DNA of 64,000 nucleotides, from positions 110,236,001 through 110,300,000 of the forward strand of contig JBNRSN020000010.1 in assembly GCA_051313645.2 (NCBI GenBank). Reading direction: 5' to 3'. Shown piece by piece: positions 1-64,000 of this stretch (position 1 is the stretch's first letter; each line of letters begins with the position of its first letter). Below the pieces are notes generated by a model, which saw only the letters and a list, made by a program, of their open reading frames with translations, was not told the DNA's origin and did not search any database. The DNA is from Centroscyllium fabricii (Eukaryota). The position numbers and the translations under genes were made by a program.

Positions 1-2475
1 GGGCCTAGGGTGGGCTAGGAGGGTGGCGTTAGCCAGGGCGGTTTTGGTTGCGGTGAAGGCGGTGGCGGCGTCGGCCGTCCACTCGACCGCAGCCTTGTTG
101 GACTGCCCGTGTGTGGCCTGGTATAAGGGGGCCATGAAAGCGGCTGCTCCCGGGATAAAGCGGTTGTAAAAATTGACCATCCCCAGAAATTCCTGCAGCC
201 CCTTAATGGAGTGCGGGCGGGGAAATTCCTGGACCGCCTGCACCTTGAAGGGCAGAGGTATGGCCCCGCTTTGGGAAATGCGGTGGCCGAGGAAGTCAAT
301 GGTTTGGAGGCCGAATTTACACTTAGTGGGGCTTAATATTAGGCCGTGTTCGACCAGGCGCTGGAACAGGGTCCTGAGGTGCAGGAGGTGTTCCTGGGGG
401 GAGGTGCTGGCCACGAGGATGTCGTCTAAGTAGACGAAAATGAACGTCAAGTCCCGTAGGACCGAGTCCATGAGGCGCTGGAAGGCCTGGGCCGCGTTTT
501 TAAGGCCGAAGGGCATCCTGAGAAACTCGAAGAGTCCAAAGGGAGTGATAACGGCCGTTTTAGGAATGTCCGCCGGGTGCACCGGAACCTGGTGGTAGCC
601 ACGCACCAGGTCGATCTTGGAGAAGATCGTGCAGCCCGCTAGTCTGGCGGAAAAATCCTGGATGTGGGGTACGGGGTACCTATCCGGGGTAGTGGCATTG
701 TTTAGGCGGCGGTACTCGCCGCAGGGGCGCCAACCCCCGCCCGGCTTGGGGGCTATGTGAAGAGGAGAGGCCCAGGGGCTGTTGGAGCAGCGGATAATAC
801 CGAGTTGCTCCATGGTGCGGAACTCGGTGCGCGCGATCTCCTGTTTGGCCGGGTCGAGCCTGCGGGCGTGGGCATGGACGGGAGGGCCTGTGTTAGTTAT
901 AAAATGTTCTACCCCGTGTTTGGCCCGGCGGGCGGTGAACGTGGGGTTGGTTAGGGCGGGGAACTCTGCTAAGAGTGTGCCGTAGGCATCGGAGTTCCGA
1001 GAGCGGCATTGGGCGGCCGCGTGGGCCAGGAGTGTGGGCCCTGTGGAGCATGGGATGGTCGACATGTTATTAATGTCGACCAAGCGGCGCCGGGTCATAT
1101 CGACCAGCAGGCCGTGGGCGCAGAGGAAATCTGCTCCGAGGAGGGGTGAAGTGACCTGGGCTGTGACAAAGTCCCAGGTATACGTGTGGCCTGCAAGTGT
1201 AATCGTGAGCTTGCGGGTGCCGTACGTTTTGATATTGGAGCCGTTGGCCGCTGCGAGTGGCGGGCCCCGGGTGCCTTGTTTGGCTTCTGCAGGGGAGGCT
1301 GGCACGATGCTGTGCAGTGCGCCTGTGTCGCAGAGGAACCTGAGGCCTGTGCCGCTGTCTGTGATGAAGAGCAGTGCTCCTGTGTGTCCTACAGACATAG
1401 TGGGGGCTGGGGTGGGCCGTGGCTTAAATGCGCATGGCTGGACGCAGCGGTGCGCTTTACTATCGAACCACGTGTGGTAGTAGCACCAGCCGGTGCTAGA
1501 GGGACGCGGTTTACTGGGTGGGCGCGGGGCCCTAGGTTCAGGCATGAAGTTAGGCCTGGGGGGCGATTGGTTGCGCTCTATAGATGCGGAGTTAGGGTCG
1601 CACGTGGTTGAGCGGGTGCGCTCTGCCTCCATGAGCCTGTCGGCTTCCTCAGCTAGCTCGTCGTCGCTCCGCTGGCCAAGGGCCGCCAGGGCCGGTCTGA
1701 TGGAGCGGGGCAGTTTGAGGAGGAAGACGGTGCGGAACAGGGAGGCGGGATTGGCTGTGAGCGCTTGCATCTGACCCAAAAGGTCCGATGGGTCTGCGTC
1801 CCCGAGTTCGGGGAGGTCAAGGAGCTGGCAGTCGCGCTCGAATTGAGAGGGGGTAAAAAAAATTATGAGCGCGGCCTTGAGGGACTCGTACCTGCCTGTA
1901 GTGGGCACACGCTGTATTTTTGACCTCATCCGATCGATCGTCGACTGCGGTAGGGCTGAGAAGACCAGGTCGTAGCGGTCGTCCCCCTGGATGCCATGTG
2001 TGCGGCAGCTGGTTTCAATGCACATGAACCAGGCCGCTGGGCGTTGCTCCCAGAACTCTGGCAGGGTAAGTTTGTGCCCGAAGTTCTGGCCAAGTCCTTG
2101 GGTTTGTGGAGCTTGGTTCCTTGCTCTTGCAGCCATGTTTTCTCTTTTAAAGTGTCCTTAGGCTGGTGATCCTTGATCCTGCGGCAGCTTTTTTTTCTTT
2201 GGAAGTCGTTCCAATTCGGGGTCACCACTGTAGCGCCGGCAAGGCCTAGAAACCACGCGTGAGCCAGAGAGCTAGAGAAAACACTTGTTTAATGCATTAG
2301 AGTTAAACAGGAAAGAGAGCGAACCACTCGAAGCAAGCTTATTTAAACTGCCCGCCGTTGGTGACGTCATCACGCCGGAAGTCGTGGTGACGTCATCGCG
2401 TCACCCGGATGAGCGGGGCCATGCCCCGCGGTGTTTCCATGGCGGATTCGGTGTCCTAGTGGGCGTGCCGCCACA
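1..2475 (-). mobile_element. CsRn1/Kabuki-like Ty3/Gypsy LTR retrotransposon, 5' half (5' LTR 2229-2475, gag, protease, RT; runs off window start)
   Basis: Minus-strand translation shows gag with CHCC motif ([19 protein letters not shown], ~1430-1490), protease FLCDTGA and [13 protein letters not shown] / VYLDD (~421-440). TG...CA LTR is followed by TGGTGACCCCGA, a tRNA-Trp-type PBS. Confidence 0.9.
2216..2227 (-). promoter_or_regulatory. tRNA-Trp-type primer binding site
   Basis: Minus strand reads TGGTGACCCCGA 1 nt after the LTR end, matching the start of the known tRNA-Trp PBS TGGTGACCCCGACGTGAT. Confidence 0.8.
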
Positions 2476-2489
2476 CTCAAGTATTTAAG

Positions 2490-4120
2490 CAGGGAGTGAG
2501 GGAGGGAGAAATTAGGAAATTCCAAACCTCTCAGTTTAATATCAATTGCGGGGAAGTTACTGGAATCTATCATTAGGGACAAAATGCCTGAGCACTTGGA
2601 CAGATATGAGCTTATCAAAGAGAGCCCACATGGATTTGTAAAGGATAGAGCATGTCTGACTAATCTAGTCGAATTTGTGAGGAGGTCACGAACATAGTGG
2701 ATAGGGAAAATCTACGGGTGTTGTCTGTATGGACCTCCAGAAGCCATTTTATAAGGTTCTGCACAATAGATTATCAAAACTGACAGTGCATGGTATGGAA
2801 GGTAAAGTTATGACATGGGTTAGTAATTGGTTGGGAAGTGGGAGACAATGAGCAGGATTTTCCTGAGGGTGTGGGAAATGGGTGAGATCTCTACTGATCA
2901 CTCTATCATCTCACTTTTTGAAGGGTGTGGAATCCCCATGCAATTTTGGCTTAATTGGCCAATTAATTCCCAGAGTGTGGGAAGATCCTAGCAATTGAGG
3001 GGTTTTGCCTAGAAGCTGGGTGTGCTTTGACCTGTGTCAGCAGCAAAGCCAATGATTGGCAGCTGTAGTAATAGGCCTGCTGTTTCTCTTTCTGTGGTTT
3101 CAGGGCATTATGATGTCATAATGCTATGTCAACAGATGAAACCACAAATCTAAGAGTGACAGCTTTAAGTAGGCTGACTCTGTTTGTTTGTGGTTTCAGT
3201 GGAATGTAAACAGAAACTGATCCACTGTATGACTGACAGCGGAGCTGCTTTGCTTCACAGACACAGCTCACAACGTGATGTCTGTGACTGAGTGGGACGC
3301 AGCTGGTAGGTAAGTGATTTAAATATTTTTGACCACTGAAGTTTGGCACCCTTGGGTGCCAGTTACAGCTCCAGCATGTTGGAGGCTAGCAAGCTGCTGT
3401 GTGGCTGCTGCTTCCCATGCCTTGAAGGTGGCAGTCACCCAGCTGATTGGGTGCCCGCCTGCTTTCAACGGCAGTGTTCCCACCAGGCGGGTTCTGGATG
3501 GGAAGAGGGTCAAAGTAGCAAGGGACCCTTAAAATGGCATTAGCAATGCCAATTAAGGGCCCCTAATGAGCTTAACGAGCATCCCCGCCGTTGCCGGGCG
3601 GGACTGAGGCGGGCCGACTAGACCCGCCGGGTGAAATTGACAAGCAGGCGGGAAGGCGACGGGAAGGGTTGCGGACCCCCATTTCTGCTATTTTCATTGC
3701 AGTCCCACCCAAAATCCCACCTCACGTCCCGAGGAAAATCCTGCCCAGTGTCTTGGAATAAAGGGAATGTACTGGACTTCAGCTTTTCTTTATATGTATA
3801 TCAGTGACTTGGATGAAGGAATAGAGAGTTGTATATCCACATTTGCAGACAAGGCCCAGTTAAGAGGCACACAAAGTTGCGTAGATGGGAGCAGGAAGTT
3901 ACAAAGCGATTTAGATTAAGTGAGTGGGCAAAATTGTTGGGTGGGTCAATTGAAATTTTTGAGACTGTGACTGATAGTTTTATGTTAGGTAAGCGTATCA
4001 AGAGATATGGATCAATGGTGGATACATTGAGCTGAGCTACAGATTGACCATGATTTGATTGAATGGTGGCACAGACTCGAGAGATAGAATGCCTACTCCC
4101 ATTATTATTTCCCTATAGTA
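2490..4120 (+). mobile_element. Degenerate CR1 LINE ORF2/3' fragments, interrupted by a GC-rich Harbinger-type MITE (~2850-3747)
   Basis: Reads as KPLSLISIAGKLLESIIRD...HGFVKDRACLTNL (CR1 RT). Insert has inverted ends gagcaggattttcct / ggaaaatcctgccc. Confidence 0.7.
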
Positions 4121-4539
4121 AATGGCCTGGACCCCCACAGAAAGCTTTTCATTTTTTAAAGAATTATTTTGGTGCCCTTACTCACAATGCGTGGCTGGCA
4201 TCAGGTGAGGGTGCCTGGGTAAGTTGCCCACCCCACCCAAGGGTGGGTGAGCACCACTGTTTCTGGTAGCCATGGGTGGGCAGCAATGTGCTGACTGCAC
4301 AAGCTCACCGGCAGGGTTAGTGCTGAAGGGCATTGGCAGGTAAGAGCCTAGTTTAGCGGCTAGGATCACATACTGAGGAAATTTGAGGTCATTGCTTGCT
4401 TTTAACATTCTGTGGGATGATTTTAAATCTACACGCCCGACAGAAACCAAGTGGGTGGGCAGTTAAAATCCTTCCGGTCAGTTACCCACCCTGGTGCCGC
4501 TGCGAGCTGACCTGCCAGGATTTTCACCGCAACAGGCAA

Positions 4540-4725
4540 GGACACGGAGTCTCGGTTTCAGTCGATGTTTTCAAGCGGAGATTGGATAGGCACTTGAGGG
4601 AAATAAACTTGCAGGGCTACGAGGATGGAGTGAGGGAGTGGGACTGACTGGATGGCTCTACTGAGAACTGGCACGGACTCGATTGGCTGAATGGCCTCCT
4701 TCCGTGCCATTATGACTCTATGACA
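4540..4725 (+). mobile_element. CR1 LINE 3' end fragment, inside a probable MITE (~4453-5158)
   Basis: DVFKRRLDRHL ORF2 C-terminus, then the typical 3' UTR ggctgaatggcctccttccgtg and a tgactcta-like tail. Confidence 0.7.
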
Positions 4726-7700
4726 CCCACCCAAAGCATGTTGGGACCTGACTGCAATTATTACTGATACGTCTGTGTTGGAAATAGCCACGTGGAAAAG
4801 GATCAGAACCAGAAGCAGACCCTAAAGTTAAGTTAATTTTTTTTAATTTCCTTGTAGTGCCAGGATGACCAGGAGTGACCCTTCAGGTCTCCACTGCCGC
4901 GATCGCACCCCTCCTCCCGGTGGTGGTGGACTCTCACAGGATGGCCTGGCAGCCGGTCCCATCTGCTCTTGACAGGCAACCTCTGAGCCAATCGAATTTG
5001 TACCGTTGCCCCATCGACTTCCCGCCGTGAACAGGTAAGTTGTTGGTCGGTGGCATTTAAATGAGGCCCTGGAATTAAAATGCCCTGTGCCTCATTGTTG
5101 CTGCAGCCAATGTGTGTTGAACTGGCATTAAAAGTCACCTGCCAAAAACTGGCCCCCCAGTTATAATCTAGTAAAAGTAGAAGACCCGAAAATGTGCGGG
5201 CGGACACATCCCAACATTATTTCCGGAATGCAACTGCCCGCAGCTAAAGTCACGGCGGATGCTGCCCAATACTCCCAACTACATTAAAGTATTTTTGCAA
5301 TTTAGAATAAAATGTAAACTTCCTTTTAGTTTTTCTAATGTAACTACTTTGTCTCCATTCTTCCATTTGCCAAATATCACTCAGCCCAGGAAACACTGCA
5401 GTGAAATGGTTTTCTAATCCATTATGTTCTCAACTCAATTGTCTCTCATCTGCAGAAAAGACACATTGTTAATAATAAGTAAGTAACTGCTGTCGTTTGC
5501 CTTCGTTTGGTACCATTCAGCTCATCCTCCCCCTTGGTTTTGGTCCTCATTAATTGACTGTACTCTGTGGAGCTTATTCAGCCACATTGTAAAGCAGTTG
5601 TATTATTTATAAGTGCCACTTTACCAGACAGAGTTGAATTACTGTATAATGTTAATAATGAAAGATTGTTCGAGGGTGTCGGCAAGGATGCCTTTCAAGT
5701 GAAAATAAGAGCTCTACCTGCTCAAAAGCAGAATGAAAAAAATGAACAATACAATGAATAATTTATGAAAGCAATGGAAAGTGTCAAAACCTCACTGAGA
5801 GGCATAACTTTAGAAACAAATTCCGATTGATGCTGTTGGAAATATTCATCTCATTTAGATTGTATGGCTTGTTATTTCAAGTAAGTTATTATGGAAAGTA
5901 ATGACATGTGATGGCATCACCCTTCCTTAGAAACCTGATTAGATTTGGGTAATATAGATCAATACCAAATAATGCACTGTGGGTCACGAGAGTAAGAGCC
6001 ACGATAGATACTGTTGAGTCCTACCGATATTCGTCTTCCTGAACTATGGCCAGGTTGAACTCCTTAAACTCTTATTTTAAACATTATCCGAATGGAAAAG
6101 GATCAATAATATATTTGTGTAGTTCAATGGTTAAAGTGGAATTTAAGAAGGGGCACTCATTTCACTACCCACCTCTGCCCCCCACCCTCCACCCCAGCCC
6201 AGCCTGTGTAACCATTCACCCCACCCATGCAACATTTAACCATGTCCACAACAGTTGACCCAACCTCTCAAACTTCTTGACCTCATCCCTGCAACATTTT
6301 AGATATCATAACGACTTGGTCATAGTCACAAAATAAGGTCAATTAATACATTTTTCAGAAAATACAACCTGTCATTTTATAAAATACTTGCCCAAACCTA
6401 GGAATTCTTCCATTTAACATATGTATTTGTCCATTCCATTTGTCTTCCATGCTCTGGGTAAATTCATGTGAAATAAGCACTCGTTTTCAAGAAATTTGTT
6501 GCCCTCTGAAATAGTCTTACTCTAACCCTCAATGCTACCCTCAGCCCAACTCTAACTCTAACTTGGGAAGATATTTTTTTCCAATTTTATTTACATAGCT
6601 TTAGATAGAAATTACAGCCATTCAGCTCAACTGGTCTATGCTGGTGTTTACGCTTTACATAAGCCTCCTCCCTCCCACCTTACTTCATCTCATCTTATCA
6701 GAATGTCCTTCTATTAATTTCTCACTCATGTACGTATCTAGCATCAAAGAGAGGATCTGTAATGGTCATATTTCCCATAAATGGGCAGATTTGGGAAGAA
6801 TATCAAGAAGACAGCAGGGGCAGGAACAAACATAAGTGGGGGGAAAACGAGGCTAGTGGGAGGAACAATAAAATGTGAAAAGGTTCAGAGGCATGAAGAG
6901 AGGGGAAAGACTGTGACCAGGCATATACTTGATAAGAGGTTAAAAAGATAGACTTGCCTACACGAGTGACAGGATCATTATTGGTCTGGAAGTGTATGTC
7001 AATAAATCGTAAATTCCAATGGTCAGTGAAAAAGACCAAATTTGGAAATCTCGTGAGAAGATCAAATACAGTGCTATAAATTAGAAGTGAAACTATTATA
7101 AGTACCCAATGACACAATACTTTGAACAGTAGCCCAGACTATCCCAGGTTCTTTTGGGGCCCTGGTGCGGTCAAGAATTTTAGGTTGTATGGTTGACATT
7201 AACAGAGAATGCCAAATGTCGATGTTGACCTTAGTCAAACAGCACATGCAGATTGGTAAAGATCTTCATTATTTTGACTGCCGGAAAATATGCTTCACTC
7301 TAACAGTGCACAAGAAGATATCAGAATTGTCAATGGAAAAATGGAAAAACTCTTAGAAAGCAGTCTACACATCTGTCACATGTCCTGCCAGTCAGTTCAA
7401 CAAAATCTGCCCAGAGATTTATATTACTAACTGATACTGGGAAGAAAGGAGTTGTTATCATGCTGTGTTTCTTATTGCATTAACCAATACATAGCCAAGA
7501 TAGAGAGAGAGAGGGGGAGAGGAAGCAAGAAAGTGCTATTCTCTCAGGGTTTGTTTGATTGAGGTTTTCTCAATTTGAAGAGATCAGATTTCTTACTCAG
7601 GCTGCTGGAAACAAGATGATTGGCACCAGTGGCCTTCTAACTGCATAGGTAACCTTCTGTCATTGCCAAGGCCTGAAAATGTAACAATCAATATTACAAG

Positions 7701-8677
7701 CAGACTGAAATTCTATTTCCTCACTGGCATTTCACTGAGACATTATGAAATGCATTTATTCAATTTTCTTGGCTGAGCTATTCATTCTCAGCCCGAGATC
7801 TTCAATAAATTACTTTTCATAAATTATAGCTTATTAATATGATGTGCAGTGACAGATATATAACCAGACTGTATGAGTGTAATTGCATTAGTAATTGTGT
7901 CATATAACAAAAAGGTTATCTACTTTTTTTTCCCCAAAACCTTGTTTTTGCAGATCTCGAACCTTTTGTGTCCTTTTTTTCTAAAAATGACTTTCATGCA
8001 AGGTGACTATACAGTGAAATTCTCAATTTCTTTAGTTACACATTTTAAAATGAGTTCTGCAACACATGGCATCCAGAGGTACTTGCTGCCTATCCACCAG
8101 CTGCAGTATCCTAACCGACCCTTTTGTTAACGTGTGGGACTGGTCTATCTGAAATCAGATTTTATAAATCACAAAACCTCAGCCTCTACACACAATCTTT
8201 GCAGCGGTTTCAAGAAATCGAATCAAAGAAGGTGACTGTACTAAAGTAATACTGCAATTGACTGCAATTTTTTTGTGTGGGGATACTTTCAACAGTTAAA
8301 TTGATTTTTTTTTAAAGAATGCTATTTCAAACTTTTTGGAAGGAAGGAGTTAGTTAAAAGGTATAGATTTAATTTCAGATAGTTTTGAAATAGAATCCAT
8401 TTAGTCCTTCAAAACAGACACTGTCTTTTCGAGCTCTGGAAAGACTGCAACACATTTAACAATCACACAAATTCTCAGGAGGACATATTTCTGCAGTAAA
8501 CCTCTTGCTGGATTTCATTCTAATGCTGCAAACCACTTCAGAAATAGAAGGAAGAATATGAGTGTGCTTATAAACTTTACCATATGGAATTTAGAGCAAG
8601 GAAACAGACCCTGGGCATCTGGATCTTAATTGTGCTAATGTGAATGCACTGTTATCAATAAATGTGCCTAATCTTTG

Positions 8678-9078
8678 GGTGTGTATGTGAGGATGTGGGT
8701 AGGTGGGTGTGTTTGTGGGCAAGCATGCGGGCATGTGTGTGCGTGCAAGCGTATGTGTGTGTGTATATACATGGGCATGTTTGTATGCGGTGTGTGTACT
8801 GGCGTCTGTGCGTGTTTGTGTGTGGGCGTGCTGGCCAGCATGCGTGAGTGTGCGTGCATACGTAAGTGTGTGCGGGCATGCATGAGTGTGGGCATGCATG
8901 AGTGTGTGCGGGCATGCATGAGTGTGGGCATGCATGAGTGTGTGCGGGCATGCATGCGGGCCTGTGGGCGAGTGTGGCTCTATGCGCGCGGGCATGTGTT
9001 CGGCCGTGTGTATGTGCAGGCGTGTGTACGGGCATGTGTGTGTTGGCATGTGTGTGTGCGGGCAGTCGGGCGAGTGTT
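8678..9078. repeat. TG-rich degenerate micro/minisatellite
   Basis: (TG)n runs interspersed with repeated GGGCATGCATGAGTGT units. Confidence 0.9.
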
Positions 9079-11185
9079 GGGAGGGATAAAATTCATTTCA
9101 GATTACAGATTAATGTGAAACAGCAGGGCAAATACAATGTGCACATTATGGAACCATTTAGCTCCCAGTGTTAATCGTGTACACAAGAGGAACTGATGCT
9201 TTAATTAGAATTTCTCTTTTTTTTAGAACATTACTCTAATGAGATTACTATCTGAACATTTCTATCATGTAAGGTTTCAGAAGGTCTAAAAGTTCTTTAT
9301 CTTTTCACCAGGAAATCTCATTCAACATAGAATCATAGAATAATACAGACCAGAAGGAGGCCATTCAGCGCCACACTAACCCTCATCCTAGTGCAATCAT
9401 ACCAAGTAATAACACACAAGGGTAGCCACTTGGGTGTTTTATCCAATGTTCATGTAAAATTTCTGTTAATGTGTTTTCAAACATTGAAACCTTTATTTTC
9501 AACACTTTGCGTTCTTGGATAGATTTGTGTGCACCTTTGGAAGTGGCTTTGTGAGTTGCAGTAAATGGTGAGACATAACGGTACCTCCCGCAATGGTGAT
9601 AGGTGTGAAAGGAATGGCTTGGACACTGTAGGGATACCTTATGGTGTTGGTGTGGGCTGGTGCCAACCTGGCGCAACCAGGGTGTACAGCATCAAGTGAA
9701 GTAAATCTGGCTATGGTGAGGCCATCGCTGGCCCTCCGGGCAGCAATGTGGTTGGGTGCTGATGCCCTGTGTCTTGTGCAGCATCAGGTGATTACAGTGA
9801 AGGTTGGTGCTGTTGTTGGTATTGCTGGTGTGCCTGGTGCTGCTGGTATTGAGGCTGATTGTGGTGGAGTTCTGAGGACTAAGTTGAGACAGTATAAAGA
9901 GCACCCATGTTGATGGAATAGATGGCAGGTGAAGTAGAGATGACAGAAGCATTCTGTCAATGGTAAGAGAGTTTTTCCAATGAGATAAGAGTGGAAAGCC
10001 TGCAGAATCTATGCTGGAAATGGGCCAAGAAACAGCTTGTGGCTGAGGAAAGTGATAATCTGTCAGGTGTGAGCTTTTACTGTACATTTGAAGCTGTCAA
10101 GTAATCAGCTGGAGCAATGGTTACTGAACTCCCACCTCAGATTGATAGCCATGGTCCCCGAACAATGTGGTTCCCGTGGCCATAAAGTTAAAGTCAAAAG
10201 ACAAGTTAAAAAAGCCTGCTAATCATCTGTCAACTAGATGCTAATGAGTTTAATTGGATCACTTGCCACTGCCTCTCGGGTCGGCTCAGCGCTGACAGGC
10301 CCAACATTGGGAAAGGCGCATTGCAGCGGGTTGACAGCAGGTTTCCGACCTGCTGTCAAAATAAACCATTTTCCCACCCAACCTGCCACTGATCCCACCT
10401 GCTGACACCCCAGAAAATCTTAGACTCTGTTTCGACCGCCTAACCAATCTCTTAACCAGGTCAAAAATTTGCCTTCAATTCGAGTTTTAATTTTAGCTAA
10501 CTGTCTCTTAAGTGGAATCTTATTGAATGCCTTCTGGAAGTGCAGATAAACTACATCCATGGACATTCCATTGTCCACTACTTTAGTTACTTCCTCAAAA
10601 AATTCAATTGCGTCTGTTAGACTTGACCTCGCCTTTACAAATCCATGTTGGTTCTCTTTAATCAGCTCTAATTTCTCTAAGTGTGCAGTCACTCTGTCCT
10701 TAATTATAGATTCCAATAAATTCCCCACAACAGATGTTCGACTAATAGGTTTATAATTTCCTGGTTTCTCTCTCTTACCTTTCTTAAATAATAGATAATT
10801 AAATAATTTGCAGTTTTCCAATCTAATGGAAAATTGCTGAATCGAGAGAGCTTTGAAAGATTGTGGCTAAACCATCTGCAATTTTCTCTCTACTTCCATT
10901 ATAAACCCTTGGTTGCAAATCATTAGGTCGTGGGGATTTGACGGTCTTTAGTGGCATTATTTTTTCTAATATTGTTTTCTTGCTTACGATAGCTTTAGTG
11001 AGTTCCAGTCTGTGATCCATTATTAATGTCCCTGGAATGTCAGGTATATTATCCTCTTACTCTACTGTGAAGACTGACACAAAGTAATTATTCAACATGC
11101 CTGTCATTTCCTTATTTTCATTTGCAATATTGCCAAATTCTATTTTTAAAGGGCCTCATAATTATAATATAATTGAAAAGTCTTT

Positions 11186-13155
11186 GGCCGCGAAATTTGG
11201 AGATTTAACACTAGTTGTTAAGACCAATTTTGCTGTAAAAAATGGTGGCCGTCTCACTTCTACCTACATAATGCGCAGAACACGACAGCTGCCATTTTGG
11301 GTTGGAGGCTTCCCGCGAGTGTAAGCCTCCAACCTACACTTACCTAGCGCGCCGGCCGTTGAGCTGTGTCCCCGCATGGGATTCCGATACGGGGCCTTCA
11401 TGAACTGCCGCCGCGTTCCCGGATCTCACCGGCGAAGATAGTGCGAGGGATCGCGCGGGATCACGTGAGCCACGGAGAGCCAATCGGAGCACAGAATGCT
11501 CCATTCATAAGTTTGACAGGAAGACGCAAACGTATGAATACTACAAGCCCCAAAACCTCAGTGAATCTTCAAATATATTTTTTTTATCACATTTTTTTAA
11601 ATAACTATCAATTACATAAATTAGCTATTTTAAACAAAAATTAAAAATTTTGTAAAAAATAATTAATGGGCCCTGTCTTCCTGTGCTCCAGAAGAGCTGC
11701 CCCCCCACGAAAATGCTTTGTGGGGAGGCAGCTCAGGTGCTTACCAGAAACGTGAACTTCCTGTGCTGATGGGCAAGGGGCTTCAGCTTCCTCCCCACGA
11801 AGCACTTTGAGCTGCAGACTTCCTGTACTCTGATGCTCAAAATTCAGGTGTACAATGTGGGGAAGCCTCCATTTTTCTGCCCACGTAAATACCAGTCTTA
11901 AGAGAGTGCAGGCAGGTTTGAGAAGTGAAAAAAACAGGTTTAAAGTTTTTTAAAAAATTATTCCTTTGGAGATATTTGTTTGTGGTCTTACAGCTTGTAA
12001 ATCTGATGGTTTTTATATTTTTTGTGATAGGTCAAAAATCGGCGATTTCAACCCCTCGCAGCTCTCAGCTGAAACAGCTCAGCTGTCAGCTGGAATCGCG
12101 TAGAAATCGGCGATTTTTTAACTATCACCAAAAAATATATAAAGCTTCATGTTTGTGGTCTTACAGCTTGTAAATCTGATGGTTTATATATTTTTTTGTG
12201 AAAGTTTAAAAAATCGGGAATTTGAGCTGTTCAAATTCCCGATTTTTTAAACTATCACAAAAAAATATATAAACCAGCAGATTTACAAGCTGTAAGACCA
12301 CAAACATGAAGCTTTATCTATTTTTTGGTGATAGTTAAAAAATCGCCGATTTCTACGCGATTCCAGCTGACAGCTGAGCTGTTTCAGCTGAGAGCTGCGA
12401 GGGGTTGAAATCGCCGATTTTTGACCTATCACAAAAAAATATAAAAACCATCAGCTTTACAAGCTGTAAGACCAGCTTCCTACAAACTGAAAAAAAACAA
12501 AGAAAAACTTCTTCCTTACCTGTTCTTTTCTTTAGTTGAACACTTGATTTTCTTTGATCTGTGCGTTCTGTGGGGGCGTGGTCTCAAAAAGCCTCAGGGG
12601 GCGTGCCCTGCACCCGACCAACGCACAAAGCACTACGCACCAAAAAAAACCAGACCCCTGCCCACGAAAAAAAATCGACATTTCACACAGGAAGTCCAGC
12701 AGATAAAAAAATAAAAAATCTCGGACGGGTGCAAATCTGCACGCACCCGCAGCAATCAGGCCACAGGAAGACAGGGCCCAATGTTTTTAATGGGGCTAAA
12801 AATAAACTTACCTTTCTTTAAAGTATTTAAAAATAAAAAACCTGTGGAATTTTTTTTTTTTTATTGAATTAATTCACCACTTTCCTTCTGAAAAGGGGGT
12901 CTTTGCACATGAAAATAGGAGCCGTATCTTCCTCCATACTTACCCAGAGACAGAACCTGTAAAGAAAATCGGAAGTCCATTGCGCACGCGCTGCTGCGCA
13001 CGCACACGCGTTTTGACCCCTGACCCCTTCTATCAGGGGATCAGAAGTGCCGGTTTTGCGCGCATGCACTGTGCATGCATGAAACCGACACTTCGGATGG
13101 GCCTACAGGTGAGTACCCAGCGCGCACTCACGCGTTGGGACCGGAATTCTGGGCC
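11186..13155. mobile_element. Harbinger-type non-autonomous element (relative at 56378-57151)
   Basis: Imperfect TIRs ggccgcgaaatt / aattctgggcc with 3-bp flanks ttt/ttt. Internal sequence similar to 56378-57151. Confidence 0.65.
11668..12779. mobile_element. Nested MITE with ~17-bp TIRs and a large internal palindrome
   Basis: gggccctgtcttcctgt ... acaggaagacagggccc, flanked by aat/aat TSD. Confidence 0.8.
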
Positions 13156-13949
13156 TTTATTGGAGTAGTGGTTTGGTGGAATATATTTAAAAAGTTGTTC
13201 GAGTGTGCACGGAGTGCTGCTGGACGTTTGCAAGGCTTTGGCTCTTAAAAGAAGGCCTTTAAGAAGACCACTTGCTCCCAGTTCTGGTGGTTCAAGTTGC
13301 AGTTCTTCTTTGGGCTGCAATATCATATGGAGATGAATCAGAGGCAGCAAAGGGGGCAAGCTGCTCTCAGAGGGAGGAGGAAGCAAAAGAGGTGGAAGCA
13401 AAAGAGTAAAAGGCAGAAGGAAGGAGGCAACCCAGGCAGTACCTTTCTGGGTCGAATCATCCGCCTGCAGTACCACTGAACACAACCCCAAAGGCCCTTT
13501 CAATATTTGTCCCACACCTTACCTTCCCTCTTGGCCACAAGACTGAAATAAAATGCACCACAATGCAAACTTTCCAATCCAACTTTATCCATATTAGCAT
13601 CCAATGTTACATCATAAATTCAACTCATCACCCTTCTGCATTCCCTTAGTGTTCCCGTGTGCCTTTGCCTATCCTAATGATGTCACACCTTGCTACCCCA
13701 ATGTCTGCAGCTTGGCTGGTGAAAGGCTGCTGACTTTCAGTGGGGGGACACTGCAAATGGCCTTGCAGGACAACCTCGAGGAGCTGGTGGCTGGAAGTGT
13801 GAAATCGTGTGACGGTGTTTCTTCTTCACTCTTATTGGTCAACTACTGTCTGGTCAGGCTGGATTTCTTGGGTGTCTGAAATGAGGAAGGCACAAGAGTA
13901 GGGTTGTGGTAAAGGGATGGGCATAAAGCAAGAGGTGCATTCTTACACT

Positions 13950-14170
13950 ATGCAAGAAGTCACACAACACCAGATTATAGTCCAACGGTTTTATTTTAAA
14001 TCACAAGCTTTCGGAGCTTTTGCCCCTTCGTCAGGTGAATGAGAATCTCATTCACCTGACGAAGGGGCAAAAGCTCCGAAAGCTTGTGATTTAAAATAAA
14101 ACCGTTGGACTATAATCTGGTGTTGTGTGACTTCTTGCATTTGTCCACCCCAGTCCAACACCGGCACCTC
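13950..14170. mobile_element. Penelope-like pseudo-LTR-derived insertion forming a perfect palindrome (13950-14140)
   Basis: Left arm matches the terminus of the Penelope element at 19059-19120. Flanked by the repeat attcttacacta. Confidence 0.85.
14052..14089 (+). ncRNA. Minimal type I hammerhead ribozyme motif (mirror copy on minus strand 14001-14038)
   Basis: tcac-CTGACGA-a-ggggc-aaaa-gctcc-GAAA-gc-TT-gtga: CUGANGA and GAAA cores, stem II, 4-bp stem I and palindromic AAGCTT stem III, as known for Penelope elements. Confidence 0.75.
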
Positions 14171-15158
14171 TACACTATTCTTACACTATGTGCAGCTTGT
14201 AAACCAGAAGATATTGTGGGATAAGGGGGAAGTGGAATGTGAAAAGGAGGGTAAAGTATGATGATACCGGCATCTTGTATTCTTTCAGCCCCACTGCTGG
14301 CCAAAGGCTCAGCCATGCCCCTGCCAAGAAAGGCTGCACAGTCTCCTCCAAGAAGGTTAGTGAAGCGAGAAATGTGAGGTGAGCCTTGTGTTTGGTAGAG
14401 TTTGTTGGAACGTGAGTGATTTGTGGGGGGGGAGGGGGGCGTGTATTGAGTAGTGTGTGAGGCTAATGGTGCAGTTGGAAGGAGATGGCTTTCACTGACC
14501 TTCACCACTCATCTGAAGGCATGAAACTTCTTTGGGCACTGGAGCCAGGTCCTGGGGGGCGATACTGCTGGCAGTGACGGCCTCCATGATCTGGTTCCAC
14601 ATCCTTCTTCTGGAGGGCCTCCTGGTCACCTGTGAGTAGAGGACCTCTCCTCTTACACAAAGCTGGAGTGCTGCATCCGAGACCCTGGGTGATCCTTTCC
14701 TTGGCCTGTTAAGCCATTTGTGTTAGTGCTGAAGCACTTTAGCACTTTTTATGTGCAGAAGGCAGTTCAGCTTTAAGAGCTGCAGACTGCCTTGAAAAGG
14801 AGCAGGCTAGCTTTAAGGAAAGGCAGCCTCACTCCAGCGATGCGAGCTTGGGTCCTCTGCTGAGCGCACAGCCTGTCCGCAATGTATTAGTCGCCAGACT
14901 GTGAACTCATACCATTTTAATTAGCAGGCAGTATCAACCTGATGTGATGCCTGCGCTTTCTGAACGGGCGCGGGCATGTCTCGCATGTGATGCAGTGCCC
15001 AAGCTCATTTTCTGGCCTTATCAAATTTCACCCCATTTTTGTGTTAATATTAATATACCTCACAAGTTTCTTTTCGGATTATTTTTTGCAGGTCTTACTA
15101 TCGTTTTTGTCTTCCTTTGCTTATCTTTACATCTCTACTAGTCCCCTGAATCTACATT

Positions 15159-16270
15159 GGGCCTAAATTTACGACGCCGTCATCAGCCTTGTAAAAGGCT
15201 CCGCAGGTTCTGGGTGTCCGCATGCGTTGCGCGTGAAAACCTGGAACTTGCGATTTGTCAAGGTTTGCCTGGAGAGATCATCCGCATACGCCCCAAAAAC
15301 ACTTCCGCTGGCGCAGATTTGGGCTATTTTCCCAACTACTGCCCAGCAAATGCCCACAAAACCCTTATGCCTGGTAAAAGCAGCATAAGGGTTAGAAACA
15401 TAGAAACATAGAAACTAGGAGCAGGAGTAGGCCATTCGGCCCTTCGAGCCTGCTCTGCCATTCAATGAGATCATGGCTGATCATTCAAACCCAGTACCCT
15501 GTCCCTGCCTTGTCCCCATATCCCTCGATCCCTATCGAGCCTGCATCGACACATATCCCACCCTATCCCCGTAACCCCACACATTTAATCCCCCTAACAC
15601 TAAGGGTCAATTTATCATGGCCAATCAACCTAACCCGCACATCTTTGGACTGTGGGAGGAAACCGGAGCACCTGGAGAAAACCCACGCAGACACGGGGAG
15701 AATGTGCAAACTCCACACAGATAGTACCCGAGGCTGGATTTGAACCCGGGTCTCCAGTGCTGTGAGACAACAGTGCTAACTGCTGTTCCACTGTGCCGCC
15801 CTAAAATAAATTAATATTTAAAAAAATGATTAAAACATTCAAAAACATAAAAAAATAGATTTTCTAAATTTTGGCCTGGATTAAAATGTTAATTAATTTT
15901 TTATTTTAAATGCTTAATTAAAGGGACTTTTAATTAATTTTGAACATGGGAACATTATTTTTGCTTCAGCTGTGTTAACTATTTATTGAGTTGGGGATTC
16001 CTCATAAGCTTATGGGGTTTCCGTTCGTAAATAGAATCCCAATAAACTTATGATGAATCCCCCTTTTTAATTGGTTGACCTGGCCCACGTGATCCCAGGG
16101 ACGCTTGTGAACCGTCTGCATCCCTGGGTCTGTGGGCCTTTATGCAGGCAATGCCTGGAGGCCCAGGAACAGAGGACTCCGAAGCCCGGGAGCTAGCATG
16201 TAGGTTCAGATTTTTTTTCTGGTCGGAGGCGTACGCTGAAGTTACGCCTCCGACTGCAAATTTCACCCCA
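15159..16270. mobile_element. Harbinger-type MITE inserted in the CR1
   Basis: gggcctaaattt ... aaatttcacccc ends with att/att TSD. The CR1 frame rejoins across it. Confidence 0.75.
15393..15801 (-). mobile_element. HE1-like V-SINE (tRNA head, V domain, CR1-derived tail)
   Basis: Minus strand: gggcggcacagtgg A box, gggttcaaatcc B box, V-domain tctgtgtggagtttgcacattctccccgtgtctgcgtgggttt, and a (tttctatg)n tail. Confidence 0.85.
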
Positions 16271-16654
16271 TTATTCTTTGCACTTTTGTATGCTCTTTCC
16301 TTTAATTTTATGTTATCTCTCACCTCCTTTGTTGACCATAGCTGTTTAATTTGCTAAATAGAGTCCTTTCCCCTTAGAGGTGTATATATACTGGCCTTGT
16401 ATTCAGCTGAATTCCTTTTTGAACACCACTCACTGTTCATCTACAGTTTTACCCAATAACAGTTTTGACCAGTTTGCTGTCATTGATCTCTGCCTCAACC
16501 CGTTAAATTTAGCCTTACCAATATTTGGAATCTTAGTAACTGAGTTTTTTAAACCCAACATTAAATTCAATCATATTATGATCACTGTTAGATAAATGTT
16601 CCCTTACTGTTAGATTATCAACTAAGTCTGGCACATTACTCATTATTAAATCTA

Positions 16655-17390
16655 AGATAATAAGATAAGATAAGATTCAATTTATTGTCATTGTAAAGTG
16701 AACATACACAAAACAACAAAATGCAAACATGCAATCTCCCAAATTATTAAATGTCCTTTAGTCCCAGTCTGATCCATTCCATCCCACCAGGACCACCCGG
16801 CGCTGCAGCCACGATGCGCCCGGTGCCGGCCACGCAGGCCCTGGCGCTCCAGCCACGACGGCCTCGCAGCTCCCGGCCCCCGACGGCCTCGCAGCTCTCG
16901 CCGCCTGACGGCCCCACAGCTCTCAGAGCCCGACGGCCCCACAGCTCTCCGAGCCCGACGGCCCCACAGCTCACCGAGCCCGACGGCCCCACAGCTCTCC
17001 GAGCCCGACGGCCCCACAGCTCACCGAGCCCGACGGCCCCACAGCCCCACAGCTCTCCGAGCCTGACGGCCCCACGGCTCTCCGAGCCTGACGGCCCCAC
17101 GAGCTCCACGGCCCCATGGCTCTCCGAGCCTGATGGCCCCACGGCTTTCCGAGCCCGACGGCTCTTCGAGCCCGACGGCCCCACAGCTCTCCGAGCCCGC
17201 TCTCAGCATCCCGGCGCTCCGACGACCACGACGGCTTTTTCAGCACCGGTGCCCCGATTGAGAAGCACCGGTGCTCTACTCCACCGACCCCGCCGTCCTC
17301 TCCAGGAACAGTGTGGGAACCAGGGACAGTAAAAAATCAGGAGCCGCAAAGCCGCTGCGTCTATGCGCACCGCCATCTTGTTTCCAAGAT
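16655..17390 (-). mobile_element. Short non-autonomous retroposon-like insert with internal GC-rich ~29-bp tandem repeat (16850-17200)
   Basis: 5' end aagatggcg, 3' aataaa plus (tctta)n tail. Repeat unit ~gagcccgacggccccacagctctcc. Interrupts the CR1. Confidence 0.6.
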
Positions 17391-19058
17391 TCTAGTATGG
17401 CTTGCCCGCTTATTGGATCTAGAACATATTGTTCCAGAAAACTATCTTGAATGCACTCAAGAAATTCACTACCTTTCTGACGTGAGTTACTCTGATCTTC
17501 CCAATCTGGATGCAAATTAAAGTCTCCCACTAAAACAAGTCTGCTTTTGCTACAACCCTCTCTAATCTCTGAATTAATACATTTGGGGAAAAATTTGGTA
17601 TCGACCATTTTGGGGTGCTAGCATCGCCCGGGCAAACTTTAGCACCAGGCGCTAATTAGCGCCGACGACCGCAAAATTCAGTTTTAACGCCCCTAGTGGG
17701 AAATGGAGCGTTAAATCAAGCGTGACACACTTCTCTTAGGGTGCTAACATTGGGGAGCAGGGCGCTCTTGCAATTTGCATATAATTTATTTGCACTACTC
17801 TCGGGAGCATCGAGTCTTCATCTCATTGTATTGTACTAGTACTCAATACTAGTACGCAATGACAATCAAACTTGAATTGAATTGAATTGAATTGAATACT
17901 GCAGATGCTACTCAAGTTCCGGCACTGTCAATTACAAGTACACAGACAGACTGATGCCTTCCAGTTCTTAAAGGGGAGGTTCAATCAAGCTGCACAGCCT
18001 CATTCTGATCATTGGTGCTTGTGACCTGGGCCTGCAAGGAGCTGCAATCCATTAAGCACAAATCTCATGGCTGATCAGAGGCCCAGGGAGAGAGCTCGTC
18101 GGTTCAGCAACCAAGCATTGGAGGCTCTGGTTGCAGCTGTGGAATGCTGACAGACAGTGTTGTTCCCAAACACTGGCAGGAGGCCATTGCCGCAGAAGTT
18201 CAGAAGAATGTGGAAGGGGGTGGCCCAGTACATCTCGACACGAAGTGTGGTCCACAGGATTCACACTCAGTGCCATAAGAAGTTCAACGACCTCACTCAG
18301 GTGGTCAGGGTGAGTATATGCTTCAAAAGCCTCTACATCCTGTCATCTCAACCTCACTCTGTGCACAGATGGTGTTTAAAAAGTAAATGAGCAGTTGCAA
18401 AGTATGAGATCTGTGATCATGAACATATTCTGAGGTTGAATTGTAAACTATTGATTACATTTCTTATAGTAATTGTGACAACCCCGTTCCCGAGTCTGAG
18501 GGGGAATGATGTCACGGGGTTGGAGGACATAAGCACAACACATGTTTGTCTACTGGAAACAGCATTTGGCTGTGGTTTATTTAAACATCGGGGCCCAATT
18601 CCCTCATCTGATAGAGTCCTTCGTCCTCTCTTGAGGTTCGAACCAATAAGTCCTTTATACCCGTCCGCCCAAAGTCATAAGCTCGGGGTTTACTTTACCC
18701 TCTACTCTGGGCCCTCAGGCCTTCTCTTGGTAGTTTGGTCGTCGAATTGCTGCTGGCTGAGGTCCTGGGTTCTGGCTCTGTCAACAGGCTCGACAAGTTT
18801 CCAACTCTCCCATAAAGAGACCCTCAGAACTGCTCCAGCTCCCTTTTTAAGAGCTGAGCTAAAGGGAAAGAATAGCTTCGGGTGTGGTGGCTTTACCTAA
18901 ATTGGGTACAGAGAGATGGGGACTTTGTTTCCATCTAGTAGCCACATATCGTCCATCCACCACAGACTGCCCCCTTAGCTCACATACTCCTCCCAAGCAG
19001 GGAAATGGATTTGAAATTTACTTTCGGGGGAAATTCAGAAAACAACCTGCTTGATACT

Positions 19059-21305
19059 GTAAGAAGTCACACAACACCAGGTTTAGGTCTAACAGTTTTA
19101 TTTGAAATCACAACCTTTCCAGCCGCATCTGTGTAGCGAGAACAAGCCAATGACGACTCGAGTCTGGATGACTCTACATCAGGTGGGGTTACATGTAGCG
19201 TGACATGAGCCCAAGATCCCGGTTGAGGCCGTCCTCATGAGTGTGGAACTTGGCTATCAGTTTCTGCTGAATGATTTTGCGTTGTTGTGTGTCTCGAAGG
19301 CCACCTTGGAGAATGCTTTCCCAAAGATCGGAGGCTGAATGTCCTTGACTGCTGAAGTGTTCCCTGACTGGGAGGGAACACTCCTGCTTGGCGATTGTTG
19401 TGCGGTGTCCGTTCATCCGTTGTCGCAGTTTCTGCATGGTCTCGCCGATGTACCATGCTCCGGGGCATCCTTTCCTGCAATGTATGAGGTAGACAACGTT
19501 GGCCGAGTCACATGAGTATGTACCATGTACCTGGTGGGTGGTGTCCTCATGTGTGATGATGGTATCTGTGTTGATGATCTGGCATGTCTTGCAGAGGTTG
19601 CCGTGGCAGGGTTGTGTGGTGTCGTGGTTGCTGTTCTCCTGAAAGCTGGGTAATTTGCTGCGAACGATGGTCTGTTTGAGGTTAGGCGAGTAGTGGAGGC
19701 ATGGGGATAGCCTTAGTGAGGTGTTTGTCATCATTGATGACATGTTGAAGGCTGTGAAGAACATGGCGTAGTTTCTCCACTCCGGGGAAGTACTGGACGA
19801 CGAAGGGTACTCTGTTGGTCGTGTCCCGTGTTTGTTTTCTGAGGAGGTCTATGCAATTTTTCGCTGTGGCCCGTCGGAACTGTCGATCAACGAGTCGAGT
19901 GTCATATCCCGTTCTTACAAGGGCATCTTTCAGCATCTGTAGGTGTCCATCGCATTGCTCCTCGTCTGAGCGGATCCTGTGTATTCGCAGGGCTTGTCCA
20001 TAGGCGATGGCTTCTTTCATGTGGTTAGGATGGAAGCTGGAGAAGTGGAGCATCGTGAGGTTGTCCATGGGCTTGCGGTAGAGTGAAGTGCTGAGGTGTC
20101 CATCTTTGATGGAGATTCGTGTGTCCAAGAATGAAATCGATTCTGAGGAGTAGTCAATGGTGAGTTTGATGGTGAGACGGAACTTATGATGTTATCGTGT
20201 AGTCTTTTCAGTGATTCTTCTCCATGGGTCCATAGGAGGAAAATGTCATCGATGTATCTGGTGTATAGCATTGGTTGGAGTTCCTGTGCAGCGAAGAAGT
20301 CTTGCTCGAACTTGTGCATGAAGATGTTGGCGTATTGGGCTGTGAATTTGGTCCCCATGGCTGTTCCATGTGTTTGGGCAAATAACTGGTTGTCGAAGGT
20401 GAAGACATTGTTGTCAAGGATGAAGCGGATGAGTTGTAGGATGGCATCCGGAGATGGTCTGTTGTTGGTGTTAAGTACTGAGGCTGTCGCAGTTATGCCG
20501 TCATCATGGGGGATATTGGTGTAGAGTGCCGAGACGTCCATCGTGGCGAGGAGTGTTCCTGGTTCAACTGGTTCGTGGGTGCTGAGTTTCTGTAAGAAGT
20601 CTGTAGTGTCGTGGCAGAAGCTGGGGGTTCCCTGTACGATGGGTTTCAGGATGCCCTTGATGTATCCAGAGACGTTCTCACACAGGGTTCCATTGCCTGA
20701 TACGATAGGGCGGCCGGGTGCATTGGCTTTGTGTATCTTTGGGAGGCAGTAGAAGTCTCCCACGCAGGGATACATGGGATCAGAGCACGTAGGATGCTCT
20801 GAAGGTCAGGATCGAAGGTCTTGATTATTCTGTTGAGTTGGCGGGTGTGTTCTTTGGTCAGATCTGCGGTTAACTCTCTGTAGTGTTCTTGGTTGTCCAG
20901 TTGTCGGTATGCTTCTTTGCAATAGATCATTCTGTTCTGTATGACGATGGCTCCTCCCTTGTCTGCTGGTTTGATGACGATGTTGCGGTTGGTCTTGAGA
21001 GTGTGGATGGCATTGCGTTGTGCTCGAGTGACATTCTGGACTGTCTTGTGAGTGCGGCTGATGAATCTGGCATTGATACATCTCCTGACAGCTTGAGCAT
21101 ACATGTCAAGCTTAGGGCAGCGGCCCTCCGGAGGGGTCCAATTTGACTCTTTCTTCTTCAGTTGCTGCACTGCGGATCCCTCTGTCTGCTGTTCCGGATC
21201 ATTGATTGTCTCATTGGGTTCGCTGCTGACATCTTGGGATCTGTGGAAGAATTCCTGACTGCGGAAATGCTGGCTGTTTCCCAAATGACCAGTTTAAACT
21301 CCATT
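19059..21305 (-). mobile_element. Penelope-like element (RT + GIY-YIG endonuclease), 5'-truncated and frameshifted
   Basis: ORFs 20646-21284 (IVIKPADKGGAIV), 20017-20775 (FYCLPKIHK, GTAMG, RYIDD), 19682-20128 and 19189-19764 (NVVYLIHC...WYIGET...HEDGLN). Flanking repeat cttgatactgt at 19050-60 and 21306-16. Confidence 0.92.
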
Positions 21306-22805
21306 CTTGATACTGTGCATCCTTTACATTTTTTTGTGATTTTACTGAAATGCTTAAAATATTTACAGTGTAATTTGTCCCAACACTCACCCAACAACTA
21401 TGCCCATCTACTAAAAGTCACATCCACATCTTACGCCTTGCATACATTAACAGCTATTCAACTATGGTAGGCACATCTGTCAAACACATGGCTGCACACT
21501 CACGCGCTGTCCTTTTTCTTGCAGGCCAAGCTTGCTCATAACAGCAGGGAGCAGCTGTGCATGGGAGGAGATCAGGTGGAGCAACACACCCTTAAAAAGC
21601 TGGAGGAGCGAGTGCACAGCAGCATCGCGGCCCAGGCTGTGGGTGCTGTGGCAATCTGACAGGTCGAGCTCCTTGGAGACAGCAACGGTATGTTCATCAA
21701 TCTTCCTCTTCTCTCATCCCACTTACCCCCACAACACAAGCCCTTCCCACTTTCTATCTAAGTGTACTGTCTCCATTCCTTACTCCCTTCCTGCCCCCTC
21801 CCCTGATGTTAAACCTACTCTTGTACCTTTCAGATAATCAGCCACCATCTGACCATCCTGTCCCTCAGCCTCCCAGTGGCAGTGACGCGGGAGACGGGGA
21901 GGAGGAACACCAAGCCGGAACCTCACTGCCTGTGTCTCCTGAGGACGAGATATCTGATAATGGGGCCACGCGGTTGCTGGAGGGGAGCAGAGGAAATGGC
22001 CCAGATGTGGGTGAAGCTCAGGGACCCAGCGGGCCGCAGCAATGCCATGGGGAAAGGGAAGCTCAGGGGCCATCTCCCGGGAGGGTCAGTGCGCGCACAA
22101 GTTCTGCTGCACAGGACTCGGATAAGGACCTAGATGTGGAGGCGATGACCACACAGGTGATGAGCATGCATACTGAGCTAATGGGTGCAATGGCAAGGCT
22201 GCCCGAGAACATGGATGCACTGGATAGGAGCATGGAGGAGTCGACCTCCAGCATTGCTCTCATCTCTGCGCAAACCATCAAAACCATCCTTGGTACTTTG
22301 CAGAGGATGGTTGACTCGCAGAGAGACCATGGGCCCCAGACCTCATGCCGCGTGTCATGGGTGAGGTGGCAGCAGCTACTGCAGCACAGGCCGAGGGAAC
22401 GCAACAGCTTAGTGCTGAAATGGATTCAATGATTGGTGGCATCCAATCTCAGACATGCTGACTGTTGCCATTGTCACTGGGTCGCCCACTGTCCACCGAG
22501 AATCTCACAGTGCTGCAGCAGGCCAACAATCTGTGCTTGAACAGATGGGTCAGGAAGCTGAGGTTCTGCCCTGGGGGTGTGACAGTGTGTCAGTCAAGCA
22601 GGAAGTTACTGTCCTCTCTCAGGATGACAGCATTCCTGCTCCGACCACTGACCTCCGCCATTGCACTTGCCGTAGCCTGTAACCCAGCCATCCCAGACTG
22701 CTGCCGCCCATGCTAAGTTGGTGCAATCTGCAGCCGGGACTTTCAGGCCCAGAGCTGGTCGAGGGTGTTCTGCAAGACCAACTGGTGCCTCTGGTTCCCA
22801 GACTC

Positions 22806-25140
22806 TGTAGGGGGTGGCCTGTGGGTCAGCTTTGCCTCTGACTGTTTGAGCGGTTCGAATCGCTCCTATGTCCCTTAGGTTCTAAACTCTGGACTTAGGT
22901 ATAGGCTGCGATACAAAATTGAATTAGACAACTGGTTTGGTGCAAGAAAACTGTGTTTTATTAGAGTCACAATAAAATTAGAACATTGAAAAATTACACT
23001 TAGATTACTGGAATAGTTACAGACATTCAAGAGTACACTTAATTAGGAATGGGGAACACACGGCACAATAAGGGAAAAATCACATTAATAATCCCCCTAC
23101 CCTTGTCCCACCCACAATATCAAACTAAATTGTACTAAAAAAGGGTCAGGGATCATGCTCACCAACACGGGTTTCTTGACAGTTTGAATCCTGTCAGTTA
23201 AGCCAGTTGCGTTTTTGGGGTTCACTCTTTCTGTCCTCTGGGGCCTGCCAGCTCCACGTGGTACCAGTCTTAGAATCTGCGAAGGTTATTCAGTTTGGTG
23301 GAGTTCGCTGATGCGGTTGGGCGCGGTTGTGGATTTGTCTGGTGAGTACCCACTTTTTTCTGTTAGAAATAGGGAGATTAAAGTCTTTGTTGGGTACTTT
23401 AGCTTGTAGAGTGGAAAACCTCGAGTTTTGTTCTTCCGGTGGTCATCTGGTCGTCAAGTTTTGTTGCAGTCGGGGTTCAGTTAACGGTCTTTGATGTCGG
23501 CTCGGTCGCGGAAGCCTAGATCACTACCTGTGTAGTGGTAATGATCTGAAGGTATGGTTTTCCCAGCCCTTTGTTACCGCAGTGCTCGTGGTCAGTCCTC
23601 GTGTCGGGCTGCAGTTGCAGCCTTGTTGTCTCCGGTCGAGCCTGCCCCACAATGCCCTCTCACCGTGATGTAGCGTGAGCCTTTCTGTTGGCTCCTTTAC
23701 GAATGCTTGCCCAACTGCTCCTTTGAATGCTTGCCTGCTTGGTTATGGGTGGGCCTACAGTTATACTGTTTTTGAATTTGTTATCTGCGTGCCAAATCAG
23801 GGTTATTTCTTTGTCTGATTTTTGGCAGGCCTGTTAAGGGGATTATAGCCATTCACCTTAACTGTTTTTTGGGCAGTTGTCTCATTGCTAAATGGCTTTA
23901 ATGTCTTGGGTATTTGTTATGCATAATGTTAATCAGTGTCTCCCTGGCTTGGTAGTTAGTTCAAAGATGGCTTTAATGTCTTGGGTGTTTGTCATACATA
24001 ATGTTAATCGGTGTCTTCCTGGCTTGGTAGCTAGTTTGAACTGTAAGCAATTATTTATACATACTTTTGATGGGCTTTAGGTTTGTGCATGATTAAGGGG
24101 GCTAAATCGGTCAGCCCACGTTTTGTGGCACTGACCTCGGCGCAGCGCTATTTTTATCGCCTGGCGCTAGGTAGTGCAGTTAGGGGTAAAATTCGTCTGC
24201 AGCGTCCCCCCCATAGTAGGAGGGCGGGTGCTAAAACATGCGCCCGCCCTCGTTCTTGGGGCACTGCAGCCGAATTTGTGGGCGCTGGAGGTCGCTGCAC
24301 CACGCAGCGCACAGTGGTGGCCCACAGTACTGCAGGCCTTCCTCCCAGATTAAAGGGGAGGGGCCTAGAGCGGCTGCGGCCAGAGCCCCACGGGGCCACC
24401 GTGGGATGAGATTCACCACAAGAAGCCCGGCACTGGAGGGAAGTGCCAAGCTCAGTTGCCGGAGGCCTGACACCGCAGGGGGAGCAGCGGGGGAGGCTGG
24501 GGGAGGCAGAGGGACAAGGTGCTTGCAGTCGGCCAGCAATAAAAATGGCTGACCTACACACTCCCCTTTAAGCAGTGCTCCCCCGCTGCTGTTATGGCCT
24601 GACAAAGCTGGTACGGGCAGTCCCTAGTGCCCAGCGATAACTCAGCGGGCGCTGCCCAATTTCAGTCGCAGGAACCAGAATATCGCTACGCGTTGTGATG
24701 ACGTCATTCCCGTTGGCCAGCTGGGTGCAAAATTCAGTAGGGCGCTACCAGTTAACACCCAACTTAGCGCTCCACTGAATTTTGTGCGGCGCAAGTGCTG
24801 GCGCTAATTGTGTAGTGCCCCATTAGCCCCATTTTTGGGTGCTAACGGGCTGGTGCAAGAAGGCAAATTTCGCGCCCTAAGTCTTTTCCTGAGTTGACTC
24901 TTAAAAATGTGTATTCTGTCTCGTCCAGTTGTCTGGTTTCAAAAGCTGCTCCCGGCAAGCCCAGGCATGTCAGGTTTTAAGCTTTTGAACTTGACATCCT
25001 GCCTGCAGGGTTCTACTTTAACCTTGCAGTTTTTGCCACAATGTCCAAAAGCCATTTCTTTCAGGGTTCCCTTTATCGATAACTTGTCCTTCAGGGTCCC
25101 TTAATAACTTGGGAAATGTGGGAATTTTGAGAATCCTACA
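22806..25140 (-). mobile_element. Long solo-LTR-like insertion in the Myb gene
   Basis: TGTAGG...CCTACA termini, minus-strand AATAAA near 22957 and a short imperfect (a)ctc flank repeat. Host sequence resumes at 25141. Confidence 0.55.
24097..24877. mobile_element. Harbinger-type MITE inside the solo LTR
   Basis: gggggctaaat / aaatttcgcgccc ends with TAA/TAA TSD. Related sequence at ~51895-52344. Confidence 0.75.
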
Positions 25141-28100
25141 CTCAGCAGCCTTCCATCCGCCTTGCTGCAGCCACTGGGGCCACATTGAGGAGAAGCAGTA
25201 GGGTTGGGAGGGGAGAATTGCAAAAGGGAGATAATTGAGGAAGGCCCAGTAAATAAAATCTTAATAGCAAATGGGGGGAGTGTGTGTACAAAAGTTGATG
25301 TGTTTGTAAATATATTGTTCAGTTCAGTGAGAAATAGTTCCATTTATTAAGAACCAGTTGTGTTTGTTCATAAATTTTTGTGTTTGATAAGAGAGAGTTG
25401 TGCAGAATAATAAATGTTTATTTCGAAGTAGCAAATTTCATGATGTTTCTCATTTGATAGGAGCTGCAAGCTGGCTGGAATGATGTGGTTGTTCTGCGCA
25501 AATGCCATGTGCTCTCTCATTTATTGGAAGCACTATAATCAGACGTTCACGAATGGCTCTTACAGAAGCAACATTGAGTGGCTCCCTCCTACATTGGTGC
25601 TGTTCATCCTCCTCTTCATCCTCCTCCTCTGCTTCCTCCTCATACGCTCCCTCTTCCGCCTCCTGAGGTGGTCCACCAATCCCTGGTGGCAATGGCTGGG
25701 CTCTCAGAATGGCCAGGTTGTGTAGCATGCAGCACACAACAATGAAAATGGAGACTCGATCAGGGGAGCACTCCAGGGCTCCTCCAGAGCAGTCAAGGCA
25801 GCGGAACTGTTACTTTAGCACAACAATAGTCTGTTCGATCAGGTTCCTGGTGGCGCTATGGCTCTCATTGTATGTGTGCTCAGCAGGAGTGTTAGGGTTG
25901 TGGAGGGGTGTTGTTGGGGTTATCCGACCTCCTATCTAAAGTTTTTACCAAAGAGACGCAGTGCACCGGAGCACAGGTAAAACAGATCTTTTATCTTGAA
26001 CTCCATACAATGACTGTTGGAAAAGAGCGCGAAAGCACGATGCATTGTGGGAAAAGAGATGGACAGTTCCTTAGGCCACTCAGGAACCAGGACAGGGACG
26101 CCAGGTGCCCAATAGGGAAATGTAGGCGGGACCGACTGCGAAATGGGGATTGTGGCTTATAGGGAAGACCCAGGGACTTCCCTTGGTAGCTACGCTACAT
26201 ACACCCCCCCAGAATCTTCATGAACGTGGTAGGTCAACCTCCGAGGGGGCTTGACCAGGCGGCCGGAGCATGTGTGATAGCCCGCAGGTGCGGGTGAGGC
26301 GAGGACGGGCGTGCCAAGGCCGGGGCTAAGGGTCTGCCGGGGCACCGAAGTGGGGGGCGAAAACGGCATTGGAACCGGGGATGGTGCGGGCGACGGGGCC
26401 GGGCCCGGTGGAGCCTCATGTGTGGAGGAAGAGAATACAATGCGGGGGCCCGAAGGACATTGATTAGGCCGAGTGGAATCCAAGTGGGCCGCTTTAAGCC
26501 TGTCAATGGAAACGAGGTCCCGTCTACCTCCCAGTTGTGGGGCGCCATCGCCGCAGGCCTGGAGACTAAATTGCAATGCACTACAGCCTACCACCCCCAG
26601 GCCAACGGTTTATGCGAACGTTTCCATCGCGCTCTCAAGGCCTCGCTCCGCGCCAGCTTGGCCGACGCCAACTGGAGGAAAGCTTTGTCGCCCGCTTCCA
26701 GGACGCAGAAGGGGCCTGTGTACGGCGCCTGCAAGGGTGTCTTGTGTGCGTTGCGGTGAACGAACACGAACTGGGCCTGGCAGAACTCGATGGGCATGTG
26801 GGACGACTGGACCCCGTGCAACGTGGTGGGCACGGGGAGAAAACGATGGGCGGCGTCGTTGTGTCGAGCTAGCTGTTCGCCTGCTGACCAACCCACATTG
26901 ACGGAGGGAAAGAACTCCCCGGGGATGCGCAGGGGGTGTCCTAGGACGAGTTCGGCCGAAGACACGCCGAGGTCATCTTTAGGTGCCGATCGCAATCCGA
27001 GCAGGACCCAAGGGAGTCTGTCAAGCCAGTTGGCGTCGGCCAAGCTGGCGCGGAGCGAGGCATTGAGGGCGCGATGGAAACGTTCGCATAAACCGTTGGC
27101 CTGGGGGTGGTAGGCTGTAGTGCATTGCAATTTAGTCTCCAGGCCTGCGGCGATGGCGCCCCACAACTGGGAGGTGATCTACGGGCCTCTGTCAGAGGTT
27201 ATGTCCGATGGGACCCTGAACCAGGCTACCCAGGCAAAGATAAAGGCGCGTGCCACATCGGCCGTGGCAGTGGACGACAGGAATACGACCTCCGGCCACC
27301 TGGTGGTGCGGTCGACGATGGTGAGGAGGTGCGTCAATCCCTGTAAAGTGGGTAAGGGGCCGACTAAATTCATGTGCACGTGGTCAAACCGGCACTCGGG
27401 GACCAGGAAGTGTTGTAGGGGTCCTTGGTGTGTTGGAGCACCTTGGCGCGCTGGCAATCGGGACAGGTGTTAATCCAGTCCCTCACGTCCTTGTGCAGGC
27501 CGGGCCACACAAATTTAGAGGACATCAGCTTCTGGGAAGCTCGCATGCCCGGATGGGAAAGAACGTGGACCAGGTCAAAAATGTGCCTGCGCCACGAGGT
27601 GAGCTCTAACGGCCTGGGATAGGCCATGGAAGTGTCACATAAGAGTGTCGTGCTGGCTGTCTGGAAAGGAATGTCCGTCAGGGTCAGGCCGGTGGGTGGG
27701 CACAGAACAAAGAGACTGCAGTTCAGCATCTGCCCGCTGAGCCTGCGCCATGTCCGTGTAATCGACACCGACCTGGACCGCGTGGAGGGAAGGCTGGGAG
27801 AGGCAGTCAGCTACGACATTGTCCTTGCCGGACACGTGGCGGATGTCGGTAAATTCCGAAATAAAATTTAGGTGATGCTGTTGGCGCTCTGACCAGGGTT
27901 CCGTGACCTTGGCCATGGCAAAAATGAGGGGTTTATGGTCCACGTAGGCGGTGAACGGGTGGCCCTCCAGCAGGAAACGAAAATTCCGCACGGCGAGAAA
28001 AAGAGCTAGCAGCTCCTGATCGAAGGTGCTGTAGGTGAGCTCGTTTTTCTGCAGTTGGCGGCTAAAAAATGCGAGGGGCCAGGCACTGTCCACCCACTGT

Positions 28101-30369
28101 TGCTGCACGGCGCCTATGGCATAATCCGAGGCGTCGGTGGTGAGTGCCAGGGGAGCGCCTGGGATGGGATGGGCCAAAAGGGTGACTTCCGCCAAGGCTG
28201 CCTTGGCTAGGCTAAAGGCCTTAGCCATGTCGGCCGTCGAGGACTGATGTATCGTCAATGAGACAAAGACGAGTAGTTACCTTAACTAGAGGCTTTTATT
28301 CACTTTACAATGGAGCTACTCTCCAGTCGAACATTGGGAACAGAATGTATGGGGGCAGGTCAGACCTCACCTATAAGGCGCTCACCTGAGGGGAAGAGTT
28401 AGAGGTGTGGCTGACCTGACCTCGCGACAGTGTCGTTATACAAAACTATATACAATGCACCCAGCCACTTTACATGTTGGTCTGTAGTGTGCTCAACTAT
28501 ATACACTGGTAATCATGATTACCACATTCACCCCTTCTTTGAAAATTGAGTCCGGTGGGGTGAATGGATAGAACCTGTTAATGCAGGGAAGGAATTCTTT
28601 TTTGTATATTGTTGTATGAGTCCAGCTCAACAGTTTACAATGAGTCTCTCCGGCAGTCGTGTCTGCCTTGAGGACCGCCGGGGTTCTGGTAGCGGCGCTG
28701 GTGCCGGTTGTGGCGGCGGGGCCGGGTCCTCCGGCAGCTGTGTCTGTGGTGTGGCGTCTGGTTCTCGGTCCTCAGCTGGTAGTGTCGGGGGCCCCGGTGT
28801 GTGCGTGTGCCTAGGCCAGGATCCGGTGGGTTGTGGTTGGTGTGTAGGCCAGTGGTCGGTAGGCGGTGGCTGGTCGGGCTGAGGCTCGACCAGCGGCTCT
28901 GCTGTGGTGCTCCCGGCGGGCGCTAGGTCCCTGATGGAAACTGTGACCTCGCACCCGTCCGGGAACTGCACGTAGGCGTACTGCGGGTTGGCGTGCAGCA
29001 GCTGCACCTTTTCCACCAGGGGGTCGGTCTTATGGCCGCGGACATGTTTTCTAAGGAAGACTGGCCCCAGCATCGTGAGCCATGGTGGGAGTGCTGTCCC
29101 CGAAGTCGACTTCCTGGGGAATGAAAACAGCAAGTCGTGAGGTGTGGCGTTGGTTGCTGTACACAGCAGAGAGCGGATGGAGTGGAGTGCGTCTGGGAGG
29201 ACTGCCTGCCAACGAGACACTGGAAGGCCTCTGGACTTCAGGGCCAGGCTGACCACCTTCCAGATGATCCCGTTCTTCCTTTCTACCTGGCCGTTCCCCC
29301 GGGGGTTGTAACTGGTCGTTCTGCTTGAGGCAACCCCTTTCAGAAGCAGAAACTGACGCAGATCGTCGCTCATGAACGACGACCCCCGGTCACTATGGAT
29401 GTAGCTGGGGAGACCGAAAATGGCGAACAGCGTGGTGAAGTGTTTGATCACCGTTGCGCTCATCATGTCTGGGCAGGGGAAGGCAAAGGGGAAGCGGGAG
29501 AACTCGTCTACGACCGTGAGGAATTACGAGTTGCGGTCGGTGGAGGGGAGGGGGCCTTTGAAGTCCACGCTTAGACGTTCAAAGGGGCGGGTGGCCTTAA
29601 TGAGGTGTGCCATGTCTGGCCTGTAAAATTGGGGTTTGCACTCGGCACAGAGAGGGCACTCTCGGGTCATAGCCTTGATCTCCGTGATGGAGTAGGGGAG
29701 GCTACCAGATTTAACGAAATGGGCAAGTCTGGTGATACCCGGGTGGCAGAGGCGATCGTGGAGTTCCTTCAGCTGGTCTAGCTGGGCACTGGCGCACGTT
29801 CCCCTGGACAGTGCGTCCGGGGGTTCATTGAGTTTGCCTGGTCGGTAAAGAATGTCGTACTCGTAAGTCAAGAGCTCGATCCGCCACCGCAGGATCTTAT
29901 CATTCTTGATTTTACCCTTTTGTTTATTGTTAAACATAAACGCAACCGACCGTTGGTCGGTGAGCAGGGTAATATACTTGTAACCGTCAATAACGTCTTC
30001 GGAGTCGAATAGTAGGTTATAATAATCAGGCTTTTATTAACTACGTTAGAGATACACAACCGAGCTGACTGTCCCCAGAATAGTGCGGGGGATGGGGACA
30101 GTCCTTTATATACCTCCTCCAGTGGGGGAGGAGTCATGGGCGGCGCCAGGTATGTCCCTGGGATCTCATACAGGTGTTACATGGTATTACAGTGCTATAC
30201 AGGTGTTACATGGTATTACAGTGATATACAGTTTATCACATTCACCCCTTCTTTAAAAACCAAAGTACGGTGGGGTGAACAACACACGGGGGGTACAAAA
30301 AGGAAAAAGAAAAAACAACTAATTACACGGTGCTCATTAACGAAATATATACAATTAATGTTCTTTTGA

Positions 30370-33300
30370 CTATATGTTTAGTCTTTCAGGCGGTTTCGTT
30401 GTCCGCGCTGATCTTCGCAGCGCTGGTGGTGCCTGTGGTGTTCGTTGTCGTGGAGTGGCTTGCCGTGCTGGCGGTGCCTGTGGTGTTCGTTGTCGTGGAG
30501 TGGCTGGTTGCGTCGGTTGTTCCTTTTCTGCTGGTTGGCTGGTGGTGGTTATGTCACTTCCGGGTGGCGGTGATGCCCTGATTTCGACAGCAGGGGGCGC
30601 GCTCTCTCTTTCGTCCTCTGGCTCTAGGGGGAGCGCATTGTGGATCCAGGCTTGGGGCTGGGTCGTGCTGCGCGCAGGTGCCTTGTGGACATACTGGGGT
30701 ACTGGGCCCACGTGTCGGAGCGTGTACTTCGACTTCGGTGGCTCGGGGGGCGTCACAGGGGGTTTTGGGAGCTCGGGCTGCCTGGCCGGGCTGGTTTTGG
30801 GGATCCCTGCTGGGGCTAGGTCCTTTATGGACACGGTGTCCTCCCTCCCGTCGGGGTACGTTATGTAAGCGTACTGGGGATTGGCGTGCAGGAGGTGGAC
30901 CCGTTCGACTAGGGGATCTGCCTTGTGTCCCCTCACATGCTTCCGCAGCAGGACCGGTCCCGGAGATAGCAGCCACGATGGTAGCGAGGTCCCGGAAGCT
31001 GACTTCCTGGGGAAGGCAAAAAGTCTTTCGTGAGGGGTGGCGTTAGTGGCAGTACACAATAGGGACCGGATAGAGTGGAGTGCTTCAGGGAGAACGTCCT
31101 GCCATCGGGTGACTGGGAGGTCTTTTGACTTTAGGGCTAACTGGATGGCTTTCCAGACCGTGGCGTTCTCTCTCTCTACCTGCCCGTTCCCCCGGGGGTT
31201 GTAGCTGGTAGTCCTGCTAGTTGCAATGCCTTTTGCTAGCAGAAACTGACGCAGCTCGTCGCTCATAAAAGAGGCCCCCCGGTCACTATGGATATAGTTC
31301 GGGTACCCGAACAGGGAGAAGATGCTACTGAGGGCTTTGATAACAGTGGCGGAGGTCATGTCCTGGCAGGGGATGGCGAAGGGGAAACGGGAGTACTCAT
31401 CTATAACGTTGAGGAAATAGACGTTCCTGTTGGCTGAGGGAAGGGGCCCTTTAAAATCGACGCTGAGTCGTTCAAAGGGGCGGGTGGCCTTGATTAAGTG
31501 CGCCCGGTCGGGCCGGTAGAAGTGCGGCTTGCACTCCGCGCAGACCTGGCAGTTGCTAGTCATGGTCTTGACTTCTTCGATGGAGTAGGGGAGGTTGCGG
31601 GACTTCACGAAGTGAACCAACCTGGTGACCCCCGGGTGGCAGAGGTCGTTGTGAAGGGTTTGGAGACGGTCAGCCTGTGCGCTGGCACAGGTACCGCGGG
31701 ATAGGGCATCTGGGGGTTCGTTAAATTTCCCGGGCCGATACAAAATATCATAATTGAACGCTGATAGTTCAATTCTCCACCTTAATATTTTGTCGTTCTT
31801 GATCTTACCCCGCTCTTTGTTGTTGAACATGAAAGCGACTGAGCGTTGGTCAGTCAGCAGGGTAAAACGCTTTCCGGCCAGGTAGTGCTTCCAATGCCGC
31901 ACTGCTTCAACAATTGCTTGGGCCTCCTTTTCGATTGAGGAATGGCGGGTTTCTGGGCCTTGGAGGGTACGTGAAAAGAAGGCCACAGGTCTGCCCGCCT
32001 GGTTAAGGGTGGCGGCCAGGGCAAAGTCAGATGCATCACTTTCCACTTGGAATGGGACGGACTCATCCACCGCGTGCATCGTGGCTTTGGCTATGTCCTT
32101 TTTAATTCTGCAGAATGCCGAGTTGGCTTCTGCAGAAAGTGGGAAAAAGGTTGATTTTAATAGTGGGCGAGCTTTGTCCGCATAATTGGGGACCCACTGG
32201 GCATAATAAGCGAAGAATCCCAAAATCCGTTTAAGAGATTTGGGGGAGTGGGGGAGGGGAAGCTCCATGAGGGGGCGCATGCGGTCCGGGTCTGGACCGA
32301 TGACTCCATTTTCCACCACGTTGCCGAGGATGGCGAGGCGGCCGGTGTTAAACACACATTTCTCCTTATTATACGTGAGGTTCAGGGTTTTGGCGGTGTG
32401 GAGAAATTTTTGGAGGTTGGTGTCATGGTCCTGCTGGTCATGGCCGCAGATGGTCACATTATCGAGGTACGGGAAGGTCGCTCGCAGCCCGTACCGATCA
32501 ACCATTCGGTCCATCTCCCTTTGGAAGACCGAGACCCCGTTCGTGACTCCGAACGGCACCCTAAGGAAGTGGTAGAGGCGGCCGTCAGCCTCGAAAGCAG
32601 TATACAGACGGTCCTGTGGGCGGATGGGAAGCTGGTGATAGGCAGATTTTAGGTCGATGGTTGAAAATACTTTAAACTGTGCGATTTGGTTCACCATGTC
32701 TGCTATCCGGGGGAGGGGGTAGGCATCTAACTGGGTGAACCGGTTTATGGTCTGGCTGTAATCCACTACCATCCTATTCTTCTCCCCGGTTTTCACCACA
32801 ACTACCTGTGCTCTCCAAGGGCTATTGCTGGCCTCTATGACCCCTTCTTTTAGGAGGCGCTGCACCTCGGATTTTATAAATGCCCTGTCCCCAGCACTGT
32901 AGCGCCTACTCTTGGTGGCGACGGGCTTACAGTCTGGGGTGAGGTTAGCAAAGAGGGATGGAGGGGCAACCTTAAGGGTTGAGAGGCCGCAGGTAGTATA
33001 CTGGGGATGCCGCTTTGAGCCGCGGTTTGTGACCGTGAGGGGAGGGAGGGGTCCACCGAAAGCCATCGTAACGCTCTGAAGGTGGCACTGGAAATCCAGT
33101 CCCAGGAGTAGGGGGGCGCAGAGCTGCGGCAGCACGTAAAAACTAAACTTGTTAAAGATTGCCCCCTTTACGTTTAGGGTTACACTACAGCGCCCGGTGA
33201 CGTCAGCGGATTCTGACTTTGACGCCATGGATATTCTCTGGCGCGCAGGGATTACTTTAAGAGAGAGGCGCTTAACAGTATTCTTATGGACAAAACTTAC

Positions 33301-33723
33301 TGTGCTCCCGCTGTCGAACAGGCACACCACCTCTTCACCGTTAACTTCCACCGGCATCATTGATCTCCCCAGTGGCTGGATTGTCTTCTGGTCTAGGCTC
33401 ATGGATGCTAGTACCGGGTCCTCCCCAAAGTCTTGATCCGGAGAGTAGTTATCTTGGTCCGGAGAGTAGTTATTTTGATCCGGAGAGTAGTCCTCCAGGT
33501 CAGTTTCCTGGGATGGCTGCCTCCATGTGCTGTACTGTTGAGTGGGGGATGGGTGCTGCCTTGAGTGCTGCTGGGTGGGGGATGGGCGAGCCTGCTGTTC
33601 CCTTGTTCCACAGGCAGCGCTGCCCAGTCTTGATTTAACATATGGGCCTTTGCAGACCTTTGCATAGTGTCCCTTTTTGTCGCACTTGGAGCAGATCGCT
33701 TCTCTGGCGGGGCAGCTGTCCAA
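30370..33723 (-). CDS. Element C pol (zinc knuckle, protease, RT, RNase H, integrase), 1117 aa open
   Basis: CSKCDKKGHYAKVC, LFDSGS, YLDN, ESDASD, HNDLCH...CQVC, HSDRG, GNGQVEREN. Confidence 0.9.
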   Translation of the reverse strand: MDSCPAREAICSKCDKKGHYAKVCKGPYVKSRLGSAACGTREQQARPSPTQQHSRQHPSPTQQYSTWRQPSQETDLEDYSPDQNNYSPDQDNYSPDQDFGEDPVLASMSLDQKTIQPLGRSMMPVEVNGEEVVCLFDSGSTVSFVHKNTVKRLSLKVIPARQRISMASKSESADVTGRCSVTLNVKGAIFNKFSFYVLPQLCAPLLLGLDFQCHLQSVTMAFGGPLPPLTVTNRGSKRHPQYTTCGLSTLKVAPPSLFANLTPDCKPVATKSRRYSAGDRAFIKSEVQRLLKEGVIEASNSPWRAQVVVVKTGEKNRMVVDYSQTINRFTQLDAYPLPRIADMVNQIAQFKVFSTIDLKSAYHQLPIRPQDRLYTAFEADGRLYHFLRVPFGVTNGVSVFQREMDRMVDRYGLRATFPYLDNVTICGHDQQDHDTNLQKFLHTAKTLNLTYNKEKCVFNTGRLAILGNVVENGVIGPDPDRMRPLMELPLPHSPKSLKRILGFFAYYAQWVPNYADKARPLLKSTFFPLSAEANSAFCRIKKDIAKATMHAVDESVPFQVESDASDFALAATLNQAGRPVAFFSRTLQGPETRHSSIEKEAQAIVEAVRHWKHYLAGKRFTLLTDQRSVAFMFNNKERGKIKNDKILRWRIELSAFNYDILYRPGKFNEPPDALSRGTCASAQADRLQTLHNDLCHPGVTRLVHFVKSRNLPYSIEEVKTMTSNCQVCAECKPHFYRPDRAHLIKATRPFERLSVDFKGPLPSANRNVYFLNVIDEYSRFPFAIPCQDMTSATVIKALSSIFSLFGYPNYIHSDRGASFMSDELRQFLLAKGIATSRTTSYNPRGNGQVERENATVWKAIQLALKSKDLPVTRWQDVLPEALHSIRSLLCTATNATPHERLFAFPRKSASGTSLPSWLLSPGPVLLRKHVRGHKADPLVERVHLLHANPQYAYITYPDGREDTVSIKDLAPAGIPKTSPARQPELPKPPVTPPEPPKSKYTLRHVGPVPQYVHKAPARSTTQPQAWIHNALPLEPEDERESAPPAVEIRASPPPGSDITTTSQPAEKEQPTQPATPRQRTPQAPPARQATPRQRTPQAPPALRRSARTTKPPERLNI

Positions 33724-34292
33724 GATTGCGGGGCTGGGCCCGTGTAGTTGGTAGAATAGGATGATAAATCCGTAGAGGCGCTATCTAGCGCGTGTCCCAA
33801 ATCGATAGTGGCCTGTAAGTCCTGGCCATTCTGTTCTAGCAGTCTTTGTCTAGCATAGTCCGATTTTAGGCCTGTTACATAGGCATCCCTGATAAGACTC
33901 TCCATATGTACTAGGGCCGTTTGCGCTCTGCAGTCACAGTCCCGTGCCAGGGTTCTGAGGGCTCTTAGAAACTGCACACTTGATTCGTGGTCCTGTTGTT
34001 TTCGGGTGGCCAGTATGTGCCTCGCGTGGACTCTGTTTGGCGCCCGATTGTATTCCCCGTCGAGGGTCCTGAGGGCTTCTTGGAATGATGAGGCGTCCAC
34101 TATCATCGAGTATACTTGCGGGCCCACCCGGGCGTGGAGGAGCCGTCGTTTTTGCTCCTCGGTCATTATGTCCGCTGCGTTGGCTCTAATGTATCCTTCC
34201 AGTACATTTCGCCAGTGTGAGAAAGCGTTTGATGCTCCAGGCGATCGGGGGTCAACCTCGAACACTGATGGTTTCAACATTGAAGTATCCAT
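33408..34292 (-). CDS. Element C gag, out of frame with pol
   Basis: Homologous to the N-terminus of D gag-pol (ARHILATRKQ, IRDAYVTGL, ARQRLLE). Confidence 0.85.
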   Translation of the reverse strand: MDTSMLKPSVFEVDPRSPGASNAFSHWRNVLEGYIRANAADIMTEEQKRRLLHARVGPQVYSMIVDASSFQEALRTLDGEYNRAPNRVHARHILATRKQQDHESSVQFLRALRTLARDCDCRAQTALVHMESLIRDAYVTGLKSDYARQRLLEQNGQDLQATIDLGHALDSASTDLSSYSTNYTGPAPQSWTAAPPEKRSAPSATKRDTMQRSAKAHMLNQDWAALPVEQGNSRLAHPPPSSTQGSTHPPLNSTAHGGSHPRKLTWRTTLRIKITTLRTKITTLRIKTLGRTRY

Positions 34293-35145
34293 TTCAAGTA
34301 GTTAATAAAATTGTAACCGTCAATAACGTCTTCGGAGTCGAATAGTAGGTTATAATAATCAGGCTTTTATTAACTACGTTAGAGATACACAACCGAGCTG
34401 ACTGTCCCCAGAATAGTGCAGGGGATGGGGACAGTCCTTTATATACCTCCTCCAGTGGGGGAGGAGTCATGGGCGGCGCCAGGTATGTCCCTGGGATCTC
34501 ATACAGGTGTTACATGGTATTACAGTGCTATACAGGTGTTACATGGTATTACAGTGATATACAGTTTATCACAATACTTACCGGCCAGGTAATGACACCA
34601 GTAGCGCACGGCCTCCACGATGGCCTGGGCCTCCTTTTCCACTTCAGAGTGGTGAGTTTCGAGTCCCTGTAGGGTGCGGGAGAAAAACGCTATGGGCCTG
34701 CCTGCCTGATTCAGGGTGGCGGCAAGGGCAAAGTCCGAAGCGTCACTCTCCACCTGGAAAGGGATGGACTCATCAACGGCGAGCATGGTCGCCTTGATAA
34801 TATCTTCCTTGATCCGGGCGAACGCCGTTTGGACTTCTACCGAGAGGGGAAAGACGGCAGCCTTGAGGAGCGGTCTGGCCTTATCCGCGAACTGGGGAAC
34901 CCATTGCGCGTAATAGGAGAAAAATCGCAGACATCTCCTCAGGGCTTTGGGTTTGTGAGGTAGGGGCAGTTCCTGTAAGGGACACATACGCTGTGGGTCG
35001 GGGCCGAGGACCCCGTTTTCCACCACGTATCCGAGGATGGCGAGCCGATCTGTACTAAAGACGCACTTGTCTTTAAAGTACGTGAGATTGAGCCGTTTTG
35101 CCGTGTGGAGGAATTTGGCCAGGTTGGCATCGTGGTCCTGCTGGT

Positions 35146-38100
35146 TGTGGTAACCCTTATATGGTTACCATTGTATAGTATGCCATTGTATAGATGCATT
35201 GTGTAGATGCTGCTGGGAGCCAGGTCAGCCACACCCCCGACTCCTCCCCCAGGTGGGGGCACCGATATAAGGTGTGGTCTGGCCCAGCTCCTTCATTCCT
35301 GTATGTGAACTTGTGAGGAGACTAGCTCCATTCTTTATCAATTAAAAGCCTTGTATTTCGGTACTTACGAGTCGCCTTTTAATTGAGTTAGCGACTACGC
35401 TACAATTTTAATTGATAATCTTAAAATGGAGAGCAGCACAGTAAAGCCTAGGGAGCTGGACATTAGCCCCCAGGAGGCCGCGGCACCAGCCACCTTCAAG
35501 CACTGGTTCGGATTACTAAAGGCCTATATGGCAGCAGCCAAGGCTACCAAGGATGAGGACAAACTCCAAGTCCTGCTATCCAGGATCTCCAGCAGGGTTT
35601 TCACCCTTGTCGAGGACCTTACAACCTACGAGGAAACTGTGACGACCCTCAAAAAGTACTATGAGCGCCCGGTCCACTCTGTCTACGCCCGCCACCTACT
35701 AGCGACCCGATCTCAATTACCCGGTGAGTCAAACGACGAGTTTGAGCAAGCGCTCCGGGGCATGATACGGGCCTGTGGCTGCAAGGGTGGATTGACTGTG
35801 GCACAGGAGGAAAACCTCCTCCTCCGGGACGCCTATGTCTCAGGACTAAGATGTGCAGTAGCCCGTCAGAGGCTACTGGAAAAGGACAATCTGACCCTTG
35901 AGGAGGCAACCACGTTAGCCAAATCGGTGGAGGGGGCCCGTAATAAATCGCAGACGTACGGTGGTACCAGCCATCAAGTCTACAACATATGGGCCGCGCC
36001 ACAACAGGCGTCACGGATTGAGAGCCCCACGATGGCCGCGACGGCCACCATGGACACTAAGCACAAACACTGCTATTTCTGCGGCCAAGGATTGCACCCC
36101 AGAGCAAAATGCCCAGCCAAGACGGCGACCTGCGAAAAATGCTCCAAGAAGGGACACTTCGCCAAGGCCTGCAGATCCACTCCAGCCGCAGCGCCAAAAA
36201 GGTACAACAGTGCAGCCTGTGAGAGCCACCACCATCAGGTAAGCTGCATTTGCAGTGCTATTCAGCGACGGCAAGCGCCCCCTTTGCCCACCTCGATGCA
36301 GCGGCGACCGGCCAAACGCGATCTTACAACGCGGCCGGCTGCGTGCGAATCACGGGCACCGCCAGCACGTCCACCGCGGTTAGCTGCGTGCGAACCACGG
36401 GCGCCACCAGCGCGTTCACCGCGGTTAGCTGCGTGCGAACCACGGGCGCCGCCAGCGCGTTCACCGCGGTTCGCTGCGTGCGAATCACGGGCACCACCAA
36501 CGCATCAGGGCCACGCAGTAACGCTACCCCGCAACCTAGGCCCCTCCATGTGCGAGCCGCGGAAGACGCCATCTTGCGCCCAGGGCCCCTCCATGTGCGA
36601 ACCAGGGACGGCGCCATCTTGTATACGGGGCCCCACCAACTGCGGACCAGGGGCTGCGCCATCTTGTATCCAGGGCCCCCTCATGGGCGAGCCAGGAGCG
36701 GCGCCATCTTGTATCCAGGGCCCCTCCATGTGCGAGCCAAGGGCGGCGCCATCTTGTATCCAGGGCCCCTCCATGTGCGAACCAAGGGCGGTGCCATTTT
36801 GTGCACAGTCCCCATCAGCAGGGGCTGCTACAACCACAGTTAGCCAAAGCAAGCCCCATCACCTGTCTAATTCCATAATACCTATTATGATTAATAACCA
36901 TACCGTCGACTGCCTCCTTGACACGGGCAGTACCGAGAGCTTCATTCACCCTGATACAGTGCGGCGTTTCGGGCTGCAGGTCCTGCCCACCAACTACCAA
37001 GTGTCCCTAGCTTCACAGTCCCACACCGCGGACGTCACCGGCTACTGCTCCGTCACGCTCACCGTCCAGGGACGCGTGTACCGCAATTTTAAATTTTATA
37101 CCCTCAAAAAGTTGTGTGCCCCAGCCTTACTAGGCTTGGATTTCCAGTGCCACTTCAGGAGCGTGACCATGGAGTTCGGCGGGACTTTACCCCCCCTCAC
37201 CCTCAGTAGCCGGGACAATCTCCCCCCGAAGCGGACCCCGGCCTGCGGCCTCTCCACCCTGAGAATCGACCCCCCCTCACTGTTCGCCAACCTCGACCCA
37301 AAGTGCAAACCAATCGCCACCAAGAGTCGGCGGTACAGTGAGGGGGACCGAGCGTTTATCAGGTCGGAGGTCGGGCGGATGCTGAAGGAGGGGATTATTG
37401 AAGCCAGCACCAGCCCCTGGCGCGCCCAAGTTGTAGTGGTGAAGTCTGGTGAGAAACAACGGCTAGTGATCGACTATAGCCAGACTATCAACCGCTACAC
37501 CGGGCTCGACGCCTACCCCCTTCCCCGCATCTCGGAAATGGTCAATCAGATCGCCCAGTACAAGGTGTTCTCCACAATCGACCTTAAGTCAGCGTATCAC
37601 CAGCTCCCGATTCGGAAAGCCGACCGCCCCTACACCGCCTTTGAGGCGAACGGTCGGCTCTACCACTTCCTCCAGGTCCCATTTGGCGTGACCAAAGGAG
37701 TGTCCGTGTTCCAACGGGAGATCGACCGTATGGTTGACCAGAATGACTTGCAGGCCACCTTCCCTTACCTGGACAACGTGACCATCTGCGGCCACGACCA
37801 GCAGGACCACGATGCCAATCTGGCCAAATTCCTCGACACGGCGGCTAAGCTGGACCTTACGTATAACAAAGACATGTGTGTCTTTAATACAACCCGGCTC
37901 GCCATCCTCGGATACGTGGTGGAGAATGGGCTCCTCGGCCCCGACCCACAGCGTATGCGACCCCTGCTAGAACTGCCCTTACCTCACAACCCCAAAGCCT
38001 TGAGGAGATGTCTAGGATTTTTCTGCTACTATGCACAATGGGTCCCGCAGTTCGCAGACAAGGCTAGACCACTCCTCAAGGCTGCCGTCTTCCCCCTTTC

Positions 38101-39978
38101 TATAGAAGCCCAAAAGGCATTCGAAAGGATAAAGGAAGATATTATCAAGGCGACCATGCTCGCTGTTGATGAATCCATCCCTTTCCAGGTGGAGAGTGAC
38201 GCTTCGGACTTTGCTCTTGCTGCCACCCTGAATCAGGCAGGCAGGCCCGTAGCGTTTTTCTCCCGCACCTTACAGGGACCCGAGACTCGCCACTCTGCAG
38301 TGGAAAAGGAGGCCCAGGCCATCGTGGAGGCCGTGCGCTACTGGCGTCATTACCTAGCCTGTAAGCGTTTTACCCTGCTCACCGACCAACGGTCGGTAGC
38401 GTTTATGTTTAATAATAAACTACGGGGTAAAATCAAGAATGATAAGATCATGCGGTGGCGGATCGAACTCTCGACTTACGAGTATGACATTCTTTACCGA
38501 CCAGGTAAACTCAATGAACCCCCGGACGCACTGTCCAGGGGAACGTGCACCAGTGCCCAGCTAGACCGGCTGAAGGACCTCCACGACCGCCTCTGCCACC
38601 CGGGTGTCACCAGATTAGCCCATTTTGTCAAATCTCGTAGCCTCCCCTACTCCATCACGGAGATCAAGGCTATGACCCGAGATTGCCCTGTCTGCGCCGA
38701 GTGCAAACCCCACTTTTTCCGGCCAGACACGGCGCACCTCATTAAGGCCACCTGCCCCTTTGAACGCCTCAGCGTAGACTTCAAAGGCCCCCTCCCCTCC
38801 ACTGACCGCAACTCATACTTCCTCACGGTAGTGGATGAGTTCTCCCGCTTCCCCTTCGCCTTCCCCTGACCAGATATGACGAGCGCAACGGTGATAAAAC
38901 ACTTCACCACGCTGTTCGCCATCTTCGGTCTCCCCAGCTACATCCATAGCGACCGGGGGTCATCGTTCATGAGCGATGAACTGCGCCAGTTTCTGCTCCA
39001 GAAAGGGGTTGCCACGAGCAGGACGACCAGTTATAACGCCCGGGGGAATGGCCAGGTAGAAAGGGAGAATGGGATCATTTGGAAGGCGGTCACCCTGGCT
39101 CTCAAGTCCAGGGGCCTTTCAGTGTCCCATTGGCAGGCAGTCCTCCCAGACGCGCTGCACTCTATCAGGTCATTATTATGTACTGCTACTAACGCCACCC
39201 CGCACGATCTTGTTTTTTCCTTCAACAGGAAGTCAACTTCGGGGACGGCGCTCCCACCATGGCTGACGACTCCAGGGCCGGTTTTCCTTAAGCGGCACGT
39301 TCGGTGCCACAAGACGGACCCCCTGGTGGACAGGGTACAGCTCCTACACGCCAACCCGCACTACGCCTTTGTGCAGTTCCCAGACGGGCGTGAGGACACC
39401 GTGTCCATCAGGGACCTGGCCCCGGCCGGCAACACCGCCACAGCGCCTCCTGCTGGCCAGCAGATCGACCTACCACCAGACACAAGATGGGCCCCGAGTT
39501 TCCCCGCCGATGCACCAGACGACGAGGCCCAGCAGAACCCACCACGTCCAGAAGTTACAGCACCAACGGAGGCGGGCTATTTGACCATGGAGGCACCACC
39601 ACCAACACCAGAACCCCGGCGGTCCGCAAGACAAACGCGACCACCGGAGTGACTGATTATGAACTGTTCCGTACATTCACCCCCCCCCCCCGGACTCAAA
39701 GTTTTTAAGAAGGGGCGAATGTGGTAACCCTTATATGGTTACCATTGTATAGTATGCCATTGTATAGATGCATTGTGTAGATGCTGCTGGGAGCCAGGTC
39801 AGCCACACCCCCGACTCCTCCCCCAGGTGGGGGCACCAATATAAGGTGTGGACTGGCCCAGCTCCTTCATTCCTGTATGTGAACTTGTGAGGAGACTAGC
39901 TCCATTCTTTATCAATTAAAAGCCTTGTATTTCGGTACTTACGAGTCGCCTTTTAATTGAGTTAGCGACTACGCTACA
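35146..39978 (+). mobile_element. Gypsy element D; LTRs 35146-35404 and 39720-39978
   Basis: 259-bp LTRs with 2 differences seen, ctggt TSD and PPT aagaaggggcgaa. Inserted in the RT of B. Confidence 0.96.
35426..39652 (+). CDS. Element D single gag-pol polyprotein with one premature TGA in integrase (38867-38869)
   Basis: ORFs 35426-38869 and 38876-39652 are in the same frame. FAFP*PDM corresponds to FAFPCPDM in B and FAIPCQDM in C. Confidence 0.92.
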
Positions 39979-42900
39979 CTGGTCATGGCCGCAGGTAGAG
40001 GAAAGTGGCCTGCAACCCATTCTGGTCAACCATGCGGTCCATCTCCCTTTGGAATACCGACACTCCGTTGGTCACGCCGAAGGGGAACCGGAGGAAGTGG
40101 TAGAGCCGACCGTTCGCCTTGAAGGCGGTGTACGAGCGGTCGGCTTTCCGGATCAGGAGTTGGTGATACGCCGACTTAAGGTCGATTGTGGAGAAAACCT
40201 TATACTGGGCGATCTGGTTAACCATTTCCGAGATGCGGGGAAGGGGGTAGGCGTCGAGCCCGGTGTAGTGGTTAACGGTCTGGCTGTAGTCGATCACCGT
40301 CCGCAGTTTCTCGCCAGTCTTAACCACTATGACCTGGGCCCGCCAGGGGCTGGTGCTGGCTTCAATTATCCCCTCCTGCAGCATACGCCCGACCTCCGAC
40401 CTGATAAATGCCCGATCCCCCGCACTGTAACGCCGACTCTTGGTAGCAATAGGTTTGCAGTTGGGGTCGAGGTTGGCAAACAGCGAGGTGGGGTCGACTT
40501 TCAGGGTGTATAGGCCGCATGTCGGGCTCCACGTTAGGAAGGGATTGTCCCGGCTACTGACGGTGAGGGGGGCCAGGGTCCCGCCGAACTCCATTTTCAC
40601 GCTATTCAGGTGGCACTGGAAATCCAGTCCCAGTAAGACTGGGGCGCACAACTGCTGGAGTATATACAGTTTAAAATTACAGTACACGCAATCCCTGACT
40701 GTGAGCGTGACGGAGCAGTAGCCGGTGATGTCCGCCGTGTGGGACTTTGAAGCAAGGGAGATTTGGTAGTGCGTGGGCAGGGTCTGCACTCCGTAGCTCC
40801 GCACTGTGTCGGGGTGAATGAAGCTCTCTGTGCTTCCGGTGTCGAACAGGCAGTTGGTGATATGGCCGTTAACCTTAATCCCCATCATGGAATTTGATAG
40901 GGTGTGCGGCCTAGCGTGGTTGACCGTGGCTGAGGCCGAAGTGTGTGTGTGTGTGTGGGGGCCCTCCGCTAGCTGGGGCCGTGCACAAGATGGCGGCGCC
41001 CGTGATTCGCACGCGGCCGACCACGGTGGACAAGATGGCGGGGCCGGGGGGTCGCACATGGCTGGCCGTTGAAGACAAGATGGCGGCGCCGGGGGGTCGC
41101 ACATGTCTGGCCGCTGAAGACAAGATGGCGCCACCGGGGTGTCGCACATGGCTGGCCGCTGAAGACAAGATGGCGGCGCCCGTGATTCGCACGCGGCGGG
41201 CCGCGGTGGACGCGGTGGCGGTGCCCGTGGTTCGCACGCGGTGGACCGCGCTGGGCGAGATGCCGGCGTTGGGGGGTCGCCCATGGCCGGCCGCGGCCGT
41301 CTTTGGCATGGCGGTGCCCGTGCCGCGTGCGCGGCCGGCCTCTGCCGTATCGGGTTGGGAGACGGGGGCGCTTGTAGTCTACCCCCGGACCGCTGCTGGG
41401 TTGTGCTGCAATAGCAGCTTACCTGAGGCCATGGGATGGCGTTGGAGCTCTCGCAGGCCGCGCTGTTGTGTCTGGAGCTGGGCGCTGGGGCCGATTTGCA
41501 GACCCTGGCGTAGTGTCCCTTTTTACTGCATTTCTTGCAGGTCGCAGTCCTCGCAGGGCATTTCGCTCGCAGATGCAGTCCCTGGCCGCAGAAGTAGCAT
41601 TTTCTGTCTGCCGGCGTCTTCGCAGCTGCCGCTGCCATTGTGGGGGTCTCGACCTGTCGTGGGGCCGCCCAGGAATCGAGGGTGGGCCTTGGCCGCTGTA
41701 CGCCTCTAGCCTGCAGCATGCTCCATCCACCGCGTTAGAGATGGAGATCGCCTCCTCCAGCAATAAAGTCTCTTTCTCCAGCAACCGCTGGCGGGCCTGG
41801 CTGGACCTGATCCCCGTCACGTAGGCGTCTCGAACGAGAAGATTCGTCTCCTCCTGCGCCGTTCGTGCCTGGCAGTCACAGGCCCGGGTGAGGGCTTGAA
41901 GCGCCAACAAATATTGTTCATTAGACTCACCGAGCCGTTGTTGTCTGGTCGCCAGCACGTGTCTAGCGTAGACCGAGTGGACCGGGCGCGCGTAGCATGC
42001 CTTCAGTTTTTCCACGGCCTCTTTGTACGTTTTTGCGTCGCGGATGAAGGAGTATACCTGGCTGGAGATCCTGGACGAGAGAACGTGGAGTTTGTTCCCG
42101 TCGGTCGTCGCCTTGGCGGCCGCCATGTAGGCCTCGACAAGGCTGAACCAATGCTCAAACGTATTGGCGGCGTCTGGATCCTGTTTGCTGATATCCAGCT
42201 TTTCGGGTTTCACAGCGCCGCTCTCCATTTCGAAAATTTAAAGTGAATAAAATTGATGTATCGTCAATGAGACAAAGACGAGTAGTTACCTTAACTAGAG
42301 GCTTTTATTCACTTTACAATGGAGCTACTCTCCAGTCGAACATTGGGTACAGAATGGATGGGGGCATGTCAGACCTCACCTATAAGGCGCTCACCTGAGG
42401 GGAGGAGTTAAAGGTGTGGCTGACCTGACCTCGCGACAGTGTCATTATACAAAACTATATACAATGCACCCAGCCACTATACATGCTGGTCTGTAGTGTG
42501 CTCAACTATATACACTGGTAATCATGATTACCACAAGGAAAAATTGTCCTTGCCGGTCTTGCCCCTGGTGGCCTCGTATCCCCTGATAAGGTCGACCTTG
42601 GAAAAGATCGACTTGCCCGGCAGGTGCGCCGAAAAGTCTTGAATATGTGGTACTGGGTACCTGTCGGGCATAGTGGCGTCGTTGAGGCGTCTGTACTCCC
42701 TGCATGGGCGCCATCCGCCACTGGGTTTGGGGACGATGTGGAGCGGGGACAACCATGGGCTGTTGGAGGGCGGGTGATTCCCAGCTTCTCCATCACTGAG
42801 AACTCGTCCTTGACCATCACCATTTTGGTGGGGTCCAGGCACCTGGCTCGGGCGAAAACCGACGGGCCCGTATTGCTGATGTGGTGCTGGACGCCGTGAT

Positions 42901-44976
42901 TGGCCGCCACTGCTGAAAACCTTGGTTGCGTGATGCCGGGGAACTCACCCAGTTGCATTGCGTATTTGTCACGGGGCAGAGAAGAGCAGGAGCTCACGAG
43001 GGTCTGGCTGTTGCTCCGATGGCAGGGCAGGGAGGCAAAAGTTGAAGCGTCCATGAGGCGCCTACCTTGGACGTCAACGATTAGGCCGTGGGCACACAAA
43101 AATTCTGCACCGAGCAGTGGTTGTTCCACTGCGGCTGTGACAAAGTCTCATGTGAACCTCTGGCTGCCGAGGCATATCTCTGCTCGGCGTTTAACAAAGG
43201 AGGTAATGGCGCCGCCATTGACTGCGACGAGGGGTAGACTGGTGTGGCTGGCCTGTCGGTCGAGCTGCGTGGCTGGGAGGATGCTGCATTGGGCTCCGGT
43301 GTCGCAGAGGAATCTGCGCCCGGAGGGTCAGTGACGAAAAGCAGCTTTCCTGCTGCGCCGACGGCGTTGGCAGCGGCTGGGCCTTGTCGGAGGCGTGGTG
43401 CTGCAGCAGCTTGATTGGGCACGAAGGAGCAAAGCGGTCTGCAGCGCTGGGCCTGTGGGCCAAATCGTGCGTGGTAGTAGCAGAGCCCCATCTGCGGTTG
43501 TGGCGTAGGCCTGCGTGTGGGCAGAGTGAGCCTCGTGGCTGCGCAATCCACGGTCGCACAGATTTGGATGCAGTCTGCCGCAACAGCCAACTCTGCATAG
43601 ATTAGGCCTTCTGCGTTAGCCAAGGCTGTTTGCATCGGCTATGGCAGCATGCTGATGAACAGCGCCCGAAATAAGGGGCAGTTTTTGTCGTCACCGAGGA
43701 GGGTCAGCATACGATTCATAAGGCGCGTGGGGGTAGAGTCACCCAGTCCTGAAAGTTTGAGGAGCTGCCAGGCCCGCACATTCTCAGGCAGGTTGTGGGC
43801 CTGTAGCAGGCGTTCTTTAAAGGCCCCGTACCTGTTATTGGGCGGCAGTAGCCGCAGTAGATCAACAATGTCCACGGCAACGTGGCTGGGCAGGGCTGCC
43901 ACGATAATGAGGTAGCGGTTGGCATCGTTGTTGAGTCGCCGGAGCTCGAATTGGGCCTCGGCCTGGAGGAACCAAGCAGCCGCTTGGTGTTCCCAGAAGG
44001 CAGGGAGGCTGAGGTTCTACGGCCGTTCAGCGGCTGGGCCCGGGGCGGCCGCGCTTTGCGCGTTCGGGTCAGGCAGTTCGCTGTCTGACATCGGGGTCAC
44101 CAATTGTAGGGGTTATCCAACCTCCTACCTAAAGTTTTTACCAAAGAGACGCAGTGCACTGGAGCACGGGTAAAACATTCTTTAATCTTGAACTCCATAC
44201 AACGACAGTTGGAAAAGAGCGCGAAAGCGCGAAGCATTGTGGGAAAAGAGATGGACAGTTCCTTAGGCCACTCAGGAACCAGGACAGGGATGCCGGCTGT
44301 CCAATAGGGAAATGTAGGCAGGACCGACTGTGAAATGCAGATTGTGGCTTAAAGGGAAGACCCAGGGCCTTCCCCGGGTAGCTATGCTACAGTGTCATCA
44401 GCCAGGTGGCGAGTGGATAACCCTTGTCTCCGAGCAGCCAGTCACAAGCTTCATGTGGTGGGTGGAACTGTGCTGGGACACAGGTCTGTTGCAGGATGAA
44501 TGCATTGTGGCTGCTGCCAGGATAGCGGCCATTGACGGCGAGGATGCGCTGCCTGTGGTCGCACACCAACTGCACTTTCAGAGTGGTAGCTTTTGCGGTT
44601 GCGGATCACCTCCCTCTGCATTGTGATGAGGAGCCTGCAATGACGCGTGGGTACAGTCAGTGGTGCCCTGAACCCTGTGGAAGCCTGCTGTCCTTGCAAA
44701 GCCACATGAGCGTTAATGCTGTTTGTCTCTGGTCATTTGGAATGAGATGTACTTCCTTCTCCTTCTGTACAGAGCATCTGTTACATCCCAGATGCAGGAA
44801 TGGACGGCAAACTGGGAGATGTTTGCAATATCCCCTGTTGAAGCATGGAAGGAGCTGCTGTGACCTTCACTGCCACCGACAGAGACGTCCTGGTCCTGAG
44901 CCGAGGCTGGAGCTCTGGTTGCAGGAGGTGGTAGAGGTCTGTGACCACCTCCTTGCTGAAATTGAGCCTTCTAAGG

Positions 44977-45591
44977 CAGTGGTCCCCAACCGCCGGTCCG
45001 CGGACCGGCACCGGTCCGCGGGACAATTTTACCGGGCCGCGAAACGATTTGCGCTTCCTCCTTAAATAACGCTTTTTTTTGGCTGGACCGCTTGTTTCCG
45101 TCTGTGCCTCATTCAACGATGCACAGACAGAAGCCGTTTAACGAGGCACAGACGTAGGGCTTGCGTCTGTGCCCCAGACGCCCCCCCCCCTCACCGCCCA
45201 CGTCGTGACGTCACGGCGCGGGCGGGGCGCTCGGGGCACAGACGCAAGGCTTGAACTTGATTGCGCGCCCCCGCCGGCCCCCCCCGCCAGTAGCATATAT
45301 GCTTTTGTTTGGTGTTCATCTCTTGTGCTTCTCCACTTAATAGTTCAGTTTAGTCACTGGGCTGGACTAAGCGGAGAGGCGCGGGAGATGGACACCGAAT
45401 GGAGGTATGTGTGTTGCTGGCGGGGGGCTCGGGCTCGGGCTCGGGCTCGGGCGGCGGGGCGCGGCACCGCCCCGGCTCCGGCCCGCTGAAACACAGTCTC
45501 TCCGCTCCCCCCCCACCACCCCCCGCCTGGGCCGCGAAAAATTTCCGAACCTCAAAATGGGCCGCGGAGCCAAAAAGGTTGGGGACCCCTG
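44977..45591. mobile_element. Non-autonomous hAT (Charlie-like) element
   Basis: TIRs cagtggtccccaacc / ggttggggacccctg with perfect 8-bp TSD ttctaagg. Confidence 0.9.
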
Positions 45592-45656
45592 TTCTAAGGC
45601 ACTGCTCCTCTGACAGATGAATGTAGGAGAACTGCTCCCAGAATACCCTGGGAGGG

Positions 45657-48600
45657 TGTAGGAGTCGGCAGACTACCTACTCACGTTTTAAAAGTAAAAA
45701 GACGCGGGGTGCGGGAGCACAGGTACAACACGTTTTTATTACATCTGCTCAGGTACAAAACTGTTCCAAAAGCCCTCGAATCCGCATGGTATTCTGGGGC
45801 ACATGAATACACGTGAGTGGCAATCCCTTAGGCCACTGAGGGACCGAGGCTGGCAAACTGGTTTTCTAATCGGACAGTGGGGGCGGGCCCGACTGTAGCA
45901 TGGGGATTATGTCTGAGAGGGGAAGCCCTGGTGGCCTCCCTGGGTAGCGCCACTACATACACCCCCCCAGAATCCCCATGTACATGGAAGGTCAGCCTGC
46001 GGGGAGGTTTGACCAGATGGCCGGAGCGCGCGTGGTAGCCCATGGGCGTGTCAAGGACGGAGCCGGGGTCCGGCTGGGGTGTGGCCGCGGCGGGCGGTGC
46101 CGGTGTGGCCACCAGGGGCGGCGAGGGAGGGGGGAAATGGACGGCCGGGGGGGCCGGGGGTTGGGTGGGCATGGGCTCATCAGCGGGGAGGACCAACCCC
46201 GCGTGTGGAGCCGGGGGGCATGGGTCGGACAGGGCGGGGTCCACGTGTGCCGCCTTCAGCCTGTCGATGGACACCAGGTCCTTCTTCCCGCCGACCGTGA
46301 GGAGGAAAGCCTTGTCCCCTGTCTCCAGGACGTGGAAGGGGCCCGTGTATGGTGCCTGGAGTGGCGTCCGGTGGGCATCCCGGCGCACGAAGATGAAACA
46401 GGCCTGGCGCAGCTCGGCGGGCACATGGGTTGACCGGGGCCTGTGGGACGACGTGGGTGCGGGGAGTAAATGGTGGGCCGGGTCGTTGCTGCGGGCCAGC
46501 TGTTCGGCCGCCGACCAACCCTCGGTGGTTGAGGGGAGAAATTCCCCGGGGATGCGGAGGGGTTGTCCCAGGACTACCTCAGCCAAGGAGGTGCCAAGGT
46601 CCTCCTTGGGGGCCGACCGCAGCCCGAGCAGGACCCAGGGGAGTCTGTCGAGCCAGTTGGCGTCGGCCAAGCTGGCGCGGAGGGAGGCTTTGAGGGCGCA
46701 GTGGAAGCACTCGCATAAGCCATTGGACTGGGGGCGGTAGGCCGTTGTGCGGTGTAAGGTGGTCCCCATGCCGGCGGCGATGGCGCCCCAGAGCTGTGAA
46801 GTGAACTGGGGCCCCTGTCGGAGGTAATGTCCGACGGGACGCCAAACTGGGCCACCCAGGCGGAGACGAAAGCGCGGGCCACATTTGCCGCAGTGGTGGA
46901 GGGCAGGGGGATGACCTCAGGCCACCTGGTGGTGTGCTCCACCACGGTGAGGAGGTGTGTGAAACCCTGTGAGGGGGGCAAGGGGCCGACCGAATCCACA
47001 TGGACGTGGTCAAATTGGCGTTCGGGGACCTGGAAGTGTTGGAGGGGGGCCTTGGTGTGGAGGTGCACCTTGGCGTGTTGGCAGTCGGGGCAGGTGTTGG
47101 TCCAATCCCGCACGTCCTTGTGCAGGCCGGGCCAAACGAACTTGGCGGACATGAGCTTTTGGGAAGCTCGCATGCCCGGGTGGGTGAGGCTGTGGATCAG
47201 GTCGAAAAGCCACCTGCGCCACGAGGCGGGGACCAGGGGCCTGGGTTGGGGCACGGAGGTGTCGCATAATAGCGTGTTACCTGCCACGTGGAAATGGACG
47301 TCGGCCAGGGTCATGCCCGTGGCCGTGGAGCGGAGGGCCTGGAGTTTGGCGTCCGCTGGGCCTGCGCCATATCGGCGTAGTCAACTCTGACCTGTACCGC
47401 GTGGAGGGAAGGCCGGGAGAGGCAGTCGGAGATGACATTGTCTTTCCCGGACACGTGGCGGATGTCGGTCGTGAACTCTGAAATGAAGTTCAGGTGGCGC
47501 TGTTGGCGCACCAACCAGGGTTCGGTGACTTTGGCCATGGCGAAGGTATGGGGCTTGTGGTCAACGTAGGCCGTGAACGGGCGGCCTTTGAGGAGGAAAC
47601 GGAAGTGCCGCGAGGAAAATGGCCAGCAGCTCCTGGTCAAAGGTGCTGTATGCCAGTTAGTTCTTCCACAGTTGACGGCTGACGAATGCGAGGGGCTGCC
47701 AAGACCCGTTGACCCACTGCTGCTGGACCGCGCCGATGGCGTGGTCCGAGGCATTGGTGGTAAGCGCCAGCGGGGCGCCCGGAATGGGGTGGTCCAACAG
47801 GGTGGCTTTGGCGAGGGCCGATTTGGCTTGGCTGAAACCCTCTGCCATGTCGGACGTCCAAGCCGGGGCATTCTTACCAGTTTTACCCCTGGTGGCCTTG
47901 TAGAGGGGGCGCATGGTGGATGCCACGCCGGAGAGGAAACGGTGATAAAAGTTTATCATTCCAAGAAATTCTTGGAGTGCCCAAACCGTGCTGGGGTGGG
48001 GGAATCCGTGACCGCCTTGAATTTGGCCGACAGCGGGATGGCGCCAGCTGTCGAAATGCGGTGGCCTAGAAAATCAATCTCAGTGAGGCCGAACTGGCAC
48101 TTCACTGGATTGATAATCAGGCCATGCTGTGATAACCGCTGGAAAAGAGTGTGTAAATGAACAACATGCTGTGCTTTGTCCGCGCTCGCAACCAGAATAT
48201 CATCCAAGTACACATATAGGAAGTCCAAGTCCCGGAGGACTGATTCCATTATTCGTTGGAACGCCTGTGCCGCATTCTTTAGGCCGAACGGCATGCGCAG
48301 TAATTCGTAAAGTCCAAAGGGGGTGTTGACTGCCGTCTTCGGGATGTCATCGGGGTGTACTGGGACCTGGTGATAGCCCCGGACGAGGTCGACCTTGGAA
48401 AAGATCGATTTACCCGCCAGGTTTGCTGAAAAGTCTTGTATGTGCGGTACTGGGTACCGGTCTAGCATAGTGGCGTCGTTGAGGCATCTGTAGTCCCCAC
48501 ATGGCCTCCAGCCACCACCGGGCTTGGGGACGATGTGGAGCGGCGATGACCATGAGCTGTTGGAGGGGCGGATGATGCCGAGCTTCTCAATGGCCGAGAA

Positions 48601-49890
48601 CTCCTCCTTGGCCGCCGCCATTTTTGTGGGGTCCAGGCGCCTGGCGCGGGCGAAAACTGGCGGGCCCATGGTGCAGATGTGATGCTGCACGCCATGCTTG
48701 GCCTCCACAACCGAGAAGGTGGGCTGTGTGATTGTGGGGAACTCGGTCAGGAGCTTGGCGAATTCGTCGTGGGGGGATGAGGCGCAGGAGCTCACCAAGG
48801 TCGTGCTGTTGCTCTGCTGGCAGGGCAGGGAGGCGAAAGTGGAAGCGTCCATGAGCCGCCTGCCCCGGATGTCCACGAGGAGGCCGTGGGCACATAGAAA
48901 GTCCGCACTGAGGAGCGGCTGGTCCACGGCGGCCGTAACGAAGTCCCACGTGAAACGCTGCCCCCCGATACAGACCTCCGCCCGCCGCTTACCAAATGTA
49001 ATGGCGGCACCGTTGACTGCCACGAGGGGTGGGCCTGTGGGGCCGGCTTGGCGGTCGAGGTGTGTGGCTGGAAGTATGCTGCATTGGGCGCCGGTATCGC
49101 AGAGGAATCGGCGCCCCGAAAGGGAGTCCATCACAAAAAGCAGCTTTCCTGCCGAACCGACGGCGTTAGCAGCGGCTGGGCCCTATCGGCGGCGTGGTGC
49201 TGCGGTGACCTGTGTGGGCGCAAATGAGCAGGGTGGCTTGCAGCGCTGGGCTTGAGGCCCAAACCACGCGTGGTAATAACACAGGCCCGCCTGCGGTTGT
49301 GGCGTGGGCCTGCGTGTGGGTGGAGAGAGCCTTGTGGCTGTGCACTCTGAGGTCCCACAGAGCTGGATGCGGTCCGCTGCGATCGCCAGGTTGGTGTAGG
49401 AGAGGCCCTCTGAGTTTGCCAGGGCCGTTTGAATCAACTGCGGTAGCAGGCTGATGAATAAAGCTCGGAACAGAGGGCAGCCTCTGTGGTCACCGAGGAG
49501 GGCCAGCATCCTGTTCATGAGGGGTGTGGGGGTAGAGTCCCCGAGCCCCGGGAGTTCGAGTAGCCGCCGGGCCCGCACGTCCTCGAGTAGGTCTTGGGCC
49601 TGTAGCAGGCGGGCTTTCAGGGCCTCATACCTGTTGGCCTGCGGCGGCTGCCACAGGAGATCTACAATGTCCGCTGCTACGTGGCTGGGTAATGCTGCCA
49701 CAATGAGGAGGTAGCGATCAGCATCGCTGCTGAGTCGGCTGAGCTCGAATTGAGACTCTGCCGAGAGGAACCGCGCAGCAGCTTGGTGTTCCTGAGGACA
49801 GGGAGGCTGAAGATGCAGGGTAGGTCGGCGGCCGGCATTGGAGCGGCTGTGTTTTCGGTGGCCGGCGTTGGGTCGGGTAGCGCCACTAGA
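45657..49890 (-). mobile_element. Gypsy element F (CsRn1-like); 3' LTR 45657-45957, 5' LTR reduced to ~16 bp
   Basis: aggg TSD (45653-56, 49891-94). Gag CHCC, protease/RT 47956-49134 with YVYLDD, and frameshifted RNase H and integrase ORFs. Confidence 0.9.
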
Positions 49891-52800
49891 AGGGTAAGGT
49901 CTCCTGTTGAGAGCCCTGTTGACCCTCCTCCCTCTGGCCACGTTTTCCAATCTTTCTCTCTGCCTCCGCTGCCTCTGATGGTTAAGCTGGAGGGTGAGGT
50001 CCAGTGCTAGTACGGCCACCATTAAGTGTTGGAAATGTTGCATTATCAAAAGAAAGACAAATGAACCTGATAAATTTGTGTCAGGAGCAAAACTCCTTCA
50101 ATGGGTCAAAAAGCCTGTCTGCTTCTGTCAAAGTGACAAGGCAGCATTGTTTGCCGACAAAAAAAACAGGAAGCACACGCCTTTAAATAGAGCTCCTGAA
50201 ACTCCCAGCTGATTGCAAACCACCTCCTCTACCTGTCGTTCCTAACGGCAGGCGCTGAGGCAGGGGTTGAAAATGAATTTCTGGTCTGGTGTGCTACCGG
50301 GGCAATGAGCGGCTGGATGACACCATGATTTCCGGGCGCAGGAGATTGTGGCGATAGTGGTTAGCGCCACCACAAACCACCAGGTAAATTTTGCCGGCGG
50401 CACTAATATCGCTGCACCCAGGCGGTAAGTCATTAGTGCCCCCTGGAGGTGCTAACGGGAGGTGCTCACCAACCAAATATCCCCTCCATTCTGTCACTTC
50501 ATTGCTGCTATCAGGAGGCCTGTAGACAACCCCATTATACTTTTAAGTCCTCTCTTATTCCTCAATTCTAACCATAGAGCCTCCGCTGATTGCTTTCCCA
50601 TATCTATATCCTCCCTTACTGGGTAATGTAAGATAGTGGGATTGGGGAAGTGTCAGGGACGCCACCTTAACCCTCTGGCCATACCATTCCTGTTGGGCAG
50701 ACAGAGTTAAATTCGACATTATAATTGAATTTCCTTTTTCATTCAGGCCTTTGTTTTCTGGTGTAGTTTAAAGTAAAGGACAACTATACTTATAGCTATA
50801 GTTAGCAAAAAAATCCTCTTTTTTTCTCCTTTAGCAACAGTACCCATTGGTTTTAGGATGTTGATTTGATGAAGTAGACAGTGTTACTGCAACCAAATTT
50901 CAACATTTCCATTTCATTAATCTGTCGATCTGGATTACATTAAATTAATTGGCTCCCGATATTGAAAATCTTCCGTAATATAATGAAATTCTCTATTAAT
51001 GAAGCACATGGGCACAGCAGGTAAAGAATAGCTCTGGTCGCTATGTGTAATGACATCGTAAATACATTCCAAAAGAACGTGTTTATGATTTCACTAGATT
51101 CAGCAATCAGAATAATTCTTCTCCCTGATAAATGCATGAGGCAGTTTTGATTCAGTATTTTTTTTTGATTCTCATATTGATTCTTTACTGTTGAGCTTTC
51201 TCCTATTCCATTAGCTACAGTGATGGATTAATCCTCTAGTATAGGGTTTTAAAGTTTAAATTAGTTAGTCAGAAGAGAAAATCAGCATTCATCAGCACCC
51301 GGAACATTTCTGATGACACGCTCCATTGCTAAAGCAGTTCTCTTTTTGAAACCATGGTTTATTATTTCCATGGTTGCAAAGAAGCATTCATTGGATAGGG
51401 GAACAGTTGTCCATCTTTGGCAGTAAAATGATGTTTTCAATGAGAATGTTTCACATCTTGTCTGAAACGTGATTGATCTCAGCAGGGAGACTGTCATTCT
51501 GGGCAGGAAAATAGTCCATCATCAGTAACATTGTCATTTTGTAGTTGGAATATCTGAAGCTGACTGTGGAGTTGGAGTTATTAGCTGGGACATCGAGGCC
51601 CGTGACAGAGCAGCACTGCAAAAATGCATGAAAGTTGCACCCCATTAACAGGGCTTAAATATTTGCAACATTTCTAAAGTACAACATGCAGCGCTCTTTT
51701 CCTTACTTCCACTACGAAATATCCATTCGCAAAAAACAAAAATGTCGAATTGCATCTGTTTTTGTCCACATTTAATTGTTTACTGGTTAACACATAATGC
51801 AATAGTTCACACATTATGGAATAGTTTTCTGAGTCATGTTGTACGTTTTTTTTTAAATTCAGTGACTTCTAAGATGGACAATACTTGACACAAAGGCCAG
51901 ATTATTTCTGGCACTCAGTGGGCGGGTTTGGAGGTGGGACACCTGGCAAAATCGCAAAGATTCCTCCTCTGCCCCCCCTGCGGTGTGATGCCTCTCTTCA
52001 CTGAGCCCGGTACTTCCCTCGAGTGCCGGGCTCCTTCGGCATCATGGCATCCCACGACGGCTCTGCGGGGCTCCGGCCAAAACTGTGCTAGGCCCCTCCC
52101 CTTTAATCGGGGAGGAAGGCCTGCAGTACCGTGGCGCGGCTCTCTGTGCTGCGTGCCGCTTTGGCCGGAACATCAGCTGTAGTGCCTAAAGAATGAGGTC
52201 GGGTGCCTGTAGAAGCGCCCGACCTCCTACTATGAGCACCACAACCGAATTTCTGCGGTAACGGCGCCAGCGACAGGCAGGTGCTAAAAGTAGTGCTGCG
52301 CCGAGGCTACCGCCAGAAAACATGCGTGAACCAATTTTACCCCCAAAGCCTTCAGGCTTGTTTTTTTAACACTCTTAAATCATTTAGAATTATTATTTGC
52401 TGTGGCCATGTTTGATTTAAACCCTTGATTTTTCAGTCTGCCACTTTTGTTTTTCTCCTTCCTGTCTTTTGCTTTTATCCTTGATTCTTTTTCCTCTGTC
52501 TCCCCACTCAGGTTCCCAACCCCGTGCCATTTTAGTTTAAATTCTCCCCAACAGCACTAGCAAATACTTGCCCTAGGACATCATTGTTGGCCCTGCCCAG
52601 GTGCAGACCATCCTTATTGTACTGATCCAACCTCCCCCAGAACTGGTTCCAATTTTCCAGGAATTTGAATCCCTCCCCCTTGCACCATTCCTCTAGTCAC
52701 GTATTCATTTGAAATTTCCTTCAATTTCTACTTTGACTAGCACGTGGCACTGGTAGCAATTCTGAGATTACTACCTTTGAGGTCCTATTTTTTAATTTAC

Positions 52801-53789
52801 CTCCTAACCCCCTATATTCAGCTTTTAGGACTCCATCCCGGTTTTTACCTATATCATTGGTACCTAATGCACCACGACAACTGGCTGTTCACCCTCCCTT
52901 TTCAAAATGTTCTGCAGCCGTTCTGAGACATCCTTGACCCTTACACCAGTGAGGCAACACACCATCCTGGAGTCTCGTCTGCGACCGCAGCAACACCTAT
53001 CTATTCCCCTTACAATAGAGTCCCCTATCACTATAGCTCTCCCACTCTTTTTGCTCCTATCCTGTGCAGCAGAACCACCCCTGGTGCCAGGAAGTTGGCT
53101 GCTGCTACCTTCCCCTGGTAGGCCATCCCCCCCATCAGTATCCAAAGTGGTATATCTGTTTGAGAAGGGGATGGTCACAGGAGGCCCCTGTACTACCTGC
53201 CTGCACCTAATACTCTGTCTGTTGGTCACTGATTCCCTTCCTGCCTGTGCAATCTTTACCTGTGTTGTGACCAACTCACTAAACGTGCTAGTCGTGAATT
53301 CCTCATCACCGCAGATGCTCCAGAATGTATCCATTCACAGCTCCAGCGCTGCAATGCGGTATGTCAGTAGCTGCAGCTGGACACACTTCCTGCACATAAA
53401 GTCGTCAGGGACACCGGAAGGGTCCCTGATTTACCACATATCACAGGAGGAGCACACTACAACGCAAGGCTGTCCTGCCATGATTTACCCTTAAGTTAAA
53501 ACCACCAATAAAATTATATACTCAAAGGCCCTTGGTTACTAGCACTAGAAACTATAACCACAAAAAAAAATGTTTTAAGACCTTCTAAACTTTATAATCT
53601 ATGAACCTGACTTGTCAAACTAACCTGGCTGCACTCACCCAATCTGCTGCTCCTTCCTGCCCACGTCACATTTTGAATTGTGACGTGGCTCTGGAACACC
53701 GCTGCCTGTGTGAGCTTTATAACATCTCTCAGCTCCCGACTCAAAACACTGAAAAAAAGCTCGCGAAAGTGAGGTTTTTATACTCACTG

Positions 53790-54341
53790 TGTCATGGGTG
53801 GACTGTCACTTTAAATGTCTAGGCTGCAGTTCATTATTGGATCATCACCTATTGTAATGTAACACATCTGATTGGTCTAAATTCTAGATATAAGCCACCT
53901 GTTAGCCCTAGGACTTTGTCGGAGTGTTATTTCTATGCTGCCTGTTTAAGAGTTCTGTTATTTCCTGTAACCTGTTACTTCTGGAGTTATATTTGTATTC
54001 GTTTCCAATCGTTTTGGATTCCTGGTTCCTGCCGTGTGAGATTACCTGGTACACCGATCAAGGAGTGTCCTTTCCTGAACTGTGATTATTGGGAGTACTG
54101 CAGCACCAGGCTTTTGGGCCTTGCTTTTTCAACCACCAAGGATTGGGGTTTGGACATTTGAACTCTGGCTTACCGGCTATCGGTATCTTGGACTACTGTT
54201 ATCTTTGTTGTGCATTGTGGATTATACTCTATGTGTTTTGATATCTCTATATGCACTGTTGTTATAATTAGGATTAAAGCACCCATTTACTATAGACTGT
54301 CTCCGGTGTTCTGCTATTGGGTTCGAAACCGAACCATTACA
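53790..54341 (+). mobile_element. Solo LTR (552 bp)
   Basis: TGTCATGG...CCATTACA termini, cactg TSD and ATTAAA near 54273. Confidence 0.8.
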
Positions 54342-54695
54342 CACTGGGTCTCTGGTCTCTCAACTCCCGACTCCAAAGATTGAAAAAAGCCGGCAAACGT
54401 GAGGTTTTTATACTCACTGGGCCTCTGGTCTCTGGTCTTTCAGCTTCCGACCCCAAACACTGAAAAAAAGCCCGCAAAAGTGAGGTTTTTATATCACCAG
54501 GCCTCCGGTCTCTGGTCTCTCTGCTCCCAGCTCCAAACAATGAAAAACAGCCCGCAAAAGTGAGGTTTTTATACTCACTGGGCCTCCGGTCTCTGGTCTC
54601 TTAGTTCCTGACTCCAAACACTGAAAGAAAGTCTGCAAAAGTGAGGTTGTTATACTCACTGGGCCTCCGGTCTCTCGTCTCTTAGCTCCCAACTC
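54342..54695. repeat. ~81-bp tandem repeat, about 4 copies (a further unit at ~53725-53789)
   Basis: Repeated aaagtgaggtttttatactcactgggcctccggtctctggtctc. Confidence 0.85.
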
Positions 54696-55599
54696 CATAC
54701 ACAGGCAGTTAAGAGGCTTTTTGTAATTTTGACTGGTCTACTGCGGGCTTCCCAACATCTGGACACCATGCCAGGGTAAGTGTGGTGTGCTGTGGGTCTA
54801 CTGTAGTGTTTCTGCATTGATGACAACTGCAGAAGTGGTGTGAAGGATCCACTGGTACACTGGTGAGTTTCAGAGGTAAGAAAATGTTGGGAAATTGATT
54901 TTTAATGATTTTAGACTTTTCTGTAGGTGACAAGTTTGGAATTGTTTGTGTAGTCCCATCACATTGGGGGAACATCTCTCACCAGTGACAGATCACTTCT
55001 GTAACCTCATCTACAGTTGCCATCTGTTCTAGCCTAAGGTTGGAGTCACTGGAGAGTCTGGGTTCAAGGACTCACCTTTGTACAGTGATTGTCAGTGTTT
55101 GCAGCTCCTCCATGCTGTCAAACACTGAAAAATCAGCTGTCAAAAAAAATTGTCTGTGGCCCCTTTAAGAAAACTGACAGATGACACAGCATCAACTGAC
55201 ATCATCTGACACCGGCTTTCTCGTAATTGGCAGGCAAGCTTGCAGGGTGGGCTTAACAAGGCCAATTGATGCAAAATCGCGTCTGGACGTCAAGCGTCAT
55301 TGGGGGCGGGATTGGAACCCTGAAGGCAGCTGTCCTGCCCCCAAGCCACATCTCGAGGAAAGATCACGGCCATAGACTACACTTGAGTCATGGTTTGATT
55401 TTGTGCATGAGATATTCACAGCTACCATTTTCTGAACTATGCATTCTTGAATGTAAACAGCTACAAAATCGCTTCAGATATAACATAACAGATTTACATT
55501 TGTAAATCACTACAGGTAAGGGGAAAACCAAAAGATGTAAAGTGATTAAGCCAGGAAAGAGAAATAAAAAACATGTGAGTAAAATATCAGATCTGAAGG

Positions 55600-58424
55600 G
55601 CAGGCGAGGATGTGTGGCCCAAATAAGTGTTCTTTATACAATTGCACGGAGTATAAGGAATAAATTGAATGAACTGCAGGCGCGAATTCAAATTACAGGG
55701 TATGACATGGTAGCCATTGTTGAGACATGGCTGTCAGGACAGTCAGGACTGGGAACTATATTTGCCAGGTTATAAGGTCTGCAGGACAGATCGGTAAAAT
55801 GGCAGAGAGGGAGGAGTAGTCTTAGTGATTAAGGATAAAATCACTTCAATGATAAGAGAGGATTTAAAGAGAAGTAAACAGGCGGTGGAGACTTTATGGG
55901 TTGAATGAATAAATAGGAAATGATCTAAGACTGTAGGGGGAGTTGTGTATTGTCCCCCTGGTAGCAACTGTAAAGTGCTAGATTGTATACATTATGGCGG
56001 TACGCCGGCTGGCGAATCCGCCTCGGGAGTTCTGCGGGGCATAGCCCCGCCCACCAGGTGATGCGATGACGTCACCACGTCTCTCGGCGTGATGAGGTCA
56101 CTAAGCGGGTAGTTTAAATAAGCCTGCTCCTCGTGGTTCAGTCTCTTTCTTGCTATGTAGTGTTAATTAAACAATTGTTATCTGTCTCTCCGGCTCCTGT
56201 GTGGTTCTTGGGTCCTGCAAGCGCTGCAACATGTAGAGATTAGACAAGCGTGTAACAAAAGCAGAGTGGATTTAATGGGGGATTTTAACTTTCATATAGA
56301 TTGGGAAAAGCAGGCTAGCACCTGTCAGAAAGGTAGTGAATTTCTTGAGTGTGTCCAGGACAGTTTTCTACAACAATGGCCCAAAAATTTGGGTTGGAGG
56401 CTTCCCGCAAATGCAAGCCTCCAACCCACACTTACGGAGCGCGCCTGCCGTTCTCGATTTCACCCACTTGAAATCCCGATCCAGAGGTCTGCTGAAAGGC
56501 TGGCACGCCGCGCTGATGCAACTGAATGTCGGAGTTAGTGCGAGGCTCCGCGCGGGAGCAAAGAATGCCCCAATCATGAGTTTGACAGGAAGAGCTGTCA
56601 AACTTATGAATTATTACAACCCCAAAACCACATTAAATCTTAAAATAAATATTTTTTAAATCACATTTTTTTTTAATTACTATCAATCACATAAGTTAGC
56701 TACTGTATTTTAAACAAAAAGTAAAAATTTTGAAAAAAATAATTAAAGTATTTAACAGGTCTAAAAGCAACTTACCTTTCTTTAAATTATTTAAAAATGA
56801 AAAACCTGTGGAAAAAAATGTTTAAATTGAATAAAATAAAGACTTACCTGATGAAATCTACACCTTGTGCTTGAAAATATCAGCCGTAAATATTTCAAAT
56901 ACTTACTGATGTATAAGACTCATTTATTACATCACTTACCCTGATACAAACCTGTGAAAAAAATCGGAAGTACATAGCGCACCTCCTGCTGCGCAGGCAA
57001 ACGCACTCCGGCTCCTGACCCCTTCAGTCAGGGGAACGGAATTGCCGATTTCACTCGCATGCACGGTGCAGGCCGGATACCGGCATTTCCGAGGGGCCCA
57101 CGCTTGAGTACACCATCCGTACTCGTGCGTTGGGCCCCTAATTTCTGGGCCAATATGTCCTAAAGACAACAAGGGAGCAAGCCATATGAGATTTAGTAAT
57201 GAGCCAGATTTAGTTAACAGCCTAAGGGTGTGTGAACATTTATTCAATAGCGATCATAACCTGATCAAGTTCAACGTAGCATTTGAAAGGAAGAAACGCA
57301 AAACAGCGACTAAGGGGGTGATTTTGTCAATGGGGAGCTTTTGGAGGCGGGACTCCAACTTGTTGGGTTTCAGTCCCACCTCCAACAATTTCTGATCAAC
57401 CCACGCTCGTTTCCCTTGATTGACATTGATAAGCCCACCCAGCAGGCTTAGCAGGCCAATTAAGGGAAAGCCGGTTGGAGAGAACGACAACATATGACGT
57501 TTCACCTGTCAAACATTTTTGACAGATGAATTGTTAACGTTTGACAGCTCTGTGAAGCTGTCAAACTGACATTCTCTGTAGTTTGATGAGGTCTTGAATT
57601 CAAGACCTCATCAAACGTCTTTCTTTTACAGAAATGAGATGGTTGTTGCATTGGAGAATGTGGAGGGGCGACACTCTCCGCATACCCATCAACTGAAGTC
57701 TGCAGGAAGAAACAAAGGTAAGTACACTTTTTCTGACACTTTACCCTTAACTCAGATACTCACCTCTCCACACTTGCACCCATCACTTACTGTCACATCA
57801 CACCTTTGCACGCAACCTCGTGACCCCCACAGATCCACTACTCGCCTCGCTGACCTGGCGGGTTTCGGAACCTTAAGGAAGCCCGCACTTGTGAAAGCAA
57901 AATGGGGATAATCCTATTTTCTGCCTGTTAACTACCTGTTAACAGGCATTAATAGGCTTTAATCCCTTCCCGCCTCCAAGCAGACAGGACCCAGCGCGGG
58001 ACAGCTACCCGCCTTCTGGGAAGATGGCATGGAGGCGGGTTGGGGGCAGGTTAGGCAGCCGCCCCCAAATTCTGCCATTTTCCCAGCAGCCCTGCCTCCA
58101 TAACTGCCTCCGCAAACCTGGCAAGACCGCGCCCTAAGATTCTAGACTTAGGTAAGGCTGACATTCAACTGGATGAGGCAGAGACGGTCCACAGTAAACT
58201 GGAGAAATCTGTTAATGGGTAGAATGACAAAAGATCAGTGGGAGATGTTAAATGTGATAGAGAACCAGTTTATGCCCCTGAGGGGCAAAAGTGCTACTTG
58301 CCAAAAAAACAGCCATGGACAACTAAAGGGGCAAGGGACAGCATAAAACTAAAGGAAAGGGCATACAAAAATGTAAAAAAATAACACAAATCCTCGCGAA
58401 TGGGAAAGATACAAACAACAGACA
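55600..58424 (+). mobile_element. CR1 ORF2 endonuclease remnant split by a solo LTR and MITEs (56378-57151 aat TSD; 57315-58135 taa TSD)
   Basis: ARSIRNKLNEL, AIVETWL, LMGDFNFHIDW, FLQQ|YVL, SDHNLIKF, KTATK|ILDL. Confidence 0.85.
55993..56228 (+). mobile_element. Solo LTR related to the LTR at 2229-2475
   Basis: Colinear similarity to the reverse complement of 2229-2475 (gcgatgacgtcaccacg, agtttaaataagc). acat TSD. Confidence 0.85.
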
Positions 58425-58799
58425 CAGGGGGTAAAAATTCTGTGGCACCCATTTTGGGGCGCTAACCTTGGCGGTGCGCTGCTTTTAGCACCCAGCTAAC
58501 GCTCGCGCTGCTCCTCGTGATATTCGGTTTTAGCACAAGTAGGAGGTCAGGCGCTACTGCAGGCGTCCAACCTCATTCTTTAGGCGCAACAACTCAATTT
58601 TAGCCACTGTGGGTCGCTGCGCCACGCAATGCTGAGTGCTGCGCGCTCTGATGACATCATCCCCGGCGGCGTGGAGCTGCAGGGAGCTACTGGCTACCGC
58701 ACACACCAGCGCCCCACTGAATATCATGGGAGGTGCCAGGCAATGCTCAGCCCCATTAGCAGCCCTCTTAGGGCGCTAACGGCTGGCACAAGCCACCAC

Positions 58800-59845
58800 A
58801 TTCCTCCCCCAATACTCCAGCTGTGGTTTAACCAGCATTTTATAAAGGTTCAGCATAACCTTCTTGCTTTTGTACTCTATGGGGTGGGGGGGATTTTCAC
58901 AAAGGTGTGGGGAATTGGCGGGTTTTGGGCTGATCAGGTTTCTGACATGAATGTTCAAGGGCCTGGGAGCCCCATGCAATTTTGGTTCAATTGGCCAATT
59001 AATTCTCCACGTGTCAGAGCCACTGGTAACTGACTGTTTCCTGTCAGAAAGCGGCGGCATTGCAGTTGACAGCCGAGCTTTGAGTGACGGGGCTAAGGAC
59101 TGCGTGCTGTTAGTTTCTATGGAAACAGTGCATTGTGACATCATAATGGAGTGCAACCAATCTCTAAGCACAAGTGGGTTGAGTGACAGGTCTAAAGACT
59201 CACTGGAAAGCTCTCACAGTTAGGGGCCGCCTCTCTGTGAAGCATTTCAATTCATCTGTTAGACAAGTTTCTGGTAGTTTTTTTTCCACAGCTGCTGTTC
59301 ACCCAAGGAAGGCACTTACACCTCCGGGGTGTTGAAGGCCTGGAAAAGCATTCTGCTGCAAGTGCGGCCATGCCTTGAAGGTGAAAGTGACCAAACCGAA
59401 TGTGAACTCGCTAGGTTTCACTGGCGGCGATTCAGGATGGCAGGTTATGGGTGGAAAGCGCTTTAAAATCACGGGGAGCCCTTAAAATGGGATTACCCAT
59501 GGCAATTAAGGGCCCTTAATAAGCATAACAATCATCCCCGCCAGTGGTGGGTGGGAAACATTCAGGCCGGCTAGACACGCCGGCGGAAAACTGCAAAGCA
59601 GCGGGGATCCAGCGGGAGGGGTCAGGACCCCCCGGTTTTGCGATTTTTGCGCCCCGCCCTGCCGGAAACACGCCCTCACGGCACTTTGAAAATCCCCCCC
59701 TAAGCTTCTATTGAAAAAGCAAGGATCCCATATGCTTCTTTTAACAGCCTTCTTAACTTGTCCTGCCACCTTCAATGATTTATGTATATACATCCCCAGG
59801 TCTCTCTGTTCATGCACCCCCTTTAATATTGTAACATTTAATATA
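58800..59845 (-). mobile_element. CR1 ORF2 C-terminal remnant interrupted by a MITE (~58885-59700)
   Basis: EQRDLGMYIHKSLKVAGQV and EYKSKKVMLNLYKMLVKPQLEY. Confidence 0.7.
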
Positions 59846-60643
59846 CAGATTGAGCACCGGTAATCCGGCACCCGATGGTCCGGTACCTTCAGTGGTATGG
59901 CACGAATCGAAGCCGGCGGTCTTCAGTTTGCGGAGCAGCCGCTCGGTGGCGCCACCGTTTCCCGCGAAGGGTGGGCGAGCGCCGAAGGCGTCGGGCATTT
60001 GGGTTGCTGCTTGTTTAGGTTCTTTAAGAGTTCTATCCCTGGGCTCCCTCCCGGGGAGTGTTCTATCCGCACGCTCCGGGCCCCAGGGAGTGTTCTACCT
60101 GCGCGCTCCGGGCCTCGGGGAGTGTTTGAAGTGGTGGCCGTGGCACCACATGGTTACTCCGGGTTAGGTGCTGCTGCCCACGGCGCTTCTTTCCAGACTC
60201 CCGGTGTGGTTTGTAGCAGCACCGAGAAGGGCTGAAGGCGGGGAGGGGGAATGTGGGATAGAACCTCTCGCCTGGCTGCGAGGACTCCACGTGTCAGCTG
60301 CTGCGGGTTGCGTTGTTCGGTGCAACAGAGTTGCAAATGATTTATATCGGCGAAATAGCTACTCCAGGTTCTGGTTTTCTCTCTCGAAATACGATTGCGA
60401 AATGTATCAATCTAAATTGCGAGCCGTGGCGGGTGCTTTAGAAATTGTCGAGTCGGAAGGCTGGAGGGAAACTAGTCCAACCCCCTCCAGTCATTGCATC
60501 TGCATCCTTTGTCTTTACAAGTCACTTGCTATTTTTTCATTTTTTGAACATTGGCAGTGATTTGCCCGGAGGGAGTGTCTTGGGGTGCAAGCTGGAGATA
60601 GGTCAGTTTTGAATGTGGAGTTAATGCCCTTCATGTTTACACC

Positions 60644-63600
60644 TGTGGTAACCCATATTGTATATACGATTACCACTGTAATATTGTCGCCAACATTGGC
60701 TTTGTATGATACACCGCTTTGCAACACTGTCGTGGAGCCAGGTCAGCCACACCTCTAACTCCTCCCCCAGGTGAGGCCCTTTATAGGTGAGGACTGACCG
60801 GCGCTCCCTCATTCTGTTCTGTTGTTCGTTCGGAGGGTAGCTCCAAAGTAAGTTAATAAAAGCCTATAGTTAAGGACACTACTCGTTTAGTCTTTTATTA
60901 AGACAATTGACGATACGTCAATTTTATTAACTTAAACATTTTTGAAATGGAGAGCGGTGCGGTAAAGCCAGAGAAGCTGGACACCAGTCCACAGGACCCA
61001 GCCGCCGCCACCACGTTCGAACACTGGTTCGGTCTCCTGGAGGCCTATATGGATGCCGCCAAGGCTACAACCGACGGGAACAAATTGCAGGTTCTCCGGT
61101 CTAGGATCTCCAGCCGAGTATTCTCCCACATCCGAGACGCCAAAACCTACCCAGGGGCAGTGGAAAAGCTGAGGAAATGCTACGAGCGCCCGGTCCATTT
61201 GGTCTACGCCAGACATGTGCTCGCGACCAGACCACAACTACCGGGTGAGACTAACGAACAATTTGAGCAAGCGCTCCAGGCCCTGGTACGGGTCTGTGGC
61301 TGCCAAGCATGGACAGCAGAAGTGGAGGCGAATCTCCTCATCCGAGATGCGTATGTGACAGGCCTGAGGTGCGTGGAAGCCCGCCAGCGGCTGCTCGAAA
61401 GACTCTTTGACTCTTGAGGAGGCGATCTCCATAGCTAACTCCATTGAAGGAGCACGCAATAAGCTGCAGGCGTACAGCGGCACAAACCCGCAGGCCTACG
61501 ACATGTGGGCCGCGCCACAACGGCCCCAGGCCTGGGCAGCACCACAACGGGTCGAGACCCCCACGATGGCTGCGACAGCCGCAAAGGACAAACGGTGCTA
61601 TTTCTGCGGCCAGGGACTGCACCCACGAGCGAGATGCCCAGCGAGGACCGCGACCTGCGAGAGGTGCTCCAAAAAGGGACACTATGCGAAGGCCTGCAGA
61701 TCAGCACCAGCAGCGCCCAACTCCAGGCACAACAGCGCAGCCTGTGAAAGCTTTGTCAGACCTCAGGTAAGCTGCAATAGCAGCGCGATCCAGCGACGGT
61801 CCGGGGGTAGAAGGAAAGCGCCCCCATCTCCCACCCTGATGCGGTAAAGGCCGGCTGCACCCACGGCACAACAAGCTCAGCCACGGCCGGCCAAGCGCGA
61901 CCCCCCAACGCCAGCTGCAGACCCAGCGCGGCCCGCTGCATGCGAATCACAGGCACCGCCAAACCAACCACCGCGGCTCGCTGCGTGCGAACCACGGGCA
62001 CCGCCAACCCAGTCACCGCGGCCCGCTGCGTGCGAACCATGGGCGCCGCCAGCGTGCTCACAGCGGTCAGCCGCGTGCGAACCACGGGCGCCGCCATCTC
62101 GTCTCCAGCGGCCCACCATGTGCGACCCCCGGCGCCGCCATCTTGTCTCCAGCGGCCCGCCATGTGCGACCCCTCGGCGCCGCCATTTTGTCTCCAGGGT
62201 CCCACCATGTGCGAGCCAGGGGCGCCACCATTTTGTGTACAGCCCCAACCAGCAGGGGGCCCCCACACACAAAAGCACACTTCGGCCTCAGCCATACCCA
62301 AAGTGGACCAGGCTAGGCCACACAACCTTTCTAACTCAATCATGCCGATTAAAATTAACGGCTATATTACCAATTGCCTGTTCGACACTGGAAGCACGGA
62401 GAGTTTTATACACCCCGATACAGCGCTATGGACTGCAGATCCTGCCTACGCGCTACCAAGTCTCCCTTGCTTCATAGTCCCACACCGCGGACGTCACCGG
62501 CTACTGCTCCGTCACGCTCACAGTCAAGGGTTGTGTGTACCGTAATTTTAAATTGTACACCCTCAAGCAGTTTTGTGCCCCAGCCTTACTAGGTCTGGAT
62601 TTCCAGTGCCACCTCAAGAGCGTGACAATGGAGTTCGGCGGGACCTTGCCCCCCCTCACCGTCAGTAGCCGGGACAGTCCCTTCCCAAAGCGTAGCCCAG
62701 CCTGCGGCCTCTCCTCCCTGAAAATTGACCCCCCCTCACTGTTCGCCAACCTCGACCCCAAGTGCAAACCTATTGCTACAAAGAGTCGGCGGTACAGCGT
62801 GGGGGATCGCACGTTTATCAGGTCGGAGGTCGGGCGTATGCTGAAGGAGGGGATAATTGAAGCCAGCACCAGCCCCTGGCGGGCACAGGTAGTAGTGGTG
62901 AAGTCTGGCAAGAAACAGCGGCTGGTTATCGATTACAGCCAGACTATCAACCGCTACACCGGGCTCGACGCCTACCCCCTCCCCCGCATCTCGGACATGG
63001 TCAACCAGATCGGCCAATATAAGGTGTTCTCCACGATCGACCTTAAGTCGGCATATCACCAACTCCCGATCCGGAAAGCCGTCCGCCCGTACACCGCCTT
63101 CGAGGCGAACGGTCGGCTCTACCACTTCCTCCGGGTCCCCTTCGGCGTGACCAACGGAGTGTCAGTGTTCCAACGGGAGATGGACCGCATGGTTGACCAG
63201 AACGAGTTGCGGGCCACTTTCCCTTACCTGGACAACGTGACCATCTGCGGCCACGACCAGCAGGACCACGATGCCAACCTGGCCAAATTTCTCGATACGG
63301 CGGATAAGCTGGACCTTACGTATAACAAGGACAAATGTGTCTTTAATACAGACCGGCTCGCCATCCTCGGATACGTGGTGGAGAACGGGGTCCTCGGCCC
63401 CGACACACAGCGTATGCGCCCCCTACAAGAACTGCCCCTACCTCACAACCCCAAAGCCTTGAGGAGATGCCTAGGATTTTTCTCCTACTACGCACAATGG
63501 GTCCCACAGTTCGCGGACAAGGCTAGACCACTCCTCAAGGCTGCCATCTTCCCCCTCTCGGTAGAAGCCCAAACGGCATTCGCCCGGATAAAGGAAGACA

Positions 63601-64000
63601 TTATCAAAGCGACCATGCTCGCTGTTGATGAATCCATTCCCTTCCAGGAGGAGAGCGACGCTTCAGACTTTGCCCTTGCTGCCACCCTGAATCAGGCAGG
63701 CAGGCCCGTAGCGTTTTTCTCCCGCACCCTACAGGGACCCGAAACTCGCCACTCTGCAGTGGAAAAGGAGGCCCAGGCCATCGTGGAGGCCGTGCGCTAC
63801 TGGCGTCATTACCTGGCCGGTAAGCGTTTTACCCTTCTCACCGACCAACGGTCGGTGGCGTTTATGTTTAATAATAAACAGAAGGGTAAGATCAAGAATG
63901 ATAAGATCCTGCGGTGGCGGATCGAACTCTCGACTTACGAGTACGACATTCTTTACCGACCAGGTAAACTCAATGAACCCCCGGACGCACTGTCCAGGGG
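60644..64000 (+). mobile_element. Gypsy element E (same family group as B and D); 5' LTR 60644-60920, frameshifted gag-pol running off the window
   Basis: MESGAVKPEKLD gag at 60947, two zinc knuckles, LFDTGS, YLDN (63225-36) and RNase H. Confidence 0.92.

Follow-up and report, generated by a model that had tools for sequence, protein, structure and literature searches.

A candidate self-primer over the LTR poly(A) signal in an animal Gypsy clade lacking a tRNA-type primer-binding site

How does a Gypsy retrotransposon begin reverse transcription when no TGG-starting primer-binding site (PBS) follows its 5′ LTR? The window analyzed here, a 64,000-nucleotide stretch of the Centroscyllium fabricii genome, raises this question in four elements, B, C, D, and E. 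To our knowledge, Tf1 is the only element for which self-priming has been demonstrated; for its chromovirus relatives and one Copia lineage, it has been inferred. The reading that we favor, at a probability of about 0.55, is that in an animal Gypsy clade without a chromodomain, an internal segment over the poly(A) signal would prime reverse transcription after a cut by the element's own RNase H. Self-priming in some form is very probable.

The elements had the PR-RT-RNase H-IN order, TG...CA LTRs, polypurine tract, and short target site duplications (TSDs) of Ty3/Gypsy LTR retrotransposons (Table 1). The gag-pol frame of D contained a single in-frame stop, in integrase (38867-38869). Elements C and D lay within the internal region of B, and B lay within an element with a TGG-type PBS, forming a nested stack at 25911-44391; at 34577-35150, D also interrupted a pol piece from the same clade. 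D (36282-36836), B (40940-41339), and E (61834-62270) each carried in-frame tandem repeats of 45 nt between the zinc knuckle of gag and the protease, and unrelated tandem arrays of 25-nt and 81-nt units occupied 16819-17168 and 54383-54735, respectively.

Table 1. Positions in the window of LTRs, candidate primer segments, PBS-position complements, and associated features
Feature	Position	Strand	Remarks
D 5′ LTR, TG...CA	35146..35404	+	99.2% to 39720-39978; 5-bp TSD CTGGT both sides
D TATA-like box	35266..35271	+	69 nt before D segment
D initiator-like motif, predicted +1 = 35295	35293..35298	+	29 nt after TATA; spacing calibrated on sushi-like controls
D predicted outer helix, 5′ arm (partner: gag start-codon region)	35326..35332	+	
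D candidate self-primer segment with ATTAAA; predicted cut after 35347	35335..35347	+	exact complement
D second complement of poly(A) segment within U5, alternative hairpin	35376..35386	+	
D U5 terminal hairpin	35389..35402	+	
D PBS-position complement, 1 nt after LTR	35406..35418	+	the following base, 35419, varies recurrently between T and A
D gag-pol, one frame, PR-RT-RNase H-IN, RT motif YLDN, without chromodomain	35426..39652	+	
D polypurine tract, abuts 3′ LTR	39707..39719	+	
D 3′ LTR	39720..39978	+	
C 5′ LTR	34312..34573	-	3′ LTR 29979-30240; TSD AGTAT
C candidate self-primer segment (AATAAA)	34365..34377	-	
C PBS-position complement	34298..34310	-	
B 5′ LTR	42254..42535	-	3′ LTR 28245-28526; 97.2%; TSD with one mismatch
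B candidate self-primer segment, AATAAA/ATTAAA toggle in family	42303..42316	-	
B PBS-position complement	42239..42252	-	
E 5′ LTR	60644..60920	+	98.2% to 3′ LTR just past window end; TSD ACACC
E candidate self-primer segment (AATAAA)	60849..60861	+	
E PBS-position complement	60922..60934	+	
Control: LTR end and TGG-type PBS, DUF7041-gag Gypsy element, 1-nt gap	2216..2233	-	
Control: LTR end and TGG-type PBS, second Gypsy element, 2-nt gap	44091..44109	-	

The first-pass annotation had matched the PBS position of each of the four elements to a segment of its own LTR, and all four pairs were exact reverse complements. When LTR ends were set by LTR pairs and target duplications, independently of the pairing, a single A separated the terminal CA from the paired site in B, C, D, and E, bearing out the claimed 1-nt offset, and loops of 58 nt (D), 54 nt (C), 50 nt (B), and 60 nt (E) agreed with a partner placed 50 to 60 nt upstream. 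The chance of finding such a partner anywhere in an element's own LTR is roughly 0.5-2e-5 per element. As positive controls, two tRNA-type elements of the window had normal TGG sites. Absence of the TGG site from the paired elements does not reflect decay, since the first 99 to 100 gag residues were identical among at least 150 copies in D and among at least 150 in C. These two families are, judging from their sequences, very recent bursts.

To survey other copies and families, leaders anchored on the gag start were collected through searches of the same genome with four window and three foreign queries, and from 400 kb of contiguous neighboring and other stretches. An unguided longest-helix scan found a perfect helix of at least 10 bp in 154 of 186 gag-anchored leaders, many of which are copies of a few families and so not independent, versus 3 of 310 dinucleotide shuffles. 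Within these 154 helices, 143 ended in AATAAA(A) or ATTAAA(A), CAA preceded 137, and GCC followed 135. A later set contained 315 leaders, 282 of which could be anchored by at least 9/13 matches, so that counts from these 282 and from the 36 family representatives lean towards pairing; most of the 33 leaders left out were copies with truncations, interruptions, or mutations. TGG was found at the PBS position in 0 of the 282, extending the claimed lack of a TGG-starting site beyond the window, and AATAAA or ATTAAA was present in 278.

Two other parts of the original description needed revision at this scale. GCC followed the signal in 32 of 36 representatives and not always, as had been proposed (GCT in 2, GTC in 1, TGG in 1), and a helix of 13 to 14 bp was correct for B, C, D, and E, with lengths of 11 to 18 bp across the clade. 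Positions 1 to 13 paired in 32 to 36 of the cluster representatives and position 14 in 19 (13 expected), with pairing at chance from position 15 onward. The base before position 1 paired in none of the 36 (35 G·A and 1 T·T), and the length of the A-run (3 or 4) covaried with that of the T-run.

Named homologs came from sharks and rays, a cnidarian, nematodes, a mollusc, and an echinoderm; the nearest named proteins were those of sharks and rays, at 75 to 86% identity. Eight same-clade elements lay on MAG-labelled contigs of assemblies labelled bacterial (L084 to L091) and are probably carried-over animal DNA. Six of the eight gave a leader, L086 and L090 having no usable one, and all six, of four distinct types, kept the pairing with other sequences, their RTs being 58 to 73% identical where measured. 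A metagenome scan gave 3 matches, all to the zinc knuckle only, a scan of viral contigs for the clade gave no matches, and a protein-cluster atlas searched with gag returned unnamed clusters only. The pairing is confirmed as real and clade-wide in these young elements and their relatives.

Covariation, claimed from four families, was upheld within families, between families, and in distant relatives. Complementarity was likewise kept in other copies; for example, the B pair was Watson-Crick in 27 of 29 copies, and the AATAAA/ATTAAA toggle in this family was represented by 13 A·T, 14 T·A, and 2 discordant copies. Among 360 position cells in the 36 representatives, 344 were Watson-Crick, 2 were G·U, and 14 were mismatched, whereas the outer and U5 helices contained G·U pairs and bulges. 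Across 8 groups (249 copies), shared segment variants were found in 11 of 80 columns, compared to 166 of 1,301 unpaired flank columns. Ten of these 11 variants were fully matched on the PBS side (55 of 58 copies), and 7 of the 10 matched changes were transversions, for which there is no G·U route. Private changes were unmatched (11 segment only, 23 PBS only, 1 both), as expected after insertion.

Deviations from pairing were not evenly placed. In a 100-copy group, position 8 of the segment and PBS were linked with an r2 of 0.96, tighter than with any other marker, and one-sided deviations (segment:PBS) numbered 14:14 at positions 1 to 10 and 5:27 at positions 11 to 14 (p = 0.006). For T>A at position 11 (7 copies), A>C at 13 (5 copies), and A>T at 14 (8 copies), changes on the star-like tree equaled the number of copies. 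Shared unmatched variants in the 100-copy group fell at position 12 (8 C·A and 2 T·G), and in the family with an 18-bp helix, 3 copies shared one at position 13 and 2 copies shared one at position 7. Pooling seven other groups also gave an end-of-helix asymmetry (11:18 versus 7:46, p = 0.013), which we give little weight because 33 of the counts sit at the first unpaired base of D and E. In D, segment positions 1 to 14 were invariant in 69 of 69 copies covering the segment, and position 14 on the PBS side (35419) was the most homoplastic of 77 columns, in conflict with 53 of the 76 other informative ones and mixed in both D subfamilies; its 19 A among 70 copies all occurred in the first 30 listed and are thus not a frequency. 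In C, the segment was unchanged in 30 of 30 other copies, and none of this variation, a variable position 14 included, was seen.

Errors at positions 11 to 14 could be slippage, since they are sited at the edges of A/T runs. Taken together, strict Watson-Crick pairing and a cluster of errors on the PBS side point to a primer role and not only a fold. Under standard LTR replication, recurrent PBS-side errors would fit ragged plus-strand ends at the second jump. The pattern fits a PBS that is recopied from a self-primer.

Where the RNA begins determines whether the segment could be its 5′ end. Two chromodomain-bearing, sushi-like elements of the same genome (L076:2339-7854 and L097:3954-9579) were used as controls. 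In both, an 11-nt self-complement followed the LTR across a 1-nt gap, and its partner started at TATA+29-31 and lay 270 to 350 nt before the poly(A) signal. The clade segment was instead found at TATA+67-73 in 18 of 36 representatives, 14 of which also had an initiator-like motif at +27-32; a TATA match was missing in 16 of the 36 and stood at other distances in 2 more. Judged by this motif spacing, the segment is probably not at +1, as had been suggested earlier, and we infer a +1 about 40 nt upstream of it. A +1 primer would suit the 18-bp helix family, whose helix starts at an initiator-like A. In five families, neither the predicted start nor the predicted cut was an error hotspot, and linkage of R-upstream markers with U3 or U5, examined in 100 of 110 copies, reflected mostly clonal subfamilies; neither result favored a 5′ over a 3′ source of the primer, or the reverse.

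Leader folds were compared within and across families. Bases upstream of the segment were predicted to pair with the AUG region in an outer helix of −6.75 kcal/mol in own-family combinations versus −5.87 kcal/mol in cross-family ones (n = 31), a difference reached in 0 of 2,000 shuffles, although shuffles across related families are not probabilities. This helix requires upstream RNA, which argues for a start upstream of the segment. Whole-leader folding energy was unremarkable (z of −1.1 to −2.1). Another complement of the poly(A) segment, located in U5, was weak clade-wide (18 of 2,000 such shuffles) and clear mainly in D/E types; in D and at the matching site of E, it permits an alternative hairpin in both LTRs. 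The D LTR alone folds a second hairpin over the signal, which complicates the idea that the signal is hidden only at the 5′ end.

According to the mechanism we propose, the upstream initiator, some 40 nt from the segment, would be the transcription start, and the 5′ leader would fold the segment onto the PBS in cis. The same hairpin would hide the 5′ AATAAA/ATTAAA, and the outer helix would cover the AUG. RNase H, in which the four acidic residues were intact and aligned with those of Ty3, would cut at the A/G purine mismatch following the A-run to leave ...AAAA-OH, a cut that can be likened to the one in Tf1 at nt 11/12. Minus strong-stop DNA would then extend to GCC and jump via the short GCC-to-poly(A)-site homology. 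Finally, plus-strand synthesis would copy about 10 to 14 nt of primer, so that the PBS would be rewritten from the LTR segment and a single mutation would yield a matched pair. The 1-nt gap at the LTR boundary is common to the clade, the sushi-like self-primers, and one TGG control of the same genome.

Several of these observations can also be read in other ways. The packaged RNA could start at or near the segment, from a second downstream start, with its capped 5′ end as the primer; this would be ordinary Tf1-type priming in which overlap with the poly(A) signal is the sole oddity. A short defined primer would suit the sharp end of pairing at 13 to 14 and the errors at 11 to 14, initiator-like motifs also occur 16 to 18 nt 5′ of the cut and precisely where the 18-bp helix starts, and the upstream TATA is missing in many distant families. 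We nevertheless consider a capped primer unlikely, given the canonically spaced TATA and initiator 40 nt upstream in 14 representatives, the sushi-like calibration, an outer helix that needs RNA 5′ of the segment, and errors that are ragged and not confined to a single site. Alternatively, the segment in the 3′ R could pair with the PBS to form an RNA circle, with a cut that removes GCC...poly(A), strong-stop DNA that reaches the cap, and RNase H trimming of the primer to the paired 13 to 14 nt. Priming from the 3′ end would account for the constant overlap with the poly(A) signal, an internal primer, and its ragged 5′ end, and would let the first jump use about 40 nt of homology. This is doubtful, as the 5′ segment is only 24 to 61 nt from the PBS and should presumably pair first. 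The broader proposal of a pan-animal clade primed through circular RNA by a 3′-end poly(A)-signal segment, in which one helix would serve as poly(A) switch, primer, and self-rewriting PBS, is just as tentative; if true, 3′-end circle priming would be a route unlike tRNA, half-tRNA, or Tf1 5′-end priming.

A purely regulatory hairpin, hiding the 5′ poly(A) signal and AUG while some other primer is used, would explain why a functional hexamer was kept in 278 of 282 leaders and why outer and U5 helices exist. It would not be expected to exclude G·U pairs and bulges almost entirely, to accumulate matched transversions at the background rate, or to occupy the exact PBS geometry of elements that offer no other primer site, and we regard it as improbable. 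Priming by a host tRNA, tRNA fragment, or other small RNA is more improbable again, with TGG in 0 of 282 leaders and a site that changes in step with the LTR of each family, even between copies over 90% alike. Direct comparison with tRNAs found complements of at most 4 to 5 nt, in a sample of only 11 sequences of 2 isotypes that is not decisive alone.

If the internal segment is the primer, self-priming extends to a separate and abundant animal Gypsy clade, the rule that a self-primer is a capped 5′ end no longer holds, and priming becomes tied to 3′-end control. Genomic copies also provide evidence on whether the PBS is inherited from the primer. Annotation based on the PBS will label elements of this clade as PBS-less, and silencing by tRNA fragments at the PBS would presumably not apply to them.

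Placement of the clade bears on its relation to chromoviruses. In an unrooted RT-RNase H comparison that included only 2 chromovirus rows, the clade formed its own branch (100/100) on a stem of 2.2 changes per column, with support of 64 for a sister relation to chromoviruses. Cigr-1, Mag A/B/C, MolGy, and Tor2 are among the named metazoan nonchromoviral clades in the accessible text of one survey (PMC6238403). Elements of the Tf1/sushi group are described as sharing a three-duplex pretzel and a chromodomain (PMC10085805, PMC4600332). No chromodomain was detected at E ≤ 0.1 in C pol, D integrase, or three homologs, while one was found in both sushi-like controls; the earlier claim that the elements lack this domain therefore stands for the integrases of B, C, and D and the three homologs. 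Pretzel duplexes were unsupported in crude 15-nt windows (own/cross-family energies of −3.29/−3.20 and −3.18/−3.43 kcal/mol; n = 36). The clade thus appears Tf1-like in its working, yet falls outside the chromoviruses by chromodomain, pretzel, and its own long branch. As a separate observation, the RT catalytic motif was YxDN in 96 of 120 homologs and YxDD in 23, with none found in 1, and C, D, and E had the YxDN type. The engineered equivalent in Ty1 reportedly keeps polymerase activity and blocks transposition, yet these families are very young and numerous.

Self-priming itself is already known (Tf1/sushi, Tcn1, TAR). Some animal Gypsy families are said to be labelled self-primed in Repbase, and these elements may already be catalogued there. 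A search of the open literature, with Repbase and subscription papers outside its scope, found no description of an internal primer over a poly(A) signal. The proposed masking of both signals has a parallel in HIV-1, where a poly(A) hairpin and a U5:AUG helix hide the poly(A) signal and start codon in the 5′ leader. In contrast to the clade, HIV-1 is tRNA primed, the strand that does the masking is distinct from its PBS, and its helices tolerate G·U pairs and bulges.

Hairpin priming is mentioned for chromoviruses only in the available portion of one source (PMC3601003). In plants, Tcn1 (Gypsy) and TAR/Houba/Osr-1 (Copia) were predicted from sequence to be self-primers and, like the present clade, have no tRNA PBS; they differ in belonging to plant chromovirus or Copia lineages, and the accessible part of that report describes no overlap with a poly(A) signal (PMC6317226). 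Other replacements of the PBS include a polypyrimidine site in the dictyostelid Skipper, a T-rich site in SM-Tcn1, and a conserved hairpin in fungal GalEa, for which the accessible passages report no complementary LTR segment, whereas that of the clade is exact and covarying (PMC5006619, PMC2864245, PMC5445492). The closest likeness is to Tf1, which is primed by the first 11 nt of its own RNA once RNase H has cut (PMC7175516). As in Tf1, Tf2, Tj1, and the Tf1/sushi group, an LTR-adjacent PBS complements the element's own LTR and an RNase H cut is proposed, so far as the consulted sections describe them (PMC7175516, PMC10085805, PMC4600332). The sushi-like elements of the same genome resemble the clade in the 1-nt gap and in having a purine-purine mismatch at the junction. 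Unlike Tf2, the clade lacks a Tf2-type SH3, and unlike the 11-nt Tf1/sushi primer taken from the very start of the RNA, the clade pairing spans 11 to 18 bp at TATA+67-73, judged by motif spacing, and lies over the poly(A) signal. To this record, the present analysis adds the evidence for recopying of the PBS and a start-site calibration made within the same genome.
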